Shown here: one piece after another, positions 1 to 64,000 of the stretch
Numbering within the stretch: the first letter of the stretch is position 1
Layout of the letters: the number at the start of each line of letters is the position of its first letter
IMG/VR virus record: IMGVR_UViG_3300037067_027616
Span: 160,001 to 224,000 of that record
Strand: one strand, 5' to 3'
DNA from: a virus
Taxonomy: Duplodnaviria > Caudoviricetes
Length of the DNA stretch: 64,000 nucleotides
Made by a program: the position numbers and the translations under genes
Notes under the pieces: generated by a model
The model's database searches: none
What the model was told of the DNA's origin: nothing
Seen by the model: the letters and a program-made list of their open reading frames with translations, nothing else

Positions 1-38
1 AACTTTCTTCGTATCTATCCAAGAAAAACACGGCACAG

Positions 39-1082
39 ATGAAGCTCAGCATGTATCAGACGCTTTATGATCGGCTCATGCAGGAGTCTGCGGCGTACAA
101 GGAATTTGTCGAAATCCCCGAGGATTTTGATACAAAACCCGTGATGGAGAGGGGCGAGGAAGATAAGGCTAAAGAGAAGATGGAACCTACCGAGCGCGAA
201 ACCCAGGCTATAACCGACCAATTCTACCGGGGGCTGTTCTGGTATCTGCAGGATTATTGGAAGACTCGGTCCGGCAAGGAGTCTATGTTTGGATCTCGCG
301 AATCTCCTGAATTCTCTAAACTGTATGATGCCACGAAAGCTATGGTCGGCGTACGCAGCACACCTGTCATACAGAAAGTCATACTCGCCGGGAGCCAGGC
401 GAGAAAGCATCTTCGTGATGTGAAGAACTCCATAAGAGGAATAGCAACCAAGTTGAAGAGGATCGATGTGGATCCTTCTGCAGTGATCGAGCGGATAAAG
501 AATCAATATGGGCTTTCCGACAAGAATTTCACAAGCATGGAAGACATCACAAAAGAAGAGGAACGCGTAAAAAGAAATATTCCTACAGAACCCACACAAA
601 CGACCGGGGTACACTTATACTTCCTCATGAAGTACCGTGACCAATTAGAGTCCCTGTTGGAGTCCAAGAACGCGATGTACGAGATCCTCCGCGAGGTAGT
701 GCCAGCAGAATACAAAGTATCTGTACTTGAGGCTATCAAATCAAAGACGGCCGACAAAAATCTCATAGGAGAAATTGACAAGCGCATAAAAATAATCAGG
801 GAGGACGCAGAGGCCTTGGCTGAAAGAAAAACCAAAGATGCGGAGAAAGACATCGGTAAGGCCGTGCTCAAAGGAATAGATACAGTAAAAAAATCTGAAA
901 TCCTTCAAGGGGCTATAGAAGAGACTCCACAATTGACAGAAGAATCAGTCGATGAGGAAGACAAGCAGGCCAGTTATATGAACCGTCCGGGATTCGACTT
1001 GGGTATCTTCTATGGTAAAGTCCTTCAAGACAAAATAGCGTCCATGGCCGCGCGGTATTTGAAGAATCGTTTGGAATCATAA
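39..1082 (+). CDS. Hypothetical phage protein (347 aa), C-terminal 'SMAARYL' motif
   Basis: Long ORF co-oriented with and abutting the next gene; no recognised family. Confidence 0.7.
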   Translation: MKLSMYQTLYDRLMQESAAYKEFVEIPEDFDTKPVMERGEEDKAKEKMEPTERETQAITDQFYRGLFWYLQDYWKTRSGKESMFGSRESPEFSKLYDATKAMVGVRSTPVIQKVILAGSQARKHLRDVKNSIRGIATKLKRIDVDPSAVIERIKNQYGLSDKNFTSMEDITKEEERVKRNIPTEPTQTTGVHLYFLMKYRDQLESLLESKNAMYEILREVVPAEYKVSVLEAIKSKTADKNLIGEIDKRIKIIREDAEALAERKTKDAEKDIGKAVLKGIDTVKKSEILQGAIEETPQLTEESVDEEDKQASYMNRPGFDLGIFYGKVLQDKIASMAARYLKNRLES

Positions 1083-1083
1083 C

Positions 1084-2628
1084 ATGAAGATTTTCTTGGA
1101 TCTTGATGGTGTTTTGACCGATTTTCAAAAATCGATGTGTGCATTGATGGGTGTGAAGCTTGACCGCGACAAGGTGTGGGACGATAGCAGGAAACTGTGG
1201 TCAAAAGTCGATGAAGAGGGTGAGAAATTCTGGACCGAGATGGAGTGGCAACCCGGGGGCAAGAATCTGTGGGAGGCTTTGAAGGAGTACACCCCTACCA
1301 TACTGTCATCGCCGACAAGGCACGAGTCGTCAAAGACGGGAAAACGTAAATGGGTGCGGGAAAATCTTGGTGATGACGTAAAGGTCATCTTGGAAACAAA
1401 AAAGGAGAAATACGCTTCACCCGATGCCATCCTTGTGGACGATAGGAAGAAGAATATCGCCAAATGGAAAGAGGCAGGCGGCATAGGCGTATTGCATACC
1501 GACCCCGATAAGACCATAGACAAGGTTAAAGAACTCATGTCAACAAACAAGGAAGCATCCAATATAAAGTACGTGGCGGATCCAAAAAATCCTACCAGGA
1601 GAATAGTGCTTGAAAAACTCCACGGGGGCAGGGGAACAAAGACGCACACCAATGAAACCGCGTACAAAAGAAAGCGTGAAAAGGATTGGCGCCAACACAC
1701 TGTAGAAGGTTCTCTACGCGTCGTCTTGGCCTATCTGTCCAAAGAGGAAGCCCTCGATAACTTCAAATTTAGATCGCACCCCGTAGTGATAGACCCTTAC
1801 GACGCTATCGTGCAGCAGGCTCTACAGAAAATGGGTCCTTCTGGCAGGAACGTTGACGTGGTGAAGCTTGAGCCTACCTGCCCCGGTGATAGAGTGGCTT
1901 GGGTAGCCAATGAAGATTTCTTCCAAGGAAAAAAGGATAGGAAAAGAGTCGTGCATCTCTGCCTAAACAAAATCAAATCAGATTTCAAAAAGGCACACGG
2001 CAAAGATTTCAATATGACCAACGCCGAGGATACCAAGAGGATGCGTGAGGTAGTCCTGTCCTACTTGAAAGACGTGGTGCTTCCGCATGAGGAAACTCAC
2101 ATCGAGCAGGAGACCAAAGGAGAAGGACAGTTTGGAGCATCGCCGGAGGTAGGCGCCGAGAGGGCGGAGGACTGGTCGAAACTTGAACAAATGGGTATTA
2201 AAAAGAAAGCTGGATTCTTTCCGGATAACTATGATCCAAAAAAGGGAGAATTCATCGGTAAACTAACACCTATATACACAGACAAACCCATGCGCCGAGA
2301 AGTTCCATTTTCCTTTAAAAGGTTGCGCACGGAAAACCTCAACTATGTTAGAAATGCCCTGTTGAAATTAAAGGACCAAAAAGCAACGAAAATATGGGAT
2401 GCCATAGAGTCTGGATTACAGGGTGACTACAGCCGGGAACAAGAAGAGGAACTCAAAAGAATCATACAGGAAGATGCCCGGGACTATAGCTTATCTGTCG
2501 GGGAACTGATAAATAATTTGTTTGGAAATACTAAGATAGAAGACCTCCGTTCATCCCCTGTTTATCAAGGGATAACCAGAAAATTTGCCCAAAGTGTAGT
2601 GATAAGATACCTCCATAAAAAAATGTAA
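1084..2628 (+). CDS. HAD-family 5'(3')-deoxyribonucleotidase-like domain fused to unknown domains, one with HExxH
   Basis: N-terminal IFLDLDGVL (DxD motif) and ILVDD; PHEETH in the second half. Confidence 0.75.
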   Translation: MKIFLDLDGVLTDFQKSMCALMGVKLDRDKVWDDSRKLWSKVDEEGEKFWTEMEWQPGGKNLWEALKEYTPTILSSPTRHESSKTGKRKWVRENLGDDVKVILETKKEKYASPDAILVDDRKKNIAKWKEAGGIGVLHTDPDKTIDKVKELMSTNKEASNIKYVADPKNPTRRIVLEKLHGGRGTKTHTNETAYKRKREKDWRQHTVEGSLRVVLAYLSKEEALDNFKFRSHPVVIDPYDAIVQQALQKMGPSGRNVDVVKLEPTCPGDRVAWVANEDFFQGKKDRKRVVHLCLNKIKSDFKKAHGKDFNMTNAEDTKRMREVVLSYLKDVVLPHEETHIEQETKGEGQFGASPEVGAERAEDWSKLEQMGIKKKAGFFPDNYDPKKGEFIGKLTPIYTDKPMRREVPFSFKRLRTENLNYVRNALLKLKDQKATKIWDAIESGLQGDYSREQEEELKRIIQEDARDYSLSVGELINNLFGNTKIEDLRSSPVYQGITRKFAQSVVIRYLHKKM

Positions 2629-2633
2629 GCGGT

Positions 2634-4094
2634 ATGTACTACACCAAACTATCGTCATACATAAGGAAAATCGCCGCCTCCGGTGGTGGTCCTATTCCTA
2701 AAAGGTCCTTCGGAAAAACAGGCCTCGATGTTACCATCCTCGGACTCGGGGGCGGCGCCGTTGTGGGTCTCAAAGGTAAAGAAAACGAGAGCAAAGCCGA
2801 AGGTGTGATCCGGGCTGCCTTGAGGTTCGGGGTCAATTACTTTGACACCTCTCCGGAGTACGGCCCCAGTGAGGTTCGTATAGGCTCCGCGTTGGGCAAG
2901 GATAGGCCTTCAGTCGTTTTGGCGACCAAGACCCATGACAGGACGAGGGATGGCTCCTTGAGGCTCCTAGAGGCCTCCTTAAAGGCCCTAAAGACCGACC
3001 ATGTTGATGTGTGGCAGATGCACCACATCGACCATGAAGATGAAGTAAAAATGGTACTAGCAAAGGATGGCGCTTTAAAGGCCCTGCAGGAGGCTAAATC
3101 GCAAGGTATGACACGTTATATAGGTGTCACCGGCCATTACGACCCAGCCCCCTTATCTGCCCTCATAAAGACGGGGGAATTGGACACGGCTCTGCTCGCC
3201 ATGAACGCCGCAGACGTACACGACCAACACAGTTTCATAAAAGGAGTCCTTCCATCGGCTATAAAAGCCAGGCTTGGCGTGGTGTGCATGAAGGTCGCGA
3301 GCATGGGAAGGATATTTAACCCTTGGAATCTCAATAACATACGTGACGCTCTTTATTATTGTCTCAGTCTTCCTGTGTCCACGGCAATCATCGGGGTGGA
3401 TGACGAGGATCAACTTGCAGAGAACGTGACATTAGTTAAAATGTTTGAGAAGCTATCCGATGACGAAATGGGTCGCATCCACGATCTCACTGAAGAATAC
3501 CATGAAATTGCTAATTTCTTCAGGAAGGGTCACGAGGTTCACAACCCTTTCTGGAAGCCCTACGGTTACCAGGGAAAAAAAGCATCCGATAAAGGAAAAA
3601 GGTTGATCATACTTCGAGGTATAAGTGGCACGGGCAAGTCGACCTTGGCGAGGGATCTCGAGCGTGAACACAAGACGAAGGCGCTCGGGTCAGACGACTT
3701 TTTCATGAAGGGCGGGAAGTACATCTATGACATGGCCAAGCTTTCGGAGGCCCACTCTTGGAACCAGCAGAGGGTACGCGAAACGATGAAGCGTGGTGAC
3801 CCCGTAGTCATTGTTGATAACACGAACACACAAGCTTGGGAGATGAAGCCGTACGTGCAGGCCGCCAAGGAATTTGGGTACTCTGTAGAATTCAAGGAGC
3901 CCGGTTGGTCGCCGAAACTCAAGGACGAGCAAGGCAAATGGAATGTCGACTTCATTGAAAAATTGCAAAGAAACAAAGATAGATCAAACATAGGAAAAAC
4001 GATACCGCGCGAGGTGCTGGAGAGAATGCGCGACAGGTACCAATATGGGGTTACTGAAGAAGACGTACTCAAATCCCAAATGCCAGAAATTTGA
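2634..4094 (+). CDS. Aldo/keto reductase fused to a P-loop (AAA_33/N4BP2-like) kinase
   Basis: GVNYFDTSPEYG and VVLATK (AKR motifs); LRGISGTGKST, VIVDNTN and MKPY in the C-terminal domain. Confidence 0.85.
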   Translation: MYYTKLSSYIRKIAASGGGPIPKRSFGKTGLDVTILGLGGGAVVGLKGKENESKAEGVIRAALRFGVNYFDTSPEYGPSEVRIGSALGKDRPSVVLATKTHDRTRDGSLRLLEASLKALKTDHVDVWQMHHIDHEDEVKMVLAKDGALKALQEAKSQGMTRYIGVTGHYDPAPLSALIKTGELDTALLAMNAADVHDQHSFIKGVLPSAIKARLGVVCMKVASMGRIFNPWNLNNIRDALYYCLSLPVSTAIIGVDDEDQLAENVTLVKMFEKLSDDEMGRIHDLTEEYHEIANFFRKGHEVHNPFWKPYGYQGKKASDKGKRLIILRGISGTGKSTLARDLEREHKTKALGSDDFFMKGGKYIYDMAKLSEAHSWNQQRVRETMKRGDPVVIVDNTNTQAWEMKPYVQAAKEFGYSVEFKEPGWSPKLKDEQGKWNVDFIEKLQRNKDRSNIGKTIPREVLERMRDRYQYGVTEEDVLKSQMPEI

Positions 4095-4118
4095 CACCCT
4101 CCCAAAAAAGGATTTGAC

Positions 4119-4580
4119 ATGCGCATTACTGATTACCTCGACAGGATAGCGAGTGACCTTGAATCAAAAGGCCTGTTCAAAGAAGCTTACGATATTGATA
4201 TACTCGCCAACACACTTGACCTCATGACTCAACACGCCAAGGTCACCGAGCGCGAAAGGATGGAAGAACTCAACTATGCCGGGCAGTATATTTCGGCAAC
4301 CCGGCCTAATCTCGCTATGCAGTCCTTCTTGGATTATTGGGGGCCGGAGTACGGCCCGACAATTTATGACTTGGCGAAGAGGAAAGCATCCGGCGACACA
4401 AACCCTGGTCTTTTCCAAAATTGGCAGACGGTCGTGGGGAAGGCAAGGCAATCCAAATCGGTAAGAAGGCAATTGACCCCGGAGCAAACTTCACAGGATC
4501 CCTTCATGTCACAAGCGGAACGTGAAAAACTTCGTAGGCCCGTTCAACAAAAAGATGATGTTTTTACTAGAAGTGAATAG
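4119..4580 (+). CDS. Hypothetical protein with repeated 'LDxIAxxLExxG..KEA..D...NT' motif
   Basis: LDRIASDLESKGLFKEAYDIDILANTLD, shared with six other ORFs in the window. Confidence 0.7.
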   Translation: MRITDYLDRIASDLESKGLFKEAYDIDILANTLDLMTQHAKVTERERMEELNYAGQYISATRPNLAMQSFLDYWGPEYGPTIYDLAKRKASGDTNPGLFQNWQTVVGKARQSKSVRRQLTPEQTSQDPFMSQAEREKLRRPVQQKDDVFTRSE

Positions 4581-4605
4581 AATCCCTGCCGAGGTCAAGG
4601 CTTTT

Positions 4606-6396
4606 TCAGACAAGTTCCTCAAAAGGTGGGGCTTTTAACGGAAGACCTTTTTCCCTATCCTCTTGTTTCTTTTTGGTTTTTTGTAAAATTTCAGAGTCAA
4701 CTTTATTCTTCAATATTTTCTCCCAGCCTTTTCTTGAAGCCATCTCGCCAAGTATCTTTCGAGCCTCCGCCGCGCGTTGGCGTTCGTCCATGTTGTCAAA
4801 GTGCCCTTCTAAAAGCTTCTTTTTTAGTATTGCTTTTATTTCCCCAACTACAGGGCCTTTTGTAACTTCTGAAAATTCCGCCATGATTTCATCGCCGGAC
4901 ATGGGATCTATATACCGATACGACCCTCCGGAGGGCGCCAGCAATCCTTTTTTGATGTCATCATCCTTGAGTCTTTTTAAGTCTTGTTTAATTTTGTCGA
5001 TCCTTGATTTTTCAGTATCATCGAGAGCTTGATCAGCCTCGATGACAGCAAGAGCGTCATCAAGGTCATTGAAAACACACTGCAGGAAAGTCCTCAAAAG
5101 CATCGATGATTCTTGGGGCGTTTTCGGATCCTTGGTAAAAGCCATATGCGAATGTATTATTTTGGTAATAGAATCAATATCCTCGTTATCGTACGTAAGT
5201 TCTTTGAGGGCTTTTCTTGCCAAATCTACGCCGTATTCAGCGTGTTCTGCGAAATATACGACGGGCTTTCCTTGTTTGTTGATTGCCTTTTTCTCGGTTA
5301 AAAGCTTGCCGATGTCATGGAACAAAGCTGCAAGTCGTGCTTTTTTGGAACCCGGAGTCTTTTTTATAACATCAAGGGTATGTTCCCACACGTTCTCCCC
5401 ATGATGCCATTTTCTTGATGCATCGTGATATACATCGAGCATTTTAGATAAAGTGGGTGATACAAAATCGAGGACACCCATGTCACGCATAAGATCTAGC
5501 CCTTCTGCTGCGACATTCCCATCAGGGTGTTCGAGTATTTTGTTTAATTCTTCACGGATTCTTTCTGGTTTTACTTTGTCTTTTATGATCTCTTTTCCTT
5601 CTTGAGTCTTTGCGAAACGCTTTATGAATTCCTCCGTACTCGGGTCAAATTCAAAATTAGGAAGTTTTCCTTTGAAGCGAATTATGCGGAAAATTCGCAA
5701 TGGGTCGTCTTTGTATATCTGAACCATGCCCCCTGGATGAGGGGGTGGTTTCAGAATTTTTTTCTTTAGATCTTCAACACCGCCGACGAAATCCTTTATT
5801 TCTCCGGACGCGACGTCTTGGTATATGGCGTTCACAGTTAAGTCGCGCCTTTTTGCATCATCTTCAAGTGTGGTATACTTCACGTAGGAAGGTCCACGTC
5901 CTTTGATATAGGGTCCCTCAAGCCGCGGGGGTGTCATTTCAATGACATACCCTGACACATCGATGCCATCGTAAACGAATGGCTGTTGCTTTTCTCGTGG
6001 CTGGACAAGGGCAAGAGTCCAAATGCCATACTGCTCCTTGAGTACCGCCGGGTTGTTAGGGGTTGTGATCCCCAAAGCATCGCCTAATTTTTTTGTGAAT
6101 ATCTCTGCGGCTTTCATGTCGTCTTCTGGGGAGTCCACGACAAGATCTATATCTTTGGGATTCGTGTTCAACATCTTGTCCCGCACGTATCCACCGACAG
6201 CGTAGACTTTGCCTTTGTATTCGGGGAGAGTAGTCGTGACCATGTCTTTCAGAAGCTTTTCTACAGCCTTCGTTTGTGTCGCCTTATCCTCTTTGGACTT
6301 ACGGATTTCGGTTACCGTATGTGCCGTTTGCTTCTGAAGATATGCCAACACTACTCTTATCGAATCTCCCATAGCATCTTTATCCTTGTTATTCAT
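4606..6396 (-). CDS. cca: CCA-adding tRNA nucleotidyltransferase / poly(A) polymerase family with HD domain
   Basis: VGGYVRD, DID, DAKRRDLTVNA, DDPLRIFR, ERIREEL; VWEHT...LFHDIGK. Confidence 0.9.
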   Translation of the reverse strand: MNNKDKDAMGDSIRVVLAYLQKQTAHTVTEIRKSKEDKATQTKAVEKLLKDMVTTTLPEYKGKVYAVGGYVRDKMLNTNPKDIDLVVDSPEDDMKAAEIFTKKLGDALGITTPNNPAVLKEQYGIWTLALVQPREKQQPFVYDGIDVSGYVIEMTPPRLEGPYIKGRGPSYVKYTTLEDDAKRRDLTVNAIYQDVASGEIKDFVGGVEDLKKKILKPPPHPGGMVQIYKDDPLRIFRIIRFKGKLPNFEFDPSTEEFIKRFAKTQEGKEIIKDKVKPERIREELNKILEHPDGNVAAEGLDLMRDMGVLDFVSPTLSKMLDVYHDASRKWHHGENVWEHTLDVIKKTPGSKKARLAALFHDIGKLLTEKKAINKQGKPVVYFAEHAEYGVDLARKALKELTYDNEDIDSITKIIHSHMAFTKDPKTPQESSMLLRTFLQCVFNDLDDALAVIEADQALDDTEKSRIDKIKQDLKRLKDDDIKKGLLAPSGGSYRYIDPMSGDEIMAEFSEVTKGPVVGEIKAILKKKLLEGHFDNMDERQRAAEARKILGEMASRKGWEKILKNKVDSEILQKTKKKQEDREKGLPLKAPPFEELV

Positions 6397-6563
6397 GATT
6401 CATGAATTGAAGAAAAACGTGAAGCACGGATTTATTAGCCTCAATGCGGTCTTCAAATTTCTCACACGAAGGTGTTTCCGTGCACGCAAAGTACGGCACG
6501 CCTTCTTTTGACACCATGTCTTCGAAGGATCCGTCATGGACTTTGTACTCTATATAGTCGCGC

Positions 6564-7190
6564 TCATGTTTTTGTCACCTTCAAACATTCCCCAGCATCG
6601 GAATATACCAAAGTTTCAACCCCGTGTGCCTTTAATTCCCGGAGCACAAGGGGATCGTAACCTGCACATATTGTCACAGGTATCACATGCGAGTACAGAT
6701 GGTAGTGAAGTCGCAGCATCATGTACATACGGTATTTAAGTATCTGACCTATCAAGTCATGCTCCCCTACACGCACCTTCACTTCAGTCGGGTAAACGGT
6801 GTCATCCGACCTGTAGAGCATGTCCACCCGGCCGTGCGGAGGACAAGGATGTTCGAGGTTCTCAAGCCACACGGGCTGACCGAGTATTTCCCTTATGTCC
6901 CCAAGAGCTTCGGAATGGATCCTCTTGACGATGCTGTCCTGCTTCGAATTGGCGCCCTCCGCCTTGTCGGTCGCAAAAGGGGACTCATCGACCCAGGCCT
7001 TGTCGGAGATCAACCCTGTCGACAAAGCGTTCCGTATCTTCTTCAACTCTTTGTATTGGTTCTCGGAAAGAACGGTAGGGGTGCCTTTTGACCGATACTC
7101 CTCCCGGAGCATGTCAAGGTACAAAGAGGCATACTTTCGGCTGCCCTTCAAATATGAATAAAGGCACATGTAGTAGAGGGTATCTATCAA
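6564..7190 (-). CDS. PD-(D/E)xK nuclease-family protein (NucS C-terminal-like)
   Basis: GRVDML...EVK...IGQILKY pattern. Confidence 0.55.
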   Translation of the reverse strand: MIDTLYYMCLYSYLKGSRKYASLYLDMLREEYRSKGTPTVLSENQYKELKKIRNALSTGLISDKAWVDESPFATDKAEGANSKQDSIVKRIHSEALGDIREILGQPVWLENLEHPCPPHGRVDMLYRSDDTVYPTEVKVRVGEHDLIGQILKYRMYMMLRLHYHLYSHVIPVTICAGYDPLVLRELKAHGVETLVYSDAGECLKVTKT

Positions 7191-7251
7191 AACAGCCTAC
7201 CTGTAAAAGTGACTTACAGGTAGGCCAGAAAATTAAGAGGTAATTATTCGA

Positions 7252-8487
7252 CTATTTTGCTGATGGGTACTTGTAGATGTCCCCTAAATAATTTTTCAAA
7301 AACGTCTGTGTGGAATTGTGGTGTACCTCATTGTCGTCCATGATAGGTACCTTGCCTCCCCCTCCCGGGGCGTCCACCACGTAAGTAGGCACTGCGTACC
7401 CACTTATCCGTCCGCGCATGTCGGACACTATCTTCCTGCCTGTTGCGATCATTGTTCTGAAATGGCTGGATCCAAGTATCGGATCGCATTGGTATAGATA
7501 ATATGGTCGTACGCGCCGGCGCATCAACTCCGTGCACAATTTGCTTATAACAGACACGTTGTCGTTGATACCTTTAAGAAGGACTGTTTGGCTCCCCAAC
7601 GGGATACCTGCATCGGCAAGCATGGCCAATGCCTGTGTGGATTCATTCGTAAGTTCATGTGGATGCGTGACATGCACGCTCATCCAAACAGGATGGAACT
7701 TGGAGATGAGCTTGCACAACGCCGGGGTTATTCTTTGGGGGAGTACCATAGGCACCTTCGTACCTATCCTGATAACCTCTACGTGTGGTATGCTCCGGAA
7801 TAGTTCTAACAATTTGAAAAGGCGGGCGTCAGTCATTGTGAGAGGGTCACCACCAGAGAGTATAACATCCCGCACTTCTGGATGTTCCCTGACGTAATCT
7901 GCGCACCTTTTCCACCTTGCCTCGTCTGGCCTTGCACACGAGGATCTTCCACCCACCAAACGAGACCTGGTGCAGTACCGACAATAACAGGAACACATGT
8001 CGGTGGTCATGACGAGGACTCTATCAGGATAACGGTGCACGAGTCCGTCAACGGGAGATTGTTTGTCCTCGTGCAAGGGGTCACTTTCCTCCCCTTCAGA
8101 GAATAATAGTTCCATTTTGCTTGGAACCATGCACTTTCGTAAGGGGTCGTTTCTGTCGTTTGGATCCATCAAAGACAAGTAATAGGGGGTAACAGCCATA
8201 GGCATATCTGCCTCATGATCTGTATCCCATTCGGAAAAACCGAATTTTTTCAAATCTGATGTGCTTCTAACGGTATTGCGGATTTGCCATCTCCAATCGT
8301 TCCAATCTTTATTAGAGGACTCTGGGAAGTTCCTCTCACGGAACGATGCCGTTTTTATCTTTTCTTCTTGTATGGTTGTTGTAAGGGTACTACCCGGAGG
8401 CTCCGAGTATGAAACTTCGTCCGAACCCATCTTTCTACACTCCTTGTGTGCTTGCCTTAAGCTGTCAATCGTTACTGCAAAATACAC
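7252..8487 (-). CDS. kamA: KamA-family radical SAM lysine 2,3-aminomutase
   Basis: HRYPDRVL, CSCYCRYCTR, SGGDPL, PYYLYQCD, DAPGGGGKVP. Confidence 0.92.
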   Translation of the reverse strand: MYFAVTIDSLRQAHKECRKMGSDEVSYSEPPGSTLTTTIQEEKIKTASFRERNFPESSNKDWNDWRWQIRNTVRSTSDLKKFGFSEWDTDHEADMPMAVTPYYLSLMDPNDRNDPLRKCMVPSKMELLFSEGEESDPLHEDKQSPVDGLVHRYPDRVLVMTTDMCSCYCRYCTRSRLVGGRSSCARPDEARWKRCADYVREHPEVRDVILSGGDPLTMTDARLFKLLELFRSIPHVEVIRIGTKVPMVLPQRITPALCKLISKFHPVWMSVHVTHPHELTNESTQALAMLADAGIPLGSQTVLLKGINDNVSVISKLCTELMRRRVRPYYLYQCDPILGSSHFRTMIATGRKIVSDMRGRISGYAVPTYVVDAPGGGGKVPIMDDNEVHHNSTQTFLKNYLGDIYKYPSAK

Positions 8488-8536
8488 ATAGTGCGGCGTA
8501 TTAGCAATGTATTACTTTATTATTTTTGTAAATGTT

Positions 8537-9445
8537 TCAGAAAGGTCTATCATCAAGTTGCAGAACGACTAAATTAAGGTCACGCCAATTTGCACAGACC
8601 GATGGACGGTCATCCACCACGTAGCGAACGTCATATTTCCCGGCAACGTTGGCCTCGTACAGTTCACGTTTGACAGTGGTATCCGGCCTTGAATCCCCCG
8701 TAACGCGCATGAAAAAAGGTCCATCAGACGGCAACCCGGCTACATCGGAGAGCCATTGGCACGTGCCTGTGCGCCACTTGTCTTCCCTACCGGACATGAA
8801 AATAAGAGCATGCCCGGCATCCATAAGTAGTTTGACCAAAGTTACAACGTGCGCGAACGGGACATCCTCCATCAATCGGGATCCATCATAGGGGTTCCTG
8901 ATGCCCCGAGACAAGGCCAGCGTCCCATCGATGTCCACAATGATAGCCTTTGGAAGGCCTGGGATGTCCACAGGCGCCGAGTATGGCTCGATGGGGTAGT
9001 ATTGAGTCCGGCATTCGATGTGCTTTCCTTTCACATGCTTGCGGTGCATATCACGGATTATCTGCTCCGGCACGCGCTCGGACTCGGGTCGACCCTCATT
9101 ACGACGTATGGCTTCGTTCAAGTCTACATCAAAATACTTCTCGACTACCATGACATCGCCCACGCGTTTGGCGATGCGACACATGCTGTCCCAATGTTTA
9201 TCGGAGAAGTTAGTGTCATCCACGATGACATCGAAATCTCGGAGTAGCGACCTTTGGACGGCGTAATCCCGGATGTCGAGCATGAACCGTTCTTGCGCCG
9301 GGGACCAAGCCTCCCCATCAAGCATGGCGCGGAGGAGATCCTTGTTGACGCGCTTGAACCTTTTAGGGCTCCTACGCATCTCCTCTTTCGTCCACGTACT
9401 TTTTCCACTGGCTGGAATTCCTTTAGTCATTATGATGGTTCGCAT
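8537..9445 (-). CDS. pseT: T4 PseT-like polynucleotide 5'-kinase/3'-phosphatase
   Basis: GIPASGKST P-loop, VIVDDTN, IIVDIDGTL, VDDRPSV; start taken at MRTIIMT. Confidence 0.9.
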   Translation of the reverse strand: MRTIIMTKGIPASGKSTWTKEEMRRSPKRFKRVNKDLLRAMLDGEAWSPAQERFMLDIRDYAVQRSLLRDFDVIVDDTNFSDKHWDSMCRIAKRVGDVMVVEKYFDVDLNEAIRRNEGRPESERVPEQIIRDMHRKHVKGKHIECRTQYYPIEPYSAPVDIPGLPKAIIVDIDGTLALSRGIRNPYDGSRLMEDVPFAHVVTLVKLLMDAGHALIFMSGREDKWRTGTCQWLSDVAGLPSDGPFFMRVTGDSRPDTTVKRELYEANVAGKYDVRYVVDDRPSVCANWRDLNLVVLQLDDRPF

Positions 9446-10470
9446 GCTTGACCCCTTGCCAAACCGTTTGGCTTTACAGGTTTGCTTAACCAATGTTCAT
9501 CGGTTTGTACGTGGTTCTTTCTAACTAGTTTTGCCGTACTCCTTGAAAACGCCTCATATCTGAAATCAGAGGCAAGTCTTACCACGTATCCTTCAACAGG
9601 GTCGGGGCTGGCGGCACAATATTTCTCAAAGGATCTATCTACGAACTCCCTCCCCCATACTTCATGATAGAACACGGGTACTGTTTGAAGCCCTAGCAAT
9701 TTAGAATAGGTGGCTGTATCGTGCCAAGAAAGGCACCTGTTAAGGTCATCCCATATCGAGTAAACGAGAAAAAAAGAGGGGAGATTTTTGTAGGCTATGC
9801 TGTGTTCGGCATACAGGTTCTCCCCACAAACACGCCATTTTTTTGGGATATCATGTTTGATTGACCCGTGAAGGGCATGTACCCAATCGCGGCTTGGGTG
9901 CGGTCCGGAGTTTACCGATCGTGCAAATACCTTTTCTTGAGTCATCGTGGTACACTCACCGTCCATCTTCACCGTAGCCACCACTTCCTTGCCGTCAAAC
10001 AAGTTGTCGTCTTTATGCATCCTGTCATCGTTTTGGACATTTGGGGAATACGAAAAATGATACGTGCGGGGGTATTTGATGTTCCATGTGAATGAATCAA
10101 GCACTCCACCATCTTTCAAAGCTATCCGGACGCTGTCCTTCAAGAACAAGGGTCCTGGATAGCGGACGCCTGTAGGTTCCACCACATTTCCCCAGTGGTC
10201 GTATTCGTTCTCCTCATCGAAACCAGGAGGACATACACGTGACTTGATACCCGCTTTTTCCCGGAGCACGGAACACGGAATAACAGTCCGTTCTGCATCG
10301 AGGTGACAACGTTCGCACAAAGTTACTCCGTTTTCGGTGTAATACCCACCATCGGGCCACAAGCTTCTATCCATCAAGTGGTGCACGGCCGTACCGCGCG
10401 CCGGACACCCCACGCAGAGTCCCTGGTCGCGTTTCCTCACAGCTATGTTGAATTCATCCCTTGTTGGCAT
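9430..10470 (-). CDS. HNH domain fused to ATP-dependent RNA ligase
   Basis: N-terminal RD..CVGC...HH...N..TLC..CH; KYPRTYH, KMDGE, CGENLYA, EGYVVR. Confidence 0.8.
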   Translation of the reverse strand: MPTRDEFNIAVRKRDQGLCVGCPARGTAVHHLMDRSLWPDGGYYTENGVTLCERCHLDAERTVIPCSVLREKAGIKSRVCPPGFDEENEYDHWGNVVEPTGVRYPGPLFLKDSVRIALKDGGVLDSFTWNIKYPRTYHFSYSPNVQNDDRMHKDDNLFDGKEVVATVKMDGECTTMTQEKVFARSVNSGPHPSRDWVHALHGSIKHDIPKKWRVCGENLYAEHSIAYKNLPSFFLVYSIWDDLNRCLSWHDTATYSKLLGLQTVPVFYHEVWGREFVDRSFEKYCAASPDPVEGYVVRLASDFRYEAFSRSTAKLVRKNHVQTDEHWLSKPVKPNGLARGQACEPS

Positions 10471-10607
10471 TGTCCTGCGCTTCTTTCAAAACATCATCAA
10501 TGGTTTCGTCCGGTTTTCCCTCCAAGCGCCTAGCCTTAAGTCTTATGCGCTCGAGCTTCAAACCAGGCTCCAAGGCATCAGCGCCTATGTCATATCCAAT
10601 ATATTGC

Positions 10608-11264
10608 TCAAGCATTTTGCGACCTCAACTTCATAAGAGAGAGGGCAATGTTTGCACGTGCCAGCTTCTCATACTTATTTCGGAACGTATTTGTCTGGTA
10701 GATTTGCGGCCGACGCATGAACCCATCGAGGATCAGTTGCCTGCCTGTGGAGAATTCTTTGTCATTTACGTGTGCGTATTCCTTTCGTATTTGACTCTCG
10801 TACTCCGAAAATCTTTCCCAGGGACTTCCCAAAATGGCCAAATCAATGTCCGCGACAAGGGCTGCATCTCCAGAAAGGGCGTCCACGTGACGGGTTGCCA
10901 ATATAAGTTCCATTACGGCATCGTGGAATACCTTGTCTTCGATGCCAAGGCGCAGGCAATCAAAAAGGGCCTTGTTTGCGCTCAAACGTTCGTTTCCGGT
11001 AGCTGTTGGTTCATAAACTATGTCGTGGTACCACAAAGCCATTTCTACGGTAATAGGATTAGAACACTCCATGGATACTCCGCCAAATTCGTGCAAGCAC
11101 TCCTCGATATGGCGAAGGTTGTGGTAATGTCTATGTTCTTGGCTGTATAGCCTGAGAAGTTCCTCGGCTAGTTCATCTGCGATACCTGGGTGGCTTATGG
11201 CGCCGCGCGGCATCCTGCAGTAGAAATTCTTCAAAAGGCATAAGAGTGGATATTCTCTATCCAT
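10608..11264 (-). CDS. HD-superfamily phosphohydrolase
   Basis: RHYHNLRHI, ALWYHDIVY, DIDLAILG, IRKEY. Confidence 0.85.
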   Translation of the reverse strand: MDREYPLLCLLKNFYCRMPRGAISHPGIADELAEELLRLYSQEHRHYHNLRHIEECLHEFGGVSMECSNPITVEMALWYHDIVYEPTATGNERLSANKALFDCLRLGIEDKVFHDAVMELILATRHVDALSGDAALVADIDLAILGSPWERFSEYESQIRKEYAHVNDKEFSTGRQLILDGFMRRPQIYQTNTFRNKYEKLARANIALSLMKLRSQNA

Positions 11265-12376
11265 ACGTTCATCCCGGTAAGGGTGCCTGCATTGATCTCC
11301 CCGCTGTTATCAATTTCGAGCATTGAACCGTGTTGACACTCCTTGATTTTTCCCTCTATCAATGACCTTTTGTGATCCGCATCCAACTGTGAATTCATGC
11401 GGCGCTCTATTTCGTCATCCCCGTAATTGCGTTCCTTGAGGCGCTTGCGCCGAACATCCTTGTTGGCAGTAACAAGAATGACGTTGTTGTTTACGATGTG
11501 CAATCCGTTGGCATCAGCGAGTAGTGCGCCGCTTATAATTACTATGCTGTTTCTTTTAGAGAGGTAATCTCGGCGAAGGTAGTATAAGATAGGTTCGAGC
11601 ATGATGTCGTTGTATGAACAACGCAACACCTCGTCAGAGAAAACGGCCTTGGACAGTTCCTGGATGTTTACTTTTCCGTTTTCTAACGAGACACTCAGTT
11701 CCGATGAAATCTCCCGGCGAACATCAGCACACACGGGATCCTCGTGGTTTAAAAGTATATCTTTTGCTATGCGATCCAAATCAGCATCCACCAAAGAGAA
11801 CCACGCCGGACCATAAGAATCCTTGAACTTCTGTTTGTATTTCTCCACAAGGAACGATTTACCCGCCCCAATTTCTCCAGTCACGCCAATACGAACTTGT
11901 TTGAGCATCCTCTCTTCCAAGGCCTGCTTAACAGACATCGGCACATACTCGAGGATCTCTTTTGCGGAATGAGCCTGCAGTTCCTTTACCGCGCTGGAAC
12001 TCACATGAGAAAGGGATTGGTCGGCTATGATCAAAAAGGTATCGATGCCCATCCTTTGGCCATAGTTGATATCGTGCAATATCTGCTCGAAGGCAAAGTC
12101 GGTGCTGTTGCGGACGCCACGTATGATGGTGCGTATGTTTTTGCTGTAGGCAAAATCAACGAGGAGGCCCTCAAACGGCACCACCTCCACGTTGATGCGG
12201 TTGAGAGCCTTGCGTGCCAAAGCGACACGTTCCTCTATTGAGAACGTATATTTCTTTGATACGTTGTTTCCGATCCCTACGATGACCTTGTCAAACACGC
12301 GCAAGGCTCTGTTTACGATGTCGATATGACCGTACGTTATTGGGTCAGCACTCAACGCATAAATTGCCTCACGCAT
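11231..12376 (-). CDS. coaD: Bifunctional phosphopantetheine adenylyltransferase / dephospho-CoA kinase (CoaD-CoaE fusion)
   Basis: DPITYGHIDI, IIRGVRN..DF..E, VSSSAVKE, then IGVTGEIGAGKS and RMNSQL. Confidence 0.88.
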   Translation of the reverse strand: MREAIYALSADPITYGHIDIVNRALRVFDKVIVGIGNNVSKKYTFSIEERVALARKALNRINVEVVPFEGLLVDFAYSKNIRTIIRGVRNSTDFAFEQILHDINYGQRMGIDTFLIIADQSLSHVSSSAVKELQAHSAKEILEYVPMSVKQALEERMLKQVRIGVTGEIGAGKSFLVEKYKQKFKDSYGPAWFSLVDADLDRIAKDILLNHEDPVCADVRREISSELSVSLENGKVNIQELSKAVFSDEVLRCSYNDIMLEPILYYLRRDYLSKRNSIVIISGALLADANGLHIVNNNVILVTANKDVRRKRLKERNYGDDEIERRMNSQLDADHKRSLIEGKIKECQHGSMLEIDNSGEINAGTLTGMNVWIENIHSYAF

Positions 12377-12385
12377 GTTATCTCC

Positions 12386-12976
12386 TTACGCAGCCACAAG
12401 TTCATTAAGATACTTCTTGTACGCCACGTGGGCTTCGTTTTCAGGGTTGTAGTTGAACGAAACAAACGCCCATCCACCCCTGCGGATCTTTGGCTCGACC
12501 GGAGTCCGGATAAGTTTCAACCCGGCTTCTTTAGGCGTCCTTCCGCCTTTGCGTCTGATATTGCACGTCTTGCAAGCGCAAACGCAGTTTTCGTAACTGT
12601 CAGCACCCCCACGCCATTGAGGAAAGATGTGGTCGATGGTACGGTCGTTCGCGGTGCACTTGTACACGAAACGATGACCAAATTCGTCATAGTGCCAATA
12701 TTGGCAGTTGTTTTGGTCGCGTTCGTACACCAGGTCGTCACTGTAATGAAGCGGCCCGGCTTTGATTGAGCAACCAAAAAACGTCTTGAGCATCACGACA
12801 AGCGGTATGGGCATGACGAAATGATTTCCGTTTCTGTTATATGCTGCTCGGATTTGCTTAGATTCGTCTGCCTTGACCATGACTACCTTGTTTTTCACGT
12901 GAAGCTTTATGACGTCCTTAATAGACCTGTCTCCCCAATACTGACCACTACCGTTCAATACAACGACCGACCCCAT
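12386..12976 (-). CDS. HNH endonuclease (McrA/HNH_5-like)
   Basis: VVVLN, RD..CQY, TIDHIFP..GG..SYENCV.ACKTCN..KG.RTP.EA. Confidence 0.85.
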   Translation of the reverse strand: MGSVVVLNGSGQYWGDRSIKDVIKLHVKNKVVMVKADESKQIRAAYNRNGNHFVMPIPLVVMLKTFFGCSIKAGPLHYSDDLVYERDQNNCQYWHYDEFGHRFVYKCTANDRTIDHIFPQWRGGADSYENCVCACKTCNIRRKGGRTPKEAGLKLIRTPVEPKIRRGGWAFVSFNYNPENEAHVAYKKYLNELVAA

Positions 12977-13096
12977 GATGGACCTCCTTCCTCGGAACTT
13001 AAAGTAAGAACAAAGCGTTAAGACCCAACCATTCTCTCGCTTTCATACGACCCTCCTTTTAACAGCACGGATTGTTTGCATGTGCTCATATGCAGT

Positions 13097-13126
13097 AATA
13101 TACTAAAATACATAGCGTTGTGTCAA
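13097..13126 (-). promoter_or_regulatory. Sigma70-like promoter upstream of a 15-codon ORF and the HNH/coaDE/RNA-repair run
   Basis: TTGACA-18 nt-TATATT on the minus strand. Confidence 0.6.
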
Positions 13127-13132
13127 CCTAAA

Positions 13133-13732
13133 TCACGCGCTTCGCGACAATGCTTTAAGATGCTCGAAGCATTCCATGACACGGTCGAGGAGCCCGATTG
13201 AATCAACTACGATGAACTTTTTGGGCGGGAACAATTTGAAGATGAAGGGTATCAAGCTGTCGGCCTCTTTGCGCCATCTTTCATCTAACTGTTCTGCAGA
13301 CCTGACGTTGTCGTCCACGGCCGCCATCACGGGCGGTAAGTGAAATACGATGTCGTAGCGCCTCGGTACATTCAGTTCACACAGCCTCGCGAAAAGATCG
13401 GATGCATACATGGCATCCTTTTTACTGTCTTGTTTCATTAGCATCGCATAAAGCCACCCGAGGTGTATGGGGCTGTCAGTTACCATGGCGTCCACAGGGG
13501 TTATGACCGCCCTATCCTCCCACTCTACCTGCCTCATGGAAACGGTGTATTGATCGGCAAGCGTGTCGATAGGGCCGTACTCGGCGATGTGCGCCCTGGC
13601 GTACTCGTGCACGAGTTCCACGCGCTTCATCCAATCGGTTTCAGTCCCGCACAATCCTGCGAGGGCGCGTGCGGTGCTCGTTTTACCTGACCCGGGTACG
13701 CCTGCGAATGCTATCCTTAATGGGTTTGACAC
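13133..13732 (-). CDS. NadR-like P-loop kinase (AAA_28)
   Basis: IAFAGVPGSGKTS, EYAR, TDS, YDIVF. Confidence 0.7.
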   Translation of the reverse strand: MSNPLRIAFAGVPGSGKTSTARALAGLCGTETDWMKRVELVHEYARAHIAEYGPIDTLADQYTVSMRQVEWEDRAVITPVDAMVTDSPIHLGWLYAMLMKQDSKKDAMYASDLFARLCELNVPRRYDIVFHLPPVMAAVDDNVRSAEQLDERWRKEADSLIPFIFKLFPPKKFIVVDSIGLLDRVMECFEHLKALSRSA

Positions 13733-13900
13733 CGTTTTTCTCCAAATTGTCTATGTATATTTTCAAGATGTCTTCCACCATTTGATTCAAAGTTATGTCT
13801 TTGCGGTGCGCTTCATTGAAGAGCCACCACAAAATATCCTCTTTGATTTCAATGGTAATCTTCACACGGCCGTCTTTTTTCATAATCACCTTTCTGTAAT

Positions 13901-13985
13901 TGGCGGAGGATGAGAGGGTCGAACTCCCACGACCTTTCAGTCACGTGTGTTCCAGACACGCCACTTACCATTAGTGTAATCCTCC
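13901..13985 (-). tRNA. tRNA-Ser(GGA)
   Basis: Cloverleaf, loop CT-GGA-AC, long variable arm, CCA. Confidence 0.9.
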
Positions 13986-13995
13986 ATTAATTCGG

Positions 13996-14078
13996 CGGCG
14001 GGCAGAGGACTCGAACCCCTACACCCTTTCGGGCGCCTGATCTCGAATCAGGTGCATTACCAATTATGCAAGCCCGCC
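13996..14078 (-). tRNA. tRNA-Ser(CGA)
   Basis: Loop TT-CGA-GA, long variable arm; ends CCG, no encoded CCA. Confidence 0.88.
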
Positions 14079-14329
14079 TTCCAGCATTTTCTTGACCTTG
14101 TTGAGATCCTCTTCAACTTTTGACATGTCATTGGCAACCATGTCAAGTGCATCGATTTCGTTCTCGTTGAAATTTGTGTCAGACTCCACCCGGCTCTCCT
14201 CCACATCAACATATTTGTCTACGAACACCACCAAATTCGAAAAGTCCTCGATGGCACCTTTGAATTTGGATCGCAGTTGGGCCTCGACAAGTAATTTTTC
14301 TATTTCATCTGCCATAGGATCCCACACAA

Positions 14330-14421
14330 TGGTGGAGGGAGCAAGATTTGAACTTGCGGGAGAGTTGCCCCTCCTCTAGTTTTCAAGACTAGCGCGATAA
14401 ACCAGGCTCTGCCATCCCTCC
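14330..14421 (-). tRNA. tRNA-Ser(TGA)
   Basis: Loop CT-TGA-AA, long variable arm, CCA. Confidence 0.92.
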
Positions 14422-14572
14422 TCATTTATGAATCGTTCTTTGCACCATGCACTCGACACAAAACCGTATGGCTCGTATCCTGTGCAGGATGTCCTCGAGC
14501 AGGCGGTCGGCTTCCTCCGCCTTCTTCGAGGCCTCGATGTCTTTGTTCTTTGGCTGTGTGTCTTCCATGAAG

Positions 14573-14815
14573 TCAACCTCCAGCGCCTTTGGAACTCTTG
14601 GTATTTTTGCCCCACTCCACGTATCCATAACACGCGATTGCCAAGAATACTGCAAATAACACGACATTGTACAATTCATTCTTGTAGTATCCTACAGCCA
14701 CGAGTATCACGTTGGCGGCGATGTAGAACATAAAACCGATGCGGTTCCTGCGCGCGTTGAGGAGCGCCCCAATTACCCCGAGAAGACTTCCGATCCACCC
14801 AAACACATCAGTCAT
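14573..14815 (-). CDS. Small PnuC-like (nicotinamide riboside transporter) membrane protein
   Basis: Three hydrophobic segments; N..L and YGY..W pattern. Confidence 0.55.
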   Translation of the reverse strand: MTDVFGWIGSLLGVIGALLNARRNRIGFMFYIAANVILVAVGYYKNELYNVVLFAVFLAIACYGYVEWGKNTKSSKGAGG

Positions 14816-15054
14816 TTCAACGGCCCCCGAAGATGACCCACAGCCAGCACACCAAGGATATTAGGAACGGGTAAAAAAGTGGGAACGTTGCTTTTTTGCC
14901 TTTCATTGCGTCATTCAGTTGCTCTAACTTTCCCCAATTGGTGCTCGTGTAACATACAAAGAGTAACAACCGAAGTATGAAAATAAGACCGAACAGTATA
15001 CCGAGCGACCAAGATAAAGCGTTCAAAAAGGCCACGACTTCCTCCTTGAATAAT

Positions 15055-15138
15055 TGGTGCGCCGAGAGAGCATCGAACTCACACGGGTTTCCCCACTGGC
15101 TCCTAAGACCAGCGCGTCTGCCATTCCGCCACCGGCGC
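15055..15138 (-). tRNA. tRNA-Leu(TAG)
   Basis: Loop CT-TAG-GA, GGCGGAATGGCAGACGC D arm, CCA. Confidence 0.93.
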
Positions 15139-15480
15139 TCAATCAAATACCCCGGGGTCGAATTTTGAATTCTTGTAACTGTAACATGTCAATATTACTT
15201 TTTCGCATGGGTCATATCGCGGTCCGTATTCATGCACGACCACTATGAGATTGCCATATTTGTAATACACTGCGTCCTTGAGATACTTTATGGTTTGCCT
15301 CAAACTCTTTTTGGGGGACACAGGAATCAAATCCCCGCGTAAATAAGCGTTTATAAGTCGTTGCTTGGTCAACACCTCATTGATTTTATCGTCTATGCGT
15401 GTACGATATTGCTTGATCGCATGTGGGGCGACTATTACAAATTTACGTAGCTTCGACAGTTGACGATAGGTGACCATCAT
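15139..15480 (-). CDS. Hypothetical protein
   Basis: ORF coupled to the HPr gene. Confidence 0.55.
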   Translation of the reverse strand: MMVTYRQLSKLRKFVIVAPHAIKQYRTRIDDKINEVLTKQRLINAYLRGDLIPVSPKKSLRQTIKYLKDAVYYKYGNLIVVVHEYGPRYDPCEKVILTCYSYKNSKFDPGVFD

Positions 15481-15749
15481 TCCACCATAAAATTCTCGAG
15501 GATGTCAGCTATTTCTTTGTATGCTTTTTCCTCTTCGGGGCCGCGCACCACAAGACTGACTGTTTTTCCTCCGTCCACCGCGAGCGACAGGAGACTCAAG
15601 ATGCTTTTGGCATCCGCCTTCATGCCGTTCTCCGGGTTCTCAATGGTTATTTCAGTGTTGTCGTACTCCTTGGCCCTTTGACAAATGCACAGCGAAGGTC
15701 TTGCGTGTAGTCCTATCTCGCTGCGTAACCTTACCGTTCCCTTTACCAT
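15477..15749 (-). CDS. ptsH: HPr phosphocarrier protein
   Basis: GLHARP (His15) and ADAKSILSLLSL (Ser46). Confidence 0.9.
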   Translation of the reverse strand: MVKGTVRLRSEIGLHARPSLCICQRAKEYDNTEITIENPENGMKADAKSILSLLSLAVDGGKTVSLVVRGPEEEKAYKEIADILENFMVE

Positions 15750-15765
15750 TTCAACCTTTCTTCCT

Positions 15766-15841
15766 TGGAGCCGATGAAGGGACTCAAACCCCCGACCCCC
15801 GCATTACAGGTGCGGTGCTCTATCAGCTGAGCTACATCGGC
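15766..15841 (-). tRNA. tRNA-Thr(TGT)
   Basis: Loop CC-TGT-AA (C33), T loop TTTGAGT, CCA. Confidence 0.88.
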
Positions 15842-15846
15842 TTATG

Positions 15847-16131
15847 TCAATATTCGTAATGTCCACGATCTTGATCACGCTCTTCTCTATCCCGGCGGCT
15901 CTTCCTCTTCTGCGGGAATTTGTCGAGCATCGCCTTCCTGATTGCATCCTTACGTTTCCGGCGTTTCTGCTCACTCGGTTTCTCGTACGAGCGCCTCTTC
16001 TTCAGTTCTGCGAGGATACCTGCGGACTCGGCGACCCTTTTGAACCTCCTGAGCATCCTCTCGATATTCTCCATACCGCCCTTGGTGTCTACTACTCCGT
16101 ACATTTTTGCTCCTTTGAATGTGTCCTTCAA
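15847..16131 (-). CDS. rpsU: Ribosomal protein bS21
   Basis: ENIERMLRRFKR...GILAELKKRRSYEKPSEQKRRK. Confidence 0.88.
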   Translation of the reverse strand: MKDTFKGAKMYGVVDTKGGMENIERMLRRFKRVAESAGILAELKKRRSYEKPSEQKRRKRKDAIRKAMLDKFPQKRKSRRDREERDQDRGHYEY

Positions 16132-17042
16132 GCCCTGCGCATCAAATCCGATACGAGGTGCTTTACTACTGGTGGTGGAAAACCGTTTCCTATACCCTCG
16201 AGCATTTTCGTCCTCGAAAGTACATTAATATCATATTCGTCACCGAGTCCTTGCAACCTCGCCGCAAGTCTGGGGCCACACATGTGAAGTTCCCCCGAGG
16301 GCATGACCACAACCCCATAAGGAACCCCTCGTTTGTAGTTGCTGACTACCGTACCAGCCACCACGTCAAAACGTAACGGTGGATGTCTCTTGCACCTTTT
16401 CGGGTCGCGAAACCAATACTTTTTCTCGTTGTAACTCATGGGACGCGTCAAAGGTTGCGTGTCCTTTTCAGGAGAATCGTAGAGATATTCCCGGACAAGG
16501 CTGGGTTTTTCCCAAGGTTCCTCCGGGTATGTCACGTTCCACTGTATCTTTTTAGAGCAGAGCATAACAACACGGCGCCTGTTCTGCGGCACACCATAAT
16601 CATAGCAGTTTATTTCTTGGCAGTCTACTGCGTACCCGCGTGCTTTCAAATCATTTATTATGGTACATAAATAGCTTTTAAACCGCGAAAGCCCAAAGCT
16701 GTTCTCGATAAGTACGTGATCCGGGTTGCACCGATCAATTGCCCTGAAGAAATGCGGGAAGGTGTTGCGTGAATCGTCTTCCCCCTTTGTGCCAAATCTG
16801 TTGGCACCTGGGGAAAAAGCCTTGCAGACGGGACCTCCGCTGAGAAGGTCACATTCAGTTATCTCGTATTTGTCGACATCTGCGCATATAGCTACGGGAC
16901 TGAGGTACATTGGTTGGCTGTTGTAGGCTTGCACAAACTTCGGGTCGATCTCGCAAGCCCCGACTACATTGGCCCCTGCCTGTGTCATACCCCAAGAGGA
17001 TAGTCCTACGCCAGAGAAGATTTCGACTACACGCATGCTCAC
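16128..17042 (-). CDS. C5 DNA cytosine methyltransferase
   Basis: EIFSGVG, GGPVCKAFS, IEN, YGVPQNRRRV, ARLQG, IGN. Confidence 0.85.
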   Translation of the reverse strand: MSMRVVEIFSGVGLSSWGMTQAGANVVGACEIDPKFVQAYNSQPMYLSPVAICADVDKYEITECDLLSGGPVCKAFSPGANRFGTKGEDDSRNTFPHFFRAIDRCNPDHVLIENSFGLSRFKSYLCTIINDLKARGYAVDCQEINCYDYGVPQNRRRVVMLCSKKIQWNVTYPEEPWEKPSLVREYLYDSPEKDTQPLTRPMSYNEKKYWFRDPKRCKRHPPLRFDVVAGTVVSNYKRGVPYGVVVMPSGELHMCGPRLAARLQGLGDEYDINVLSRTKMLEGIGNGFPPPVVKHLVSDLMRRA

Positions 17043-17051
17043 CTGTCCATT

Positions 17052-17139
17052 TGGTGCCCGAACCCGGACTTGAACCGGGACGAGGGTTTACCCCCAAGAG
17101 GGTTTAAGCCTCTTGTGTCTTCCATTCCACCACTCGGGC
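17052..17139 (-). tRNA. tRNA-Leu(TAA)
   Basis: Loop CT-TAA-AC, long variable arm, CCA. Confidence 0.92.
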
Positions 17140-17157
17140 AAAACCTGAAACAAAATA

Positions 17158-17772
17158 CTACTTGCCGGCGACGATGTAAACCCCGGGGGTGCCGTATCCT
17201 TCATAATTCTCGGCCTCCCGGATGCTGTACCCTATCCCCCGCATTTCCTCTACGAGGGTCCTTTTTGAGTATCCGCACGTGTGGAATTGCCCCGGGTCCA
17301 CCGGTGGATCCTCAACATCGCCGCATTCCATGTCGGCTTGGTAACCGAAAAGTGTGTATAAAAACCATCGACGCGAATTCGCGTTCAAGTCCCCACGAAG
17401 AAGGACTCCCATTATCATGTCTATGTCCGGCATGCTGAGGAGCAGGGTGCCCCCAGGCTTAAGAACACGGTGCCAATCTTTCAATGCCAACTTTGCTCTT
17501 CGTATCGGGAGATGCTCCAATGAATGAGCCGAAAAAAGTCCGTCTGCCGTGTTGGGTTTCATCGGTAGCTTGTAGATGTCAGCCTTCAACACTGATGGGA
17601 GCCGTGTATATCGATCGATGTTCACAAACCCTTGCAGAATACGCTTTCCGGAGCCAAGATTTAGGTACACCCCCGGGACATCCACCGCCCTTTTAAACAT
17701 GTCAGCCTCAATCGATTTGAGTCTTTCTCGGGCGTCCACATAGGACTTTGGCAAGTTAAAGGGGGTGCCCAT
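17158..17772 (-). CDS. Class I SAM-dependent methyltransferase (type 11)
   Basis: LNLGSG, NID, HSLEHL, RVLKPGG. Confidence 0.85.
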   Translation of the reverse strand: MGTPFNLPKSYVDARERLKSIEADMFKRAVDVPGVYLNLGSGKRILQGFVNIDRYTRLPSVLKADIYKLPMKPNTADGLFSAHSLEHLPIRRAKLALKDWHRVLKPGGTLLLSMPDIDMIMGVLLRGDLNANSRRWFLYTLFGYQADMECGDVEDPPVDPGQFHTCGYSKRTLVEEMRGIGYSIREAENYEGYGTPGVYIVAGK

Positions 17773-17882
17773 ATTGTGAATATACTAACTCGGTGTCCTT
17801 TTGTAAACATCGATCCACCAATAAGTTGTTTATATCCCCTTCCGTTATGCAGGCGGCACACCAGTAACCTGAGGCACGCATC

Positions 17883-18257
17883 ATGGAAGAACAAGAATTA
17901 AAAGAAGTAATCCAAAAGCAACAGGTCGAATCCTGTGATGAGAGGTATGTCCTTGAAAAGGTATATTGGCAACGCACGGTCAAAATGCTTGTCATGATCG
18001 TGTCACTGCTGATCACATTATCAGGAGGCATAATCGCTTGGGGTTTCAAGACTTCCGCAGAGGTTACAAACAACACCCAAGGCAGACGGGAAATCGAACG
18101 CAGGATTAGTGACATCGAATCCTTTTACAGAATTGCCAACGAAAACTACAGCAATGTTGCCAAAAACCAATTGGAAGCCCTACAATACTCACAGAGATTG
18201 AGCAGAAAATTGGACATCCTCATAGAACGGGCCGGGGCAAAATATTTGGAAGAGTAG
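17883..18257 (+). CDS. Single-pass membrane protein with coiled coil
   Basis: Hydrophobic MLVMIVSLLITLSGGIIAW; lone plus-strand gene in the tRNA block. Confidence 0.6.
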   Translation: MEEQELKEVIQKQQVESCDERYVLEKVYWQRTVKMLVMIVSLLITLSGGIIAWGFKTSAEVTNNTQGRREIERRISDIESFYRIANENYSNVAKNQLEALQYSQRLSRKLDILIERAGAKYLEE

Positions 18258-18260
18258 GTG

Positions 18261-18336
18261 TGGTGGAGCCTGAGAGAGTCGAACTCTCGGTCTCCTGCGT
18301 GCAAGGCAGGCGCTTTTCCAATTAAGCTAAGGCCCC
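18261..18336 (-). tRNA. tRNA-Ala(TGC)
   Basis: GGGGCC acceptor with G3:U70, loop CT-TGC-AC, CCA. Confidence 0.93.
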
Positions 18337-18344
18337 ACAATGTT

Positions 18345-18421
18345 TGGAGCCCACGAGTGGATTCAAACCACCGACTTTTTCCTTACCAAGGAAATACTCA
18401 TATCAACTGAGTTACGTGGGC
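18345..18421 (-). tRNA. tRNA-Thr(GGT)
   Basis: Loop TT-GGT-AA, T loop TTTGAAT, CCA. Confidence 0.88.
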
Positions 18422-18728
18422 TTATCTACCGTATTTGATGCTTAACGATGCCGCTCCGGCTACGCACATCAAAAAAAGATCGTATGTCCTGATCGCATAT
18501 GTGGGTATCTTGCGTAGTTTGTGAATCGTATTTTTAAGTTGTTCTTCGTCCAACAGCAGCGGAACTATCGTCTTGTGAACTCCGTCATACACCATAAAAT
18601 GCACAAAACCTGGATACATAGTTCCTTCAGAAGCAACCGTCCAGGCTCCTTCCGTGTGTGCATACTCATACACAATTAATGATTCCTTTGTCTCCATGTG
18701 TGTGGAGAAAAATGAATGTGTTATTCGG

Positions 18729-18804
18729 TGGCAGGGTGAGAGGGCATCGAACCCCCAGCCTCAGGTTTTGGAGACCTGCGCTCTGCCGATTGAGCTATCA
18801 CCCT
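18729..18804 (-). tRNA. tRNA-Trp(CCA)
   Basis: Loop CT-CCA-AA, CCA end. Confidence 0.93.
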
Positions 18805-20212
18805 AAAAGAGATATGAACTGATCGTAATTTTGTTTTGATCCGCCCACGCCCTCATAATTCGTTGCTCTTGAGGAGTAGGCGATCTGTTGCTCATACCAC
18901 GTGCTTGACAGATCTGCCCTTTGGTGAGTTCCATGGTGACCATCCTCCACGAGCCTTCCTTGTCAAACAACCTCAACGACCATATCGAGGATCTTCCCGA
19001 TGAGCAGGCCCATGTGTATGATGCCACGCAATGTTTCATGGCCCGGCCTTCATCGTACAGTTCCTTCGAGGTCAAAAGTTCCTTGATAATCCAAACCCTG
19101 CGGTTCTGCCCAGTTCCTTCCTCGAGCCGGAAGTCAGACACCACGCTGTGACTCCAAGAGGACGCACCTTTTTTAGCCTTTCCAAGTTCTTTGTGCCACC
19201 GTTCAACTTGATCCATCAAGGTATTGGCGTTCCGGCCGTTCATGCTGAAGTTTGGTTGTTCGGGATTTTGAGTAACGATGTTGCCTCGGTCGTCATATTC
19301 ATTGCGTATCTCATATTTAATGTGGCATATGTAATCGATGATCGGACCATATTGATTCGAGTCGAGCATGGGATTTGCAATGAGAAATTTTATAAACGAC
19401 TGCCGGAACTCATCATCAAACCGTTGCATGCGAGTGCCCCGCAAACGGGATGATATCCTCGTGTCCCCGCCGAGGGCAACGACCTGGCCATGTAAGAGGG
19501 CATCTATTACAGAGAAATACCCGGGGGCTTCAAGGAAATGGTGCGCCATCTTTTTCGTCAGCGGGAACGGAAGATTTCTCGCCGTCCGTATGTTGTTGCC
19601 GTTCCCTATGTGTATGTACCACTCTTGATGGAGTTGTTCATCAGCCTCCCAAACGCTGTCCATGAAGGTTGGTATGGGATACTTCGTGAAAAGGTGCCGT
19701 AACAACGATGATATCTGCCGTTGCAAGCTGTGGCTCTTCACCACCCACGTGGTGGGATCCTTTATCCAATACGGGGACCACCTCGCGATTTTTATGAGCA
19801 TCCTGATCGCTTGGGTGTCTTTAAGGATCTTTGACCGGTCATTACCTTTTCCAGACACGGAGTCGACAAGTTTGATTAAAGATCTTTTTGTGTCTTCGTC
19901 TAAAACAGACCTGTGATCAAACAGCGCGTTAGAAACAGAGGAAAATTCACACGATTTAGTTGGGTCTTGCAGGACCCTGTGAATGGCTTCCCGTTCGTTT
20001 CGAGGGGTGTGACTGCTTTTTTCCAAAGCTTTGATAGCCTTGTCTGCTTTGTATATCGAGGCCTCCCGTGCAATTTGCCAAGGGGTTTTATACCACGTGG
20101 CCTCAAACCCTGCTTCCTGGCACCACTCAAGGTACTTCGGCATCTCCAAACCGAAGCTACGAAGTATGACTTGTTCGGCGCTCTCCTTGTTGTACTTTTT
20201 CTGTACGGCCAT
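18803..20212 (-). CDS. PcfJ-like domain protein
   Basis: WH...L..EG..M.HCV.SY...C..G.SSIWSLR...T.E....Q.RG..N. Confidence 0.8.
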   Translation of the reverse strand: MAVQKKYNKESAEQVILRSFGLEMPKYLEWCQEAGFEATWYKTPWQIAREASIYKADKAIKALEKSSHTPRNEREAIHRVLQDPTKSCEFSSVSNALFDHRSVLDEDTKRSLIKLVDSVSGKGNDRSKILKDTQAIRMLIKIARWSPYWIKDPTTWVVKSHSLQRQISSLLRHLFTKYPIPTFMDSVWEADEQLHQEWYIHIGNGNNIRTARNLPFPLTKKMAHHFLEAPGYFSVIDALLHGQVVALGGDTRISSRLRGTRMQRFDDEFRQSFIKFLIANPMLDSNQYGPIIDYICHIKYEIRNEYDDRGNIVTQNPEQPNFSMNGRNANTLMDQVERWHKELGKAKKGASSWSHSVVSDFRLEEGTGQNRRVWIIKELLTSKELYDEGRAMKHCVASYTWACSSGRSSIWSLRLFDKEGSWRMVTMELTKGQICQARGMSNRSPTPQEQRIMRAWADQNKITISSYLF

Positions 20213-20223
20213 AAGGTCACCTT

Positions 20224-21111
20224 CTACAGGATGACGATTCTGACATCAGGTACTCCCGCAGGATCCGCCTCTATGACTGCGGCGATTAGTTTGGAGGTTT
20301 CCACCCACGGGTGTCTCATGAGGTAGTCTTCTCTCATGGTTTCCATCCTCGAGGGGTCGATGACGGCGGCGGACAGATACTGTCCAGGTTGCACGACAAC
20401 GGTTCTGCCGATGGTGGCTGTACGTATTTTTGTCCTCCAGGGGCATTCATGTATGTGTCCGGACAATACCATGTACGGCTGCTTTTCCTCAATCCATTCT
20501 TTGATGGCGTTTGACCCGACCTCGCGGCCATCTATGCACACATCCAACCCGACCAATTTGGGAGGGGAATGTATGGCTATTATCTCGTTCGGCTTCGCCT
20601 TTCTCGACCGCAAATCATCTTCGATGGTGCCTTTTTTTCGGAAGTATTCTTTCACATCTATTATGGGTACCAACCCGTGTTCGGTGTCTTCTGTGGGTAT
20701 CTGTATATACGATTCAGGTTTCCACCCCTTGTGGTCATACTTGCAGGCGGTCTTCAACCCGAACGGATAGTCAGGCACGTACGGGTATCCAGTAAACGTA
20801 AACCCCTCGAAATCGATGGGTTTCTCATCGATGAGATCCCCGCATCTTTCCCGGTAGAGGGGTTTGCGTGTCCACAAGTCATCATTGCCAAACATGGCCA
20901 TGAACTTTATGTCCTTATCTCCGCACTTCTTGATGAACCCCGGCAAGAATTTCTTTATGAATTCCTTCTGCCGCGGTTGCATGGAGTAACCTTTTGGGAG
21001 TATGTCGGCTCCCACGTGAAGGAGTTTTGCTCCTTCAGTTACGCATAAATCGAGAGCCTTTGCGTACTTCCCCTCATCCCCATGTAAATCTGTGGCATAA
21101 ACGAACTTCAT
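20224..21111 (-). CDS. Metallophosphoesterase (calcineurin-like)
   Basis: TDLHG, GAD, GNDD, HSPP, SGHIHE. Confidence 0.88.
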   Translation of the reverse strand: MKFVYATDLHGDEGKYAKALDLCVTEGAKLLHVGADILPKGYSMQPRQKEFIKKFLPGFIKKCGDKDIKFMAMFGNDDLWTRKPLYRERCGDLIDEKPIDFEGFTFTGYPYVPDYPFGLKTACKYDHKGWKPESYIQIPTEDTEHGLVPIIDVKEYFRKKGTIEDDLRSRKAKPNEIIAIHSPPKLVGLDVCIDGREVGSNAIKEWIEEKQPYMVLSGHIHECPWRTKIRTATIGRTVVVQPGQYLSAAVIDPSRMETMREDYLMRHPWVETSKLIAAVIEADPAGVPDVRIVIL

Positions 21112-21137
21112 TCGTCACCCCATTCAAAAGGTAAGAT

Positions 21138-21166
21138 AATATACTATTTTGAATATCTTTTGTCAC
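21138..21166 (-). promoter_or_regulatory. Possible internal promoter within tRNA block 1
   Basis: GTGACA-17-TATATT. Confidence 0.45.
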
Positions 21167-21175
21167 CTTGAATTT

Positions 21176-21254
21176 TGGTAGGATCGGTGAGATTTGAACT
21201 CACGACCAGCTGCTTATAAGGCAGCTGCTCATCACCAGGCTGAGCTACGATCCT
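21176..21254 (-). tRNA. tRNA-Ile(TAT)
   Basis: Loop CT-TAT-AA, CCA. Confidence 0.88.
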
Positions 21255-21303
21255 ACAAACCGGAGTGTGCTGACAATGAAGCATGTCCATACTTTGATAA
21301 TTG

Positions 21304-21376
21304 TGGAGCTGAGGGGGATCGAACCCCTGGCCTCGACATTGCGAACGTCGCGCTCTCCCAGCTGAGCTACAGCCCC
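21304..21376 (-). tRNA. tRNA-Ala(CGC)
   Basis: GGGGCTGTAGCTCAG, loop TT-CGC-AA; no encoded CCA. Confidence 0.92.
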
Positions 21377-21397
21377 GTATTAGATTCTTAAAATTTG

Positions 21398-21694
21398 TCA
21401 TGCGGCCCAAGGACGTATATCAGAAAGATCTTCCTGCCAAGGTCTGCAGTATCTTTTCTCCTGCATAGTCCTTTTGTCTTTGTTCCAACGACTTCTACGT
21501 GGGTTTCCGCAGGAAGAACAAGAACACAATTTGGTCGTGTTCCTTCTCAAGTAACCCCAACGTTCGAGAAGTTTCTTCTTCTGTTCTTCGGTACACCATG
21601 TCCACCGGTATGAACTGGTTTCACCGCGAGCACGTGCGTCACCTTTCCACTTTCCTACGAGGAAGCGTTCCCGGCGATTGCGGGGATGAGGCAT
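21398..21694 (-). CDS. Small basic Arg/Lys-rich protein with CSCxxCGNPR motif
   Basis: Strong SD (TAAGGAGG) inside a hairpin; upstream mini-ORF. Confidence 0.65.
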   Translation of the reverse strand: MPHPRNRRERFLVGKWKGDARARGETSSYRWTWCTEEQKKKLLERWGYLRRNTTKLCSCSSCGNPRRSRWNKDKRTMQEKRYCRPWQEDLSDIRPWAA

Positions 21695-21797
21695 CAGTAA
21701 CCTCCTTATGAGTTAAATACTGATTGCCATCATTTTACCCCTTTGTTGGAAAAGTGATTACACTATCATCTTTTAAAAATGAGTAGATGATTAATTT

Positions 21798-21873
21798 TGG
21801 TGGAGCTGGCGAGGGTCGAACTCACTACCTCCTCGTAGCCAACGAGGCGCTCTCCCAATTGAGCTACAGCCCC
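21798..21873 (-). tRNA. tRNA-Ala(GGC)
   Basis: Loop TT-GGC-TA, CCA. Confidence 0.92.
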
Positions 21874-22020
21874 ACATTGATAATATACTATCAAAAACAT
21901 TGAAATGGACTGCGGTCTCCGGTTCGCCTATGGGAGCCACCTGTGCTTGATAACGGGAGAGGTGGGCGCCCACGTCACCGCCATTCCGGTTCACACGATA
22001 CCCGCAGTCCATTTTTGTTT

Positions 22021-22098
22021 TGGAGCCAACGACTGGACTCGAACCAGCAACCCCCGCATTACGAATGCGGTGCTCTACCAAATTGAAGCTACGTTGGC
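22021..22098 (-). tRNA. tRNA-Thr(CGT)
   Basis: Loop TT-CGT-AA, CCA. Confidence 0.92.
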
Positions 22099-22099
22099 A

Positions 22100-22176
22100 T
22101 GGTGGGCGACAGAGGGCTCGAACCTCTGATCTCCGCGATGTGGACGCGGCGCCTTAGCCGACTGGGCCAGTCGCCC
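22100..22176 (-). tRNA. tRNA-Val(CAC)
   Basis: Loop TC-CAC-AT (C33), CCA. Confidence 0.88.
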
Positions 22177-22186
22177 CTGAAGATTG

Positions 22187-22275
22187 TGGTGGGAGGTGAT
22201 GGAGTCGAACCACCCGAGCCCGTTAAAGGCAACAGCTCTACAGGCTGTCCCGCTACCCCTACGGTATAACCTCCC
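22187..22275 (-). tRNA. tRNA-Tyr(GTA)
   Basis: Loop CT-GTA-GA, long variable arm, CCA. Confidence 0.92.
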
Positions 22276-22286
22276 ATAAATAAAAA

Positions 22287-22492
22287 GGGGACACTCCCGT
22301 AATTGGACTTCTGTTCTATGGCCACATTTGACTGAGCCCGAGACCCGTCCATTGTAGCCCTGCTCACCGGCTAGGACTGTTTTCGGTTGCTACCGAGGAA
22401 GTGCGGGCGACCTTGCGATCTCCTTCCACGAGCAGTGTAGGTCCAATTTCCTCACCGGACTGACGTCCGGCGCGTGACCTCGGAGTGTCCCC
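22287..22492 (-). ncRNA. rnpB: Minimal RNase P RNA-like gene (~206 nt)
   Basis: P1 GGGGACACTCC/GGAGTGTCCCC; P2 GGTCAC/GTGGCC; GAGGAAATTGGAC and AGAACAGAAGTCCAATTAC form the P4 pseudoknot; GAGCAG. Confidence 0.8.
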
Positions 22493-22497
22493 GGGAT

Positions 22498-22583
22498 TGG
22501 TGCTCAAGGAGAGACTTGAACTCTCACGAAGTTTCCCTCGGTGGGTTTTGAGTCCACTGGGTCTGCCATTCCCCCACTTGAGC
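22498..22583 (-). tRNA. tRNA-Leu(CAA)
   Basis: Loop CT-CAA-AA, CCA. Confidence 0.92.
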
Positions 22584-22627
22584 ATGTTCATAATTTCACG
22601 AATGTTCACGTAAACGTGAACAAAAAT

Positions 22628-22711
22628 TGGTGCGGCTGACTGGATTTGAACCAGCAAGGCGTTTGCCATAACGTTCTTAGCGTTACGTGTATGCCATTCC
22701 ACCACAGCCGC
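22628..22711 (-). tRNA. tRNA-Leu(AAG)
   Basis: Loop CT-AAG-AA, Leu-type D arm and variable arm, CCA. Confidence 0.88.
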
Positions 22712-22718
22712 ATATTTA

Positions 22719-22874
22719 TAAGATCCGCGTCCGAGTCGATGGGGCGTCTTCTTTCGAAGACTGATTAACCATCAGTTGCTCCACCCTGGAGCATACTCCC
22801 CATAAGTGGGGAGTCGTGGGATCGAACCACGCATACACGGAATGTACGCCCTCTCATGGAGGACGCGGATCTTA
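22719..22874 (-). ncRNA. Circularly permuted tRNA-like RNA 1 (YrlA/Y-RNA-like), GTT loop
   Basis: Order is T arm, acceptor 3' strand, short linker, acceptor 5' strand, D arm, anticodon arm, inside a long terminal stem. Confidence 0.8.
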
Positions 22875-22882
22875 ATTTCAGT

Positions 22883-23042
22883 AGGACACCGTCCGAGTCG
22901 ATGGAGCGTCATCGTCAGATGATGGTTTAGAGACCATTGCGTTTACCATTTCGCCATCCCGGCATTGGTGCCGGGGCCAGGATTTGAACCTGGAGTTGCC
23001 TTTCGGCTTAAATGTACGCTTCGTCCTGGAGGACGGTGTCCT
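22883..23042 (-). ncRNA. Circularly permuted tRNA-like RNA 2 (Leu-like body, CTCTAA loop)
   Basis: CCAGG-TTCAAAT-CCTGG-CCCCGGC-ACCA-AT-GCCGGGATGGCGAAATGGTAAACGC; same conserved flanks as units 1 and 3. Confidence 0.8.
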
Positions 23043-23048
23043 TTTTCT

Positions 23049-23134
23049 TGGTGCGGATGAAAGGATTTGAACCTTCATGGGTGTTAGCCCACTAGCGCCT
23101 GAAACTAGCGTGTCTGCCTTTCCACCACATCCGC
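23049..23134 (-). tRNA. tRNA-Leu(CAG)
   Basis: Loop TT-CAG-GC, CCA. Confidence 0.92.
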
Positions 23135-23144
23135 GCATCTTAAT

Positions 23145-23293
23145 GGGATCCCCGCCTGAGTCGACGGAGCAAGTGACGCATTTTGACTGTTTTACTGACA
23201 GTTGCCTTACCATTTGGCTATTCCCCCATATAAGGGGGAATCAGGAGTTGAACCTGAAGAGTGTATGCTTTCATCATGGAAGGCGAGGATCCC
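23145..23293 (-). ncRNA. Circularly permuted tRNA-like RNA 3 (GTA loop)
   Basis: TCAGG-TTCAACT-CCTGA-TTCCCCC-ttatat-GGGGGAATAGCCAAATGGTAAGGCA-ACTGT-CAGTAAA-ACAGT; conserved flanks. Confidence 0.8.
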
Positions 23294-23302
23294 TAACTTG
23301 TT

Positions 23303-23380
23303 TGGGGTGACCGGCGAGACTCGAACTCGTAACCGCTGGATTCACAATCCAGTGCTCTGACCAATTGAGCTACGGCCACC
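23303..23380 (-). tRNA. tRNA-His(GTG)
   Basis: G-1:C73, loop TT-GTG-AA, CCA. Confidence 0.93.
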
Positions 23381-23392
23381 ATAATTCTCCTT

Positions 23393-23466
23393 TGGAGCTG
23401 GCGCCCAGATTTGAACTGAGGATGAAGGTTTTGCGGACCTTTGCCTTTCCACTTGGCTACGCCAGC
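23393..23466 (-). tRNA. tRNA-Cys(GCA)
   Basis: Loop CC-GCA-AA (C33), U73, CCA. Confidence 0.9.
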
Positions 23467-23624
23467 ATAAGGTAACAAGGAGGAGGGAACGGGCCGGGGA
23501 GCACCGCCCCCACCCCTTGATGCTATTGACATGACTGCGTCCCGCATCAGCGGGCGCATTCATCATGTGCTTCATGCAAACAATCCGTATTTTCAATGAA
23601 CCAGAAACCACAAACAACTCCGTA

Positions 23625-23671
23625 AAAACTTAAAGGCCCCCGTCCGAATCTCTCCGGGCGGGGGCCTTCTG
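23625..23671 (-). terminator. Attenuator terminator of tRNA block 1
   Basis: AAGGCCCCCGCCCGGA-gaga-TTCGGACGGGGGCCTTT followed by AAGTTTTT. Confidence 0.85.
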
Positions 23672-23690
23672 GTTTTCGCTATGGGCTTGT

Positions 23691-23813
23691 TCAGCCCTTC
23701 AGAAGTCCCCCGCCGTAACTATCCCACGTGAGGTGCAAATACGACAGTCGGCATGCGGCTATCGCTTGCACGTTTGTGGATGATCCGGTTAGTAAGGACT
23801 CTCTGCGTTTCAT
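23691..23813 (-). CDS. Leader peptide 1 (MKRRESLLTGSSTNVQAIAACRLSYLHLTWDSYGGGLLKG)
   Basis: AGGAG SD; lies between promoter and terminator; 3' end holds the antiterminator strand; contains the exact codon for all 20 downstream tRNAs. Confidence 0.88.
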   Translation of the reverse strand: MKRRESLLTGSSTNVQAIAACRLSYLHLTWDSYGGGLLKG

Positions 23814-23835
23814 TTGAAAACTCCTGATGGCTCCA

Positions 23836-23864
23836 AATATACCACACAAAAATGGTTTTGTCAA
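23836..23864 (-). promoter_or_regulatory. Promoter of tRNA block 1
   Basis: TTGACA-17-TATATT with extended -10 TG. Confidence 0.88.
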
Positions 23865-24104
23865 CCTGTTTCTTCCAAAGGCCTTTGGGACAGCGGGAAC
23901 AGCCTCTCATCCACCTGCTTTACGAGGCTCCAAAGTGATGGACACTCCGGCCCATCACCGTAGGTGCTTATGTACTGCCGGATGTACGCACGGGCGTTTT
24001 CAAGTTGCTCGCGGGTCATGCACCCTGTGGTCGTGGACACCGCCTTGGTGAACGCTGTTTCCTTCTCGCTCAACTGCTCGGTGACATCGTCCATAGGGTC
24101 TCCT

Positions 24105-24557
24105 TTACCAGGTGACTACGAACGGCCCGAAATGGAAACCTTTGCACCATTTACAGGCGTACCCATCTCCTTTGAAAGGCACCGGCCGCGTGACAAGGAA
24201 AAGGCTGAAACGCCAGTCGAAAGGCACGATCTGCAGGCCGATGTCATCGACTTTGTCATACAGCTTCCACCACCATTTCTTTTCGCGCTCCGTGCGCTCC
24301 GCCTCGTGCTTTTCGTACTCCGGGTCAGGCTCATACACTTTTTCCTCATCCGCCTCAAGCCCGAACACTACTTTCAATACGTCATCCCGCTCTTCATCCG
24401 GAAAATCAAAACAAATACCCGCGCTGTCATCATCACCTTTTTTCAGCAATTTCCATATGCAACAACCGACACCGTCCGGGTAGCGTATTTTCTCACCCCG
24501 ATACTCGTTTGATCTCACCATGGTCGTCCCCCTTTTGTATCGGGATAAACTAATCAA
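24105..24557 (-). CDS. Hypothetical protein
   Basis: ORF in the co-directional run. Confidence 0.5.
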   Translation of the reverse strand: MISLSRYKRGTTMVRSNEYRGEKIRYPDGVGCCIWKLLKKGDDDSAGICFDFPDEERDDVLKVVFGLEADEEKVYEPDPEYEKHEAERTEREKKWWWKLYDKVDDIGLQIVPFDWRFSLFLVTRPVPFKGDGYACKWCKGFHFGPFVVTW

Positions 24558-24561
24558 GACA

Positions 24562-25224
24562 TTATTGCGAGGGACTATAGATTCCTTTGTCCACTATGAA
24601 AGCGAGAACCATACTCGAGAGTCCTGCTTTCAGTATCCCCGGCACGGGGGTGGTCCTGTCCTTCCACGTATGCAATGCCTCGCGTGCTTTCGTGGATGAC
24701 ATGTCGGGTGTGGCCAGGCCCTCCAGATACCTGTGACCACCGGTGGTGTACCATGCCCCGGGGATGTGAACGTATCCCGGCCGTGGCACAACGATAAACG
24801 ATGCGAAGATCCGCAGTTCCTCAAAGTGCTTCCACCTGCCAAAATCGAGGGCATTGTCCAAGCCTATGACGAATTTGAAGGTCACATCTTCGTAGTCGCC
24901 GGCGAGGTTCATGGCCGTCTTCATGGTGCTGCCGTCATCCCAACAGGACCACCGTTTGGCGACTTCAAACTCGAAGTCGCTGACGATTATGCGCTTCTCT
25001 CCTTCAGGCACGGCGAGTGTACACAATTTCACCCGTTCGGAGAAGTCTGTCATGACCTTGCCGAAACAATGATCGATGCACGGCATCAGCCATACCTCAT
25101 CCACCTTGAGTGTCGGGTTGTTGAGTATCCCCAAGGCAACATCGATGTGTCCCGTGGTCGGCGGGTCGAAAGATCCCCCGAACACAGCCACCACCTTGGT
25201 CGGTTTTTTATCCGTGACGGTCAT
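24562..25224 (-). CDS. nadD: Nicotinate-nucleotide adenylyltransferase
   Basis: VFGGSFDPPTTGH, VWLMP, VIGLDN...W, VPRPGY, MSST. Confidence 0.88.
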   Translation of the reverse strand: MTVTDKKPTKVVAVFGGSFDPPTTGHIDVALGILNNPTLKVDEVWLMPCIDHCFGKVMTDFSERVKLCTLAVPEGEKRIIVSDFEFEVAKRWSCWDDGSTMKTAMNLAGDYEDVTFKFVIGLDNALDFGRWKHFEELRIFASFIVVPRPGYVHIPGAWYTTGGHRYLEGLATPDMSSTKAREALHTWKDRTTPVPGILKAGLSSMVLAFIVDKGIYSPSQ

Positions 25225-26084
25225 TCACTCTCCTCAAAGTGGTGGATATTGTAGATTGTGAAGTCGAAAACCGTGTGGTTAAAAAGGGCAAACCGCACGA
25301 AGAATTGAGGATTGTGATCCCCTTTGAACCAACTGAAGTTTACATCAGCGTTTATTACGGTAAGTCCGTCTTTGAAGGAACGGTATTGATAGAACACGCA
25401 CAAATCCATGGCGTAGTTTTTGCCAAGTTTTATACTGAATCCTGTCATGATTGTTACTCCTTATCTCCTTTGAAGAAGCCCATCTTTCTCTTCTTCGCTG
25501 GACGCCATTCCTTGAGGAAGCTTACGAATCTCACTATGGTCTCGAAGGCGATAATCACGGAAACAACAATGTTCAACGCCGTCACGAAAACATTTAGGGC
25601 GTTACCCATCCGTATACCTTGTCGACTGCCAGAAAACGACTTGGTCATAGATCTCCTGTGGTCACCACAGGAATATACCAAACTTAACGGCAAAATTACT
25701 TAAAATTTTAGCGGCACCGTGTTATTTGACACGGATTCGTAGAGATGTTTGGCACGCAGATATGCTTCACGGGATACGGGCTTGGGATTGCCAAGGCTCT
25801 CGATGAACCTCTTGGCATCCCGTCCCGTAAGGGTGGGTGTGGGTTTTGGTAGGGTTTCCAACACCTTTTTGAGTTCAAGGTTCACAGGGGTACTCCGGTA
25901 GGTTCCTTGTGGTCATGGACGCGCTGTAGCTTCACTACAGTCTCCTTGGGAAGAGAGGTGGTGTCCAGATACCCTTGGGCTATTTGACGTGCCTGGAGGT
26001 TGTCTAGGGCCTCGTAGGGGATTTTAATGACCAATTGGTATTGGTATAGTTCGAGTTTGTCGGGCATGTGGACACCTTTCAAAA

Positions 26085-26177
26085 TGGCGGAGGGTGAAGG
26101 ATTTGAACCTTCGGTAGAGCTTTTGGCCCTACAGACGTTTAGCAAACGCCCGCTTTAGACCTCTCAGCCAACCCTCC
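26085..26177 (-). tRNA. tRNA-Ser(GCT)
   Basis: Loop TT-GCT-AA, long variable arm, CCA. Confidence 0.93.
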
Positions 26178-26180
26178 GTT

Positions 26181-26269
26181 TGGTAGGTCCGGGTGGAATT
26201 GAACCACCGTTTACCTTTCGGCCCCTTGCGTATCAGACAAGTGCTCTAACCGGGCTGAGCTACGGACCT
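26181..26269 (-). tRNA. tRNA-Ile(GAT) with an unusual long variable arm
   Basis: Loop CT-GAT-AC; GCC-GAAA-GGT extra arm; CCA. Confidence 0.85.
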
Positions 26270-26276
26270 GCATATA

Positions 26277-26369
26277 TGGTAGCGGGGGCAAGATTCGAAC
26301 TTGCGACCTCCGTTAGGAAGTTCTGGCTTATGAGGCCAGTGACTTAGACCTGCTCTAGTCTACCCCGCA
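26277..26369 (-). tRNA. tRNA-Met(CAT), initiator-like acceptor, long variable arm
   Basis: T1:T72 mismatch, GCGGGG stem, loop CT-CAT-AA, CCA. Confidence 0.82.
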
Positions 26370-26375
26370 ATGTAT

Positions 26376-26747
26376 TCATCTCAACTCTATTTTTGCCCCG
26401 ACCTCCTCGAACCTCGTTTTGAGAGCCTCGGCCTCCGCTTTCGCGAGTCCGTCCTTTATCACCGCTCCTGGCACCGTGTTCTTGCCGGCGTCCATCAAAC
26501 TTGCTCCGGTCACCTCACGGAGTATCTTGATGACTTGGATGCGTTTTTCTCCGACCTCTGACAATACTACCGAGAACTCTGTCTGTTCCTCGACCACCGG
26601 CGCCGTGTTTACCTGTGGCACCATCGGTGTAATCACATCCGAAGCCTTCACCCCAAATTTTTCTTCAAGCGCCCGGGTGAGTTCGACAAGTTCCATCACG
26701 GTCATCGACCCGAAGGCTTCAAGCAGCTGCTCGTTTGTATAAGACAT
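26376..26747 (-). CDS. rplL: Ribosomal protein bL12 (L7/L12)
   Basis: MTVMELVEL..ALEEKFGV.A, EEQTEFSVVL, IQVIK..RE.TG, GAKIEL. Confidence 0.92.
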   Translation of the reverse strand: MSYTNEQLLEAFGSMTVMELVELTRALEEKFGVKASDVITPMVPQVNTAPVVEEQTEFSVVLSEVGEKRIQVIKILREVTGASLMDAGKNTVPGAVIKDGLAKAEAEALKTRFEEVGAKIELR

Positions 26748-26771
26748 GTCTATCTCCTGTCTTTGAATGTC

Positions 26772-26850
26772 TGGTACCGGAAGCCGGGGTCGAACCGGCG
26801 ACAGACCTGCCGTATGAGAGCAGCGCTCTACCACGCTGAGCTATTCCGGT
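26772..26850 (-). tRNA. tRNA-Met(CAT), elongator-like
   Basis: Loop CT-CAT-AC, CCA. Confidence 0.85.
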
Positions 26851-26857
26851 ATAACTT

Positions 26858-27226
26858 TTACTGCAAAACTTTCAGCTTGTATTTCTTCACCAATCCTTCT
26901 ATTTCTTTTTGATCCGAGTTTATCCACAAGAAATGCTCCGGACTCGTCATCGTCCTGAAACCTGTTTCCAAGTACCATTTCCAATTTTCGAAGCCCCTCC
27001 GATGGATGAACACACAAAGAGATCCAGGTAACAGCTTCATTACATCCTCAAAAGACATTTGAACAGTTTGTCTTTGATATGACTTTTTGCAATCTAACGT
27101 ATCCACCCACCAATGAAAAGATTTTTCCTTTGCCTCACGAAGAAGACTTTCCTGTCTTTTCAAAGAAAGCCTCTGAATATCGTAAAAAACATCAGGACTG
27201 TGGATCATTTTCTCCGTGCTTTCCAC
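26858..27226 (-). CDS. Hypothetical protein
   Basis: ORF in the co-directional run. Confidence 0.5.
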   Translation of the reverse strand: MESTEKMIHSPDVFYDIQRLSLKRQESLLREAKEKSFHWWVDTLDCKKSYQRQTVQMSFEDVMKLLPGSLCVFIHRRGFENWKWYLETGFRTMTSPEHFLWINSDQKEIEGLVKKYKLKVLQ

Positions 27227-27462
27227 AACGGGTCAGGATCGTATGACTCCATCACCCCGTTTCTCCAATAATAACTTGTCCAAGGTTCCCATTTCCACCG
27301 ATAATCGCAGATATCCCAAGGATTGAAATATCTGCGGTACGCATTACCGTTTGGAACATCTTCCGTGTTTCTGACGATACGGTTGGCGTACCTCTTCATC
27401 CAACGCTTGCGTGCGGTACCATACCCATCGACAGTCCACGGCTCCCTGTAGGAACGTGACAT
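27205..27462 (-). CDS. Small basic Trp/Arg-rich protein (MSRSYR...WDICDY)
   Basis: AAGGAG SD inside a hairpin with an upstream amber-containing mini-ORF. Confidence 0.65.
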   Translation of the reverse strand: MSRSYREPWTVDGYGTARKRWMKRYANRIVRNTEDVPNGNAYRRYFNPWDICDYRWKWEPWTSYYWRNGVMESYDPDPLWKARRK

Positions 27463-27527
27463 GCTCCAGCTCCTTTGTTAAGGTAACTAATGCATGTGTT
27501 CCCCCTTTTCTTTTGTTTGACGTGTGT

Positions 27528-27743
27528 TCATGCCGCTTCTACCATTTCCTCACGGTACTTCCTGATGTACCGCATAAGATAAATAGCTTTGTCATCACGT
27601 AGGAAAGTGGCATTGCCCACATCGCTGATCGGTACCGGGAACAGAAAACCTGAGTCCGTTTTGTACCACAGTTCATTGTCCCTGTAGTACTGGAAGTGGG
27701 CTTTCTGCTCCTTCACCAGGTCAATCAGCTTCGGCGTGGACAC
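27528..27743 (-). CDS. Small hypothetical phage protein
   Basis: Compact ORF with SD. Confidence 0.55.
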   Translation of the reverse strand: MSTPKLIDLVKEQKAHFQYYRDNELWYKTDSGFLFPVPISDVGNATFLRDDKAIYLMRYIRKYREEMVEAA

Positions 27744-27763
27744 CTGACACCTTCCTTTCTATT

Positions 27764-27841
27764 TGGCGGGGGTGACGAGGCTCGAACTCGCGAATCTCGA
27801 CCGTGACAGGGTCGCGTGCTAACCAGCTGCACCACACCCCC
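27764..27841 (-). tRNA. tRNA-Asp(GTC)
   Basis: Loop CT-GTC-AC, G73, CCA. Confidence 0.93.
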
Positions 27842-28359
27842 GTATTTTACTTGTCCTCAACTACATCGAACCAATCTCCTGCGATCGTGTAGCAACTATG
27901 ATCCTCTTCGCGTTCCTTTGATATCTTCCTGCATTTCTCGCACTCACCCTCTGCGGTCGTGTGCACGCAGATCACTTCCTCGTACAGAGGATCCCAATTC
28001 ACGAATACCTTTGCCATGTTATGCTACTTCCTGCTTAAGGATATTCTCTTCAATGTACTTCTTTACCATCCTTGGTGTAACTGATATATTGCCGTACTCA
28101 GCGCAACCATAACACTCGGCACAATGCTCTTCTGTCACACCACAACGCTCTGGAGACAACTTGAAATACTCCAACGGCACTCGGTAGAACTTCTTTGTCG
28201 GAGAGTATATGCCGATTGTTCCTTTGACTCCATTTATTAGGTTGAGTAATCCTTGGAGTCCATTCACTACCCCAACTTTCCGAGTCGACCACACCCAAGC
28301 CTCTCCATTGATGTGCACTTTTCTCGGGGAACTCATAGTGTGTCACTCCCTCTCAAATT

Positions 28360-28436
28360 TGGTGGTCCCGAACGGATTTGAACCGCTGACGCCCAGGTCT
28401 TCGGCCTGGCGCTCTACCGGGCTGAGCTACAGGACC
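28360..28436 (-). tRNA. tRNA-Phe(GAA)
   Basis: Loop CC-GAA-GA (C33), CCA. Confidence 0.9.
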
Positions 28437-28516
28437 ACGATATAACACGTGGCCCTTGTAGCCACGTGTTTATGTAGAGTCTGTAAATCGATCTTCCATC
28501 TCATATCTCCTAAACG

Positions 28517-28553
28517 AAAAAACCCCACCGATCCTTTTGGGCCCGGTGGGGTT
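28517..28553 (-). terminator. Attenuator terminator of tRNA block 2
   Basis: AACCCCACCGG...TCGGTGGGG followed by TTTTTT. Confidence 0.88.
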
Positions 28554-28578
28554 CAGAATGCTAACGAGTCCACCGGGC

Positions 28579-28650
28579 TTACATGGCAATATCCATGCTA
28601 TCAAAGTCGATAGCGCTGAAGATAATGCTGATGCCGATGGTAGTACGCAT
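28579..28650 (-). CDS. Leader peptide 2 (MRTTIGISIIFSAIDFDSMDIAM)
   Basis: AAGGAG upstream; rich in ATC/AGC/TTC/GAC/ATG; antiterminator directly follows the TAA. Confidence 0.88.
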   Translation of the reverse strand: MRTTIGISIIFSAIDFDSMDIAM

Positions 28651-28683
28651 TGAAAGTATTGCTCCTTTTACGACGTTGGGCAT

Positions 28684-28712
28684 AATATACCACGGATTTA
28701 GAAGATTGTCAA
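28684..28712 (-). promoter_or_regulatory. Promoter of tRNA block 2
   Basis: TTGACA-17-TATATT with extended TG. Confidence 0.88.
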
Positions 28713-28725
28713 TAGGAATCTTATA

Positions 28726-29148
28726 TTAAGTGATCCCTGCGAGTATCTTGCCCCTCAACATGCCCTTCAAAAGGTCAACTTCACCTTCCGACTTATCCAT
28801 TGCCCTCAACCATCCAGTGACATCTTCGAGGATTAAGTCTGTTGTAGCTTCCGCCTCTATTTTATCAATGTTGTAGTCGGGATGAGCCTTCATCGCCTGA
28901 TCATAGGCCCTCTTGCCTTGGGCGCTGTCTACATACTCTTGATAGAGTTTATTCACATACTGTTGACTTTTATTCTTAAGATAGTCTGCGGTAATGAACC
29001 CTTGCGCGGTCACGGATTGGTCAATAGTATTGCTTACCACATCCAAATCATGAGCCTCTTTGATCATACCGAGGGATTCAAGATGGGAAGCTATTTTGTC
29101 GAGTTTCTTTGCGATGTCTTTCATAGGGTCATCAAAAATGATATTCAT
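28726..29148 (-). CDS. Repeat-motif protein
   Basis: LDKIASHLESLGMIKEAHDLDVVSNTID. Confidence 0.7.
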   Translation of the reverse strand: MNIIFDDPMKDIAKKLDKIASHLESLGMIKEAHDLDVVSNTIDQSVTAQGFITADYLKNKSQQYVNKLYQEYVDSAQGKRAYDQAMKAHPDYNIDKIEAEATTDLILEDVTGWLRAMDKSEGEVDLLKGMLRGKILAGIT

Positions 29149-30016
29149 TCAAATGTTGCAGTATGTCCGCTGCGTTCTCTTTTATTTCTTTTTCATAATC
29201 TCGTTGTGGGACCATAGATGACCTTGGGTCTTGAGAATTTTGGCTTATTGATACTACGGCTAAACCGTCCCCAATTCGTATTGTTATGGTGCTAACAACC
29301 ACAAAGCTTTCGTATAGTTTAGCTCTCCTCTGTGCCTTCGAAACTAGGTATCCTGGAGCGCCTCCTGTTGAGTCGAGAGCCATACCAACGCCAAAAGTCA
29401 TTCGACCGTATGTGCTGTCAACTACTTCCACGGATCCAACTGTTCTTCCTGGTTTCTGCTTTAGAAACTCATCAACTATTGGGTTAGAACCACCAAAAAC
29501 TTCCCCCAAAACTTGGGTTTTTGATACCTTCTTAGTTGGTGTTTCAGCTGTTGTATCTGCGGTATCTTGTTTTAAAGCCTGCCATTCTAGGCGTTCCTTT
29601 TGAATTGCGTCTTTAAACTTCCCAGCGTCTGCGGTCTGAAACACCCCCATTAAAGCTATAATGGCAAGAATGACTTTTGGGTTTGTGATTGTCTTTACAC
29701 CCCTCATCAATCCTTGTAGGTTAAAAGCCTCTTTATTAGAAGCCTGCCGTACCATTGAATTACCACCAAGTGCCCCGGCTATTTCATTGATAGCAACTTC
29801 CAATTTTCCTGGAGAGGTTTGCGCGAAATCGAGTACGATTTTGAGGGCTTCCTCTTTAGAAGGTAGTCCGGGTATTTTTGATACAATACCACGGATCCAT
29901 TGCCCCGCACCTGCCTCCAAAGTATTACTCACCACATCCAAATCGTGTGCCTCTTTGATCATCCCAAGGGACTCAAGGTGTGTGGAGAGGGAATCAAGGC
30001 GGTAAGTGATTTTCAT
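29132..30016 (-). CDS. Repeat-motif protein with a hydrophobic segment
   Basis: LDSLSTHLESLGMIKEAHDLDVVSNTLE. Confidence 0.7.
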   Translation of the reverse strand: MKITYRLDSLSTHLESLGMIKEAHDLDVVSNTLEAGAGQWIRGIVSKIPGLPSKEEALKIVLDFAQTSPGKLEVAINEIAGALGGNSMVRQASNKEAFNLQGLMRGVKTITNPKVILAIIALMGVFQTADAGKFKDAIQKERLEWQALKQDTADTTAETPTKKVSKTQVLGEVFGGSNPIVDEFLKQKPGRTVGSVEVVDSTYGRMTFGVGMALDSTGGAPGYLVSKAQRRAKLYESFVVVSTITIRIGDGLAVVSISQNSQDPRSSMVPQRDYEKEIKENAADILQHLNEYHF

Positions 30017-30030
30017 GATATGATGCCTTA

Positions 30031-30774
30031 TTAAAACTTGGGTTTCAGTTCTTTGGCATTATCTAATGCTGTTTTGTATTCTTTGTTATCCGGATACATT
30101 TTGCAAAGCCTGTCTATAGCGTTGACAATTTGCTGTTTGTTTTCTTCCCCAAGAAAACCCCTGCCTACAATCGTGTAATAAAACCCGTGTAATACCTCTT
30201 TAGCAGGAAGGTCGCTATTATTAACATTAACTAATTCCTCATCCGTGGGATCCCTGTATGTTGTGTACGTAAATATAGAGGGTTTTTCGTTGGCTTTTTT
30301 GATCGTGCCAAGTGTTTCGGGGTGAGAAGAGTAGGGCTTTTTGTTTGCCATGACCTTATTGACTTCATCACCAAGCGTACGCGCTATTTCCGGGTATTTC
30401 TTCAAAGTAGCTACAGAGGCGCGATAGGCGCTGGAATTATCCATATCAAGAGATTCTTGTAGAAGATCCGATAGGGCTATCCGAATGTTTTCTGGCAGCA
30501 CTCTCTGGATATACGCCTCGTCAAGGAGACTGCTTGTGGCTTCGAGTGTATTACTGACGACATCCAAATCATGGGCCTCTTTGACCATCCCGAGGGACTC
30601 AAGGTGTGAGGCTATTTTATCAAGTGCAGAAGATAATTTTGCACGTAATACCTTACCGGTTTGATCAATGGTCGCACCACAATGTGGGCAGATAATTGCA
30701 CCCATGGCCACTTCAGGAGTGTTACCATAATCAACTTCTTTTCCACATCCTTGACATTTTACCTTATTAGTCAT
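30031..30774 (-). CDS. Zn-ribbon plus repeat-motif protein
   Basis: CxxC...CPHCG; LDKIASHLESLGMVKEAHDLDVVSNTLE. Confidence 0.7.
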   Translation of the reverse strand: MTNKVKCQGCGKEVDYGNTPEVAMGAIICPHCGATIDQTGKVLRAKLSSALDKIASHLESLGMVKEAHDLDVVSNTLEATSSLLDEAYIQRVLPENIRIALSDLLQESLDMDNSSAYRASVATLKKYPEIARTLGDEVNKVMANKKPYSSHPETLGTIKKANEKPSIFTYTTYRDPTDEELVNVNNSDLPAKEVLHGFYYTIVGRGFLGEENKQQIVNAIDRLCKMYPDNKEYKTALDNAKELKPKF

Positions 30775-31384
30775 GTGCTTATCAATTCTCTCTTTTTGGC
30801 TTCAACGATCTATATCGGCTGTTACCTCACGAGACACCGCTTCTTTGAGATAAATATGAGCCACCTTGAGGGGTTTAGTTCCCTTGCTCTCACGCGCCAT
30901 TGAACGAGCAGCTTGTTCACGAGTTTTATGAGACGTTCCAATGTGAGGTTGACCCATAACAACCCATCCCACACCCCCGATACGTGTCCAACCCTTTACA
31001 ATATTACCAAGAACGACCCCATCCTCGCTCACTTCATATTCTTCTTCGTTTATTTTGTGGTACGTGAAGTTACTCATCCTACATTCCGGTTTCAGAATAT
31101 GTTTACTATCAATTCTCTCTTTTTGCTTTTGCTACTTCTGATTCTAGGGACCCAAGGCGGGCAGAGTGGTTGCTGAGGCGTTCACTTAACAACGTATTTA
31201 CGTACCCCAGCGTGTCAGTGATTTTGTCCAATTTTCTGTCAAATTTCGAAAAGTATTCCAAGAACACCTTGTTGCACTTCTGCTCTTGTTGTGAAATGGC
31301 CTCTTTAAGTTGATCAGGGGTGATGTGGGATTTTCCGTTTCCGCCGCTGTTAGGTGTCTTGGAGTTCACGGTGTCTTCCTCAAG

Positions 31385-31939
31385 TTAGTTGGACGGTTGG
31401 TTGCCCGATTCAATGGTGTTACTCACCACATCGAGGTCATGAGCCTCTTTGACCATCCCGATGGACTCAAGGCGGTCAGCAATTTTGTCTAAAGCAAACG
31501 GCACTGAAGCTTCTTTTGTTTTTACACCCAATGACTTAAGCATTTCTATCCGCTTTGAGTCAGTGACGTTCATTGGAGACAGAGGGGTGTATGTGAACGT
31601 AATATCGAACCTGTCGAGAGGATCCTCAACAGAGCCTGCGCCGTGTGCCTTTATCTGTGCAGGAACAACGCGTTGTACGCCTGCAGGGGTGACAAAAACT
31701 CCTAGGAAATTCCAAATCTTCGATTTGTTTGGCATCTCATTGTCGTAGAAGGATTCCACGAGACTGAATGTAGGAAGGATATCTTTGAGTTCCTTCATCA
31801 TCTTTTGGATGGGCGCCCAAGACGTGTCGTCCTTGTAAAAGTCGTGCGTGTACTTGTCGGAAATGCGACCAAAAGCGGACTTCAACTTTGCATCGGTCAT
31901 TACCGGGAGGGATTCAGTCTGCACACCGGATTCATTCAT
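31385..31939 (-). CDS. Repeat-motif protein (motif at C-terminus)
   Basis: LDKIADRLESIGMVKEAHDLDVVSNTIE. Confidence 0.7.
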   Translation of the reverse strand: MNESGVQTESLPVMTDAKLKSAFGRISDKYTHDFYKDDTSWAPIQKMMKELKDILPTFSLVESFYDNEMPNKSKIWNFLGVFVTPAGVQRVVPAQIKAHGAGSVEDPLDRFDITFTYTPLSPMNVTDSKRIEMLKSLGVKTKEASVPFALDKIADRLESIGMVKEAHDLDVVSNTIESGNQPSN

Positions 31940-31947
31940 ACTATCCT

Positions 31948-32214
31948 CTATTTCTTAACAGGGTGCTTCACAACCCTCACCGGAGCCGAAGTACGAACGA
32001 CCCCAAGCACTTTAGCTGTGTCGGTCTTTAACACGATGCTTGTGTCGTTCACGACCTTCGTGATGACCAAAGTGTCCCACACCACAGTCTTGATGGTATC
32101 GACCTTCACCGTGACAATCGTGTCAGCCTTGGCGATCTTCACCGTTTCCGTGCGTTGCGCCGCGATACATCCTATGACCATAATCAATATTATTACCCTT
32201 GAAATCCTCATCAT
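31948..32214 (-). CDS. Secreted or membrane protein with (K/V)xDT repeats
   Basis: Signal-like N-terminus; repeated DT units. Confidence 0.55.
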   Translation of the reverse strand: MMRISRVIILIMVIGCIAAQRTETVKIAKADTIVTVKVDTIKTVVWDTLVITKVVNDTSIVLKTDTAKVLGVVRTSAPVRVVKHPVKK

Positions 32215-32771
32215 TCCTGTTCCTTGTCTGCTGAAGTTCTCATGCCCGAAGCGGGGATGTCCCTGCTGAGCGTGTCAACCAAATCATCCAAAAGTGTCTT
32301 TGGTATCTTCTTCGCGATCAATTTTATGAAATTGGCGATGTTGGCAGGGGTAACGATCTTCTTAAGCTTCTGTTCTGCCTGTTCGGATTCTTCCTCGGAA
32401 AGCTTATCGATCGTGTTGCTGATAACGTCAACTTCCGCGGCTTCTTTCGTAAGACCCTTTGACTCCAAAGCATCGGCGATGGAATCAAGTACGGACGACA
32501 ACTTATTGGTGGGCACACCTTCCTCCTTGTTCATCTTCTTTATTGACTGCACCAACCTCTTGTATTCCGAATCATCGTCCCCTATAAGGTCGGCATCTCC
32601 TGGGGTCACGCCTGCGGTGTCATATGAAGAAGGCTTGTTGTTGAGGACGTTACCTATTTGTGTCCGATTCTCCAACAAGGCCTTGAATTCAGGAGTTCCT
32701 GGTTGGGCATCAGTTTCGATAGGGACGTACGCCACACCTTTGTAGTGTACCTTCACCACGTATTTTGCCAT
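32211..32771 (-). CDS. Repeat-motif protein
   Basis: LDSIADALESKGLTKEAAEVDVISNTID. Confidence 0.7.
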   Translation of the reverse strand: MAKYVVKVHYKGVAYVPIETDAQPGTPEFKALLENRTQIGNVLNNKPSSYDTAGVTPGDADLIGDDDSEYKRLVQSIKKMNKEEGVPTNKLSSVLDSIADALESKGLTKEAAEVDVISNTIDKLSEEESEQAEQKLKKIVTPANIANFIKLIAKKIPKTLLDDLVDTLSRDIPASGMRTSADKEQE

Positions 32772-33073
32772 TTTGTTACCTTACTGAATTTCAGGTGCTT
32801 TGGCCTGCATGCCAATGTACGCCCCACGGTTCGTGCTCGGATCGGTACGCAAGGTGCCGTTGTTCAACGGGTTGTCGGAAGCCGTGTTGTCGACCACGTC
32901 ACCGTTCGGGTTTCCTCGTATAGCGTCTGCCGTGTTCTTACCAACTGTGCCGTTGCTTCCGGATGCCATAGGCATGCCGATGTAGGTGCTGTCTGTTCCA
33001 GCCATGACGTTCTCCTTGTTGGGTTAAACGATACGTCAAAGGTTCAATATTAAGAGTTAATTATAAAAACGGG

Positions 33074-33688
33074 TCAGCACAGAAGATGCTTCTTGGCCAA
33101 TTCCATGACCTTGGCACACAAAGGCTCTTCTAGCCCCGTTATTTCAGCTATTTGAGGACCCTCAGAGGCACCGTCTTCAAAAGCGTCTATTACTGACATG
33201 GCATCATCGGGTTGTATATTGGCATTGCCAAGGTCATCAAAAAAGCCTATTGATTTAGGTCCAAGCCAAGATCTCCTGAAGTTGAGGGCTATTGGCTTGA
33301 GCATTTCAGCCACACGGCCGAGGCCTTTTTCCTGCAACTCGGAAGCTATCAAACCCATCTTCCGCGCAAATTTTAGGCTCATCTGCTCGCCTTCGGAAGG
33401 AGTATTCTTTTTAGGCTCTGGTGCAGGCTTTGACTTTTCGGGGGATTTTGTGTCTCCCGGGGTGCCGTCGCTGCGCTCTACATTGTAGCGATCCCGCCAA
33501 TTCCTGAAGGTGAAGGGGCTTGTGCCTGTCTTGGGACACACATGCTGTACGTATGTGAGGAATGGTTCAAGGGACGCTCCGCCCTTGGGGGTTACCTTGT
33601 AGCGTTTTCCATCGTGGATAAAGTCAAAATCTGTGACGCCGATGTCACTATCGCGTCCTACCCAAACCACTACTGTTTTGTTTGGCAT
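33074..33688 (-). CDS. Hypothetical protein with a degenerate repeat motif
   Basis: IASELQEKGL. Confidence 0.55.
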   Translation of the reverse strand: MPNKTVVVWVGRDSDIGVTDFDFIHDGKRYKVTPKGGASLEPFLTYVQHVCPKTGTSPFTFRNWRDRYNVERSDGTPGDTKSPEKSKPAPEPKKNTPSEGEQMSLKFARKMGLIASELQEKGLGRVAEMLKPIALNFRRSWLGPKSIGFFDDLGNANIQPDDAMSVIDAFEDGASEGPQIAEITGLEEPLCAKVMELAKKHLLC

Positions 33689-33730
33689 GCGTGATCCCCT
33701 TGATAGGGACGTACGCGCATGAGAACACTA

Positions 33731-34375
33731 TTAGAAGTTAAGCCATCGGCGCAATTTTATAGGTGACACCTTTTCCTTGAGATATACGTCTGCCTTGATT
33801 TCAAACTGTCCCCAGGCCGTGAACTCGAGGGCGAAGTTTGTGGATCGGTCGGTCACCTCGCGGGTATTGATATCGAAAGTCTCATGAAGATGGTAGATCA
33901 CCTTTTCAACCTTGTTCATGAGATCGGGGTCGAGAGCACCAAGGGTTACCTTGACGGTATAATCCGTGCGTTGCTTGGCGGCACCGTGGACGAGATAGAA
34001 GATATCCTCGACATTTACTTTGCTGATGTTTCCCATGCCTTTCGTTGGCGCCACGGCACTTTGGATAATGGACATACCTGCCCCGCCAGATCCAGATCTT
34101 GTAAGTGCCGAGCCGGCCATTTCAAGATCCGCCAGGTACTTTGAGTCCACTGAAGCGACTTTTGTCACGGGCATTTTCGGGGCTTCCCCGAGCTTGATGC
34201 CCGCAGGTCCTATGCTCACCTCTCCGCCGGACACCAGGCGATCCACGGTGGCGTCCATCAAAGTGATCAGTTGTTGTGCGAATATGACGAGGCATAAAAG
34301 GATGAAGGCGTATTTTGTAAGTTGTTGTATGAGTGGCATATACGCGACTAAACGGTTTACTTTTATTTCGTTCAT
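33731..34375 (-). CDS. Membrane-anchored prokaryotic YEATS (pYEATS) domain protein
   Basis: N-terminal TM; VEKVIYHLHETF...NFALEFTAWGQFEIKADV. Confidence 0.75.
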   Translation of the reverse strand: MNEIKVNRLVAYMPLIQQLTKYAFILLCLVIFAQQLITLMDATVDRLVSGGEVSIGPAGIKLGEAPKMPVTKVASVDSKYLADLEMAGSALTRSGSGGAGMSIIQSAVAPTKGMGNISKVNVEDIFYLVHGAAKQRTDYTVKVTLGALDPDLMNKVEKVIYHLHETFDINTREVTDRSTNFALEFTAWGQFEIKADVYLKEKVSPIKLRRWLNF

Positions 34376-34388
34376 AGAAAACTCCTTA

Positions 34389-35858
34389 TCACAACGGGAA
34401 CCCGTTTCGGTTCTTTACTGTTATCTTGACGTTATGTTTTCTTTTTCCGTTTGACCTGTGATCGAAAAGAACTTTTGTATCGGTGCGCGCGAATGGACAG
34501 TCGGATTCGATTTCCACTTCCCATGATTCAGGAACATATACTTCTGTCGGATTGTTTATGGGGCTGATCCAATCCGAATCTTTATAGTCCCACGTCATCT
34601 TGAACACGTCTTTTTTGAAACTGTACTTGGCGTTGGTGCCTCCGATTCGTTGTGGATATATTCTCACCAGCAAACCGAGGTACTCCGTTGGTTTTCCACC
34701 CTCTGTGATAAGACCATACTCGCTGTGAATGTTTTTATCATACGCCCAATGACACCACCCTACTGTGTGTTTGTCAGCAAGGTCAAGGAAATTTTGGTAC
34801 GCTTTTTTGCAATTTTTAACCGCGAGCGGGAACCCGAATTCCCCGTATAACATCGGGGATTCGAACTCTTCTGCCTCGGAACTACGTATGTTCATTCCGC
34901 GTTTCATAACCTGTCGGTTAAACCACCTGTACGGTTTCCTTTGTTCACAGAAGAAATCATAGTAGTGGGGCATGTACACCAATCCGCAGAAATGAGTGCC
35001 TTTCCAATTATTCACCCGCAGATTCGTGGGGTATCCTGCGCTCGTCGACATCCAAGGTTCGAACATGAGATGCGGATAACCGTTGTTGTGCTTGAGCCAC
35101 ATCTCCATCAATTTCTCATAGTAGTGGGTAAGTTCCTTCCTCTCAAACTTGAGGAAAAATCCTTTTGGCCAAGGCTCATTGATGACATCTATGCCGATGA
35201 CATTGGGTATTTCCTTGACCTTCAAAAGGACATGTTCGATCATGGCCACGTTGGCATCGAGGAGCCCGTCCTTGTTTGACCAGAAGTTGTCGAAGCAGGC
35301 GCGTACTGCAGGCTGGAAATAGTTCATGGCCCAGGACTCTTGAAACTCAAACTTTTTACCGTCATCCCTCACGGCCCACTCCGGGAAACCATCGCCATGA
35401 TATCTTTGTGCGAACAAATCTTGATGTATGTCTACTATGACATCAACACCGTGGTTTCCCAATAGGCGTATCTTTTCTATGACGGAGTCTATGTACGCAT
35501 TGTCGTACTGACCGCGTATCGGTTCTATGGCTTCCCAAAATACCGTGTAGCGCACGATGTTGAATCCCCAGGACTCGAGATCTGACGCTTCTTTTTCACC
35601 ATGCCATGTAAGGCCCGCAACACCTATCCCGGTGCTTGGCAACGGCGGGCCGCTGTGCTTGCTGTAGTTGGATATATTCGCACCATGGTAAATGATCGTG
35701 CGCCCCGGGATATCCCGCATATAGTGTGTTTTATACGGCGTTGGGAAAGATAACAACCTTCGTGTGAACGTGCATGACGTTAGGAAAAAAGTTATTGAAA
35801 CACACAATAACAGGATTACTAAAAACGTTTCCATTTCTGTCCTCTTTCTTTTTTTCAT
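34389..35858 (-). CDS. GH5 endoglycoceramidase-like glycoside hydrolase
   Basis: WGFN.VR...WEA.EP, DIHQD, G.GFP.W, INEP, YGEFG, R.YP. Confidence 0.85.
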   Translation of the reverse strand: MKKRKRTEMETFLVILLLCVSITFFLTSCTFTRRLLSFPTPYKTHYMRDIPGRTIIYHGANISNYSKHSGPPLPSTGIGVAGLTWHGEKEASDLESWGFNIVRYTVFWEAIEPIRGQYDNAYIDSVIEKIRLLGNHGVDVIVDIHQDLFAQRYHGDGFPEWAVRDDGKKFEFQESWAMNYFQPAVRACFDNFWSNKDGLLDANVAMIEHVLLKVKEIPNVIGIDVINEPWPKGFFLKFERKELTHYYEKLMEMWLKHNNGYPHLMFEPWMSTSAGYPTNLRVNNWKGTHFCGLVYMPHYYDFFCEQRKPYRWFNRQVMKRGMNIRSSEAEEFESPMLYGEFGFPLAVKNCKKAYQNFLDLADKHTVGWCHWAYDKNIHSEYGLITEGGKPTEYLGLLVRIYPQRIGGTNAKYSFKKDVFKMTWDYKDSDWISPINNPTEVYVPESWEVEIESDCPFARTDTKVLFDHRSNGKRKHNVKITVKNRNGFPL

Positions 35859-35860
35859 AA

Positions 35861-35937
35861 TGGTGCGCCCGGTGGGATTTTAACCCACGACCATCGGTTT
35901 TAGAGACCGTCGGCTCTACACGCTGAGCTACGGGCGC
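35861..35937 (-). tRNA. Amber suppressor tRNA (CTA anticodon)
   Basis: GCGCCCG acceptor, GCTC/GAGC D stem, CGGT-CTCTAAA-ACCG, T loop TTAAAAT, CCA. Confidence 0.82.
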
Positions 35938-35944
35938 ACGATTA

Positions 35945-36256
35945 TCATGCCGTCTTCAGCCCAGAAAAAACGGTTCCTATGTCAAAGCACGCCACCGCAG
36001 TGATCTGCCCATCGAGATCCGGCTCGTGGAAAGCACTGAACCGCTTTTTGTTCATCGTGAGTATGCTTTCCCAAGTACGTATTTCTATGAGGTTTCTCAC
36101 TGCAAGGAACACAATGGTACCGTTCCCCCAGACACGGAAAAGTTCACCGTGTTCCAAAGAGTATTGAGCCAATGCGTGTGCACCTTGAACCAACCGGTAT
36201 GTTTCTGAAAGATCCTGGCGCACCAACACGTACATTTTAGGCTGTTGTGGGGACAT
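35945..36256 (-). CDS. Pth2-like peptidyl-tRNA hydrolase
   Basis: KMYVLVRQDLS...VQGAHA...EPD....TA; start taken at MSPQQPK. Confidence 0.75.
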   Translation of the reverse strand: MSPQQPKMYVLVRQDLSETYRLVQGAHALAQYSLEHGELFRVWGNGTIVFLAVRNLIEIRTWESILTMNKKRFSAFHEPDLDGQITAVACFDIGTVFSGLKTA

Positions 36257-36476
36257 GTTGTATCTCCTCCACAATCGCCCAATCAGGCTCGTTACCTTCG
36301 CGAGGACGCTCGATACGCTCATACTCCACTCCCCTTAAAAGGCCATAGGCAATGAGAACGTGCCGACATCTCCTCGACTTCGGTCCGTGCTTCCATCCGC
36401 TCGCCTTGATTTCGATGGCGAGTTCCTTGATTTCCTTCTTGAGTGACGCGATGTGTTCATATATGCTTGTTTCCAT
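36237..36476 (-). CDS. Small protein upstream of Pth2
   Basis: LK.EIK.LA..IK...RH..IAY.LLRG..YE.IE; SD sequestered in a hairpin. Confidence 0.65.
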   Translation of the reverse strand: METSIYEHIASLKKEIKELAIEIKASGWKHGPKSRRCRHVLIAYGLLRGVEYERIERPREGNEPDWAIVEEIQHVPTTA

Positions 36477-36478
36477 GG

Positions 36479-36583
36479 TACCTTCCTTTATGGTTTGGTT
36501 GACTTACAGACACTACCCAAAACAAAGGAAGGTCATGGAGGCTTTAAGACTCGTACCTATGTGAATCCAGACACCTATCTCAT
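36479..36583 (-). promoter_or_regulatory. Amber-containing leader (MR*VSGFT*VRVLKPP-UGA) with an anti-SD hairpin
   Basis: TAAGGAG-6 nt-ATG at 36583; in-frame TAG at 36575-77 and 36557-59; ACCTTCCTTT pairs with downstream AAAGGAAGGT. Confidence 0.7.
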
Positions 36584-37060
36584 GGGGTTCTCCTTATGAC
36601 AATCAGCTTCTCAATCGAAACGAGGTTAAGAAGTGTACAACGTGTGGAGGCTTCCTGTATATTTTTCTTGGCCGCTTCTGCTTTTGTAACGCTTTCTGCC
36701 GAACACGTTATCCGTATCCTGCCGTTCGATAACGACAACGTAATGGAATCGTATTCCGTTTCTTCAGGTATCTCCGTAAGGAGACACTTAAGAAGGGATA
36801 ATTCAAAGAGTTCCCGGGGTTCAAATGAACCAGCTACGTCCGGGAGGAGGTTATTAGCTGTCTTGTTGTACGATGCCAACTTCCGTATCCCCTTTAGAAA
36901 TTTCCTGCGGTGACAGAAGCCCGGCGATTTCCATGGAGTACATGGTGACATGCTTCTCGGCAACGTCCCTGGCTACAAGCCCCATCTTGCATGCCTCGAC
37001 CATTGTATTGGTGAGGTCGTTCATGACGGACAGCCTGTCGAGTACTTCATCGCTTAACAT

Positions 37061-37648
37061 TTATTCCCCCAATATTGTAGGATCTTTTCCATAAAGTTTG
37101 AGCATCCGCTCGGCATCGGCCCAAGTGTATAGTCCGGGAAGGTAGTGGCCCCCGAATCTTCTCGATACATTTATAAGCCTCAAAGACAGGGCCTTTTGAA
37201 AGCGTTGCTGTATGTCAAAACAGAGGTCACGGGATTTCTTGTCAGTGCAACGGACGCACATGTCCCACCCGTCTTCGCCTGCGCCTATGTTTCTTATGAC
37301 AAAACTCTGCGATCGGAAGTAGTCCCTTACGGAAACAGCGAGGGCGCCGGCTCTTTCAAGCATGCCATCGGAGTCGTTCGTTTTGATGGCCTCGTCCATT
37401 GTTTCCGTGGAAACACCTTGTTTTCCCACAACAGTCACGAGCCAAGATTCAAGTATGTCAAAGAATTGAGGCATAGCCGCCAACCTGTTTCCGAATTCGG
37501 CCGTGTTTGCTCGGAGATACTGCATACGCTTATCATACACCGCCTTGACCTCAAGGTCATCAAGATGATCCTTGTGTTTGTCATACAGGTTCTTCTCGTA
37601 GACCATGAGATAACTCATGGTGATGGTCGCCTCACTGAGTTCCATCAT
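37061..37648 (-). CDS. Hypothetical protein
   Basis: 195-aa ORF. Confidence 0.6.
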   Translation of the reverse strand: MMELSEATITMSYLMVYEKNLYDKHKDHLDDLEVKAVYDKRMQYLRANTAEFGNRLAAMPQFFDILESWLVTVVGKQGVSTETMDEAIKTNDSDGMLERAGALAVSVRDYFRSQSFVIRNIGAGEDGWDMCVRCTDKKSRDLCFDIQQRFQKALSLRLINVSRRFGGHYLPGLYTWADAERMLKLYGKDPTILGE

Positions 37649-38169
37649 AGTATGTCTCCAGACACGGTGAAACGGGCGCGCGACGTCAAAGACGTGGTGC
37701 CATATACAAATATACTTTCGTGTAGCTTTATTTTAACCTAATGCTGTTTTTGTGGGGCGGGTTCGTTCAACATCTGGAACGATGCTTCATTGAGGTAGGA
37801 CACTGTATCCATGAGGTTTCGGCATTCGAGCAGATCGTTGCCGTGTATGTTGGGGGTACTTTTGGTGGCAAGTTTGTATGATTTTAGTGTACGATTGGTC
37901 GGTTTTACCATACTGTTTTGTGCAGGCTCAGGGAAACTGACTGAAGGTTGTTCCGCGAACACAGGTACGTTACCAAGAGTCACCCCAAGGTCAAATTGCG
38001 ACAAACGCGACTGGGTTTTCGCTATGGAGACACAGGAAAACCACACGACAATAACCATGAGGGAGGTCAAAGCGAAATAATATTTTTTCATACGCCTTCA
38101 CCTTTCCACACGTGGAAGGAGTATGAGAACTTTATTAAAAATGCGAAGTGTTGCTTCGCATTTATATGA

Positions 38170-38246
38170 TGGTCGGGGCGACTGGATTCGAACCAGCGAC
38201 CACTTGGACCCCATCCAAGTGCCCTACCAGACTGGGCCACGCCCCG
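38170..38246 (-). tRNA. tRNA-Pro(GGG)
   Basis: CGGGGCG acceptor, loop AT-GGG-GT, CCA. Confidence 0.92.
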
Positions 38247-38261
38247 ACGATATCACGTCAT

Positions 38262-38666
38262 TCAACCCTTAACGAGTTCGAGCAAATGGGTACACGGCTT
38301 ATTTTCGGAGTGTTCCGATACGACGCACCCGCATACAGTGCATATGATAGTTTTCGGCTTCAAAGGGCAGGTTATGACACGGTCATATGCTTTTAACAAC
38401 TCTTTTACCAAGTTTGGCTTATGCATTACCAAATTCTCCTTCTCATTTTTTGAGAACTTCTTGATGACGCATTCTCTTTTCAAAGCCGCGCTGCGACTGC
38501 TACACTCCTCCACGTGTACAAGCCTTACTGGCAGTCCCAAGGCCTTCACCGATCGGGCACCTTTACCGGCGTTGTGGGTGGCGACCCTGCGTGGTACGTC
38601 ACAGGTCATTCCCGTGTAGAGAGCGCCTTTGGAGCATCGGACCATGTAGACGTACCAAGATTTCAT
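38262..38666 (-). CDS. GIY-YIG nuclease (YhbQ-like)
   Basis: WYVYMVRC..G.LYTG.T....R...HN.GKGA, RSAALKRE. Confidence 0.88.
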   Translation of the reverse strand: MKSWYVYMVRCSKGALYTGMTCDVPRRVATHNAGKGARSVKALGLPVRLVHVEECSSRSAALKRECVIKKFSKNEKENLVMHKPNLVKELLKAYDRVITCPLKPKTIICTVCGCVVSEHSENKPCTHLLELVKG

Positions 38667-38684
38667 AGAGCCTCATTTAAAAAA

Positions 38685-38786
38685 GATTTGGCGGCTTGCC
38701 CCGTCATGTAGTGGCTGCACCACGGCTGCCACCCTTGGGTGTCTAATCCGGCTTTTTGGTCGCCTCACCGGCAGGGCCGCCAAACC
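38685..38786 (-). ncRNA. Rod-shaped RNA, possibly divergent 4.5S/SRP-like
   Basis: 11-bp terminal stem; A-rich asymmetric loop; apical TAGAC-ACC-CAAG-GGT-GGCAGCC. Confidence 0.35.
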
Positions 38787-38808
38787 CTGTATGACTTTCC
38801 TTTCAAGA

Positions 38809-38884
38809 TGGCTGGGGCACGAGGGGTCGAACCTCGGACCTTCTGATTCAGAGCCAGACGCTCTACCAACTGAGCTATGCCCCA
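38809..38884 (-). tRNA. tRNA-Gln(CTG)
   Basis: TGGGGCA acceptor, loop CT-CTG-AA, CCA. Confidence 0.92.
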
Positions 38885-38892
38885 CTGTATTC

Positions 38893-38967
38893 TCGGGACA
38901 CTCGGATTCGAACCGAGAGTCTCGCGGACCCGAACCGCGCGCGTTAGCCAGGTTACGCTATGTCCCG
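38893..38967 (-). tRNA. tRNA-Pro(CGG)
   Basis: Loop TT-CGG-GT; no encoded CCA. Confidence 0.9.
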
Positions 38968-39050
38968 TTGTAATCATTGCAGAGGTACCATACCCGTTTC
39001 GGTTTTTCGACCCTTCAGGTACGGCGTGGTATGATACCTCTACATCTTAC

Positions 39051-39126
39051 TGGCTGGGGTGGCAGGACTCGAACCTGCGACACCGACCTTCAAAGGGTCG
39101 TGTTCTAGCCACTGAACTACACCCCA
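39051..39126 (-). tRNA. tRNA-Gln(TTG)
   Basis: Loop CT-TTG-AA, CCA. Confidence 0.92.
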
Positions 39127-39133
39127 TCATATT

Positions 39134-39212
39134 TGGTCGGGATGACTGGATTCGAACCAGCGACCCCTTGCTCCCAAGGCAAGTGCTCTAAACCAGACTG
39201 AGCTACATCCCG
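39134..39212 (-). tRNA. tRNA-Pro(TGG)
   Basis: Loop CT-TGG-GA, CCA. Confidence 0.93.
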
Positions 39213-39686
39213 ATATCAATTTTACTCATCGTGACTTCGTACGGTGACAGGTAGTACCTTCCGACCCTGTAATCCGCGTATCCTTCCTTCCTGTCGCCTT
39301 TGAAGCTCCTCGGGCCTGCAGGAGGGTTAGGAAGGTCTTCTACGGTCTTCCTCTGGTCGTACAGCATGAGTCGGCTTCCATCCCTCGCGTACCACTTGTC
39401 GTAGTACCCGATCCTGACACGCTCTCGCTCCCAGGCATCCCAAAGAACTTGCTCCTTCAAGAGTTCCAAATACGCCCCATGGTCACCGTACACGACCCTG
39501 AGGTATCCTTTCGCCACCAAAGTACCCCGCGTAGTGAAGAAGTGCATCGCCGGGGAACCTCCCTCGACCAGGTCAGTGTCCCTCTCCAACGCTTCCTTCT
39601 CCTCCATACGGTTCGGGTAGACGGCCGTTGTCCTGAACGGCTCACCTGTCGTGCATGTGTAGAAGGTGGTCACGTTTAGAATATAA

Positions 39687-39777
39687 TGGCTGGCACGGAG
39701 AGATTTGAACTCCCGATGGGCTTTCGCCACGGCGGATTAACAGTCCGCTGCCTTAGACCAAACTAGGCTACGTGCCA
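39687..39777 (-). tRNA. tRNA-Asn(GTT) with a long variable arm
   Basis: Loop CT-GTT-AA; GGC-GAAA-GCC extra arm; CCA. Confidence 0.87.
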
Positions 39778-39801
39778 TTGTGTCCTGTCAAAGAACAAAA
39801 G

Positions 39802-39838
39802 AAAAACCCCGGCGATCCTTTCGGTCCGCCGGGGTCTT
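39802..39838 (-). terminator. Attenuator terminator of tRNA block 3
   Basis: ACCCCGGCGGACC-GAAA-GGATCGCCGGGGT followed by TTTT. Confidence 0.88.
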
Positions 39839-39859
39839 GTGTTCTGGTCTTCAGTTAAT

Positions 39860-39940
39860 TCAGAGCGTGCGACCGAACCCCAACGGACTTTTGTTCCGCG
39901 GTTGCTGATTGGGGTTTGGGTTCTGAACGAACAAAAACAT
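39860..39940 (-). CDS. Leader peptide 3 (MFLFVQNPNPNQQPRNKSPLGFGRTL)
   Basis: AGGAG SD; CAG/CAA/AAC/CCA/CCC/CCG cluster; contains the antiterminator strand. Confidence 0.88.
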   Translation of the reverse strand: MFLFVQNPNPNQQPRNKSPLGFGRTL

Positions 39941-39962
39941 GGTTTATTCTCCTGTGGTGTTA

Positions 39963-39991
39963 AATATACACCTATCGGGACAAATTGTCAA
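39963..39991 (-). promoter_or_regulatory. Promoter of tRNA block 3
   Basis: TTGACA-17-TATATT. Confidence 0.88.
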
Positions 39992-40331
39992 CCTCTTTTT
40001 TCATTCTTTTGATCTTCCTTGCCAAAAATGCGCGCTCAAGTCCTTTTATGTCGCGGGTGATAGCGTACTCTACACGCTTCTGCCTGTACCCGGAAACTTT
40101 GAGAGTATCGACAGAAAGGAGTGTGACCCCATCCATATTAATGCGGTCAGTCAACCCCACATACACAGTGAATCGCGGAGCGCAGGAAACTAGAAGCAAC
40201 AACATCGCCATTGCGGCGACTATCTTGAAATTCATCGAAAGTCCTTTGTTTCAGGAATAATGACAAAAATGTGGTCTTATCGGGGATATGCTTGTTGCTA
40301 TGATATCCGTAAACGTGCAGCTACGACAATG

Positions 40332-40928
40332 TCATTCTATGATTTTCTTGGCTTCTGCGCGTCCCTCGTCAAGAAGCTTCTCATCTTTGAGGTCAAGCAC
40401 GGAAAGCAACTGTTGTAATTCTCCGGCATGTACCTTTTCCTCATCAGCGATATCACCCAAAAGTTCCTTTACATCGGCGTTCTCACAGCTGTCGATGATG
40501 AGTTCGTAAAGGTGCACCGCGTCCTGCTCTGCTGATATTGCAAGGCGTATAGCCCTGGCTGTTTCGCGTTGGTCGAGGGGCTTGTCCGTCTTGAGGAGGG
40601 ATCCTATGGATGAGAAGTCCATCGCCTGCTTCTCGGCGCCGGACTCCATCTTCTTCAGCCGCGTGTAATAGTCCTTAAACTCCCGAAGATGCGCTTGGGC
40701 GACCATTTCGTAAAACTGATCTTCGGTGACGGGCATCTTTACGCCAGCATCCTCGAAAGCTTTATTGAACAAATCGAAGATGTCTTTGTGTTCCTTCTCG
40801 ACCTCTTTGCCCATGGACAACTGTTTATTGCTGGGTTTGTCCGCCGCCATCTTTTCCAAATATGAACGCACCACATCCCGTGCTATTGCAGGGCTTTCCA
40901 TAATCACCGCCTTGTTTGTTACACACAA
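40332..40928 (-). CDS. DUF5661-like domain fused to a ferritin-like (rubrerythrin/Flp-type) domain
   Basis: MGKEVEKEH...AHLRE..DYYTRLKKME; AEQDAVHLYE...IADEEKVHAGE. Confidence 0.75.
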   Translation of the reverse strand: MCVTNKAVIMESPAIARDVVRSYLEKMAADKPSNKQLSMGKEVEKEHKDIFDLFNKAFEDAGVKMPVTEDQFYEMVAQAHLREFKDYYTRLKKMESGAEKQAMDFSSIGSLLKTDKPLDQRETARAIRLAISAEQDAVHLYELIIDSCENADVKELLGDIADEEKVHAGELQQLLSVLDLKDEKLLDEGRAEAKKIIE

Positions 40929-41218
40929 GGCGTTCTATATTAGAAGAGAATTAGTTAAATTCTTGGGGCGTTCCGAGCCGTTCCAAGATACCGATGGCGT
41001 GTTCCGGGTAAAGTTCCTTCAAACACTCGGGGCATATACTATGCGTAACTATTTTGCGCGGGGCTACGGCGAGGAGTTCTTTGCCTTCGCACCAATAGCC
41101 GTCATCGGTGCGTATCCGCCGACACGAACAACAGGAAGTTACGAGGAAGTTAAGCGGTTTAGTACCAGGTTGTGACATAGCGGGTAGTGGGTACATGAAT
41201 AGGAAATTACATCCGGTA

Positions 41219-41704
41219 CTACCCGTGCGCAAGATCGTCACGCACCTTCGTGAGGGTCTGCCCGAGCCAGTTGGTGCCTTTCCAATTCTTTGGGTCGTCA
41301 CACAGGGTCGACTTCCAATGGAGTCCGATGCCCCAGATGCAGTCTTGGGGGCTTGCCTCAACGATCGTGCGGGTGCCTGTCGACAGAAGTTCCTCCTTCA
41401 AATCCTTGTTCTGGCTGTACTTGGCCAAACACCCCTTGTACATGATGTCGAGAGCCTTGCCGTCCCATGTGTCCTTGTCGAATCCGCGTACGGCACGGCC
41501 GCATTGCTTTTGATAACCGGGATCATCGGAGGACATGATCTCGTTGAGCGTCTCTGTATCTCCGAACATGCGGGCCTTCTCGGCCATGAGATACTGCTCG
41601 GAGCAATTGTACTTGATGCCGTCGACCTCGAACCCGCAAGGGTGCCAATTGCTGAACGAGCACCCTTTTCCCCAGAAGAACACATACTTGTCGGTCATCC
41701 TCAT
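41219..41704 (-). CDS. NADAR (YbiA-like) family protein
   Basis: FSNWHP, SEQYLMAEKA.MFGD, GRAV.GF, EASP.D.IWGIG, G.NWLG. Confidence 0.92.
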   Translation of the reverse strand: MRMTDKYVFFWGKGCSFSNWHPCGFEVDGIKYNCSEQYLMAEKARMFGDTETLNEIMSSDDPGYQKQCGRAVRGFDKDTWDGKALDIMYKGCLAKYSQNKDLKEELLSTGTRTIVEASPQDCIWGIGLHWKSTLCDDPKNWKGTNWLGQTLTKVRDDLAHG

Positions 41705-41713
41705 AGGTTACTC

Positions 41714-42334
41714 CTATACGAGTCTGTTGAACATTGCTTGGTCATCGCCGCATTTCTCTTTAAGTTTGGCTAACCACGCGCGGGTCTTTACCTTGAACAT
41801 CTCTGGATTCTGCTGTTTGCCTTGGACCTTCATCTTGCAGACAACACCCTCGAAGGTGATGCCAAGCATACGAGAGGAACGGATCTCCTCCTCGACCTCG
41901 GCATTCATGTTACCACGAAATATAAACCTCGCCGTTCCAAGATGCCCGAACAGATCCAAGAACTCGTCAGGGTTGAGGATCCCGTGCTTGAAAGGTTTCA
42001 CATCGATAAGGGTGACATCGTGTGGCTCATCGAGCACGTGCCAACCAGCGAATGAGTGTTGACCCCAAAATTCAAAAAAAGCTGTAGCCTCGTGCCAACG
42101 GTTTTTTTCAAATACGTGACACATGCCTTCTTCATACTTCTCCTGTATAATCCCGATGGCATCCCCTAAAAACGGATGGCCCCCGTCCATGAGTTGGGTG
42201 CGGCTACCGTATTTGTAAAATTGGCCCTTCTTGCGGCGCCATTCGGCACGGATGTTGGATCCGTCCAATTTATCAAAGGCGTATACCGGGACTCCATAGT
42301 GTGGTATCCGCGGTATGGAAGGATATTCTTTCAT
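41714..42334 (-). CDS. RNA ligase-like nucleotidyltransferase
   Basis: YPSI, KLDGSN, FFEFWG, EGVV, FK.K; start taken at MKEYPSI. Confidence 0.7.
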   Translation of the reverse strand: MKEYPSIPRIPHYGVPVYAFDKLDGSNIRAEWRRKKGQFYKYGSRTQLMDGGHPFLGDAIGIIQEKYEEGMCHVFEKNRWHEATAFFEFWGQHSFAGWHVLDEPHDVTLIDVKPFKHGILNPDEFLDLFGHLGTARFIFRGNMNAEVEEEIRSSRMLGITFEGVVCKMKVQGKQQNPEMFKVKTRAWLAKLKEKCGDDQAMFNRLV

Positions 42335-42351
42335 AAAATTTCTATTTGAAG

Positions 42352-42426
42352 TGGTACGCCTGCCAGGACTTGAACCTGGGTAACTGGTTTCGTAGACCAG
42401 GGCCTGATCCGCTAGGCTACAGGCGC
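42352..42426 (-). tRNA. tRNA-Arg(ACG)
   Basis: Loop CT-ACG-AA, CCA. Confidence 0.92.
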
Positions 42427-43062
42427 ACAAGTTTTGTCCCACTCGGCTCTCAAAAAATCGTACAAACCTTTTATCTTTTGTAGGGCTTTTGTGTCTGTGA
42501 TAACCATCTTGAATGTTCCATAGTTACTTCTTCTAGGACTTACGTTACCCCCTTTTTCATAAGAATGAATATCGTCAACTTTTATTTTCATTTGGTCCGC
42601 CCAATATTTTTTCATTTCTTCAGTAACACTGTGACCAATTAAAACGTATCTTGGGTTTTTTACAGAAAATAATGTAATGTATTTGGCAAAAAGTTTCATT
42701 ATTGATGGGTCAGTGTTTGTAAAGTCTATGGTGTTTTTAGATTTTTTGTAACCTTCTGCTAAATACATTACAATAAAATCCCTAACTCCTTTGTTTGAAA
42801 GTATCTCTTCAGCATTGTCATAGCCTTCTCTGTAACAGCCATCTCTGATTTTCCTATACTTTTCAACTAATACCACGACTGCTACTTTCCTAGCACGCTC
42901 AAGAGACTCGCTCCTTGTTATCCTATTGAAACCGAAACCACGAAGCCAATAAAACACTGTAGATTTTCTTCGCCCTAAAATAGATGCTATCTCGTCAATT
43001 GTTTTACCGCTTCTCTTCAGTTCTACAGCTTTTTCTTTCTCCTGCTTGCTGCCTCTTCTCAT
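42412..43062 (-). CDS. HTH plus LAGLIDADG-like putative homing endonuclease
   Basis: N-terminal HTH (G.TI.EIA..LG..KSTV..W); MYLAEG.K...F.N.D motif; visibly AT-richer than its flanks; stop lies inside tRNA-Arg. Confidence 0.6.
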   Translation of the reverse strand: MRRGSKQEKEKAVELKRSGKTIDEIASILGRRKSTVFYWLRGFGFNRITRSESLERARKVAVVVLVEKYRKIRDGCYREGYDNAEEILSNKGVRDFIVMYLAEGYKKSKNTIDFTNTDPSIMKLFAKYITLFSVKNPRYVLIGHSVTEEMKKYWADQMKIKVDDIHSYEKGGNVSPRRSNYGTFKMVITDTKALQKIKGLYDFLRAEWDKTCAPVA

Positions 43063-43134
43063 TTGAACCTCCTATCGGATGGTGTAGGCCACACGAATGA
43101 AAGTTCAAATAGAAGATTATTACAAATTGTCACA

Positions 43135-43172
43135 TCGTAGCCTGGTATTCTATCCAGTTGAGCTACGGACGC
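43135..43172 (-). pseudogene. 5' half of a tRNA-Arg(ACG), truncated just after the anticodon
   Basis: GCGTCCGTAGCTCAACTGGATAGAATACCAGGCTACGA followed by unrelated AT-rich sequence. Confidence 0.8.
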
Positions 43173-43179
43173 ATGTTTC

Positions 43180-43449
43180 CTACAATTTCTGTCTTCCCTC
43201 CACCAACTTGTCATCGATGATGATGTACCCTTGTTGTGAAAACGGCTTGTGTATGATGCCCCTGAATCGTAACCCTTGCGATTTGAGGGCACATATCCAT
43301 TCGGTGTTTTCCGGCCGACACGTAAACAGCCACACTTCATTTCCTTCAGAGATGATGGTGTTGACCTTTTCCACCACCCCCGGGAACAACTCGTCAGAGC
43401 CACTAGGTACGATCGTGTTGTCCACGTCCAACAGGTAGCACAACCCCAT
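43180..43449 (-). CDS. Small HAD-like protein
   Basis: LLDVDNTI, FTCR, KP....IIDD. Confidence 0.65.
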   Translation of the reverse strand: MGLCYLLDVDNTIVPSGSDELFPGVVEKVNTIISEGNEVWLFTCRPENTEWICALKSQGLRFRGIIHKPFSQQGYIIIDDKLVEGRQKL

Positions 43450-43714
43450 TCTAGCCCCTATTCTATATCTTCAAAGGTTCAACGGTAACGAACTTCTTTC
43501 CTATGTGGCTCATGGTTTTTTCCTCATACCCACATTTCTTGCATTTGACTTTCCCAGACCACGGTCCCCACGCGAGCGCCGAAATGACTACGATTTGGTC
43601 GTTACCACATTTGGTGCATGTGTCACCGTTCGGGGCTGGTCGTTCCACAGGAAGCATGGGCTTCAAGACGATTTCTTTGACGGCTTCTAACGTTTTCCTA
43701 TTCACAAATGCCTC

Positions 43715-44302
43715 CTACCCTACGAAAAAGTAGTCCACTGTCTTATCCCCGTACACCGACTCCGCCGCCTTCTCCTTTGAATCGTAAGAAGCCAGGCGGT
43801 ACATGTTTGACATTACTCTCCATTGGTCATCTTCATATACGAGAAGTATTGCGTGTCCTCGCCTTTTACCGTCCTTGCGTCCGTGGCACACAGCCATGAC
43901 ACATTTTTTATTTCCCCGCAGGACTTCCCACGACAAGAGTGCAAAATCCTCACAATCTCCACCCCATTTTGCTGCCGTAAGCCAAGGCTTGCTGTAGCAA
44001 TTAATTTTGTCTTTCCGCCACACAAAACCATATTCTGAATACCAAGCCTTCAACGTGATCGTATCATTTACTTTCTTGCGGGCCTCTTTTATCAAGTGCA
44101 TGCCCCACTGTTTCCGTTTGGCATTGAGCAGGCCCTCGATACCTCCCGACAGAAAGATGTAGGGTTTTGCCGTCAACGGACCGTACCACTTGATAAACCA
44201 TCTCCACAACCTCACGACTTGACCTCTCCTGTTTCGATCGGTATAATAAAAAGATCCGGCATGGTATCTACCTTTTCGTACTGCTGATGACGAGCAAGCC
44301 AC
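43715..44302 (-). CDS. Transglutaminase-like cysteine protease domain protein (true start probably downstream)
   Basis: GDCEDFA...GHAIL. Confidence 0.6.
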   Translation of the reverse strand: MACSSSAVRKGRYHAGSFYYTDRNRRGQVVRLWRWFIKWYGPLTAKPYIFLSGGIEGLLNAKRKQWGMHLIKEARKKVNDTITLKAWYSEYGFVWRKDKINCYSKPWLTAAKWGGDCEDFALLSWEVLRGNKKCVMAVCHGRKDGKRRGHAILLVYEDDQWRVMSNMYRLASYDSKEKAAESVYGDKTVDYFFVG

Positions 44303-44541
44303 TTTACCACCACGTGAACCTCATGCTCCCCGAGTTCTGCCTGCCAATAGGAGTTGTCACCGTCTGTAAGCCTTTGTGACCCGTTTCTCTCCGCTATCTC
44401 CTTGAGGAACCCCAACATGTCCATCATCCAGGAGTGCCTTGAAGAATTCGTGTCTGCGATGTTTGGTACCCGGATGAGGTTCCCTTCAAACCAATACCTC
44501 AATGTTTCCTTTTTTCTTGCCACTGTGCACCCCTTTTCTTT

Positions 44542-44619
44542 TGGTACCCGCGGTGCGACTTGAACGCACGATCTTTGCCTTCGGAGGGCAATGTTTTGAT
44601 CCAACTAAACTACGCGGGC
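44542..44619 (-). tRNA. tRNA-Arg(CCG)
   Basis: Loop CT-CCG-AA, CCA. Confidence 0.92.
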
Positions 44620-44810
44620 ATTGTTCGCTCATCCCGTATTTTCTTTTCAACCAACCCCTTTTTCCCATTTCAGCACACAATCCTTGGAACATTTTTCGGT
44701 CGTCTCCGGAAAGACCAAACTCGCGGCCTTTAGTAAACAGTCCCCGGAAGTCATCAAACAAATATTCATCAGACATCTTCGACAAGTCTTCCACAATGTC
44801 CTTCAATCTA

Positions 44811-44887
44811 TGGTGGGCCCGGCCCGGCTTGAACGGGCGACCTCCTGCATGTCGAGCAGGCACTCTAGCCAACTGAGCTACGAGCCC
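44811..44887 (-). tRNA. tRNA-Val(GAC)
   Basis: Loop TC-GAC-AT (C33), CCA. Confidence 0.9.
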
Positions 44888-44893
44888 ACGTAT

Positions 44894-44970
44894 TGGTACC
44901 CCCTCCCGGAGTCGAACCGGGTACCTACTGATTAAGAGTCAGTTGCTCTAGCCAAATGAGCTAAGGAGGC
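44894..44970 (-). tRNA. tRNA-Lys(CTT)
   Basis: Loop CT-CTT-AA, CCA. Confidence 0.93.
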
Positions 44971-45379
44971 ATGAATTATCCGTTGAACTCCTCTTCGTTC
45001 TCTTTTTCTTTGGTTTCGTCCACACTATCCACGAGTACCTTCTCGATGCTGTCACAAAATTTACGTATGCTCGATACCAACAATTCCCTTTGCGCCTTGT
45101 TGACCTTTTTCATGAATTCACCGAAAATGGCGTTGAACTCCTCATCTGCAAACATTTTCTTTTCCATCTCGGAAGCAATAGTTCCGAGAGCATTGATTTG
45201 CAACTCACGCCATTTCCAAACCATGTCGCGCATAAACTTTTTAGGATCTTCTGTCAGCACGGCCATCGTCTTCAGCACAGACATCGCCACGAAGAACGTG
45301 AAGTCGTTTCTGAGTTCCCTCAATGCCTCTCCACTCACGTTCTCCTCGGTACCCATTCATCGTACCTTTCGTTTTGATT

Positions 45380-45457
45380 TGGTAGGCGCGAGAGGACTTG
45401 AACCTCCGACCCTCGGTTTGTAGGACCGATGCTCTGTACCAACTGAGCTACGCGCCT
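45380..45457 (-). tRNA. tRNA-Val(TAC)
   Basis: Loop CC-TAC-AA (C33), CCA. Confidence 0.9.
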
Positions 45458-45834
45458 TCAATATCTTCTCCTTCTTGAGTTTTCCGCCGGCCATTTCAGA
45501 CCAATACTCTACATCGAGGTCGGGTTTCTCCGCCTTGATGTCTTCAGCTATCTTGCGTCCCATCTCGTACAGTTTCTTCTCGTACTTCTTGAGGACACAG
45601 TAATTGGGTCTTCCCGTCGCCACGTCATCGTAGTAGCGCTCAAATTTATTCAAATCATTTGTGATGCTCTTTGACAACCCAATATCTTCTGGGTCGATCA
45701 TAAAACCCTTGTCCAGGCTCCACAAGCACGAAGAACTGAAGTCAGGCATGACCTTCACTCCCGGGACTTTGTACCGTTTTGACTTTGATTCCTTTGACAT
45801 ATGTTCAAGCCTTTTATTAACAGGTTAGACTTTC

Positions 45835-45909
45835 TGGTACCCCCGGTTGGATTCGAACCAACGACCCCCATCTTAAAAGGATGGTATTCTACCTCTGAAT
45901 TACGGAGGC
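45835..45909 (-). tRNA. tRNA-Lys(TTT)
   Basis: Loop CT-TTT-AA, CCA. Confidence 0.93.
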
Positions 45910-45910
45910 A

Positions 45911-45953
45911 CAAAACAAGAAGGCCCCCGGTGACTTTGTCATCCGGGGGCCTT
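45911..45953 (-). terminator. Attenuator terminator of tRNA block 4
   Basis: AAGGCCCCCGG-ATGAC-aaa-GTCA-CCGGGGGCCTT followed by CTTGTTTT. Confidence 0.85.
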
Positions 45954-45980
45954 AAACCTATTGTGAAGAGATTGAATAGG

Positions 45981-46046
45981 CTACACGACCCCCGATGGCG
46001 TCACCCGGCGCTTGGATACGACTCGTTTTGCCTTCAGTGAGAACAT
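45981..46046 (-). CDS. Leader peptide 4 (MFSLKAKRVVSKRRVTPSGVV)
   Basis: AAG/AAA/GTC/GTA/CGG/CGC/CGA cluster; contains the antiterminator strand. Confidence 0.85.
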   Translation of the reverse strand: MFSLKAKRVVSKRRVTPSGVV

Positions 46047-46071
46047 GGTGCCTTTTTCCCTTCAAAAACAT

Positions 46072-46100
46072 AATATACCACAACCTGACAGGTTTGTCAA
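46072..46100 (-). promoter_or_regulatory. Promoter of tRNA block 4
   Basis: TTGACA-17-TATATT with extended TG. Confidence 0.88.
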
Positions 46101-46103
46101 TGG

Positions 46104-46667
46104 TCAATTCGTGAAATTTACAGGTTGCTTACCGGATCTTTTCAAACAAGCATCGTATAACTTTGCTGCCTGGAGTTCGTTAGCAAAAGTTCCTACTCTC
46201 TTATTGCGATATCTCACCACCCAAGGTTTGTTGATACTTCCGCTATAACTCACTCCGATGTATTTCGATATTGGAGTACCGACGTTTGAATATTGTTCGG
46301 CACGCACTTTAGTGCCCGGACTCCTTGAGAGATCTATGCCGTTCTGTGATCTGTTCCTTATCTTTTTGAAAACCTGAACAGGCTGCTGTGGCATACAGAG
46401 CGGTCTGGCAACAATGTTTTTTCCTACCCTTGCAGGATCGGCCGTCAGCTGGTCACTGACTTCTTCGAGGGGAGAATCTATGAGGGTTATATCGTGTGAG
46501 GTGTCCCCGAAGTACTTTGAGGTACATTCATCGATAGCTTTTTCCAAATAATCAATACTCCCCGCGAATTGGGCCAACTTGAATACTTCATTTACAAGCT
46601 CAAGGATCCTTTGGTTAATCGCAGGTTTCATCAATTCGAGGACGTCATCTGTAACGGTCTTTGTCAT
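46104..46667 (-). CDS. Protein with a C-terminal AP2-like DNA-binding domain
   Basis: SKYIGVS...W.......VGTF..E..AAK.YD. Confidence 0.65.
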   Translation of the reverse strand: MTKTVTDDVLELMKPAINQRILELVNEVFKLAQFAGSIDYLEKAIDECTSKYFGDTSHDITLIDSPLEEVSDQLTADPARVGKNIVARPLCMPQQPVQVFKKIRNRSQNGIDLSRSPGTKVRAEQYSNVGTPISKYIGVSYSGSINKPWVVRYRNKRVGTFANELQAAKLYDACLKRSGKQPVNFTN

Positions 46668-46708
46668 ATTGCTCTCCTTTTATTGTTTTTGATTTCAGAA
46701 ACGGTTTT

Positions 46709-47464
46709 CTATTCCTTTTTATCTTCAGGTATTAAGTCTTCCTTAATAAGCGCCCGGTGCCTGACCTGGCTGTCCAAATGCCACTTTCCTTCCCTGTTCG
46801 ACATGCGTAAAACTTCACAGTTGTAGGGGTTTCTGACGGTTTCATAGTATTCGACAGACCAATGAAACCAGCGCATGAGGAAAAGTCTCATCGTGAGTCC
46901 GTGCGTGACGATGAGGCAAACCCTGGGAAAATCCGGCTTATCGAAATCTCTCCAGAGTGTGTCCATGAAGGTGGACAAGCGGTCATAGACATCAGCCCCT
47001 GATTCTCCATCGGGGATCCTGTAGAAGAACGTGCCAAACTTGTCACGTTCTTCCTCGATCTTTTTTGAAACATCGGCGTCCTTGTAGTTTCCCCAATCCT
47101 GCTCGCGCAACCGCGGGTCGAACGTTTCGCTTGCGATGTGGACATAGTATGGTTTATGGAGTAAATCTTTTATTCTTCCTGTGTGCGTGTGAATACCATC
47201 GAACAAAAGCCTCCAGACGGTATGCCACGTTTGTTTGGTCCGCTCATATGGCGAGCAATATGCGGCGATTTCCGGCGGGTCGATGCCTTTGGGGAATTCG
47301 TGAACGAGATCGTCTTTGATGTAAATGCCTGCGGTAACAGCCTGCTGACGACCGAAATCGGTGAGAGGTATCTTCCAATCAGGGACGGTCTTCAAAAGAT
47401 CCCAATTCACGTTCGCTTCAGACTGACCGTGCCTTATGAGATATATGAATTTTGGAGGAGCCAT
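46709..47464 (-). CDS. Histidine phosphatase (phosphoglycerate mutase family)
   Basis: LIRHGQS, SPY.RT.QT, LREQDWG, GES..DV..R, VTHG. Confidence 0.9.
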   Translation of the reverse strand: MAPPKFIYLIRHGQSEANVNWDLLKTVPDWKIPLTDFGRQQAVTAGIYIKDDLVHEFPKGIDPPEIAAYCSPYERTKQTWHTVWRLLFDGIHTHTGRIKDLLHKPYYVHIASETFDPRLREQDWGNYKDADVSKKIEEERDKFGTFFYRIPDGESGADVYDRLSTFMDTLWRDFDKPDFPRVCLIVTHGLTMRLFLMRWFHWSVEYYETVRNPYNCEVLRMSNREGKWHLDSQVRHRALIKEDLIPEDKKE

Positions 47465-47482
47465 AGTGCCTCTTTTTTTATT

Positions 47483-47557
47483 TGGTATCCTCACCGGGAA
47501 TCGGACCCGGATCTAGAGTTTAGGAAACTCTTGTTCTGTCCGTTGAACTATGAGGAC
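47483..47557 (-). tRNA. tRNA-Arg(CCT)
   Basis: Loop TT-CCT-AA; atypical T loop TCCGATT; CCA. Confidence 0.88.
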
Positions 47558-47615
47558 ATAGTTGAATATACCATTTCGTAACCCTGATTTACAGCACTTT
47601 TCGAAGACATAAATG

Positions 47616-47691
47616 TGGTGCGGCAGCCGAGACTCGAACTCGGGGCATTCAGCTTGGGAAGCTGACATTCTACCAACTGAATTACTGCCGC
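47616..47691 (-). tRNA. tRNA-Gly(CCC)
   Basis: Loop TT-CCC-AA, CCA. Confidence 0.92.
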
Positions 47692-47696
47692 ATATT

Positions 47697-47771
47697 TGGA
47701 GCGCCAGCCGAGGCTCGAACTCGGGACCCCTACCATGGCAAGGTAGTATTCTACCACTGAACTACTGGCGC
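47697..47771 (-). tRNA. tRNA-Gly(GCC)
   Basis: Loop TT-GCC-AT, U73, CCA. Confidence 0.92.
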
Positions 47772-48189
47772 TTTCTGTTTTCATCAATGATTTTGTGCTC
47801 CCGCTCCCACCCGTCCACATATGTCTGTAACTGTTTTTCCACCCAATCGTGAACTTTCTGGGAAAAATCCACTCCATATTCTTTTTTAGCCTCTTCAAAT
47901 CCGACCCGCCACGCTTCCTTCTCAATGTCCGGTGTGTAGTATTCAACAGAAGATGCAAAGTCATCTGGCATGAGAGCGTGACCCAACTCATGGAAAAATG
48001 ACGCCACCTTCAACTCATCATCCTCATAAATCCCTAAATAAATTTTGGGGTGGCAGATGTAACTTTTGTTTTCGTATTCTTCAAGACCATTGGCACTGCA
48101 GTAATCGTCTCCAGGTACGACTTGAACAACCTCATATCCGTATTTGGCGGCTACTTTTTTGAAATCGGATAGTGCCCACGAAATTAAAA

Positions 48190-48265
48190 TGGAGCGGGAG
48201 ACGAGGCTCGAACTCGCGACCTTCAGATTGGAAATCTGAGACTCTACCAACTGAGTTACTCCCGC
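48190..48265 (-). tRNA. tRNA-Gly(TCC)
   Basis: Loop TT-TCC-AA, U73, CCA. Confidence 0.93.
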
Positions 48266-48278
48266 GTATTTTCATATC

Positions 48279-48356
48279 TGGTACGCCTGGCGAGACTCGA
48301 ACTCGCGACCCTCAGATTAGAAGTCTGATGCTCTGATCCAGCTGAGCTACAGGCGC
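48279..48356 (-). tRNA. tRNA-Arg(TCT)
   Basis: Loop CT-TCT-AA, CCA. Confidence 0.93.
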
Positions 48357-48361
48357 TCATG

Positions 48362-48868
48362 TTATCTCAACCCATACAAGTACAAAAGTGCCGCATACCC
48401 CGAGGGAAGTAACTGAAGAGGTTTGTCGACCTCCTTCGAGTACTTCACGGCCATCTCTAAAAAATACCGCGCGTGGAGCATCGCCTCTATCCATCTTCGC
48501 GGGTCTTTTTTAGGATCCAAGCCATCCTCCATAATTTCTTTGAACACGGAACATCGATTTTTCCAACCGTACTTGTATAGGCCTTCCAACTCCTTCAGCA
48601 CCTTGCGTGTCACAACCACCGCGGATCCAACTTTATAGGAACCGTGGTACAGCCTGTAAACTGTGTCCTCAATTTCCCAATGGCTGTTGATGTTTTCGAG
48701 AAGTTCCTCAAGTACCTTTTGTTTTTTATGGAGGTTCTTGATGAGAACGCGTTGCCCTTGGTCGTTGCTGCGCTTCTCCTTCATGGCAGCCGCGCTACTG
48801 TTGCGCAGACCTTTCTCACAGAATTTTTTGAAATCCTCGATGCTAATCTTTTTTGCTTTGTCATTCAT
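48362..48868 (-). CDS. Hypothetical protein
   Basis: YR.YH.S.KV...EA.LHARYFLEMAVKY...LPSG.AALLYLY.LR. Confidence 0.6.
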   Translation of the reverse strand: MNDKAKKISIEDFKKFCEKGLRNSSAAAMKEKRSNDQGQRVLIKNLHKKQKVLEELLENINSHWEIEDTVYRLYHGSYKVGSAVVVTRKVLKELEGLYKYGWKNRCSVFKEIMEDGLDPKKDPRRWIEAMLHARYFLEMAVKYSKEVDKPLQLLPSGYAALLYLYGLR

Positions 48869-49153
48869 GGAATTTTTGTTTCTCCGTGAGATTCGGAATC
48901 CATGTGCGGATCCTCGCAGAGTACAACGAATTCTCCAGTACCTTCGAGAGCCTCAAGTTCCAAATCATCGAAGTCATTCTCTTGGAAGTTCGTCCCGTCC
49001 CACCAACGGCACATGTACGTTATCCCGTGTTTTGTCACCAGTACTCCGCACACTCTGCCGTCCTGTTTTCCATCGACGATGTGTACCCTTTGGCCCGGGC
49101 TGAACTTTGATTTTACAACCATGTGGCTCCCCTGTGGTGTGTGGTGTATGGTG

Positions 49154-49227
49154 TGGGCCCACCAAGAGTCGAACTTGGGACAGGCGGATTATGAGACCGC
49201 TACTCTAACCAACTGAGTTATGGGCCC
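49154..49227 (-). tRNA. tRNA-Ile2(CAT), lysidine-type
   Basis: GGGCCCA acceptor, loop CT-CAT-AA; leader 5 carries three ATA codons; no encoded CCA. Confidence 0.8.
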
Positions 49228-49248
49228 GTTGATTCCTGCTCATACACC

Positions 49249-49277
49249 AATATACCATTCAGCGGGACACGTGTAAA
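49249..49277 (-). promoter_or_regulatory. Possible internal promoter in tRNA block 5
   Basis: TTTACA-17-TATATT with extended TG. Confidence 0.55.
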
Positions 49278-49303
49278 CTTGATACATTTGTGAAACAGGT
49301 ATG

Positions 49304-49377
49304 TAGCCCGGACGAGATTCGAACTCGTGATTTTCACAGTGAAAGTGTGATGGATTAGACCGCTACCCTACCGGGCC
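49304..49377 (-). tRNA. tRNA-Glu(TTC)
   Basis: Loop CT-TTC-AC; no encoded CCA. Confidence 0.9.
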
Positions 49378-49382
49378 ATACT

Positions 49383-50063
49383 TTATGCCAAATCACTTAT
49401 AAAGCCTTGATTATACCGCTTATATGATGTTCGTCTTCCGTTGGAGTGGTTCACGACCATGTCATCTCGCACCCGTATAGTACGGACCTTGTCACCCCGC
49501 ATACCACTTCCGACCTGCCCTCGCCTGGCATCATTCACGTTTCCGGTCACTTTTGACGTGAGCCTGTGGTGGATCCTCTGGCGCAACACGCTCATCGCTT
49601 GTTCCTTATTTTGGTGCTGGCTACGCTCCGATTCGCATCTCACAATAATGCCCGTCGGGATGTGCTTCACCTGTACGGCAGAATCCGTCACGTTTCGGTG
49701 TTGTCCGCCTTTTCCGGAACCGCGCGCTATTGAGATCTCTATGTCACTACACGGTATGTCCACCTTTACCCCGGGGATCTCTTCGAGGACGGCCACTGTG
49801 ATGGTGGAAGTCTGTACACGGCCGCGCTTCTCTGTCGGAGGTATCCTTTGCCACCTGTGACCGCCCGGCTCGTTCTCAAACGTTCTTGCGGCGTCTTCTC
49901 CCGATATTTTGATGCAGACGTAACCTGGTCGCATCTCCAGGACACGCATCTAATATCCCTTCAAAACGCACACCTTTCCATAAATCCTGAACTGATCTTC
50001 AACTAAAAGCTTTGCATCGTCTCCGCCTTCGGCGGCTCTGATTTCCACTATGATTGATTGCAT
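49383..50063 (-). CDS. Short RF1-like peptide chain release factor with in-frame TAG at codon 38
   Basis: GGAGG SD, MQSIIVEIRAAEGGDDAK...KGY*MRVLE..., E.G.HR.QRIPPTE..GRVQTS, GGQ, SQ..NK. Confidence 0.85.
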
Positions 50064-50199
50064 GGTACCCTCCGTTATAAAACGCCCTGGTGTTCCCTAC
50101 GTCCGTCCTGATAGCCCGGGCATCGGGGCATAGGAACGGTAACCTTTCGGTGAGACTTGTTCGCCGAAAGAAAACTCGGTTGCACCTTTTGGCTTATAT

Positions 50200-50277
50200 T
50201 GGTAGCCCGGATGAGGTTCGAACTCATGAGTCTCCGCCTTGAGAGGGCGGTGTCCTAGCCAATTAGACGACCGGGCC
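50200..50277 (-). tRNA. tRNA-Glu(CTC)
   Basis: Loop CT-CTC-AA, CCA. Confidence 0.93.
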
Positions 50278-50324
50278 TTACATTCAAAAGTGCTTTTGTC
50301 GTCAGCAGACTGTCAAAGATCAAC

Positions 50325-50359
50325 GAAAAAACCCCGCCAGGCTTGGCCTGACGGGGTTT
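50325..50359 (-). terminator. Attenuator terminator of tRNA block 5
   Basis: AAACCCCGTCAGGC-caa-GCCTGGCGGGG followed by TTTTTT. Confidence 0.88.
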
Positions 50360-50381
50360 GTGTATAAGTACAATACTCCCG

Positions 50382-50441
50382 TCAGGTGGGTATTCTTCCC
50401 TCCCTACCTTCTTCAGCTATTCTGACGGTTGCGTTTATCAT
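50382..50441 (-). CDS. Leader peptide 5 (MINATVRIAEEGREGRIPT), near-leaderless
   Basis: ATG about 10 nt from the -10 box; ATA/AGA/AGG/GAA/GAG/GGA/GGT cluster; antiterminator overlaps the TGA. Confidence 0.85.
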   Translation of the reverse strand: MINATVRIAEEGREGRIPT

Positions 50442-50450
50442 AGGATATTA

Positions 50451-50479
50451 AATATAACACAAAAAAACGGTGTTGTCAA
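50451..50479 (-). promoter_or_regulatory. Promoter of tRNA block 5
   Basis: TTGACA-17-TATATT with extended TG. Confidence 0.88.
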
Positions 50480-50949
50480 CCCTGTTCTTTTTTAGCGAGT
50501 CTCATGTGTTCTATCGAACTGGTCATGGTGTCTTTACCGCCCATCTCCGTTAGAAGGTACAAAAGAAGATTTTTCAAACGGAATTCGACATCCTCTTTCA
50601 TCTCGCGGACACCTTTTTTATACTTCTCCACAGACATCTTCAACTTTGGTACTTTGGCGGCCACGCTGTCGAGTATCCTCTCGAATTGGTCGAGAGCATT
50701 TTTAATGCTGTCTATTGGAACTTGGGCCTTGTCCCTATGTTCCATAATGACATCGTCTAAAGAAGGGGTATTCAAATCCCGGGGACTTGGGATAACATTG
50801 TACGGATGCTTTGCAGGATACACGGTGTTTGGAGAGTAAGCAGATTCGATGGTGTTAGATATCACATCGACATCCTCTGCCTCCTTGATCATTCCTAAAA
50901 ACTCGAGTCGTTCAGCAATGTCATCAAATGTCGCGATTACTTCTTTCAT
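50476..50949 (-). CDS. Repeat-motif protein
   Basis: FDDIAERLEFLGMIKEAEDVDVISNTIE. Confidence 0.7.
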   Translation of the reverse strand: MKEVIATFDDIAERLEFLGMIKEAEDVDVISNTIESAYSPNTVYPAKHPYNVIPSPRDLNTPSLDDVIMEHRDKAQVPIDSIKNALDQFERILDSVAAKVPKLKMSVEKYKKGVREMKEDVEFRLKNLLLYLLTEMGGKDTMTSSIEHMRLAKKEQG

Positions 50950-50956
50950 ACACCCC

Positions 50957-51862
50957 TCATTTTAGATACGTGTAATCTACCTGCTTGGACAGTTGTTCGC
51001 CTATCTCGATGTATTGGCTCATGTATTTGACCCCGTCCATGATGTCCATTTTAGGGTCAAGGTCGTATTTTTCAAGTCTTTGAAAGGTAAAATCTTGATA
51101 TTGCCCGGCTATTCCGGACAATATTTCTTCGTTAGTTCTGTCACATTGTCTACGTGCAAGTCCACCGTCCATGGGACTCATGAAATAGTAGAGTTGCCGG
51201 AGAGCATTGTAACTAGATGCCTCTTTATAGGACATGGAGAACGGGGACTCCCCGCATCCGAGGGACAACATGTGTACCTGTTCGTTTTTGAGCCAATCCA
51301 AGCGGCAGGCCTCTACGTAGGCCTCTACGGTCGGGCTGCTCATGTTACCGGTTCCTCCGTCAAGCCACACAGCGTTTCCTGCTTTGTCTTTGATGGATCC
51401 AAAATAATAAGGCGCGGCGTAGCTCCTGGACAAGGCTTCAAGTACAGTAAGTTCACCGTCTTTTTCTTCCCAAGACTTGAAGAAGTGTGTCCTTCCGTCC
51501 ACCATATTCACGCTGGTGCAGACAAAACGTGTTTCGCAATTCTTCATCCTGAACTCTCCGCCGACGTGATAACGTATGAGTTCGTCTAACGGCGTGCGGC
51601 TGTATTTATTTCCGATGAACGGTATGTGCGTTTGTGGAGTGAACACTTTAGGTATGGCCGACAGCAACAACGGGTAGAACGTTTCCATTCGGAGGGCGCC
51701 TGTGGATAGCACTCCGCCGATTATTGCACCCACGGAAGATCCCCAAACAAGGTCGAAAACCTCGTGTATTTCCTTGCCGAGGACGCGAACGATGTTGGAG
51801 AGTATCGTGGCAGCAATGGGACCCTTGGCGCCGCCGCCGTCTATTACCAAAATGCGCTTCAT
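50957..51862 (-). CDS. Patatin-like phospholipase
   Basis: DGGGAKG, GSSVG, AAPYYF, DGG. Confidence 0.9.
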   Translation of the reverse strand: MKRILVIDGGGAKGPIAATILSNIVRVLGKEIHEVFDLVWGSSVGAIIGGVLSTGALRMETFYPLLLSAIPKVFTPQTHIPFIGNKYSRTPLDELIRYHVGGEFRMKNCETRFVCTSVNMVDGRTHFFKSWEEKDGELTVLEALSRSYAAPYYFGSIKDKAGNAVWLDGGTGNMSSPTVEAYVEACRLDWLKNEQVHMLSLGCGESPFSMSYKEASSYNALRQLYYFMSPMDGGLARRQCDRTNEEILSGIAGQYQDFTFQRLEKYDLDPKMDIMDGVKYMSQYIEIGEQLSKQVDYTYLK

Positions 51863-51898
51863 ACCGAGTTAACGGTATGAAGAGAGCATTATGGTTTG

Positions 51899-52798
51899 TT
51901 AGGACGGGTCAAGACCGTTGATGTCGCTTCTTTCGATCGACAACGGGTTTTTTCTTTTGTATCCAGAAGTCTCGTGCCTTTTAACGACCTTATGATCTTC
52001 ATAGGATGCACGGAGTTTCAAAAATTCATTGTAAGACTCCGGTCTTCCATCGAACTTCAAAAAATCGTCCCAGGCGAACATGTCTTCGTCTTTGCAGAGC
52101 CATATTTTGAGGATGCGGTCGACTTCATCATAGGATTGTGCCCCGAACTGCTCCAAATCGGAGGATGTGATTCCGAGCCCGTCTGTAGGAACAGCGTGGA
52201 CACACTGCTCAAGTGCGGTTGCGGCATCCTCGGCGTGTTCGGTGCGTAGTGATTGCACGAGATACTTCGAAAGATCGTAAACCTCCGTCTTCCACAGATA
52301 TTGTATCATGCCATAGTCGCCGACGTCACCATGAAGCGTCCAGAACCCCAACTCATATTCGGAAAGATTGTCGGTAGACAGAACCAATCCTTTGTGTTTG
52401 CTTGCAAGGTCAAACAGTCTTATCATGCGGAGGCGCGCTTTCAAATTTCCCCGGCGAACTTTTCGCTCATGTGTGAGGTCACCAGGTTCATCGTCTTCCA
52501 TGAGTATTTTTACCATCGATGCAAAGTCGTTGCCAAAGTCGGCTTCTTTGAAGCTTGTGCAAAAGGCCTTTCCTACGGCCGCCGCGCGTTGTATTTCTTC
52601 ACTTTTATTCGTGGCTATGGTGATGCTTCTGCCGATGAGTTCCATACCATGATAGTCGCATACAGGTTTGGCCAATGCTGCGCACAAGGCACTGTCCAAT
52701 CCCCCGGACACACCGAGAACCAAAGAATTCAAATGGTTGGATGAAACATATTCCGACAGCGATTTCCGTAGACTCTCAACAACTTTAAGATGATCCAT
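51899..52798 (-). CDS. nadE: NH3-dependent NAD+ synthetase
   Basis: LGVSGGLDSA, GNLKARLRM, TDN.SE..LGF.TL.GD, KTEV, PTDGL. Confidence 0.92.
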   Translation of the reverse strand: MDHLKVVESLRKSLSEYVSSNHLNSLVLGVSGGLDSALCAALAKPVCDYHGMELIGRSITIATNKSEEIQRAAAVGKAFCTSFKEADFGNDFASMVKILMEDDEPGDLTHERKVRRGNLKARLRMIRLFDLASKHKGLVLSTDNLSEYELGFWTLHGDVGDYGMIQYLWKTEVYDLSKYLVQSLRTEHAEDAATALEQCVHAVPTDGLGITSSDLEQFGAQSYDEVDRILKIWLCKDEDMFAWDDFLKFDGRPESYNEFLKLRASYEDHKVVKRHETSGYKRKNPLSIERSDINGLDPS

Positions 52799-52818
52799 TT
52801 TATGTCCTTCCTGCAGGG

Positions 52819-54321
52819 TCAGTCAATGAGGATGCATTGATTTATCATATTCTGTCGTTTTTCGAAAAGATTTGGACTCAAGCCAACTTTAACCGTGTGA
52901 GGCTTGTCGATTCTCTTTTGTGTCCAATGTAACATGGCAATCTGCGACCGCACTCGTGCACGGACATCTTCAAGGGTGTCCATGAGATAGCCTTTATTTT
53001 GTGTCTGCCGCGGTTGAACATTCCAATGGCTTTCTATTTCCGTACTCTTATTGCCATCGTCCTGGTGTACAAACTTGTGTATCTCTTTAAGGTTTTCTTC
53101 TTTTCCATATATGAGGATCCCCTGCAGGAACCCGTCCTTGTCCACCAACGCGGCGGATCTGTTGGAACCGGGTATGCTTGTTTTGACCGGATTGTCCCGT
53201 GCCAATTTGATAACGCTCCGCTCGACATATCCTGCTTGCACAGAAGTAAGTTTGGCAACGCCGCCGATGCTCGGTTGATCCCAACATGTACCGGGTTTCG
53301 TTCCGCAAGCCCATACAAGGTTTTTGAGTATTTCATCAGGCTTGTATCCGAAACGCGCTGCGTTATCGCTTATCTGCTCGCGGATGGCCTGTATGGAATA
53401 TTCATCGAGGTCGTTCGTCATATAAATTTTGACATCTTGCAACCCGGCGGATTGCAACATCCGGTATCCTTCCATGGCCAAGTAGGCCAAGTCGCCACCA
53501 TCGAGGCGTATTCCCATCGTTCCTTTTGACCTGCGTATCTCATCGATGTTCTTGCTGAACGCCTTGATGGCATTTGGTATACCGGACGACAACGTGTCGA
53601 CAGTGTCCACAAGAAGTACAGGACGGCCAGGGTTGCATTGCAACCACAAGTCAAACGCTTTGAATTCATTGCCAAAACTCTGGATCCACTCGTGACCCAT
53701 GGTGCCCACGGTCGGGATATCAAACCACGATCTTATTTCTGAATTGCTGCTGATCGTGGCTCCGGCAAGATACGAATACAACGTGGTGCGCAAACAATCT
53801 TGCGCGCGCCGGCGTGCGAACTCCATAACCGATCCGACTTCCGTGGCGTTGACCACCCTCCGCCATTTCGTCATGGCGAGGCTCGGGTAATTCACGCACT
53901 CGAGGAGCATACCTTCCGCTATACGTACATCGAGAAGCGACCCCTCCAAGACAACCGCAGGCTCCCCCCCGAACATGAGGGAACCTTCGGGAAGGGCGTT
54001 TACGGTAACATTGACAGTCTTCCTCTCGATAAGGTACTTGATGAAGTCCTCACGGTATCCTTGCCCATGCAATATGTCACCTACATCGATGGAGAATTTA
54101 TACTCCGCCAGTAAGCGTTGGAACTCTGTAATTCCCCCCAAGATGGCGTAAGATCCTTCGAATGGCGCCTTTCGGATGAAGTACGTCTTCGATGCGGTAA
54201 GGTTATGCCTTTGCAGAAAGAAGTCCGACTGTGCCATCCGAGGATAGTAGTCATCCCACGGGCAAAGGCTTTTGCGAGCCATCGCGCTGAGTCCTTGGTA
54301 CAGATTCTTCTTGTCATGCAT
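52819..54321 (-). CDS. pncB: Nicotinate phosphoribosyltransferase
   Basis: R..PF, EFARRRAQ, GTMGH, LVDT.D, IRLD.GD, TNDLDE. Confidence 0.88.
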   Translation of the reverse strand: MHDKKNLYQGLSAMARKSLCPWDDYYPRMAQSDFFLQRHNLTASKTYFIRKAPFEGSYAILGGITEFQRLLAEYKFSIDVGDILHGQGYREDFIKYLIERKTVNVTVNALPEGSLMFGGEPAVVLEGSLLDVRIAEGMLLECVNYPSLAMTKWRRVVNATEVGSVMEFARRRAQDCLRTTLYSYLAGATISSNSEIRSWFDIPTVGTMGHEWIQSFGNEFKAFDLWLQCNPGRPVLLVDTVDTLSSGIPNAIKAFSKNIDEIRRSKGTMGIRLDGGDLAYLAMEGYRMLQSAGLQDVKIYMTNDLDEYSIQAIREQISDNAARFGYKPDEILKNLVWACGTKPGTCWDQPSIGGVAKLTSVQAGYVERSVIKLARDNPVKTSIPGSNRSAALVDKDGFLQGILIYGKEENLKEIHKFVHQDDGNKSTEIESHWNVQPRQTQNKGYLMDTLEDVRARVRSQIAMLHWTQKRIDKPHTVKVGLSPNLFEKRQNMINQCILID

Positions 54322-54734
54322 TTTAACAGCGCTCCCTATTTGGAGTTAGGAACTTCTTGGCACGATGCGAACCGCGCCTCGGGGTTTTTCGTAAGGACCT
54401 TCGGCATGAATTCGATCTCCGGATTTTCCACTTGCTCTAATGACTTGAAAAAGAATGGCCTGAGCACGAACCCATCTACTTCTTTCTCAAACGCCGACAA
54501 TCCCTCTTTTAAAGCAGAGTCATCGTAGAAGACGTTTTTTAAGAAGAACTTAAACTCTTCCATTGTCTTATTCTTCTCAACAACGTCCATGCCCGATGTC
54601 GGATGTACCCAACATTGCACTAGATAAGTTCTTTCTCGTTGTCCTTCGCTGTTTTCAGACATATCGTTTCGGCCCTCGGTTGTTGTAGAGAACCTACCCT
54701 CCCATGGATAATATACTTTTCTGAACACGGTTTG

Positions 54735-56996
54735 TCACACCTTACTTGAGTGATAGTCTGTAATCACTTGATATATAACATCTTCCACATATTCACGATC
54801 TGGAGAGTGGGGCAATTTTGATGCCTTGTACAACTCTCCGAGTTGCTTGTCCATATCGTGTGCGTATTGCTCCACTTTGTCGTAAGACCATGCGCCATCG
54901 CGTATGGACTTCAGTTCTTCAGCATCAATGTTCGTACGGTCGACGTTCACTTTTCCTGCTTCAAGTATCTCCGCTCCCATGCGGCAAAGTCTGACAAGAT
55001 GCATAGCGTGCTTGCTGTTACCGTGGAAAGCGACATGTCCATTCCTGCGGGTGACCAACACACCATTTGGTACGGAAAAGCACACTATATTCTGGCCAAC
55101 CACCGGTATTTTTCTTACTGCACAGCGCCTCATAATCCTGTGATGTTTTTGGGAATTTTTGTCGATGTGCACATGGAACATTTTTGCCTTTGGGTAATGC
55201 TCATTGTCGCTGTCGTACGGGCCATACAAGGATGTTTCCCAACCACAAGTAACCGCCAATTCTTGCACATCATCGGCAAGACTTTTCACGGAAGTGTAGT
55301 AAATCACCGACTTTTTGGACGTGTTCCTAATGGTACCATCCCCGAGTACCATAGCGTCAAAAAGAATTTCTTTTTCGTGCTTTGATAGTCCAAAAACCCA
55401 CCGCGGTATCTTTTTTGTTGTTTTCTCGCCACAATCGGAAAGAAACCTTTGCGCCAACTCTTTCCCGTACACAATGAGAACTATTTCTTGGATCGAAGTA
55501 GAGCGAAATAGGTTGGGACCGCGTTCATAAGAATAGAGTCCTGTAGGGGCTTCCGTGCTACCGTGAAATCTGGACATGTGCCAATGAAGCCTACCACCGG
55601 ACTTCTGGCTGATGCGTACGTTTTTGGGATTGCTTTTACATTTTCCCAGGCACCCATCAGACAAGTACCACCCCATCAACGACAAGTATTGCCTGCGCGT
55701 GAGTTTTACATCGGGAAAATTGTTGATTGTACCATATGTTTTTGTTGCTGGGTCAATGGTGGCTAGAACCTCAAAACATTCTGGTAAACAAGAAATTTCC
55801 TCAAGTACAAAATCTGAAGAGATTCTATTTTTTCTTGACACAGGCTTGAACAGCATTCGGTGATTTGGTGTCACCCGCACATCTATGTGGTTACCGGTGA
55901 GCTGGTACATAGATCCGGTGAAAGTCCCTTCAAATCTATCTACAAAATGTTGATATTCTAATTGACCTCTACGACCGGATTCTTTATACCGACCCGGTTT
56001 ACCTGTAAGGCGTTTTGACTGGAAAAGGTACTTTTTATGAAGTATCCCCCTCACTGTGGCAAGTCGATCTTCGATTGACACGTCCCTATATTTCTTCCAA
56101 CCAGAATCTGTCAAAAACTCGGTGTCGTCCGCATAACAATCAAACCCGAACTTTTCCTCCAAAGCTGCCCGTTTCTTGTTTCTTGATTTTGACCAATTTT
56201 GGTACTGTTCCCACTCCGTCTTTTTGTTGAGATAAACGACCTCTTTGCTGGCCATGTCGTAGTACTCTTCTTTGAGGTACTTCGTACCTAAAGCTTGAAA
56301 AGCATGTGCTTGTGCGGAAATTCCCATCTGGAGCCACTCCAAGGACAACTTGCGTTGATCCGGGTCGAGGAACCGTGCAAACAAAGGAATAACCCAATCA
56401 CCGTAGATTTGGTCGAGTTCAACCAAAAAGTCATGTCGGAGATCCTCCGGGATAGCCTCAATGGCCGCGTAGCACACGGCTTTGAGTTGAGAAGTCGGAA
56501 ACAAGGACTGCTCTGGAAGGCCCATTTCCGTCCGTGTAGGGAAGGATTTTGGGGGGTCAAGCAAAAACTTCCTGTGAACTTTTATCCTGTTAAGTTGTGC
56601 GATAGCGTACCCCGAGAATGTGTATCGGCATTTCTTTGATAGAAATTTTTCACGGGATAACAAAATTCTCTCCCACCACGGGCTTGTTTTCTTTATGCAC
56701 CTATCCGGCGCCCACAGTAAATCGAGCATGTTTGGGTTGTTTTCAAGTAGCAATGACGTAGCTTTGTGGATAGCATAGATTTTTCTGTCCACGCCCCCAA
56801 AGTCAGAGAACTCCTCAACATTTTTGAAACCCAAAAAATACTCTGGCCCAGGGATCATCACACCTGTCCTATCCTCATCAGATTCGGGTGTATTTGTACC
56901 GTAGGCCTGCGAACCCGTAACGGTTTCAAATATGGTGTGATTCAACGCGTATTGCTGTTCCATGTTTTTCCCTCCAGAGGAAATATACCATTTCAC
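54735..56996 (-). CDS. Pol-beta-superfamily (YcgL/RlaP-like) nucleotidyltransferase containing an intein
   Basis: GSQAYGT....SDED..GV, NPN.LD.L, GFD|intein|SKHAMHLVRL. Confidence 0.85.
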   Translation of the reverse strand: MKWYISSGGKNMEQQYALNHTIFETVTGSQAYGTNTPESDEDRTGVMIPGPEYFLGFKNVEEFSDFGGVDRKIYAIHKATSLLLENNPNMLDLLWAPDRCIKKTSPWWERILLSREKFLSKKCRYTFSGYAIAQLNRIKVHRKFLLDPPKSFPTRTEMGLPEQSLFPTSQLKAVCYAAIEAIPEDLRHDFLVELDQIYGDWVIPLFARFLDPDQRKLSLEWLQMGISAQAHAFQALGTKYLKEEYYDMASKEVVYLNKKTEWEQYQNWSKSRNKKRAALEEKFGFDCYADDTEFLTDSGWKKYRDVSIEDRLATVRGILHKKYLFQSKRLTGKPGRYKESGRRGQLEYQHFVDRFEGTFTGSMYQLTGNHIDVRVTPNHRMLFKPVSRKNRISSDFVLEEISCLPECFEVLATIDPATKTYGTINNFPDVKLTRRQYLSLMGWYLSDGCLGKCKSNPKNVRISQKSGGRLHWHMSRFHGSTEAPTGLYSYERGPNLFRSTSIQEIVLIVYGKELAQRFLSDCGEKTTKKIPRWVFGLSKHEKEILFDAMVLGDGTIRNTSKKSVIYYTSVKSLADDVQELAVTCGWETSLYGPYDSDNEHYPKAKMFHVHIDKNSQKHHRIMRRCAVRKIPVVGQNIVCFSVPNGVLVTRRNGHVAFHGNSKHAMHLVRLCRMGAEILEAGKVNVDRTNIDAEELKSIRDGAWSYDKVEQYAHDMDKQLGELYKASKLPHSPDREYVEDVIYQVITDYHSSKV
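55017..56138 (-). mobile_element. Intein with LAGLIDADG homing endonuclease (374 aa, residues 287-660)
   Basis: CYADDTEFLT..GW, VTPNHRML, GWYLSDG, AMVLGDG, VTRRNG...HGN followed by Ser. Confidence 0.92.
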
Positions 56997-57255
56997 TCTG
57001 CAAAATTATCAATCAAAATTGCGTGATGATGTTCAAAGAAACAGGTTTAATCTAAACCCTCCGAGGCATTAGATTAGATAGGAACGAGTTGTGACTAATG
57101 GCCGATACTCAATTGATACGTGGATTCTGTTGTCCCAGAACATTTGGCTCAAAATAAAAGTTACCAAGGATGGCGGTCCCTATGAGTGAAAAACGTCCCA
57201 CCTTGCTCATAGAAAAATTTCAAAAGAGATTCGAAAATACGGGGGCCACCTGGAG

Positions 57256-57921
57256 ATGTTAATCAAAAGGTGGATACCGAGTCCGTTCATACACGAGAGG
57301 CCTGCGGGATGTCCTCTCGATATGATCGTCATTCACCACATAGGGTCAAAGAACGGAAAATTGTATACGATTTCGGGAACTATTGCTTGGTTCACTAATG
57401 AGTCATTGCATGTGAACAAAACAACGGGCGTGGTCGAGAACAGAGTAAGCGCCCATTACATCATACCAAGGTCGATCTACGAGAAGCAGACAGACATGAT
57501 CGCCTTAGTAAAACACGAGGAGGTGGCCTACCACGCCGGCGACTCAAGCTGGACAGTGAATGGTGTCACCAGATCCAACATCAACAACTATAGCATAGGC
57601 ATAGAACTCGAAGGCGATGGCAATGCCATTGAATACACGGACTTCCAATATGATCGCTTGACGAAACTTGTCAAAGAACTCATGCAGAAATACAATATAA
57701 CGGACGCAAACATTGTTGGCCACGAGGATATTGCTCCTGGCAGGAAGACCGACCCGGGGATATTCTTTGATTGGAAGAGGCTCCGTGTTTCCATCGCCCC
57801 TAAAATACAAATTGTCGTCCCGGATACGGATTCCGTTCCGGAAAGAAAATTCCACAGGACATCGGGCATGAATACTCAGCCCGATTTTTTATCAAAATTA
57901 CGAAAACTTTTTAACCGATAA
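57256..57921 (+). CDS. N-acetylmuramoyl-L-alanine amidase (AmpD/Amidase_2)
   Basis: IVIHH, VSAHY, AYHAG, SIGIELEG, GHEDIAPGRKTDPG. Confidence 0.92.
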   Translation: MLIKRWIPSPFIHERPAGCPLDMIVIHHIGSKNGKLYTISGTIAWFTNESLHVNKTTGVVENRVSAHYIIPRSIYEKQTDMIALVKHEEVAYHAGDSSWTVNGVTRSNINNYSIGIELEGDGNAIEYTDFQYDRLTKLVKELMQKYNITDANIVGHEDIAPGRKTDPGIFFDWKRLRVSIAPKIQIVVPDTDSVPERKFHRTSGMNTQPDFLSKLRKLFNR

Positions 57922-57987
57922 TTGCAAGAAGCAGCGCCGTGCGAGTTATCGCCCGGCGGCATGTTTCGTTTGTGCGGAGGAATTTCA

Positions 57988-59988
57988 ATGCAGACTCAAA
58001 AAGGATGGCTGATTAAGCAGACTTTCGACAATGACTTCGTACACATCATGGAATCCCTTTATGAAAAGTATGGTGAGGAAATTTTCAGTATCCAAGGAAT
58101 CGCGAATAAGCACATGGACATCGTCGCGTTTTCAAAACAATTTTTTGGCAAGTCCGGCAACGTCGCCGACATCAGTATCGATGGCAACGCCAACATAAAA
58201 GAGAAAAACATCTTGCAGTACAATTACGAGAGCGGCAAAGCGGTTATGAAGCTGAATTCTTTCTATCTGCTCTACAAGTGGGTGAACAAATGCTTTGGCG
58301 AGGAGGTTGCGGCACAAGCGCTTGAGAAGGTCGTGAACGGTGAACTGTTCGTGAACGACATGAATTCGTTTGTATCGCCATATTGTTTTGCCTTTGATTT
58401 GCGCAATCTGCTGGCGCAAGGCATGAATTTTTTCAAAGGCAACATGACCATCAAACCACCAAGAAGGTCGGAATCCTTCATTGCCCTCATTATTCAATCC
58501 ACGGCATATATTTCCAACCAGATTGCTGGGGCCGCCAGCTACCCGGACTTTTTTGTAGTTCTCGATTGGTTCTATCGTAAAGAACTTGGCCCCGAATATG
58601 CGAAGACGATTCGCAAAGGATTCGAAGATAAACTCTCTGGCAAAGACACACCGGAAGTAGCTTCGTGGGACAAAGTCAAAAACCAATTCCAGAATTTCAT
58701 TTACTCTATGAATTTTCCTTTCCGAGGATCCCAATCCGCTTTCACCAATCTGTCGGTGATGGACAACGGGTTTATGAACACGTTGTTCAAAGACTACAAG
58801 ATACCAACATCAGATGGTGGGTTTGAAGATCCGGATCTTCAGTCAGCCAAAGAACTCTCAAAATTGTTCTTTGAGTATTTCTCGCACATCAACTGCAGTG
58901 AAGGTATCTTCACCTTTCCGGTCATGACCATTGCCATATCAGTGGAGAAAGGTGGCAATCCCATTGACCCAAAGTTCTGTGAGTGGGCAGCCAAAGCAAA
59001 CAGCGAGAAGGGTCTTGCCAATATATTCCAGAGTGAACCCACAAGTTTTTCAAGTTGTTGTCGGTTGAAAAACGATTTGACTAAAGTCGCCGACACGGGC
59101 TATCAGAACTCGTTTGGGGTGGGCGGACTGTCCATTGGATCTCACCGCGTTGCCGGCCTCAACCTCCCCCGCATTGCACTTTTGGAGAAAAAAGATCCGG
59201 ACATCCTCTCGAAGGATCTCGAAATTCTGCATAAGGTCTTGTACGCTCACCGTCAACTCATCAAACACCTCATCGACCTTGGAAACATGCCCCTCTACAC
59301 GGCCGGGTGGATCCACCTCGCGCGTCAATACTCAACAATCGGTTTCATCGGGGCCCACGAGTACGTCGCCAATAAAGGGATGGACATCGCGAAACAAGAC
59401 GGTCTTAAGGTCATCAAGGACGTACTCGGGTTGATCGAAAATAAAATCGTAGGGTGGCAAGAAGCAGAAAAGGAAGAAAAAAATATTTATAACTTGGAGC
59501 AAATCCCCGGGGAGTCCATGTGCGTCAGGTTGTGCGAAATAGACACACTCTTGAAACACAACCCTAACAAATACATTATGTACTCCAATCAGTACATACC
59601 CTTGGTCCAAGATGCCTCTATCTATGACCGGATCCGCATACAGGGTAAAATTGATAGTCACACATCTGGCGGTGCAATTTTGCACATCAATGTCGATGAT
59701 AACACGACATTGTCGCCAAAACAATTTGGATCAATCATGCAGTTGGCCAGGGAACACGGTTGCACATATTTTGCCATCAACTACGCTTACAGTGAGTGTT
59801 CCGCCGGTCATTATTCCGTCGGTAAGCACGAGAAATGCCCTGCATGCCAAGCCGAAATCGTGTGTACCTACAGCAGGGTAGTAGGGTTTATTACGCCGAT
59901 AAGATCTTGGTCCAAAACAAGAAGAGAGTGGGAATTCCCTCTTAGGGTTTTCTACAGGAATGGCCGTCTTGAGGACGTGCACGCGTGA
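57988..59988 (+). CDS. nrdD: Anaerobic ribonucleoside-triphosphate reductase
   Basis: PYC, FTFPV, SSCCRL, PGES, SGG, C...H...CPAC, SRVVGF glycyl-radical motif. Confidence 0.92.
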   Translation: MQTQKGWLIKQTFDNDFVHIMESLYEKYGEEIFSIQGIANKHMDIVAFSKQFFGKSGNVADISIDGNANIKEKNILQYNYESGKAVMKLNSFYLLYKWVNKCFGEEVAAQALEKVVNGELFVNDMNSFVSPYCFAFDLRNLLAQGMNFFKGNMTIKPPRRSESFIALIIQSTAYISNQIAGAASYPDFFVVLDWFYRKELGPEYAKTIRKGFEDKLSGKDTPEVASWDKVKNQFQNFIYSMNFPFRGSQSAFTNLSVMDNGFMNTLFKDYKIPTSDGGFEDPDLQSAKELSKLFFEYFSHINCSEGIFTFPVMTIAISVEKGGNPIDPKFCEWAAKANSEKGLANIFQSEPTSFSSCCRLKNDLTKVADTGYQNSFGVGGLSIGSHRVAGLNLPRIALLEKKDPDILSKDLEILHKVLYAHRQLIKHLIDLGNMPLYTAGWIHLARQYSTIGFIGAHEYVANKGMDIAKQDGLKVIKDVLGLIENKIVGWQEAEKEEKNIYNLEQIPGESMCVRLCEIDTLLKHNPNKYIMYSNQYIPLVQDASIYDRIRIQGKIDSHTSGGAILHINVDDNTTLSPKQFGSIMQLAREHGCTYFAINYAYSECSAGHYSVGKHEKCPACQAEIVCTYSRVVGFITPIRSWSKTRREWEFPLRVFYRNGRLEDVHA

Positions 59989-60605
59989 GGATTGTAAGTT
60001 GCATCCAAAACTCCTTCCAGGAGTATGACGACCATATATCATTGGTCCTCTTTTGCTTCGGGTGCAACTTGAATTGTTGTGGGTGCTACAATCACGAAAC
60101 AATCATGAACCTCGATAACATACGGGGTACGGTGAAGGAATTCATCGATGACAAGCTTACCCCACTTGACGATGCCATCGTGTTCCTTGGCGGAGAACCA
60201 ACCGTATGGGCGGAAGACATCCCCGGGGATGTGTCCTACGCTAAAAGCAAAGGGAAGTTGGTAAAATTGTTCACCAACGGAACGAACCCGGCCGTGGTGC
60301 GCGAACTGAACAAACTCCACCTAGTAGACAGTTACAGCATCGACCTCAAAACAGTAACAGATGCTCCGAGGTTCCTCCGGGCTACAAAGCCGTTGAGCAC
60401 CGATGAATACCTAATGCTCGTAGACGAATCCATACAAAGCGTTTTGGAATCGGGGGCATCTCTTGAGATAAGGACTACGGCATGGAAGGAACTCGATGAC
60501 TTGGACAAAACGAAGGAGTATGTTTTAAAACGTTATGGTGGTGTAAAACACATAGTGCAGGACGATTTCCGGGACACGATAGAAAAGCTTAAGAACTTGA
60601 AATAG
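59985..60605 (+). CDS. nrdG: NrdD activating radical SAM enzyme
   Basis: GCNLNCCGCYN, GGEPT, TNG; abuts nrdD. Confidence 0.88.
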   Translation: MRIVSCIQNSFQEYDDHISLVLFCFGCNLNCCGCYNHETIMNLDNIRGTVKEFIDDKLTPLDDAIVFLGGEPTVWAEDIPGDVSYAKSKGKLVKLFTNGTNPAVVRELNKLHLVDSYSIDLKTVTDAPRFLRATKPLSTDEYLMLVDESIQSVLESGASLEIRTTAWKELDDLDKTKEYVLKRYGGVKHIVQDDFRDTIEKLKNLK

Positions 60606-61248
60606 ACTCTGAAACAAGTCCTGACGTAGTGAACTTCTTGCAGAAACTCTGGCGGTGAATTTCGCACAACCCAAGGCTACGGATCGCCTCAATATGTCGT
60701 GGCGATCCGTAGCCTTTGTGTTCCTCAAAGCCATATCCAGGGAATCTTATGGCTTCTCGCTCCATTATCAAATCCCGTTCGACCTTCGCCACAATGGACG
60801 CCGCCGCGATGCTGGCGCTTTTGGCATCGCCTTTAATTATTGAAATCTGTCTATCTTCTGGTATTTCTGGGATTTTAATGTTTCCATCGATGGCGATGAT
60901 GGTATCCCCTTCCTTGAGGATATCCTCAAAAGCTTCAAGACATACGTGCATGCCGAGCATCGTGGCCCCAAGTATGTTGAGCGATTCTATCTTATCGACA
61001 GGGATGATAGCCAGACTATGCCTGTGGTTTGCCTTGATTTCCTTGGCGATTCGGTGACGCTCTTTGCTAGGAACCTTCTTGGAGTCGTTAACGCCCTCTA
61101 CAGGGCATCCTAAATCGAGTACCACCGCACATATGACCACAGGCCCTGCCAGCGGTCCTCGGCCTACCTCATCGATTCCTATAAGCTTTTGGGCGCCGTA
61201 ACTGGATATGAGGTTGAGGTCATAACTATAGAGCCTATCTGATCGCAT
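60589..61248 (-). CDS. rnhB: Ribonuclease HII
   Basis: GIDEVGRGPLAGPV, DSKK, IDGN, KGD.KSASIAAASIVAKV.RD, HKGY. Confidence 0.95.
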   Translation of the reverse strand: MRSDRLYSYDLNLISSYGAQKLIGIDEVGRGPLAGPVVICAVVLDLGCPVEGVNDSKKVPSKERHRIAKEIKANHRHSLAIIPVDKIESLNILGATMLGMHVCLEAFEDILKEGDTIIAIDGNIKIPEIPEDRQISIIKGDAKSASIAAASIVAKVERDLIMEREAIRFPGYGFEEHKGYGSPRHIEAIRSLGLCEIHRQSFCKKFTTSGLVSESISSS

Positions 61249-62141
61249 GACCTTTTTTCCAATTCTTTCAACTTGTTGTATAAATCTGATGTTTCCGGTG
61301 TTAGGGGTGGAACATAATCGTTGAATCTTATTCTGATCGTCCTAAAGAAGTTTAAACGCACCCCGTCTTTCACGTAAACCTCTGTATCTCCTGGTTTTAT
61401 GACATAGGGTATCTTACGGTCGAATATCTCCAATATACCACTGTCGCCAGACACCCTTTGGGCGGGGGTAACGTTTACGTGGACCTTAAAATAGTCATCC
61501 TCTATGCCCACATACGGATCTTCATAGGTGTTTACCCTGACCATCAAATCCTCGTAAGTGCCATCAGTACGGGCATTTCCGAAGTTTTTAAGTAGCACGT
61601 GCTTTTTATAATAGACATGCAATGTCGCTCTGAATTTAGCTAAAACGTTCTCCATAACCCTTTTCTCACCTTTGCACGTCTTGCAAGGTATTCCGGTTAT
61701 CCCTGTGCCTTTACACACGGGACAGATGCTGTCCCTGTCAAGCAAAGAAAGAATTGAACTTTCAATTATTCCTTGTCCGTTGCAACATGTGCAAACCCCA
61801 GCTTTGCCTTCCTGGGCACCTGTTCCTGAACAGGATTGACATAATGAGTGCCTTCGCAATTTGACTGATTTCTCCTCCGCATAGTATACATCACGTACGG
61901 TAATAGTCATTTGACTATCAAGGTAACTGTGTGTACCAGGACCTTGTGGTGCGCGGAGTATTCCTGGATTCGTCCGTATGCTATTGTAGGCCTCTGTAAT
62001 AGCCCTGAAGAGGTCCTCGTTTCCGGGACTCTTGTCAGGGTGGTACTTGAGGCAGAGAATACGGTAGCGCTCGCGTACATCAACGAGCGTACACTCGGGA
62101 GGAAGACCGAGGACTTTCAACGGACTGTTTGTATCTGCCAT
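61179..62141 (-). CDS. dnaJ: DnaJ-like chaperone
   Basis: KYHPDK J domain; four CxxCxGxG repeats. Confidence 0.88.
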   Translation of the reverse strand: MADTNSPLKVLGLPPECTLVDVRERYRILCLKYHPDKSPGNEDLFRAITEAYNSIRTNPGILRAPQGPGTHSYLDSQMTITVRDVYYAEEKSVKLRRHSLCQSCSGTGAQEGKAGVCTCCNGQGIIESSILSLLDRDSICPVCKGTGITGIPCKTCKGEKRVMENVLAKFRATLHVYYKKHVLLKNFGNARTDGTYEDLMVRVNTYEDPYVGIEDDYFKVHVNVTPAQRVSGDSGILEIFDRKIPYVIKPGDTEVYVKDGVRLNFFRTIRIRFNDYVPPLTPETSDLYNKLKELEKRSCDQIGSIVMTSTSYPVTAPKSL

Positions 62142-62174
62142 TTGTTATATCAGGGTTGTGCCCTGTGTAAAACG

Positions 62175-62666
62175 TTAAACCCTAGGTGCAAGTGCTTGAG
62201 TAATTTCCCATCCTGATTCGCCAGCATAACTATCCGGGAACGGGGATTGCACGGTCTGTTGCGAAAGATTGGTGACCCCGCGTTCGAACACGTATGAGGT
62301 ATAAATCAACCCTGTGGAATCTACTCCGCTGATGGCGTTGAAGCGCACACGCAAATTGGTGTTGTAGAAGTCCATCCCTTCATCTTCTTTTGCCATCCAT
62401 TCGAACGTGTGTGCAGTGCCTGCTTCAGAAAAAGCCAAAGACGTCAGTTGTGTCGACCCGGAAGGGGTCATAGCCGTCCAAGTCGACCCGTTGTCCAAAG
62501 AGTACTCGTATGTATCGATTTCGACGTTAGACAACTCCGGATATCCGTATCCGACATAGTTGATGACGACCTTCTGTTTGTCCGCACTCAAAGCTGCTGT
62601 GCTGAAGATGAGAGCGAAGTCTGTGACTTCTATGAATCCATCGAGGTCTTTGTGATTAATGGCCAT
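62175..62666 (-). CDS. Hypothetical beta-rich protein (possibly virion)
   Basis: EYSLDNGSTW motif. Confidence 0.55.
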   Translation of the reverse strand: MAINHKDLDGFIEVTDFALIFSTAALSADKQKVVINYVGYGYPELSNVEIDTYEYSLDNGSTWTAMTPSGSTQLTSLAFSEAGTAHTFEWMAKEDEGMDFYNTNLRVRFNAISGVDSTGLIYTSYVFERGVTNLSQQTVQSPFPDSYAGESGWEITQALAPRV

Positions 62667-62681
62667 TTTCTTTCTCCGGTG

Positions 62682-63083
62682 TTAGTTATCTTCCAAATTT
62701 ATGCCGGCCTTTTGGAGCTGTCTTACGAGTTCCTCGGTCAGCCTTTCTTTCGTTTTTTCATCTTCGTCTTTGAAGATCTCCTTATGGAGTATCTTCGCAG
62801 CATCCTCATCGTTTGGCTTTGTTGTACCTTCCGTCGTCAGATTCTGTCGAAAGTACACCACGTATGCCAGCAACAAGCGCCTATCGTCATCGGATATGTC
62901 GTCAAAAGCTTTGCCTTTTTTCGCGTTTTTTACCTTCTTCGCGAGTTTCGGTCCTTCTTCTCGAAGTCTGCGGACATCTTGGTCGCTGAGGCCTGTACCA
63001 GCCGCCAGCAACCCGTAGGCCGCCTCTGTCAAATACCGTGCGATGACCTTTTTCACCATTGACTTAGACATATTCAAAAACAA
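62682..63083 (-). CDS. Hypothetical protein with 'KKVIARYL..AA' motif
   Basis: ORF in the co-directional run. Confidence 0.55.
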   Translation of the reverse strand: MFLNMSKSMVKKVIARYLTEAAYGLLAAGTGLSDQDVRRLREEGPKLAKKVKNAKKGKAFDDISDDDRRLLLAYVVYFRQNLTTEGTTKPNDEDAAKILHKEIFKDEDEKTKERLTEELVRQLQKAGINLEDN

Positions 63084-63501
63084 ACCTAAGGTTTATGATC
63101 GCCTCTCCCAAGTTCGTTTCAGCAGTGCCAACCTCGGCATCCATCCAGACGTACTCTGGGCTGTTATGATCGAGCGGGAGGCCGTAGTCACTTATCTCTG
63201 AATAGTTTGTGAAGTCAGAAACGCCGGCTGCGCGAACGAAAAAGTCGCTCAATTCATCATCCCCGGGTTCTATACCAAGTACGGACGTTGCAGACTTGAA
63301 CTTTCCGAATTTGGTGTGGTTGAGATCGGCATTGTCTTCGAGGAATAAAGCGAGTTTGCTCAAGACTTCCCCTACGGCCACGGGCTTCACAACGACCGCT
63401 TGCGAATTGTAGTGTCCGCGGGCGACGGTTCCAAAATCAACCAATGCAGCATCCGACTCGAGAAGAACCATTGTTTCCGGATTGTATGTTTCTATTCTCA
63501 T
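63064..63501 (-). CDS. Hypothetical protein, paralogue of 63520..63960
   Basis: Shared Y.P.T..LL, FG.V..G, L.L.L, YVW.D, IN.RF.FEY. Confidence 0.65.
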   Translation of the reverse strand: MRIETYNPETMVLLESDAALVDFGTVARGHYNSQAVVVKPVAVGEVLSKLALFLEDNADLNHTKFGKFKSATSVLGIEPGDDELSDFFVRAAGVSDFTNYSEISDYGLPLDHNSPEYVWMDAEVGTAETNLGEAIINLRFVFEYV

Positions 63502-63519
63502 GGCCTTCGTCCTTTTGGG

Positions 63520-63960
63520 TTAGGCGTACTCGAAAATGAACCGATAATTTATGGAGGACGTCGAGCCTGTTTCTGCGGCCCCGGATTGGACATCCAACCA
63601 CACGTAGTCCCCCCGGCCCTCCAAGTCAATACCTATAGGTACTCCCCCAGAATCTTGGGGAGGATCTGATACCTCTAAAAAATGATCGGTGATGGCAGGT
63701 GCTGCGCTGTCATCACTCGTATATGAATGCACCCCCGGAACGAATTCCGAATAGGTGTAGTATCCGTAACGAGATTGAGAAAAACCCCCATCGTTTTGAA
63801 GATACAAAGTCAGGGCGGTAAGTGTTTCAACATCGCAAATCGGCCGTATAAGCACAGGCATAGCCCCGTGCACACCCTGCCGGACATTCCCGAAGTTTAA
63901 GCCGGTGATATCTTCGGCAAGGAGGTTTCCCGTGTGCGGACTGTATGCTCTTATCTTCAT
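63520..63960 (-). CDS. Hypothetical protein, paralogue of 63064..63501
   Basis: Same shared motifs. Confidence 0.65.
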   Translation of the reverse strand: MKIRAYSPHTGNLLAEDITGLNFGNVRQGVHGAMPVLIRPICDVETLTALTLYLQNDGGFSQSRYGYYTYSEFVPGVHSYTSDDSAAPAITDHFLEVSDPPQDSGGVPIGIDLEGRGDYVWLDVQSGAAETGSTSSINYRFIFEYA

Positions 63961-64000
63961 CTTTTGCCTGTTCAGCTAGTTGTGGAACACTATCAACAAC

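What the first reader, a model, noticed from the sequence alone, without database searches (positions are those of the whole stretch)
23625..23864. Attenuator 1: a 40-codon leader holds the exact codon for all 20 tRNAs of a 10-kb block
Leader 23691-23813 contains TCC, TTA, CTA, ACC, TCA, ACA, GTG, GCG, ATA, GCC, GCA, TGC, CTG, TCG, TTG, CAC, ACG, TGG, TAC and CTT. These are the Watson-Crick cognates of Ser GGA/TGA/CGA, Leu TAA/TAG/CAG/CAA/AAG, Thr GGT/TGT/CGT, Val CAC, Ala CGC/GGC/TGC, Ile TAT, Cys, His, Trp and Tyr at 13901-23466. Most occur once, like a checklist. The antiterminator GGCGGGGGACTTCTG (23700-23714) pairs 14/15 with the terminator arm CAGAAGGCCCCCGCC (23657-23671). The block also contains the RNase P RNA, permuted tRNA mimics, bS21 and HPr.
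Basis: partly seen in the sequence, partly recalled or inferred. Interest (0 to 1): 0.93.

Follow-up and report, generated by a model that had tools for sequence, protein, structure and literature searches.

The report
Codon-checklist attenuator gating phage tRNA genes
A 467-kb phage places a 40-codon mini-gene and a switchable transcription stop in front of 20 of its tRNA genes, and the mini-gene holds one codon for each of those tRNAs, so the phage probably makes these tRNAs only when ribosomes read those codons slowly; I found no paper describing such control of tRNA genes.

Summary
The minus-strand ORF 23813-23691 holds, in frame, the Watson-Crick codon of all 20 tRNAs encoded downstream (13901-23466). 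The chance of this is about 4e-10. Of 933,220 40-codon windows in the genome, only those at this locus reach 19-20.

The ORF sits in full attenuator anatomy: a consensus sigma-70 promoter, a Shine-Dalgarno sequence, an antiterminator in its last codons, a U-tailed terminator, then the tRNAs. Four more units in the window gate the other tRNA blocks, each with codons matched to its own block. The match holds down to synonymous-codon choice (21 of 22).

Seven relatives keep the E leader. Their codon inventories cover 71 of the 72 tRNAs seen downstream, and the antiterminator pairing is kept through lineage-specific changes. Matched leaders also occur in distant phages: LR745208.1, the cultured Tunturi_5, and the unrelated phiCbK.

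Best reading: ribosome-mediated attenuation that makes tRNA transcription respond to decoding speed. Translation and conditional read-through are inferred, not shown.

Caveats: two of the 20 exact codons lie where a stall would block the switch, internal promoters exist, and the RNase P match is below threshold.

This scan has noted the same design before on other phage DNA. My literature searches found no published description.

The parts
23836..23864 (-). Promoter of unit E: -35 TTGACA (23864-23859), 17-nt spacer, extended -10 TGgTATATT (23844-23836). The transcription start is inferred near 23829.
   Evidence: The full pattern occurs 9 times in the window (up to 2 mismatches), against 0.5 expected by chance.
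23821..23825 (-). Shine-Dalgarno AGGAG, 7 nt before the leader ATG.
   Evidence: All seven relatives' E leaders also have a GGAGG/AGGA-type site.
23691..23813 (-). Leader ORF E: 40 sense codons plus TGA. Codons 6-30 hold the Watson-Crick codon of 18 of the 20 downstream tRNAs. TAC (codon 33) and CTT (codon 37) complete the list.
23794..23805 (-). Segment 1 (codons 3-7), predicted to pair with segment 2 when the leader is not being translated. The role as a protector helix is inferred.
   Evidence: Centroid and truncated folds. At equilibrium 2:3 outcompetes it.
23733..23771 (-). Central hairpin inside the ORF (codons 15-27). It could act as a pause hairpin. Its function is not tested.
23699..23715 (-). 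Segment 2, the antiterminator arm, formed by codons 33/34-38 of the leader.
   Evidence: The duplex with segment 3 is -29.9 kcal/mol. It is masked by a ribosome at codons 32 to the stop.
23656..23672 (-). Segment 3: the partner of segment 2 and also the 5' arm of the terminator.
23622..23668 (-). Intrinsic terminator: hairpin 23668-23633 (-28.4 kcal/mol) plus a U-rich tail to about 23622.
23467..23621 (-). Conserved structured spacer between the terminator and tRNA-Cys. Function unknown.
   Evidence: three hairpins, and 6 pairs with changes on both sides among 3 sequences.
13901..23466 (-). Regulated block E: 20 tRNA genes (Cys, His, Leu x5, Tyr, Val-CAC, Thr x3, Ala x3, Ile-TAT, Trp, Ser x3). 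They are interspersed with an RNase P-like RNA and genes for bS21, HPr, methyltransferases, a phosphoesterase and a PcfJ-like protein.
28511..28712 (-). Unit D: promoter 28712-28684, leader 28650-28579 (23 codons rich in Ile ATC/ATT, Ser AGC, Asp, Phe and Met), segment 2 28579-28569, terminator 28554-28520. It gates Phe, Asp, Met x2, Ile-GAT and Ser-GCT (28436-26085).
   Evidence: 16 of 22 codons belong to its own block, P 5e-8.
39794..39991 (-). Unit C: promoter 39991-39963, leader 39940-39860 (Asn/Pro/Gln core), segment 2 39889-39871, terminator 39838-39803. It gates Asn, Pro x3 and Gln x2 (39777-38170).
45911..46100 (-). Unit B: promoter 46100-46072, leader 46046-45981 (Lys/Val/Arg-CGN core), segment 2 45998-45977, terminator 45953-45920. 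It gates Lys x2, Val-TAC/GAC and Arg-CCG/ACG (45909-42352).
50320..50479 (-). Unit A: promoter 50479-50451, leader 50441-50382 (Glu/Gly/Arg-AGR core; no Shine-Dalgarno site, ATG 9 nt after the -10), segment 2 50387-50369, terminator 50359-50329. It gates Glu x2, Met, Arg-TCT/CCT and Gly x3 (50277-47483).

Best explanation
Unit E is a ribosome-mediated (leader-peptide) transcription attenuator that controls tRNA genes.

Proposed mechanism:
- Host RNA polymerase starts at the consensus promoter, and a ribosome loads on the leader.
- If every codon of the 25-codon sensing stretch (codons 6-30) is decoded quickly, the ribosome reaches the last codons or the stop. There it covers segment 2 (23715-23699). 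Segment 3 is then free to form the terminator hairpin with segment 4, and transcription ends near 23622.
- If any tRNA that reads one of these codons is scarce or uncharged, the ribosome lags. Segment 2 pairs with segment 3 as soon as segment 3 is made, the terminator cannot form, and polymerase runs on into the 20 tRNA genes.
- Because the leader holds about one codon per tRNA species, it sums the waiting times for all 20. The product tRNAs then speed decoding and close a negative feedback loop.
- The whole 47-tRNA array is divided into five such units, each sensing only its own tRNAs.

What is shown by sequence: the anatomy, the codon match, its conservation, and the alternative pairings.

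What is inferred: translation of the leader, kinetic coupling, conditional read-through, and the physiological trigger. The trigger may be decline or cleavage of host tRNAs during infection.
For: 1. Codon match.
- 20 of 20 Watson-Crick codons are in frame, against 9 and 7 in the other frames.
- P is 4.4e-10, and the locus is the unique genome-wide maximum.

2. Anatomy.
- Promoter, Shine-Dalgarno site, ORF, antiterminator, U-tailed terminator and tRNAs follow in order, and the scan predicts no promoter between the terminator and the first tRNA.

3. Footprint model.
- The antiterminator probability is 0.9 with a ribosome at codons 1-30, 0.00-0.01 at codons 34-40, and 0.18-0.34 at codons 32-33 and at the stop.

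4. Five paralogous units in the window.
- The coverage matrix is diagonal. Own-block coverage is 7/8, 6/6, 6/6, 5/5 and 20/20 tRNA species. Off-diagonal values are far lower.
- All five have a segment near the stop that is complementary to the terminator's 5' arm, at -20 to -30 kcal/mol.

5. Isoacceptor-level matching.
- For amino acids whose tRNAs are split between blocks (Arg AGR against CGN, Ser AGY against TCN, Ile ATY against ATA, Val), 21 of 22 synonymous codon choices match the leader's own block. A plain amino-acid sensor would not need this.

6. Conservation.
- Leaders A-C are kept in a relative with 69% TerL identity. Their codon cores are identical although the tRNA genes themselves are only about 65-70% identical.
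- Eight E leaders are available (window, L110, L111, L010, L013, L108, L109, L112). All have a Shine-Dalgarno site, an intact ORF of 37-43 codons and a terminator.
- Counting the window, 91 of 92 tRNAs seen downstream have a decodable codon in the leader.
- 14-20 of the 20 canonical exact codons are kept, although the N-terminal halves have diverged.

7. Covariation.
- L010 lacks tRNA-Ile-TAT and its leader lacks ATA. The window and L109 have both.
- The distal part of the 2:3 helix differs between lineages yet stays complementary. Own duplexes average -27.5 kcal/mol and cross-lineage duplexes -22.9.

8. The same logic with differently composed blocks in distant phages.
- LR745208.1: for example, a 9-codon leader with four His, one Cys and one Tyr codon lies before Tyr/Cys/His tRNAs, and a leader with five different Leu codons lies before five Leu tRNAs.
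- The cultured Tunturiibacter phage Tunturi_5: three units with U-tailed terminators.
- The unrelated Caulobacter phage phiCbK.
Against: - There are no expression, 3'-end or ribosome data.
- Classical attenuators use runs of regulatory codons. Here most appear once, so sensitivity to partial depletion of one tRNA may be low.
- At equilibrium the model forms the antiterminator even with no ribosome. The untranslated state and the basal level therefore depend on folding kinetics that I cannot compute.
- TAC and CTT lie where a stall would favour termination.
- Promoter-like sites inside block E, at 21166-21138 and 17807-17779, could feed distal tRNAs independently.
- There are exceptions to the match. 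Thr-GGT is uncovered in L109. L110 has ATA, but no Ile-TAT was seen on its partial contig. Gly-CCC is uncovered in leader A.
- Several LR745208.1 units lack a clear U-tailed terminator.
Confidence: 0.8

Rival explanations
1. The units sense amino-acid supply through charged tRNA, as classical attenuators do, rather than the supply of the tRNA molecules themselves. The downstream tRNAs would then simply be co-regulated with starvation.
For: The read-out of any leader-peptide attenuator is aminoacyl-tRNA availability, so starvation would also trigger it. Leaders B-D look like multivalent amino-acid leaders.
Against: Synonymous codons are partitioned between leaders according to which isoacceptor gene lies downstream, in 21 of 22 cases. 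Making more tRNA does not relieve amino-acid starvation. No biosynthetic genes lie in the blocks.
Confidence: 0.08
2. The promoter-ORF-terminator units are stand-alone small genes for micropeptides or small RNAs. The tRNAs would be made by constitutive partial read-through or from other promoters. The codon match would then serve something else, for example a test transcript that titrates or checks tRNAs.
For: The terminators are strong (-22 to -28 kcal/mol). Internal promoter-like sites exist. Nothing shows conditional read-through.
Against: The peptide sequences are poorly conserved outside the codon core, while the codon inventory is kept. A segment overlapping the end of each ORF is complementary to the terminator arm in all five units and in the relatives. 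The scan predicts no promoter between terminator E and the first tRNA.
Confidence: 0.07
3. The RNA senses tRNAs directly without translation, in a T-box-like way. The in-frame codons would act as specifier triplets that bind anticodons.
For: The triplets are exact Watson-Crick complements of the anticodons.
Against: No T-box or other known leader family was hit in Rfam, even at E-value thresholds. The triplets are in one frame, bounded by a Shine-Dalgarno site with ATG and a stop. Relatives replace them with wobble codons such as TGT, CAT and TAT. Twenty specifier sites in 120 nt is sterically implausible (inference).
Confidence: 0.03
4. The match is a chance coincidence of a diverse short ORF with the tRNA list.
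For: None beyond the fact that short ORFs abound.
Against: P is 4.4e-10. The locus is the unique genome-wide maximum. There are four paralogous units and conservation in several relatives.
Confidence: 0.01

Closest known systems
Leader-peptide attenuators of enterobacterial amino-acid operons (trpL, hisL, leuL, pheL, and the multivalent thrL and ilvL leaders), from established knowledge
   Same: A promoter is followed by a short translated leader enriched in regulatory codons. Alternative 2:3 antiterminator and 3:4 terminator hairpins follow. A ribosome that reaches the stop masks segment 2. The ilv and thr leaders already sense more than one amino acid.
   Different: The regulated genes are tRNA genes, not biosynthetic enzymes, so the sensed molecule is itself the product. 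Codons are matched at isoacceptor level. Unit E lists about 20 different codons, mostly once each, instead of runs of one or a few. The units are phage-encoded and arrayed five times to partition a full tRNA set. No Rfam leader family matches.
pheST (pheM leader) attenuator of E. coli phenylalanyl-tRNA synthetase, from established knowledge
   Same: Leader-peptide attenuation is applied to a component of the translation machinery, in response to the decoding of its own codons.
   Different: It controls a synthetase, senses a single amino acid and is cellular. It does not feed back on tRNA abundance.
T-box riboswitches (Rfam RF00230)
   Same: A transcription terminator/antiterminator switch reports the state of specific tRNAs through codon-anticodon recognition.
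   Different: A T-box binds uncharged tRNA directly, using Stem I, a specifier loop and the T-box sequence, with no translation. None of these features or an Rfam hit is present here.
Codon-matched leaders before tRNA clusters in other phages, noted earlier in this scan (unpublished AI notes) and partly re-checked here
   Same: Caulobacter phage phiCbK has short ORFs that cover 10 of 10 and 9 of 9 downstream tRNAs, each followed by a U-tailed terminator. Tunturi_5 and LR745208.1 show the same logic.
   Different: Those phages have different block composition, leader sequences and promoters. Unit E here, with 20 tRNAs, is the largest inventory I examined.

Membership tests
Leader-peptide (ribosome-mediated) transcription attenuator | A short ORF with translation start signals lies directly after a promoter and before the regulated genes. 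| tested here: met
   Promoter 23864-23836, AGGAG, ATG 23813, 40 codons. Shine-Dalgarno sites are present in all 8 E leaders.
Leader-peptide (ribosome-mediated) transcription attenuator | The leader is enriched in codons whose decoding reports the regulated pathway. | tested here: met
   20 of 20 cognate codons, P 4.4e-10. The leader-by-block matrix is diagonal.
Leader-peptide (ribosome-mediated) transcription attenuator | An intrinsic terminator lies between the leader and the regulated genes. | tested here: met
   Hairpin 23668-23633, -28.4 kcal/mol, with a U-rich tail.
Leader-peptide (ribosome-mediated) transcription attenuator | A mutually exclusive antiterminator exists whose 5' arm is masked by a ribosome at the end of the leader. 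| tested here: met
   The 2:3 duplex is -29.9 kcal/mol. The footprint model gives P 0.9 at codons 1-30, 0.00-0.01 at codons 34-40, and 0.18-0.34 at codons 32-33 and at the stop. The pairing is kept in 8 lineages.
Leader-peptide (ribosome-mediated) transcription attenuator | A 1:2 protector or pause structure gives termination when the leader is not translated. | tested here: inconclusive
   A 1:2 helix is predicted, but at equilibrium 2:3 wins even without a ribosome. The kinetics are unknown.
Leader-peptide (ribosome-mediated) transcription attenuator | The leader is translated, and read-through rises when the cognate charged tRNA is limiting. | not testable with these tools
   No RNA or ribosome data were available.
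Leader-peptide (ribosome-mediated) transcription attenuator | The regulated genes encode amino-acid biosynthesis enzymes or a synthetase, as in all described members known to me. | tested here: not met
   The downstream genes are 20 tRNAs plus bS21, HPr, an RNase P-like RNA and others. I therefore file this as a new variant, not as a member of a described family.
T-box riboswitch | Stem I with a specifier loop, plus the conserved T-box sequence that pairs with the tRNA acceptor end. | tested here: not met
   There is no RF00230 hit at gathering or E-value thresholds across 13000-29000 and 35000-51000.

The most novel reading that the evidence does not exclude
Codon-inventory attenuators may be a widespread, undescribed class of phage regulators. 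Each tRNA operon would carry a translated 'checklist' of the codons its tRNAs read. The phage would thereby measure, codon by codon, the decoding capacity of the infected cell. It would switch on exactly the tRNA block that is failing. This would serve as homeostasis while host tRNAs decay, and as an inducible answer to host anticodon-nuclease defences. Unit E, with 20 tRNA species sensed by one leader, would be the most multivalent attenuator known.
Probability: 0.5. Interest if true: 0.93.

Novelty: new variant of a known kind. Interest (0 to 1): 0.88.

Why it matters
- How phages regulate their tRNA genes is essentially unknown. Current work asks why phages carry tRNAs at all: codon usage, compensation for decaying host tRNAs, or escape from tRNA-cleaving defences (PMC11025619, PMC11464382, PMC11555353).
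- A sensor whose input is the decoding speed of exactly the codons read by the downstream tRNAs would give direct product feedback on tRNA genes. I did not find this described for any organism.
- It would make the open question testable. Which tRNA shortages a phage expects can be read from its leaders. The partition of a full tRNA set into five separately sensed blocks predicts which tRNAs fail together.
- A cultured relative with the same design exists, Tunturi_5 on Tunturiibacter psychrotolerans, as does the model phage phiCbK. Experiments are therefore feasible.
- The leaders are also compact, natural parts for building codon-specific translation-speed reporters.

Tried and rejected
There are therefore no expression data.
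- Close relatives through neighbouring proteins in IMG/VR. The NMNAT-like and PcfJ-like queries found nothing. The 40-aa leader is too short for the search for related loci.
- The single metagenome scan, run with an alignment of NMNAT-like proteins, used generic NadD motifs. It returned 80 loci at about 30-37% identity, and none held two or more tRNA genes.
ENA and JGI metagenome contigs (L010, L017) cannot be extended.
- Contigs for P0001 and P0029 had no retrievable DNA.
- More distant NMNAT homologues (P0006, P0009) do not lie in tRNA arrays.
- A column-wise compensatory-change count for the 2:3 helix was abandoned, because MAFFT misaligns the G-run between lineages. I used own-versus-cross duplex energies instead. 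These give only moderate support: the L109 arm pairs as well with the window's partner.
- The 99-nt tRNA in L013 (8977-9075) has a 35-nt insert in the anticodon loop, and its anticodon (CAT or TGG) could not be settled. Its apparent match to CCA or ATA in that leader is not counted.
- My automatic unit finder mis-called or missed some units. Those rows were replaced by manual inspection.
- Rejected idea: that the leader's stop codons match the suppressor tRNAs. This is seen only in L009 unit C.

Full report
CONTEXT

The window is bases 160001-224000 of a single 466,729-bp IMG/VR virus record, rated 98% complete by CheckV. The genome has 49 tRNA genes and a tmRNA. Forty-seven of the tRNAs lie in the window, all on the minus strand between 50277 and 13901. 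Together they cover every sense-codon family and include an amber suppressor. The large terminase places the phage in a clade of huge soil and freshwater phages. Its relatives include IMG/VR contigs at 56-69% identity, the 485-kb uncultured phage LR745208.1 (34%) and the cultured Tunturiibacter phage Tunturi_5 (29%).

THE OBSERVATION

On the minus strand, an ORF runs from ATG 23813 to TGA 23693-23691 and has 40 sense codons. The Watson-Crick complement of each anticodon occurs in frame 0 of the ORF, whereas the other two frames hold 9 and 7.

With this genome's codon usage, 39 random codons hold on average about 8.5 of the 20. The probability of holding all 20 is 4.4e-10, or 1.2e-8 with uniform codons. 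With wobble decoding allowed it is 5.5e-5. As a look-elsewhere control I slid a 40-codon window through all six frames of the whole genome, giving 933,220 windows. Only windows at this locus reach 19 or 20, and the best elsewhere is 18.

ANATOMY

Immediately upstream lies a consensus sigma-70 promoter with an extended -10 (TTGACA, 17 nt, TGnTATATT; 23864-23836). AGGAG lies 7 nt before the ATG. Downstream of the stop lies a 36-nt G+C-rich hairpin (23668-23633, -28.4 kcal/mol) with a U-rich tail. The last codons of the ORF (23715-23699) are complementary to 23672-23656, the 5' arm of that hairpin. The pairing is 14 of 15, as stated, with a duplex energy of -29.9 kcal/mol. The scan predicts no promoter between the terminator and tRNA-Cys. 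The region folds much better than shuffled sequence, z -5.4.

FOOTPRINT MODEL

I folded the transcript as it exists before the 3' arm of the terminator is made, masking 27 nt around the A site for each ribosome position.
- With the A site at codons 1-30, the antiterminator forms with probability about 0.9.
- At codon 31 the probability is 0.73.
- At codons 34-40 it is 0.00-0.01. At codons 32-33 and at the stop it is 0.18-0.34.

A ribosome that lags therefore permits read-through, and a ribosome that finishes enforces termination. This is the classical logic.

Eighteen of the 20 exact codons lie at codons 6-30. TAC (codon 33) and CTT (codon 37) lie in the zone where a stall would block the antiterminator. 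TAT (codon 25) and CTC (codon 28) can be read by the same two tRNAs, by G:U wobble and by inosine if A34 is modified.

One weakness remains. At equilibrium the antiterminator also forms without any ribosome, so the untranslated state depends on kinetics. A 1:2 helix with codons 3-7 is predicted but is weaker than 2:3.

NOT A SINGLE CASE

The promoter pattern occurs 9 times in the window (up to 2 mismatches), against 0.5 expected. Five of these sites on the minus strand are followed by a short ORF, a terminator and a tRNA block:
- Unit A (leader 50441-50382) precedes Glu x2, Met, Arg-TCT/CCT and Gly x3.
- Unit B (46046-45981) precedes Lys x2, Val-TAC/GAC and Arg-CCG/ACG.
- Unit C (39940-39860) precedes Asn, Pro x3 and Gln x2.
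- Unit D (28650-28579) precedes Phe, Asp, Met x2, Ile-GAT and Ser-GCT.
- Unit E is the finding itself.

The matrix of tRNA species of block X that find a decodable codon in leader Y is sharply diagonal. Own-block values are 7/8, 6/6, 6/6, 5/5 and 20/20. Own-block codon fractions are 0.44-0.73, against mostly 0.2 or less elsewhere.

The match is at isoacceptor level, not amino-acid level:
- Leader A uses only AGR for Arg, and leader B only CGN.
- Leader D uses only AGC for Ser and ATY for Ile.
- Leader E uses TCN, ATA and GTG.

In all, 21 of 22 such choices fit the leader's own block. Every unit has a segment at or near its stop that is complementary to the terminator's 5' arm.

RELATIVES

A contig whose terminase is 69% identical carries the start of the array with blocks A-C in the same order. 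Its leaders keep the codon cores, in part identical codon for codon, while the flanks and the tRNA genes themselves have diverged to about 65-70% identity.

Through homologues of two proteins just upstream of unit E, I recovered seven further E units: L010, L013, L108, L109, L110, L111 and L112.
- All have the promoter, a Shine-Dalgarno site, an intact ORF of 37-43 codons and the terminator.
- The N-terminal halves of the peptides differ widely, but the codon inventory is kept. Fourteen to 20 of the 20 canonical exact codons are present, and 19-20 with wobble.
- Of the 92 tRNAs visible downstream on these contigs and the window, 91 find a decodable codon in their own leader.
- Relatives often use TGT, CAT and TAT where this phage uses the exact codon. 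The conserved rule is 'decodable by the block', not 'Watson-Crick'.

Covariation:
- L010 lacks both tRNA-Ile-TAT and ATA, while the window and L109 have both.
- L110 has ATA without a visible Ile-TAT on its partial contig, which is an exception.
- L013 is unresolved because of an odd insert-bearing tRNA.
- The part of the antiterminator next to the G-run differs between four lineages, yet complementarity is kept. Own duplexes are -20 to -31 kcal/mol with a mean of -27.5, against -22.9 for cross-lineage pairs. The support is moderate because the shared G/C run dominates.
- Unit D's terminator shows an A-U to G-C compensatory change in L013.

DISTANT AND UNRELATED PHAGES

In LR745208.1 the tRNAs are grouped differently, and the leaders follow suit:
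- A 9-codon ORF with four His, one Cys and one Tyr codon precedes Tyr/Cys/His.
- A leader with three kinds of Thr codon precedes three Thr tRNAs.
- A leader with five different Leu codons precedes five Leu tRNAs.
- Arg/Gly-rich and Glu/Asp-rich leaders precede those blocks.
- Some units there lack a clear U-tailed terminator, and two clusters show no convincing leader.

Tunturi_5 has three large clusters. Each lies behind a matched leader (14/32, 22/37 and 29/49 own-block codons) and a U-tailed terminator. The paper describing that phage lists 43 tRNAs but does not mention leaders or attenuation (PMC11924767).

Notes from this scan report the same design in phiCbK-like and other phages. I checked phiCbK myself. 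Two clusters lie behind ORFs that cover 10/10 and 9/9 of their tRNAs, each followed by a strong terminator.

COMPARISON WITH WHAT IS KNOWN

The mechanism is that of the trp, his, leu, thr and ilv leader-peptide attenuators. The nearest functional analogue is the pheST leader, which controls a synthetase (established knowledge).

The differences are these:
- The target is tRNA genes, so the sensed species is the product.
- The matching is at isoacceptor level.
- One leader holds an inventory of up to 20 different codons, mostly single.
- A complete tRNA set is partitioned among five sensors.

It is not a T-box, and no Rfam leader family matches.

Nine full-text searches gave no description of attenuation of tRNA genes, in phages or elsewhere. 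Neither of the two papers on phage tRNAs that I searched for these terms mentions it. The library lacks most subscription journals, so absence is not proof.

VERDICT

I rate the attenuator reading at about 0.8. The main gap is the lack of any expression evidence. I class it as a new variant of a known kind, of high interest. The same design has been noted before in this scan on other phage DNA.

Noticed in passing
window 22288-22491 (-): A 204-nt RNA between tRNA-Leu-CAA and tRNA-Tyr matches the archaeal RNase P model RF00373 over its full length, but below threshold (54.8 bits against a gathering score of 84, E 3.6e-13). It may be a minimal phage-encoded RNase P RNA inside the tRNA array.
   Followed up: partly
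window 15847-16131 (-), 15477-15749 (-), 26376-26834 (-): The array carries genes for ribosomal protein bS21 (PF01165), HPr (PF00381) and ribosomal protein bL12 (PF00542 and PF16320). The same genes are syntenic in relatives L010, L109 and L112.
   Followed up: partly
window 35861-35937 (-); L009 19323-19398: An amber-suppressor tRNA (anticodon CTA) lies at the far end of block C. The 69%-TerL relative has an ochre suppressor (TTA) in the same region. I did not test whether either phage recodes a stop codon. No leader holds a matching in-frame stop.
   Followed up: no
window 49249-49277 (-) and tRNA-Met 49153-49227; L009 6435-6463: One tRNA with anticodon CAT inside block A has its own promoter-like site directly upstream and no leader. 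The site is conserved in the relative. This tRNA may escape attenuation.
   Followed up: partly
window 23467-23621 (-); L010 3290-3433; L013 5306-5449: The spacer between terminator E and tRNA-Cys is conserved and folds into three hairpins with some compensatory changes. A TTGACAGT-like motif recurs just after several terminators. Function unknown.
   Followed up: partly
window 39687-39777, 26277-26369, 26181-26269 (-); L013 8977-9075: Several tRNA genes are unusually long (89-99 nt). The L013 one has a 35-nt insert in the anticodon loop, which may be an intron or an insertion.
   Followed up: partly
window 50441-50451 (-) versus L009 5260-5279: Leader A starts 9 nt after the -10 box with no Shine-Dalgarno site, so it is probably a leaderless mRNA. 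Its homologue in the relative has GGAGGAG and a 20-nt 5' UTR.
   Followed up: no
window 24562-25224 (-): An NMN/NaMN adenylyltransferase-like gene (PF01467) lies just upstream of unit E. With two small conserved ORFs (24105-24557 and 23861-24094) it forms a syntenic marker for the E attenuator in relatives.
   Followed up: yes

Follow-up and report, generated by a model that had tools for sequence, protein, structure and literature searches.

The element called unit D here, which precedes a block of tRNA genes in a phage genome, is probably a ribosome-mediated transcription attenuator of the trp/his/ilv type that controls a phage tRNA operon. The window, i.e., the whole stretch of 64,000 nucleotides that was analysed, corresponds to bases 160001-224000 of an IMG/VR virus record of 466,729 bp. 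The part of the window from 13.9 to 50.3 kb contains 47 tRNA genes, every one of which is located on the minus strand and which together cover all 20 amino acids; the whole genome contains 49 tRNA genes. All parts of an attenuator, the match between leader codons and downstream anticodons, both alternative helices and their covariation are found by sequence analysis and computation. An attenuator at this position had been proposed in a sequence-only reading, and this proposal is supported by all computational tests run, which comprised sister units, relatives, covariation and footprint-masked folds; data on termination or on a response in vivo do not exist. The remaining doubt is due to the absence of transcript, ribosome or genetic data.

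Unit D consists of a promoter, a short leader ORF and an intrinsic terminator with an alternative partner for one of its arms (Table 1). The promoter matches the consensus at 11 of 12 positions and has an extended -10 box; transcription is inferred to start near position 28677. The distance between the Shine-Dalgarno sequence and the start codon is rather long, which was counted against the attenuator reading. A longer leader of 34 amino acids starting from an ATG at 28683 was ruled out, since this ATG lies between the -10 box and the inferred transcription start. The sensor codons for Ile, Ser (AGC), Phe, Asp and Met sit at codons 5-21 of the leader, and the non-matching first codons can be explained by a possible region 1, which could act as an anti-antiterminator. 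The antiterminator had been described as beginning right after the TAA codon and as perfectly complementary to the terminator arm, and this is indeed the case: region 2, GCCCGGTGG, is the exact 9-nt reverse complement of region 3, CCACCGGGC. The terminator hairpin (28554-28520) has a folding energy of -22.6 kcal/mol, and the folding energy of the unit D region corresponds to a z-score of -3.3 in comparison to shuffles. A further hairpin is located inside the leader; it might be a pause element for RNA polymerase, but this is a guess and its function is inferred only.

Table 1. Features of unit D and of the genes behind it, given as positions in the window.
Feature	Position	Strand	Remarks
Promoter	28684..28712	-	-35 TTGACA 28712-28707; 17-nt spacer ending TG-n; -10 TATATT 28689-28684
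Shine-Dalgarno AAGGAG	28662..28667	-	11 nt before ATG; CTTTCA-ATG context conserved
Leader ORF	28579..28650	-	ATG at 28650, 23 sense codons, TAA 28581-28579
Possible region 1	28633..28641	-	codons 4-6; can pair with region 2; paired in free minimum free energy fold
Hairpin inside leader	28597..28614	-	codons 13-18; invariant, 6-7 bp; stem identical in five lineages, loop varies
Region 2 (5' antiterminator arm), GCCCGGTGG	28570..28578	-	begins at first base past the stop codon
Region 3 (3' antiterminator arm), CCACCGGGC	28541..28549	-	also within the terminator 5' arm
Intrinsic terminator	28517..28554	-	12-bp helix 28554-28543/28531-28520, 11-nt loop, six U, then CGUUU
Regulated block	26085..28436	-	Phe(GAA), Asp(GTC), CAT, bL12, CAT, Ile(GAT), Ser(GCT); small ORFs interspersed
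tRNA-Phe(GAA)	28436	-	downstream of the unit D terminator
tRNA-Asp(GTC)	27841	-	unit D block
tRNA(CAT), first in block	26850	-	unit D block
tRNA(CAT), second in block	26277-26369	-	unit D block; 93 nt
tRNA-Ile(GAT)	26181-26269	-	unit D block
tRNA-Ser(GCT)	26177	-	unit D block, last tRNA
Cytidylyltransferase/NadD-like gene	24562-25224		after the unit D block, before the next unit's promoter at 23864

The tRNA genes behind unit D follow in the order that had been read from the letters alone, i.e., Phe, Asp, two CAT, Ile(GAT) and Ser(GCT), and the presence of bL12 and of a NadD-like gene downstream was likewise confirmed, in the case of bL12 by Pfam matches to Ribosomal_L12 and to its N-terminal domain. 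A promoter scan revealed no other consensus promoter between 28684 and 23864; weak promoter-like sites with 9 of 12 matches are located inside the block and could feed some of the tRNAs independently. An extended -10-like sequence (TG-n-TATATC) in front of tRNA-Phe was rejected as a promoter, since it lacks a -35 box, is not conserved and would place the transcription start inside the tRNA. The three CAT tRNAs are named by their anticodon, as the secondary structure alone leaves undecided whether they are initiator, elongator or Ile2 tRNAs. The tRNA-Ile(GAT) and the second tRNA(CAT) of the block as well as a tRNA-Asn(GTT) elsewhere in the array (39687-39777 (-)) are, unusually for these identities, 89 to 93 nt long with an extended variable arm. 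The long CAT tRNA has a U-U mismatch at the top of its acceptor stem and is found again in the metagenome contigs L012 and L016.

On the minus strand, 16 of the last 19 sense codons of the leader (16 of the 22 after the start codon) are ATC/ATT, AGC, TTC/TTT, GAC/GAT or ATG, and all three Ser codons are AGC, both exactly as counted in the sequence-only reading. The nine codons read by the unit D block make up a fraction of 0.18 of the codons in 204 long ORFs of the genome, so that 16 of 22 has a binomial probability of 2.9e-8, and none of 3262 short ATG ORFs in the six frames of the 467-kb genome scores like the leader. For each of the five distinct anticodons of the block, the Watson-Crick codon is present in the leader; codons of the own block are enriched 4.1-fold, those of the other four blocks 0- to 0.7-fold. 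The six of 22 codons that fall outside the set are mostly found in region 1 or in the leader hairpin. The assignment of Ile, Ser (AGC), Phe, Asp and Met codons as sensors, which had been made for the leader in general, can be upheld with the exception of Met codon 23 and probably Ile codon 21, which are too near the stop codon.

Unit D is also kept in five diverged metagenomic lineages (L006, L012/L013, L014 and L015). Close relatives were searched for in curated phage genomes, which gave tRNA-sized matches only, and IMG/VR yielded no relatives via the 105-aa ORF, via bL12 or via two DNA patterns derived from the leader; a homologue search with the 105-aa ORF matched only itself. The relatives were found by searching for proteins homologous to the NadD-like protein or to a 122-aa ORF of the block, which led to metagenome contigs with the same gene order, and a scan using a degenerate version of the leader pattern added two more metagenome contigs. 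The flanking proteins of these loci are 47-76% identical to those of the window, and unit D is always located before Phe, Asp, two or three CAT, Ile(GAT) and Ser(GCT) genes, with the Ile(GAT) gene of L015 being detected by Rfam alone and read by eye. In the leaders of the relatives, between 14 of 22 and 18 of 28 codons belong to the set (P = 3e-6 to 7e-9). Ser codons are AGY in 16 of 16 cases across five lineages, compared with an AGY share of 0.29 among the Ser codons of the genome. Replacements within the leader, such as Ile/Asp, Phe/Ser and Asp/Ser, are chemically radical and remain mostly within the codon set of the block; furthermore, conserved residues use the same codon in a fraction of 0.70-0.88 in the leader versus 0.33-0.47 in the neighbouring 122-aa gene of the same genome pairs. 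As far as can be judged from these comparisons, the leader ORF is selected as codons and not as a peptide.

Four further units of like build, consisting of a promoter, a leader, an antiterminator/terminator and a tRNA block, are present in the same genome, with -35 boxes at 50479, 46100, 39991 and 23864; they were sought via the same promoter type, and codons were ignored. The five leaders show a 1.5- to 4.1-fold enrichment of the codons of their own block and at most 1.0-fold of those of any other block, and the matched assignment of leaders to blocks ranks first among 120 permutations. In the largest unit, all 20 downstream anticodons have an exact Watson-Crick codon in the 40-codon leader, which was reached by none of 20,000 random leaders. 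The genome (467 kb) contains 56 promoter-consensus sites with no more than one mismatch, and a strong terminator follows within 120-205 nt after only five of them, all of which front tRNA blocks; thus, the architecture is specific to tRNA blocks. The Ser tRNAs that read UCN codons are located in block E, and their codons are found in leader E. A Pro codon in leader E of L006, which seemed to covary with an extra tRNA Pro(TGG), was dropped because the tRNA call is weak and its anticodon arm unclear.

These data also bear on the question of what is being sensed. It was considered that unit D is a real ribosome-driven attenuator, which senses general translation status or amino-acid starvation and tunes the block as a whole, bL12 and the NadD-like gene included; the match of the leader codons to the tRNAs would then merely reflect that tRNA genes are sorted by amino acid. 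A stalled ribosome gives the same signal whether a tRNA is uncharged or missing, and the block does contain protein genes; however, the match exists at the level of codons rather than amino acids, with Ser restricted to AGY in all lineages, the UCN-reading Ser tRNAs and their codons both belong to unit E, and the five leaders partition the codon table exactly like the tRNA blocks do. This explanation is therefore regarded as improbable, and an attenuator that follows the decoding of its own tRNA set remains the preferred reading.

Several other features were observed in and around the tRNA array. Between the unit D terminator and tRNA-Phe, a mini-ORF of 9-10 codons with its own ribosome-binding site (window 28445-28499 (-), L014:5067-5130 and L015:1601-1665) is followed by a 9-bp hairpin that abuts tRNA-Phe; this arrangement occurs in three lineages, is absent from L006 and L012/L013, and may serve for processing or as a further layer of control. 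Upstream of unit D, a run of paralogous ORFs of 140, 294, 247, 184 and 186 aa (28726-32771 (-)) shares one conserved motif of around 19 residues; no Pfam match was obtained for these ORFs, and copies are also found upstream of unit D in L012 and L013. A tRNA with the anticodon CTA, i.e., an amber suppressor that is assigned to Pyl by ARAGORN, is encoded at 35861-35937 (-) and conserved in a relative (L014:24-100), and the leader of unit B (46046-45981) ends with a TAG stop codon. The tRNA(CAT) at 49153-49277 (-) has its own consensus-like promoter without a leader. As three ATA codons are present in the unit A leader (50441-50382), this tRNA may be Ile2, i.e., modified with lysidine, rather than Met. 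Genes for tRNA repair and maturation flank the array (2634-4094, 4606-6396 and 9430-10470), encoding a kinase/ATPase, a CCA-adding nucleotidyltransferase and an RNA ligase whose N-terminus is HNH-like.

The alignment of the five relatives revealed conservation of the promoter boxes, the start context, the position of the stop codon directly before region 2, and the terminator. Of the cells of the terminator helix, 93% are paired, and three pairs are changed on both sides; in the antiterminator, two pairs are changed on both sides, though MAFFT shifts L015 by one column. When each lineage is folded alone, a region 2:3 helix of 7-9 bp is obtained. In L012/L013, region 2 changes from GU to AC, region 3 from AC to GU and region 4 from GU to AC, so that one stretch retains its two alternative partners. 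The terminator of L006 has G-C in place of an A-U pair and the antiterminator retains a G-U pair, and in L015, both antiterminator arms have lost one C-G pair and two other pairs are changed in a compensating way. The retention of two mutually exclusive helices is taken as the signature of a switch. The leader frame survives the expansion of a 6-nt repeat (ATC-GGC), of which L013 and L012 carry three or four additional units, as well as a 3-nt insertion in L015. The two near-identical contigs L012 and L013 differ by one copy of this repeat (L012:1196-1225 versus L013:3952-3975), and an extra copy provides one more Ile sensor codon and another region-1-like segment.

The covariation was weighed against the idea that unit D is merely an independent unit, a small gene or small RNA that starts and ends at its own promoter and terminator, with the tRNAs being transcribed from other promoters and the complementarity of regions 2 and 3 having no regulatory role. 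With around 160 nt from promoter to terminator, the unit is self-contained, and the weak promoter-like sites within the block would suit this idea; it does not account, however, for a region 2:3 pairing that covaries across lineages, for a conserved codon set without conserved peptide chemistry, or for an architecture that occurs only before tRNA blocks, and no consensus promoter is found from the terminator to the next unit. It is thus considered very improbable, and an attenuator in front of the tRNA operon explains these observations better.

The two helices were further examined by folding. Without a ribosome, the minimum free energy fold contains the terminator along with a pairing of codons 4-6 to region 2. 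In a comparison with shuffles, the region 1:2 duplex reached 0.07 in the window, 0.01 in L006 and 0.018 in L015, and was not significant in L012-L014; this pairing is therefore suggestive, but statistically weak. Placing a 28-nt footprint centred on codon 13 switches the window's full transcript to the antiterminator. In equilibrium folds of the full-length transcripts, the window alone switches clearly (A site at codon 13), L012/L013 do so in part, and the terminator otherwise dominates. Since equilibrium favours the terminator at most simulated stalls, the switch must be kinetic, as in trp. A kinetic model of attenuation is available (PMC1183508). As a kinetic proxy, footprint-masked folds were calculated for a transcript ending before region 4. 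The probability of the antiterminator is then 0.82-0.92 for A sites at codons 2-21 and 0.07-0.17 for a ribosome on the last two codons or the stop codon, and the relatives all show the same fold switch on this transcript. As the fold depends on the ribosome position, slow decoding of Ile, Ser (AGC), Phe, Asp and Met-19 codons predicts read-through, and fast decoding predicts termination.

Alternative helices alone do not prove that the ribosome is the effector, and since phage antitermination proteins are generally known to be common, a switch set by a small molecule, by an RNA-binding protein of the phage or the host or by a T-box-like contact with tRNA was considered as well, but is hardly credible: the conserved Shine-Dalgarno sequence, ATG, frame with in-frame indels and stop codon fixed before region 2 would only be expected if translation matters, and there is no match to a T-box, a riboswitch or a known leader family. 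At gathering score, Rfam finds no leader family, T-box or riboswitch in the window, and none of the Trp, His, Leu, Thr and Phe leader families or the T-box is matched in 28430-28730 even at E <= 10.

That the leader is translated, that ribosomes stall on it, that transcription terminates in vivo and what triggers the response physiologically are all inferences, and for the proposed ribosome-mediated attenuator, the following sequence of events is predicted. The host's sigma-70-type RNA polymerase would start transcription near 28677, and a ribosome would translate the 23-codon leader. Fast decoding of the Ile (AUC/AUU), Ser (AGC), Phe, Asp and Met codons would bring the ribosome to the last codons or the stop codon, where it would cover the 9-nt region 2; region 3 would then be free to pair with region 4, and transcription would end at the U-run (28517). 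If decoding of any codon of the set is slow, that is, if the matching charged tRNA of the host or of the phage itself is scarce, the ribosome would stall at codons 5-20. During the stall, the bare region 2 would pair with region 3 and block the terminator, and read-through would allow expression of tRNA-Phe, tRNA-Asp, two CAT tRNAs, tRNA-Ile(GAU), tRNA-Ser(GCU), bL12 and the NadD-like gene. As the products would relieve the stall, the circuit would constitute a negative feedback, which matches the supply of the tRNA set to the decoding demand. Depletion of tRNAs during infection, a mismatch in codon usage and starvation are candidate triggers, and the choice between them is still open. The design has a limit: a shortage of tRNA and amino-acid starvation are indistinguishable to it, and extra tRNA is no help against starvation.

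In enterobacteria, multivalent leaders are known from ilvGMEDA and ilvBN, which contain Ile, Leu and Val codons, and from the thr leader with Thr and Ile codons; other leaders of this kind are trpL, hisL and pheL. Like these amino-acid leaders, unit D possesses a promoter-proximal short ORF with regulatory codons for several amino acids, the 5' arm of its terminator can pair with an upstream segment that is covered by the terminating ribosome, a 1:2 hairpin is possible, and slow decoding is predicted to result in read-through; the multivalent ilv and thr leaders are the closest. In contrast to them, unit D targets tRNA genes, bL12 and a NadD-like gene instead of biosynthetic enzymes, its codons follow the anticodons of the operon (with Ser only as AGY), and it is phage-borne and one of five units that jointly cover the whole codon table. 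It has no sequence similarity to Rfam leader families. The pheST attenuator of E. coli with its leader pheM controls an aminoacyl-tRNA synthetase operon. This leader is the closest in purpose, as a component of the translation apparatus is placed under ribosome-mediated attenuation by the state of a tRNA; however, pheM senses one amino acid and controls a synthetase, whereas unit D would sense five codon families and its products are tRNAs, resulting in a direct feedback loop. The T-box leaders of Firmicutes also choose between terminator and antiterminator according to tRNA status and control translation-related genes, but the T-box RNA contacts uncharged tRNA itself, without any need for translation, whereas unit D has no T-box match and carries a conserved ORF of the translated type. 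The pheL attenuator has been described (PMC3082878).

A similar design can be read in the Caulobacter phage phiCbK (JX100813, 46800-52800; L018:4500-4835), in which tRNA-Phe, Val, Ile and Gln genes are preceded by an ORF of 32 codons with an abundance of Gln, Phe, Val and Ile codons. As in unit D, a segment of the leader is complementary to the 5' arm of the following GC-rich, U-tailed hairpin; however, the two elements have no sequence relation, the ORF of phiCbK starts a few bases past a -10-like box and is thus leaderless, and its region 2 is located inside the ORF. In the same phage, an ORF of 45 codons, many of them for Ser, Leu, Ala, Lys and Pro, is found before a block of Pro, Lys, Leu and Ser tRNAs. 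In the paper on the phiCbK genome, no RNA elements besides tRNAs are reported (PMC3556154). A full-text search of the literature found no description of leader-peptide attenuation of tRNA genes, and the design of codon-matched leader attenuators for tRNA genes seems to be unpublished.

The element is compact, its promoter and terminator signals resemble those of E. coli and the predictions that it makes are sharp, so that it can be tested in reporters or in a purified coupled system, and the similar design in phiCbK, a cultured phage, brings a test in vivo within reach. For unit D, it is predicted that synonymous recoding shifts the sensitivity between isoacceptors, and the unit could also be turned into a small synthetic sensor that reports how available chosen tRNAs are. 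It is conceivable, but at present rather doubtful, that the five units together form a codon-resolved demand sensor, which monitors decoding speed separately for each set of isoacceptors and switches on only the block of tRNAs that are in short supply. The shortage sensed in this manner could arise from the degradation of host tRNAs at takeover or from host anticodon nucleases; in such a case, the attenuators would be a trigger of counter-defence beside the genes for the CCA-adding enzyme, the kinase and the RNA ligase.

Phage tRNA genes are usually viewed as constitutive helpers that adjust for codon usage or as spares against the loss of host tRNAs, and to our knowledge, essentially nothing is known about the control of their expression. 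If the attenuator reading of unit D is true, a leader whose product is the very tRNA that is sensed would provide feedback on decoding capacity more directly than any system described to date, and a textbook mechanism would be extended from amino-acid metabolism to the viral translation machinery.

What the first reader, a model, noticed from the sequence alone, without database searches (positions are those of the whole stretch)
35861..36597. Amber-sensing translational switch: double-UAG leader ending Pro-Pro-stop above a small ORF, Pth2 and the suppressor tRNA
Seen: TAAGGAG-6 nt-ATG AGA TAG GTG TCT GGA TTC ACA TAG GTA CGA GTC TTA AAG CCT CCA TGA (36583-36533). The final TGA abuts ACCTTCCTTT, the perfect complement of AAAGGAAGGT, which is the SD region of the next gene (start 36476). 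That gene is followed by a Pth2-like hydrolase and the CUA tRNA. Known: Pro-Pro-stop slows termination. Inference: only ribosomes that read through both ambers reach and open the anti-SD hairpin. Pth2 would then be translated when UAG termination fails, making this the stop-codon counterpart of the five sense-codon sensors.
Basis: partly seen in the sequence, partly recalled or inferred. Interest (0 to 1): 0.8.

Follow-up and report, generated by a model that had tools for sequence, protein, structure and literature searches.

The report
Stop-codon read-through sensor in phage operon
A giant phage puts a 16-codon leader holding two UAG stops and a ribosome-stalling Pro-Pro end in front of two small genes and its own UAG-reading tRNA, so these genes are probably translated only when that tRNA overrides the stop; I found no published natural switch of this kind.

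Summary
On the minus strand there is an SD, then ATG-AGA-TAG, five codons, TAG, four codons, Lys-Pro-Pro-TGA (36583-36533). The sequence at and after the stop pairs with the SD and AUG of the next gene.

This is not chance. Of 81 related phage loci with enough upstream DNA, 79 carry such a leader (65 distinct sequences). The same search hits 2.7% of control sites.
- The peptide is conserved beyond both stops, with most variation at third codon positions.
- The in-frame stop matches the neighbouring tRNA: TAG with CUA 58 times, TAA with UUA twice (plus Lak phages), and no mismatch.
- Leaders end in KPP-stop, RAPP or RGPP, which are known arrest motifs, at a near-constant distance from the downstream AUG.
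- The arrest site pairs with the SD in 16 of 18 loci tested.

The genome itself uses the standard code: 131 of 501 ORFs end in TAG.

My best reading (about 0.75) is that read-through by the phage suppressor tRNA lets ribosomes reach the arrest site. The stalled ribosome melts the hairpin and turns on an unknown helical protein and a Pth2-fold protein. What these two proteins do is unknown, and nothing here has been tested experimentally.

This scan had already reached the same design in at least eight other genomes. I found no publication describing it.

The parts
36590..36596 (-). Shine-Dalgarno (TAAGGAG) of the leader, 6 nt before its ATG
   Evidence: An SD-like purine run precedes most homologous leaders.
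36533..36583 (-). Leader mini-ORF of 16 codons plus stop: M R (UAG) V S G F T (UAG) V R V L K P P (UGA)
   Evidence: It belongs to a 17-codon class with 13 distinct members. Entropy at codon positions 1/2/3 is 0.56/0.48/1.25.
36575..36577 (-). First in-frame UAG (codon 3), followed by G
   Evidence: The first in-frame stop is at codon 3 in 55 of 65 distinct leaders, and the next base is a purine in 100 of 108 cases.
36557..36559 (-). Second in-frame UAG (codon 9), followed by G
   Evidence: 43 of 65 leaders have two in-frame stops.
36536..36544 (-). Lys-Pro-Pro codons directly before UGA: the presumed arrest site
   Evidence: Homologues end in KPP-stop, RAPP, RGPP, RSPP or RGP-stop. A C-terminal Pro-Pro interferes with termination (PMC3834316). 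RAPP and RGPP are versatile arrest motifs (PMC12992588).
36517..36539 (-). 5' arm of the hairpin (anti-AUG plus anti-SD); begins in the last Pro codons and the stop
36472..36498 (-). 3' arm of the hairpin, holding the SD AAGGAAGG (36488-36481) and the AUG (36476-36474) of the small ORF
36237..36476 (-). 79-aa helical protein of an unnamed family (motif R-H-x-H-I-A-Y ... G-x-x-Y-E-x-I-E)
   Evidence: AF2 pLDDT is 90.7, with no informative fold match. The family has 148 relatives, all 'hypothetical', with no Pfam match. Natural fusions to the Pth2-like domain exist.
35945..36235 (-). 96-aa Pth2-fold protein (start MYVLVR; an alternative ATG lies at 36256)
   Evidence: The profile matches solved Pth2 chains at E = 6e-5. 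AF2 pLDDT is 94.7 and Foldseek TM is 0.8 to archaeal Pth2 and bit1. Pfam PF01981 is not reached for this member.
35861..35937 (-). Suppressor tRNA, anticodon CUA, starting 7 nt after the Pth2-like stop
   Evidence: In 48 of 56 distinct loci the tRNA starts within 15 nt of that stop, median 6.
36580..36853 (-). Context: a conserved upstream frame with no ATG/GTG/TTG after the stop of the preceding 68-aa gene; its TGA overlaps the leader ATG
   Evidence: The protein sequence is conserved in L039.

Best explanation
This is a translational switch that senses suppression of a stop codon. The mRNA carries a leader ORF whose codons 3 and 9 are UAG. If RF1 wins at either UAG, the ribosome leaves early. 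The hairpin between the leader's end and the SD/AUG of the next gene then stays closed, and the 79-aa protein and the Pth2-fold protein are not made. If the phage's own tRNA(CUA) decodes both UAGs, the ribosome reaches Lys-Pro-Pro-UGA and terminates slowly. With the last Pro codon in the P site, the ribosome covers about 15 nt of mRNA. That stretch is exactly the arm that pairs with the downstream AUG and SD. The SD is freed and the two proteins are translated, probably with translational coupling between them. Two UAGs make the output depend roughly on the square of suppression efficiency. Shown by sequence comparison: the leader is translated past its stops, the stop type matches the tRNA, the arrest motif and the anti-SD are conserved, and the module lies next to the suppressor tRNA. 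Inferred: the stall, the direction of the switch (on with read-through), and what the two proteins do. My ranking for their role is: (1) clearing peptidyl-tRNA or ribosomes that read-through leaves stranded; (2) acting on the suppressor tRNA itself as feedback; (3) helping suppression.
For: 1. Conservation. 79 of 81 related loci with a small ORF and at least 120 nt upstream have a leader fitting one pattern, against 2.7% of control sites; there are 65 distinct sequences.
2. Coding signature beyond both stops. In 13 leaders of the same length, third positions vary most (entropy 1.25 against 0.56 and 0.48). Gly, Val and Pro codons use all synonymous forms.
3. Stop and anticodon co-vary. TAG goes with CUA 58 times and TAA with UUA twice, with none discordant. 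Lak-C1 and Lak-B7 also pair TAA with tRNA(UUA). Both UUA loci end the leader and the Pth2-like gene with TGA.
4. Context that favours suppression. A purine follows the in-frame stops in 100 of 108 cases, but follows the final stop in only 24 of 65.
5. Arrest motifs. KPP-stop, RAPP, RGPP and RGP-stop occur. These are known stallers (PMC3834316, PMC12992588, PMC10951233).
6. Geometry. The distance from arrest motif to AUG is 51-89 nt (median 65), while the distance from leader stop to AUG varies from 2 to 68 nt. The arrest window pairs with the SD better than at least 95% of control windows in 16 of 18 loci.
7. Other ways to the same gate. The TAG sits at codon 3 of the Pth2-like gene itself (L035, L038), at codon 3 of the operon's first gene in cultured Stenotrophomonas phage CM1 (L036), or inside the Pth2-like gene (L004, L018, L029, L031).
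8. The genome uses the standard code. 131 of 501 ORFs end in TAG and there is no excess of TAG-joined frames. UAG is therefore a real stop that must be overridden.
Against: The stall of a 16-residue peptide at KPP-stop is assumed from longer model proteins. Five CUA leaders appear to end in TAG, and some RAPP-type leaders run on 5 to 29 codons past the motif, so the stop as such is not the landmark. L020 and L023 pair only weakly. The 136-nt fold is only moderately better than shuffles (z = -2.3; L001 z = +0.2). The amino acid carried by the tRNA is unknown. Pfam does not recognise this member as Pth2, and the catalytic Lys and Asp of Pth2 align with Arg/Lys/Gln and Glu, so hydrolase activity is unproven.
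Confidence: 0.75

Rival explanations
1. The leader mainly controls the suppressor tRNA rather than the proteins. Translation of the two ORFs, gated by read-through, would protect the transcript from Rho-type polarity, giving positive feedback on tRNA output. Alternatively, a ribosome terminating 4-8 nt before the tRNA would hinder its 5' processing, giving negative feedback.
For: The tRNA 5' end lies a median of 6 nt after the Pth2-like stop, within 15 nt in 48 of 56 distinct loci. A terminating ribosome would therefore overlap it. No promoter-like or terminator-like site lies between the genes.
Against: In L004, L014, L018 and the Lak phages the tRNA lies upstream of the leader, yet the leader, the small ORF and the Pth2-like gene are kept. 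The two proteins are strongly conserved in their own right. This rival is compatible with the main reading rather than exclusive of it.
Confidence: 0.1
2. The sign is reversed. Read-through and stalling repress the downstream genes, for instance through A-site mRNA cleavage at the Pro-Pro-stop stall or through ribosome queuing. Expression would then occur when UAG termination is normal.
For: Pro-Pro-stop stalls lead to cleavage of the stop codon and tmRNA tagging in E. coli (PMC3834316). The eukaryotic AMD1 tail uses read-through plus arrest to limit expression (PMC13025110).
Against: With no ribosome at the arrest site, the SD and AUG are predicted to be paired in nearly all loci, so the default state is off. 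Lineages that place the TAG inside the Pth2-like gene or at its codon 3 make expression require read-through, which gives the same sign as the main reading.
Confidence: 0.07
3. There is no sensing. TAG is simply a sense codon for these phages (code 15-like) at the time the operon is expressed, and the leader is an ordinary arrest peptide that monitors something else, such as EF-P, prolyl-tRNA or Pth activity.
For: Lak phages, which are TAG-recoded, carry the module. Some relatives have TAG inside the Pth2-like gene. A two-codon ORF followed by a stop recalls lambda bar minigenes, which load Pth (from memory).
Against: This genome uses TAG as an ordinary stop in about a quarter of its ORFs and shows no recoding signal. 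The neighbouring genes have no in-frame TAG, while the 16-codon leader has two. The stop sits at codon 3 in 55 of 65 leaders and switches to TAA exactly where the tRNA is UUA.
Confidence: 0.05
4. The arrangement is a chance juxtaposition of a short ORF, two TAGs and a complementary stretch.
For: Short ORFs and 8-10 nt complementarities are common. A strict 17-codon DNA pattern also hit three unrelated places in IMG/VR.
Against:: 79 of 81 loci against 2.7% of controls, a coding signature, and stop-anticodon co-variation.
Confidence: 0.01

Closest known systems
Arrest-peptide leaders that unmask a downstream ribosome-binding site (SecM-secA, MifM-yidC2, ErmCL-ermC, RAPP/RGPP peptides ApdA, ApdP, ApcA)
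   Same: A short upstream ORF. A C-terminal Pro-rich arrest motif, literally RAPP or RGPP in several homologues. A hairpin that sequesters the SD of the next gene and is covered by the stalled ribosome.
   Different: In the known systems the signal acts on the stall itself (pulling force, drug or ligand). Here the signal acts before the stall: the ribosome reaches the arrest site only if one or two in-frame stop codons are decoded by a suppressor tRNA. The peptides are much shorter (8-30 residues), and the regulated genes are a Pth2-fold protein and its partner, not secretion or resistance genes.
prfB (RF2) autoregulation through an in-frame UGA
   Same: An in-frame stop codon is used as a sensor of how well that stop is recognised, and the outcome sets the expression of a translation-termination-related gene.
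   Different: prfB uses a +1 frameshift within the RF2 gene itself and senses RF2. Here read-through by a dedicated tRNA is sensed in a separate leader, with an arrest motif and an SD hairpin. The same window does hold an RF1-like gene with an in-frame UAG, which is the closer formal parallel.
TnaC-tnaA and engineered UAG-containing tna leaders (unnatural-amino-acid switches; PMC6412442)
   Same: TnaC stalls at a Pro-stop junction. Synthetic versions place a TAG in the leader so that downstream expression requires amber suppression.
   Different: Those switches act on Rho-dependent transcription termination and are man-made. This one is natural, acts on translation initiation by prediction, and is tied to a phage suppressor tRNA.
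Phage stop-codon recoding with suppressor tRNAs (Lak and crAss-like phages; Borges et al., bioRxiv 10.1101/2021.08.26.457843)
   Same: A phage-encoded suppressor tRNA. The idea that in-frame stops time gene expression. Standard-code relatives that carry suppressor tRNAs.
   Different: That work describes in-frame stops spread over late genes. It does not mention a leader, an arrest motif or a hydrolase. Here a standard-code phage has a dedicated sensor element.
AMD1 C-terminal tail (eukaryotes; PMC13025110)
   Same: Stop-codon read-through followed by arrest at a downstream in-frame stop, giving a regulatory outcome.
   Different: AMD1 is eukaryotic, relies on spontaneous read-through, is repressive through ribosome queuing, and has no SD hairpin and no dedicated tRNA.

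Membership tests
Arrest-peptide translational attenuators (SecM/ErmCL/RAPP type) | Short conserved ORF directly upstream of the regulated gene, translated | tested here: met
   65 distinct leaders, with variation concentrated at third codon positions.
Arrest-peptide translational attenuators (SecM/ErmCL/RAPP type) | Known arrest motif at the stall site | tested here: met
   KPP-stop in the window; RAPP, RGPP, RSPP and RGP-stop in homologues. Motifs as described in PMC12992588, PMC10951233 and PMC3834316.
Arrest-peptide translational attenuators (SecM/ErmCL/RAPP type) | SD-sequestering structure overlapped by the stalled ribosome | tested here: met
   16 of 18 loci beat at least 95% of control windows, and the distance to the AUG is constant.
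Arrest-peptide translational attenuators (SecM/ErmCL/RAPP type) | Ribosome arrest demonstrated (toeprint or peptidyl-tRNA accumulation) | not testable with these tools
   Needs in vitro translation with and without the suppressor tRNA.
Pth2 peptidyl-tRNA hydrolase (PF01981) | Pth2 alpha/beta fold | tested here: met
   AF2 pLDDT 94.7. Foldseek TM 0.78-0.81 to 2zv3, 3erj, 1xty, 1wn2 and 1q7s.
Pth2 peptidyl-tRNA hydrolase (PF01981) | Match to the family profile above the curated cut-off | tested here: not met
   The window protein has no PF01981 hit, and 2 of 5 relatives hit at E = 0.002, below gathering. The family's own profile does hit solved Pth2 chains at E = 6e-5, so this is a distant relative, not a member of the Pfam family as defined.
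Pth2 peptidyl-tRNA hydrolase (PF01981) | Catalytic Lys and Asp (named from memory of the Sulfolobus enzyme) | tested here: inconclusive
   In the alignment the Lys of the G-K motif falls at Arg14 (Arg, Lys or Gln across the family), and the Asp falls at the near-invariant Glu71 of the E-P-D motif. His20-Ala21 is kept.
Stop-codon-recoded phage (TAG as sense, code 15) | Coding density rises and split genes join when TAG is read as sense | tested here: not met
   TAG-joined frame pairs number 73, against 84 for TAA and 119 for TGA, and 131 of 501 ORFs end in TAG.
prfB-type autoregulation | In-frame cognate stop inside a release-factor gene, bypassed by a +1 frameshift | tested here: not met
   The leader is a separate ORF, there is no frameshift, and the output is not a release factor. 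The RF1-like gene elsewhere in the window has an in-frame UAG without a frameshift.

The most novel reading that the evidence does not exclude
The leader is one arm of a phage-encoded circuit that measures and sets the 'genetic-code state' of the infected cell. Under this reading, the UAG-gated leader drives a two-part effector made of the helical protein and the Pth2-fold protein, which are fused in some phages and sit next to the suppressor tRNA. A phage RF1-like gene that carries its own in-frame UAG forms a second arm. Together they would hold UAG read-through at a set level, or flip it as a switch. This would explain the 'orphan' suppressor tRNAs of standard-code phages and could be the stepping stone to full TAG recoding, as in Lak phages.
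Probability: 0.35. Interest if true: 0.92.

Novelty: new variant of a known kind. Interest (0 to 1): 0.85.

Why it matters
Suppressor tRNAs are common in large phages that otherwise use the standard code, and their targets have been a puzzle. The XacN1 authors, for example, could find none (PMC5852040). How recoded phages manage the change from the host code to their own is also open (bioRxiv 10.1101/2021.08.26.457843). This element gives such tRNAs a conserved natural target: a short leader that reads out suppression efficiency. It also points to two uncharacterised proteins as the first candidates for factors that work with a suppressor tRNA. In addition, it extends arrest-peptide regulation to a new input, decoding of a stop codon. 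It provides a compact natural part of about 130 nt that could report or gate on amber suppression in synthetic biology. All of its predictions can be tested with standard reporter fusions and toeprinting.

Tried and rejected
- **Whole-genome recoding.** Rejected: there is no gain specific to TAG.
- **Other TAG-gated genes in this genome.** A scan for a start codon, then TAG within 8 codons, then a long open frame gave 363 TAG hits against 337 for TAA and 539 for TGA. This is noise, with no excess.
- **Rfam.** Nothing in the leader region except a sub-threshold microRNA-like hit.
- **Promoter and terminator scan.** No site on the minus strand between the 195-aa gene and the tRNA, and no terminator, so a transcription attenuator is unlikely.
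- **INPHARED DNA search.** Only the tRNA matched, in Sinorhizobium phage Phosso, which has no Pth2-like neighbour.
- **Complex prediction of the small protein with the Pth2-like protein.** No verdict (score 0.00).
- **Fold searches for the small protein.** Only generic helical hairpins, Z of 6 or less.
- **Exact 17-codon DNA pattern in IMG/VR.** The TAG version gave 6 hits, of which 3 are true modules. The TGA version gave 3 hits, all one sequence with no module, so no opal version was found.
- **Identity of the tRNA.** It is closest to the phage's tRNA-Arg(UCU) at 76%, which does not tell what it carries.

Full report
**Setting.** The window is bases 160001-224000 of a single 466,729-bp contig that IMG/VR classes as viral. 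The window holds 47 tRNA genes, all on the minus strand, including one with anticodon CUA at 35937-35861. The genome uses the standard code. Coding density is high under table 11. Reading TAG as sense joins no more frame pairs (73) than reading TAA (84) or TGA (119). By a crude ORF call, 131 of 501 ORFs end in TAG. UAG is therefore an ordinary stop for this phage, and the tRNA(CUA) is a true suppressor.

**The observation.**
- TAAGGAG lies at 36596-36590, followed by six bases.
- The leader runs ATG (36583), AGA, TAG, five codons, TAG, four codons, AAG CCT CCA, TGA (36535-36533). The peptide is MR*VSGFT*VRVLKPP*.
- The bases from the last Pro codons onward (36539-36517) pair with 36498-36472 in the minimum-energy fold. 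CCA-UG pairs with the AUG-G of the next gene, and CCUUCCUU pairs with its SD AAGGAAGG.
- None of 533 other 24-nt windows of the locus pairs with that SD as well.
- Downstream lie a 79-aa ORF (36476-36237), a 96-aa ORF (36235-35945) and the tRNA, which starts 7 nt after the stop.

**Is the leader real?** I collected relatives of the 96-aa protein without regard to any leader. This gave 25 loci from IMG/VR and 80 loci out of 177 matches from JGI metagenomes. I also found Lak megaphages, three of the largest known uncultured phages, and two cultured Stenotrophomonas phages in GenBank.
- The 79-aa family lies directly upstream of the 96-aa family in nearly all loci, usually overlapping it by about 20 nt.
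- Of 81 loci with at least 120 nt upstream of the small ORF, 79 have a leader that fits one simple pattern: a start, an in-frame stop within ten codons, optionally a second stop, then a basic residue and Pro-Pro or Gly/Ser/Ala-Pro, 35-100 nt before the small ORF's AUG. The same pattern hits 2.7% of control positions. There are 65 distinct leader sequences.
- In L003 and L040 the leader is fused in frame to the end of the upstream gene, so the first TAG is that gene's stop.

**The leader is translated past its stops.** Thirteen distinct leaders share the 17-codon layout of the window. Their nucleotide entropy is 0.56 and 0.48 at codon positions 1 and 2, and 1.25 at position 3. The invariant Gly uses all four codons, and the two Pro and the Val codons vary freely at the third base, including the codons after the second stop. 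This is the signature of selection on a peptide that can exist only if both stops are decoded.

**The stop matches the tRNA.** A suppressor tRNA lies in almost every locus. Its 5' end is a median of 6 nt after the stop of the 96-aa gene, and within 15 nt in 48 of 56 distinct loci.
- Among distinct leaders, TAG goes with anticodon CUA 58 times, and TAG with no tRNA on the fragment 5 times.
- TAA goes with anticodon UUA twice (L007/L047 and L087).
- No pair is discordant.
- Lak-C1 and Lak-B7 add a third TAA-UUA lineage.
- In the UUA loci, the leader and the 96-aa gene both end in TGA, the one stop such a tRNA cannot read. In CUA loci the 96-aa gene ends in TAG in only 3 of 54 cases.
- The base after the in-frame stops is a purine in 100 of 108 cases, against 24 of 65 after the final stop. 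From memory, a 3' purine is the context that favours amber suppression in E. coli.

**The stall and the hairpin.** Leaders end in KPP-stop (as in the window), or in RAPP, RGPP, RSPP or RGP-stop.
- A C-terminal Pro-Pro interferes with termination and arrests ribosomes 'in all genetic contexts tested' (PMC3834316).
- RAPP and RGPP are versatile arrest cores that EF-P does not relieve (PMC12992588, PMC10951233).
- The end of the motif lies 51-89 nt (median 65) from the small ORF's AUG, whereas the leader's own stop lies anywhere from 2 to 68 nt from it. The motif, not the stop, is therefore the landmark.
- The 24 nt around the motif pair with the SD/AUG region better than at least 95% of control windows in 16 of 18 loci. 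The paired sequences differ from locus to locus. Often the CCU-CCN Pro codons are themselves the anti-SD.

**Other routes to the same gate.**
- In the 735-kb and 636-kb uncultured phages (L035, L038) the 96-aa gene itself begins ATG-NNN-TAG.
- In Stenotrophomonas phage CM1 the operon's first gene does so.
- In L004, L018, L029, L031 and L035 a TAG lies around codon 31-34 of the 96-aa gene.

All these variants make expression depend on read-through, which supports the sign of the switch proposed here.

**What is switched on.**
- The 96-aa protein is a distant Pth2 relative. Its family profile finds solved archaeal Pth2 chains (E = 6e-5). Its model (pLDDT 94.7) superposes on them and on human bit1 at TM about 0.8.
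- It does not reach Pfam's threshold, and the presumed catalytic pair is altered. I therefore call it Pth2-fold, with activity unproven.
- The 79-aa protein is helical (pLDDT 90.7) and has no informative structural or family match. Its 148 database relatives are all 'hypothetical'.
- Three database proteins (P0075, P0101, P0111) are natural fusions of the two domains. This argues that the two proteins act together. The complex prediction gave no verdict.

**Context in the same window.** I checked a separate first-stage note about a release-factor gene. It starts at ATG 50062 behind a GGAGGG SD and has an in-frame TAG at 49952-49950. Read through, it aligns with the RF1 model in one stretch, positions 113-323, at 214 bits against 177 bits for the short ORF. 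It keeps a PxT-type motif (PPT) and GGQ. An RF1 homologue interrupted by its own cognate stop, in the same phage as the UAG-gated leader, suggests that the balance between UAG termination and suppression is actively managed. Relatives show in-frame TGA or TAG codons, or frame breaks, in the same region. I did not pursue this further.

**Novelty.** Full-text searches found no natural leader of this kind, and no link between Pth2-like genes and phage suppressor tRNAs. The main paper on phage recoding mentions neither. Engineered UAG-containing tna leaders exist (PMC6412442). Earlier follow-ups of this same scan reached the same design in at least eight other genomes. I consulted these AI notes only after my own analysis, and I do not count them as evidence.

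**Verdict.** The mechanism is a new variant of arrest-peptide attenuation whose input is suppression of a stop codon. Three things remain inferred: the stall, the direction of the switch, and the role of the two proteins.

Noticed in passing
window 49383-50062 (-): An RF1-like release-factor gene lacks domain 1 but keeps the PPT and GGQ motifs. It has an in-frame TAG at 49952-49950, directly followed by ATG. Read through, it matches the prfA model in one stretch (113-323, 214 bits). Relatives in IMG/VR show in-frame TGA or TAG codons, or frame breaks, in the same region.
   Followed up: partly
window 36580-36853 (-): A frame of about 90 codons is conserved at protein level in L039, yet has no ATG, GTG or TTG after the stop (36854) of the preceding 68-aa gene. 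It is in the +1 frame relative to that gene and ends in a TGA that overlaps the leader's ATG. Possible explanations are a frameshift, a non-canonical start or reinitiation.
   Followed up: partly
window 35861-35937 (-): The suppressor tRNA has an unusual elbow. The T-loop reads TTAAAAT (A where C56 is usual) and the D-loop lacks the usual GG. This may be a co-varying 19:56 pair. Its acceptor stem resembles that of the phage's tRNA-Arg(UCU).
   Followed up: no
P0075, P0101, P0111: These are natural single-chain fusions of the small-ORF domain and the Pth2-like domain, 189-202 aa long. They would be good targets for structure and biochemistry.
   Followed up: partly
L031:3001-4140; L005:4004-4456: The Pth2-like gene of L031 carries an insertion of about 300 codons, and that of L005 one of about 50 codons, in the loop after the first helix. 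This is the same loop where other lineages carry the in-frame TAG.
   Followed up: no
L015:219-594; L098 upstream of 1501: A phage tmRNA gene lies 2.4 kb upstream of the module in L015. An RtcB-like RNA ligase gene directly precedes the Pth2-like gene in L098, which has no small ORF. These are further links to tRNA and ribosome rescue.
   Followed up: no
window 38262-38666 (-) and 33731-34375 (-): A GIY-YIG endonuclease gene sits among the tRNA genes, and a prokaryotic YEATS-domain protein lies downstream of the module.
   Followed up: no

Follow-up and report, generated by a model that had tools for sequence, protein, structure and literature searches.

Described attenuators and the layout of unit C

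The closest described systems are the leader-peptide attenuators of enterobacteria (trpL, hisL, leuL, pheL, ilvGMEDA and thr), in which a promoter-proximal open reading frame (ORF) containing control codons is followed by the alternative RNA pairings 1:2, 2:3 and 3:4; the general mechanism is summarised in PMC1183508 and pheL is described in PMC3082878. Some of them are multivalent, such as the leaders of ilvGMEDA (Ile, Val and Leu) and thr (Thr and Ile), and contain several kinds of control codon. T-box riboswitches (RF00230) also sense tRNA status and choose between a terminator and an antiterminator; however, they bind one uncharged tRNA directly and work ribosome-free. E. coli pheM-pheST has an attenuator with a leader rich in Phe codons that controls phenylalanyl-tRNA synthetase; its target thus belongs to the translation apparatus, and it responds to the decoding of the cognate codon. 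Large tRNA clusters, interspersed with small genes and homing-endonuclease-like genes, are found in T4 and in huge phages. Why phages carry tRNA genes and how the expression of these genes is controlled are open questions; phages have been proposed to use these genes to compensate for codon usage, to replace host tRNAs that have been degraded, or to escape defences that cut tRNAs.

The window analysed here is a stretch of 64,000 nucleotides (positions 160001-224000) of a single-contig phage genome of 466,729 bp with 49% G+C. It shows an array of 47 tRNA genes, all on the minus strand and located from 13901 to 50277, with small protein genes interspersed, as in the T4 and huge-phage clusters. 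Five leader units (A-E) together cover the 47 tRNAs, the limits of each block being inferred from the position of the next promoter.

Unit C is encoded on the minus strand, as are all its parts. The promoter scan found a -35 hexamer TTGACA (39986-39991) and a -10 hexamer TATATT (39963-39968), which form a sigma-70 consensus promoter with 11 of 12 matches and a 17-nt spacer; a consensus promoter likewise heads all four sister units. By direct reading, a Shine-Dalgarno sequence AGGAGA (39948-39953) lies 7 nt 5' of the ATG of a leader ORF of 26 codons plus TGA (39860-39940), which has homologous ORFs in the related contigs L052 and L041. Codons 6-16 of this ORF (39893-39925) are the putative control codons. 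Segment 1 (39895-39916) pairs with segment 2 to form a predicted protector or pause hairpin of -14.3 kcal/mol; segment 2 (39876-39888), within codons 18-22, is the 5' strand of the predicted antiterminator, and segment 3 (39824-39836) is both the 5' arm of the terminator and the antiterminator partner. The intrinsic terminator (39797-39838) consists of a hairpin at 39838-39803 (-25.5 kcal/mol) and a U-rich tail. The first gene 3' of the leader, 20 nt past the U tail, encodes a tRNA-Asn with anticodon GTT (39687-39777), and it is followed by tRNA-Pro TGG, tRNA-Gln TTG, tRNA-Pro CGG, tRNA-Gln CTG and tRNA-Pro GGG, with a GIY-YIG gene among them (38170-39212).

The order of unit C is therefore promoter, Shine-Dalgarno sequence, short ORF, 1:2 hairpin, 2:3 antiterminator, 3:4 terminator and tRNA genes, and its leader combines several kinds of control codon as the multivalent leaders do. 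The first-pass annotation had read this stretch as an attenuator with its ends at 39991 and 39802, which correspond to the start of the -35 hexamer and to the end of the first U run of the terminator, and the attenuator reading is supported in silico, since all its sequence-level features are present and correctly placed. On the basis of these features and of the folding model presented below, unit C is probably a transcription attenuator of the ribosome-mediated, leader-peptide type, which would act as the gate of a phage tRNA operon.

The locus differs from the enterobacterial operons in its target. The genes behind leader C are tRNAs and small phage ORFs, with no amino-acid biosynthesis enzymes or synthetase among them, so that the phage leaders would regulate the tRNAs that read the control codons instead of biosynthetic enzymes, and the loop would close on tRNA supply. 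Furthermore, the phage leaders carry up to 20 codon types, belong to a virus, and show no sequence or Rfam relation to the enterobacterial leaders. The pheM-pheST leader is comparable with unit C as a leader-peptide attenuator with a target in the translation apparatus; however, it responds to one amino acid and controls a synthetase in a cellular operon, in contrast to blocks of 6 to 20 tRNA genes in the phage. Rfam covariance models run on the whole window at gathering scores matched only tRNAs. The 231 nt of unit C gave only sub-threshold Rfam matches, driven by the terminator hairpin; the score of His_leader was 16 bits (E = 1.8), where the cut-off is 49, and no amino-acid leader family reached its gathering score. 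Among papers searchable in full text, which come from few subscription journals, we found none that describes the control of tRNA genes, or of phage tRNA arrays, by a leader peptide. The mechanism itself is classical; the novelty lies in a target made up of the very tRNAs that decode the control codons, in leaders that resemble an inventory, and in the occurrence in a virus.

Codon content of the leaders and the tRNA blocks

The codons of leader C agree with those given in the first-pass annotation: 10 of the 11 codons from 6 to 16 encode Gln, Asn or Pro, and the only exception is a conserved CGG Arg codon that interrupts the control run. The Pro codons used are CCA, CCC and CCG (the last one twice), CCT is absent, and both Gln codons are present. 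ARAGORN identified behind the leader the tRNAs Asn-GTT, Pro-TGG, Gln-TTG, Pro-CGG, Gln-CTG and Pro-GGG, and all six have an exact Watson-Crick cognate codon in leader C. When each leader codon was assigned to the tRNA that reads it, by exact match first and by wobble second, 11 of the 25 internal codons of leader C belonged to its own block (binomial P = 2.7e-5) against a background of 0.109, which is the frequency of block C codons in long ORFs on the gene strand. Nine consecutive codons (6-14) are read by downstream tRNAs, and the other two frames contain only 3 and 4 own-block codons in 24. Against the attenuator reading stand the fact that fewer than half of the codons of leader C are own-block and the Arg codon within the control run.

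The four sister units, also on the minus strand, have promoters that start at 50479, 46100, 28712 and 23864 and show the same design with other codon sets. Unit A (50329-50479) has a 19-codon Glu/Gly/AGR-Arg leader with promoter and terminator, and precedes two tRNAs for Glu, one for Met, Arg-TCT, three for Gly and Arg-CCT. Unit B (45914-46100) shows a Lys/Val/CGN-Arg leader followed by two tRNAs for Lys, two for Val, Arg-CCG and Arg-ACG, and unit D (28520-28712) an Ile/AGC-Ser/Phe/Asp/Met leader followed by tRNAs for Phe, Asp, Met (two), Ile and Ser-GCT. The leader of unit E (23627-23864) has 40 codons, which include the exact cognate codons of all 20 downstream tRNAs. In the leader-by-block matrix of the five units, the diagonal counts are 8, 9, 11, 15 and 24, with a total of 67 of 124 codons. 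When tRNAs were shuffled among blocks, the total fell to 28.8 +/- 4.9, and the highest value among 5000 trials was 49, so that none reached 67; in addition, the true pairing of leaders and blocks is the best of the 120 permutations (67 versus 52 for the next best). An exact cognate codon is found in the own leader for 43 of the 47 tRNAs, and for 45 when wobble is included; the two that have no own-leader codon even with wobble are Gly-CCC and an amber-suppressor tRNA.

These statistics bear on the explanation that the arrangement is a coincidence, that is, a chance ORF or a gene for a small functional peptide next to an ordinary terminator or processing hairpin unrelated to tRNA identity. Short ORFs and hairpins are common, and the promoter and terminator scans gave about as many sites regionally as in shuffled sequence; however, the codon-match and frame statistics stand against chance, and the design recurs five times in this genome and again in independent phages with matching codon sets. 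A terminator that follows a consensus promoter by about 150 nt and ends 20 nt short of the first gene has attenuation as its only obvious role. Genome-wide, 56 sites match the promoter consensus with no more than one mismatch, and 11 of them have a strong U-tailed hairpin within 50-280 nt; the five strongest of these 11 hairpins (-22.6 to -31.2 kcal/mol) are exactly those before the tRNA blocks. We consider a coincidence of this kind highly improbable. The six other pairs of promoter and hairpin (-15 to -19 kcal/mol; genome coordinates 193193, 381292, 265850, 114549, 102924 and 66113) have no tRNAs behind them, and could be other attenuators or short transcription units.

The codon match is also specific of the reading frame. 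Across the five leaders, 68 of 124 codons match in frame, whereas the two remaining frames give 24 and 23 matches in 119 codons each, which argues for reading by a ribosome rather than for direct RNA pairing. Direct pairing is the basis of a T-box-like riboswitch, in which leader triplets would pair with the anticodons of uncharged tRNAs and stabilise the antiterminator with no ribosome involved. Like the mechanism proposed for unit C, such a device senses tRNA and selects either a terminator or an antiterminator, and the leader does contain triplets that could pair with the anticodons of the downstream tRNAs. However, these triplets share one frame, with a Shine-Dalgarno sequence and ATG at its start and a stop codon beside the antiterminator, an arrangement that speaks against a mechanism without ribosomes. 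Furthermore, the folds show no Stem I or specifier-loop architecture, and the T-box model RF00230 gave no match at gathering scores in the window, while neither it nor any other riboswitch matched unit C at E-values up to 10. A T-box-like mechanism is thus very unlikely.

Alternative pairings and ribosome position

The whole fold of leader C has an energy of -61.3 kcal/mol (z = -3.7 versus dinucleotide shuffles), and the minimum-energy fold of the full-length unit is the 1:2 hairpin together with the 3:4 terminator. Taken separately, the pairings 1:2, 2:3 and 3:4 have energies of -14.3, -26.1 and -25.5 kcal/mol. The antiterminator between 39888-39876 and 39836-39824 forms 13 bp including G-U pairs, as described in the first-pass annotation, with an energy of -23.5 kcal/mol. 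When the leader was shuffled 300 times, the most stable 16-mer duplexes formed with the terminator arm had a mean of -11.5 +/- 2.7 kcal/mol, and one of the 300 equalled the observed antiterminator.

The effect of a translating ribosome was modelled by masking the RNA to a point 12 nt beyond the first base of the codon in the A site and folding what remained as far as the terminator loop. When codons 6-14 of leader C occupy the A site, 12 of the 16 bases of the terminator 5' arm are predicted to pair upstream; on codons 15-18, the number is 9-11, and from codon 21 to the stop codon it is none, the modelled ribosome on the last codons covering segment 2. In the same model, all five units show the 5' arm sequestered when the ribosome is on own-block codons and freed when it is on the last 3-8 codons, and in each unit the own-block codons stop just short of the point where the antiterminator is lost, a geometry known from the trp and his attenuators (PMC1183508).

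In the mechanism that we propose, host RNA polymerase would start at the consensus promoter and a ribosome would translate the 26-codon leader during transcription. If the Gln, Asn and Pro codons were decoded fast, the ribosome would reach the 3' third or the stop codon of the ORF and cover segment 2; with segment 2 masked, the 3:4 terminator would form and transcription would end 20 nt before tRNA-Asn. If a matching tRNA were scarce, uncharged or damaged, the ribosome would linger on codons 6-16 and cover segment 1, and the free segment 2 would pair with segment 3, so that no terminator would form and the Asn, Pro and Gln tRNAs would be transcribed. With the new tRNAs, ribosomes would pass through the leader faster and the unit would close again, which would constitute a negative feedback on tRNA supply, and the other four tRNA blocks would be controlled by the same device with different codon sets. 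Candidate triggers are a mismatch of host and phage codon usage, amino-acid starvation and the loss of host tRNAs to nucleases. Translation of the leader, the response of termination to tRNA supply, the extents of the transcription units and the physiological trigger are what we infer from this layout.

With no ribosome and with segment 4 omitted, the alternative antiterminator is favoured in four of the five units, and therefore the default untranslated state is ambiguous. This result would also be expected of a general sensor of translation capacity, in which any global slowdown would lead to read-through and codon composition would play a minor part, and leader E, with mostly single copies of its codons, should respond weakly to a mild limitation of one tRNA. 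However, the codon sets differ from unit to unit and track the blocks, here and in unrelated phages, the codon signal is frame-specific, and in the model the own-block codons lie exactly where a stalled ribosome leaves the antiterminator free. A general capacity sensor is accordingly improbable, although less so than the two alternatives discussed above, and codon-specific attenuation is the reading that we follow.

If this is true, the expression of phage tRNAs is driven by demand, and classical attenuation is extended from metabolite supply to tRNA supply; the leaders would be natural, compact sensors of how fast specific codons are decoded, and they could find a second use as reporters. More tentatively, and with somewhat less than even confidence, the five leaders may jointly act as a codon-by-codon decoding test and a self-tuning translation supply, in which each block is switched on only if its codons are undecodable and off once the need is filled. 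The causes of such a need could be an ill-fitting host tRNA pool, or anticodon-nuclease defences or a phage shut-off that cut or deplete host tRNAs.

Relatives, independent phages and the tRNA array

A related phage, the fragment L041 of IMG/VR record G001, was identified through a small protein gene that immediately follows tRNA-Asn; in this relative the tRNAs are grouped in the same blocks A, B and C; blocks D and E are absent from this fragment. Its C leader (7237-7317) maintains the run of Asn, Pro and Gln codons, segment 2 and the terminator arm, while codons 1-5, the loops of the hairpins and the end of the ORF differ from those of the window. An exact search of metagenome contigs for the conserved leader core found a longer contig of the G001 phage (L051) and a closer relative (L052/L053), whose control codons 6-16 are identical to those of the window and whose flanking codons differ. 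The control-codon stretch is thus nearly invariant across the three unit C homologues, and the segment 1:2 stems are invariant, with a loop that varies in the G001 homologue; in all these copies (L052/L053, and L041 and L051 of G001), control codons and alternative pairings are kept and the flanks have diverged. A degenerate search for the leader core matched only G001. No match was found in an exact search of viral contigs for the terminator sequence, no related loci were found using the upstream rubrerythrin-like protein as query, and blastn of 6 kb around unit C against cultured phages gave tRNA-sized matches only.

The G001 phage also has homologous A, B and D leaders, and its leader-by-block matrix is diagonal too (9.5, 12, 11 and 14). 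Its unit D has a terminator and an antiterminator that have each diverged in sequence from those of the window and maintain their mutual complementarity; the antiterminator is shifted across the stop codon, from just after it in the window to just before it in G001, and is still inside the footprint of a terminating ribosome. This paired divergence is the strongest comparative support for the predicted switch. The modelled dependence of the antiterminator on ribosome position is likewise seen in most of the relatives' units, with occupancy profiles that are approximate for the B and C leaders of G001.

Two relatives show differences at tRNA-Asn. In G001, a 141-codon ORF (L041:7377-7802) is inserted between the unit C terminator and tRNA-Asn, and an attenuator there would thus gate a protein gene too. 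In L052, about 190 nt are inserted in the anticodon loop of the tRNA-Asn that follows the leader (minus strand, about 310-577 of the reverse complement), and ARAGORN makes no call for this split tRNA; a group I intron was considered as the insert and discarded, as it gave no Rfam match.

The two Glu tRNAs of block A flank a gene (49383-49949, minus strand) for a truncated release-factor-like protein of 188 aa, which comprises the end of a PCRF domain and an RF-1 domain. Homologues of this protein were found at 40 other huge-phage loci with 37-57% identity, many of them with tRNA arrays. Leaders in these relatives were searched for with a fold-based terminator search and, separately, with a codon test that ignores terminators. 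Leaders of unrelated sequence match their own blocks in at least six of these more distant phages (L014, L021, L010, L019, L027 and L029), whose release-factor-like proteins are 42-50% identical to that of the window, and the best P values were 3e-7 and 1e-6 over 2604 ORF-by-block tests. In the folding model, the antiterminator depends on ribosome position in most of these units as well. The three leaders of L014 have own-block counts of 15, 24 and 10 (rows 15/5/5, 2/24/2 and 1/6/10): a Leu/Ser/Tyr/Cys leader precedes five tRNAs for Leu, one for Cys, three for Ser and one for Tyr; an Asn/Ala/Thr/Gln/Pro/Gly/His/Phe/Arg leader precedes exactly those tRNAs, and the third leader precedes tRNAs for Trp, Met, Lys, Arg, Glu, Asp, Val, Ile and Gly. 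In L021, five consecutive AGA/GAG/GAA codons lie before Glu-TTC and Arg-TCT, and a second leader with Thr, Leu, Phe, Val and Gln codons (18 of 29) lies before tRNAs for these five amino acids.

The arrays of L009, L017 and L018 show a plain promoter-like motif and no leader, which indicates that the device is optional and not universal. The conserved motif of these three phages (L009:2900-2961, L017:4470-4526 and L018:4250-4307) consists of GTGAAACA, about 20 nt and then TAGAGTATGGTTC, directly 5' of the first tRNA, and may be a different, phage-specific type of promoter.

Among cultured phages, Caulobacter phage phiCbK (JX100813) has annotated rho-independent terminators directly before three tRNA blocks. 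Two of the three are preceded by short ORFs enriched in the amino acids of the block, and the match of the third is weak; the units lie at about 49540-49770 and 51340-51500. One of the two ORFs, the annotated gp083, which is rich in Ser, Leu, Pro and Lys, precedes two tRNAs for Pro, two for Lys, three for Leu and two for Ser. The sigma-70 consensus promoters and the phiCbK layout make the idea experimentally accessible now. If the joint decoding-test reading were true, it would describe a general and previously undescribed way in which huge, phiCbK-like and other phages sense and repair a tRNA shortage.

Several features of the array concern individual units. The ATG of leader A (region 50439-50451, minus strand) is 9 nt past the -10 hexamer and has no Shine-Dalgarno sequence, and for this reason the mRNA is possibly leaderless; the G001 homologue of leader A shows a normal Shine-Dalgarno sequence, GGAGGAG. 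Unit D has a long spacing between Shine-Dalgarno sequence and ATG. The stop codon of leader B is TAG in the phage of the window and in both relatives. In block A, a near-consensus promoter (49277-49249, minus strand) with no leader lies directly 5' of tRNA-Met (CAT) and is conserved in G001 (L050:6435). This promoter may keep what is possibly an initiator tRNA constitutively expressed, and it could be a bypass of attenuator A for the tRNAs behind it; promoter-like sites at 21166 and 17807 inside block E could likewise bypass unit E.

Some of the tRNAs are themselves unusual. The tRNA-Asn behind leader C (39687-39777) has 91 nt, and a tRNA-Ile-GAT (26181-26269) and one CAT tRNA (26277-26369), both on the minus strand, have 89 and 93 nt; all three show apparent long variable arms that are atypical for their identities. 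The amber-suppressor tRNA (CTA; 35861-35937, minus strand) is located about 2.2 kb past the last Pro tRNA of block C, and its positional counterpart in G001 is an ochre suppressor (TTA; L041:13307; L051:6534). Stop-codon recoding was considered for the amber suppressor and rejected, since the standard code gives 95% ORF coverage and reading TAG as sense brings no regional gain. A tmRNA (genome 422973-423321) and two further tRNAs are encoded outside the window and far from the array, respectively.

Finally, the protein genes among the tRNAs, all on the minus strand, include those for a C5 cytosine methylase, a metallophosphoesterase, a cytidylyltransferase-like protein, a GIY-YIG nuclease, a NADAR protein and a protein of the histidine phosphatase family (16128-17042, 20224-21111, 24562-25224, 38262-38666, 41219-41704 and 46709-47494). 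Some of these proteins may act on RNA ends or in ADP-ribosylation.
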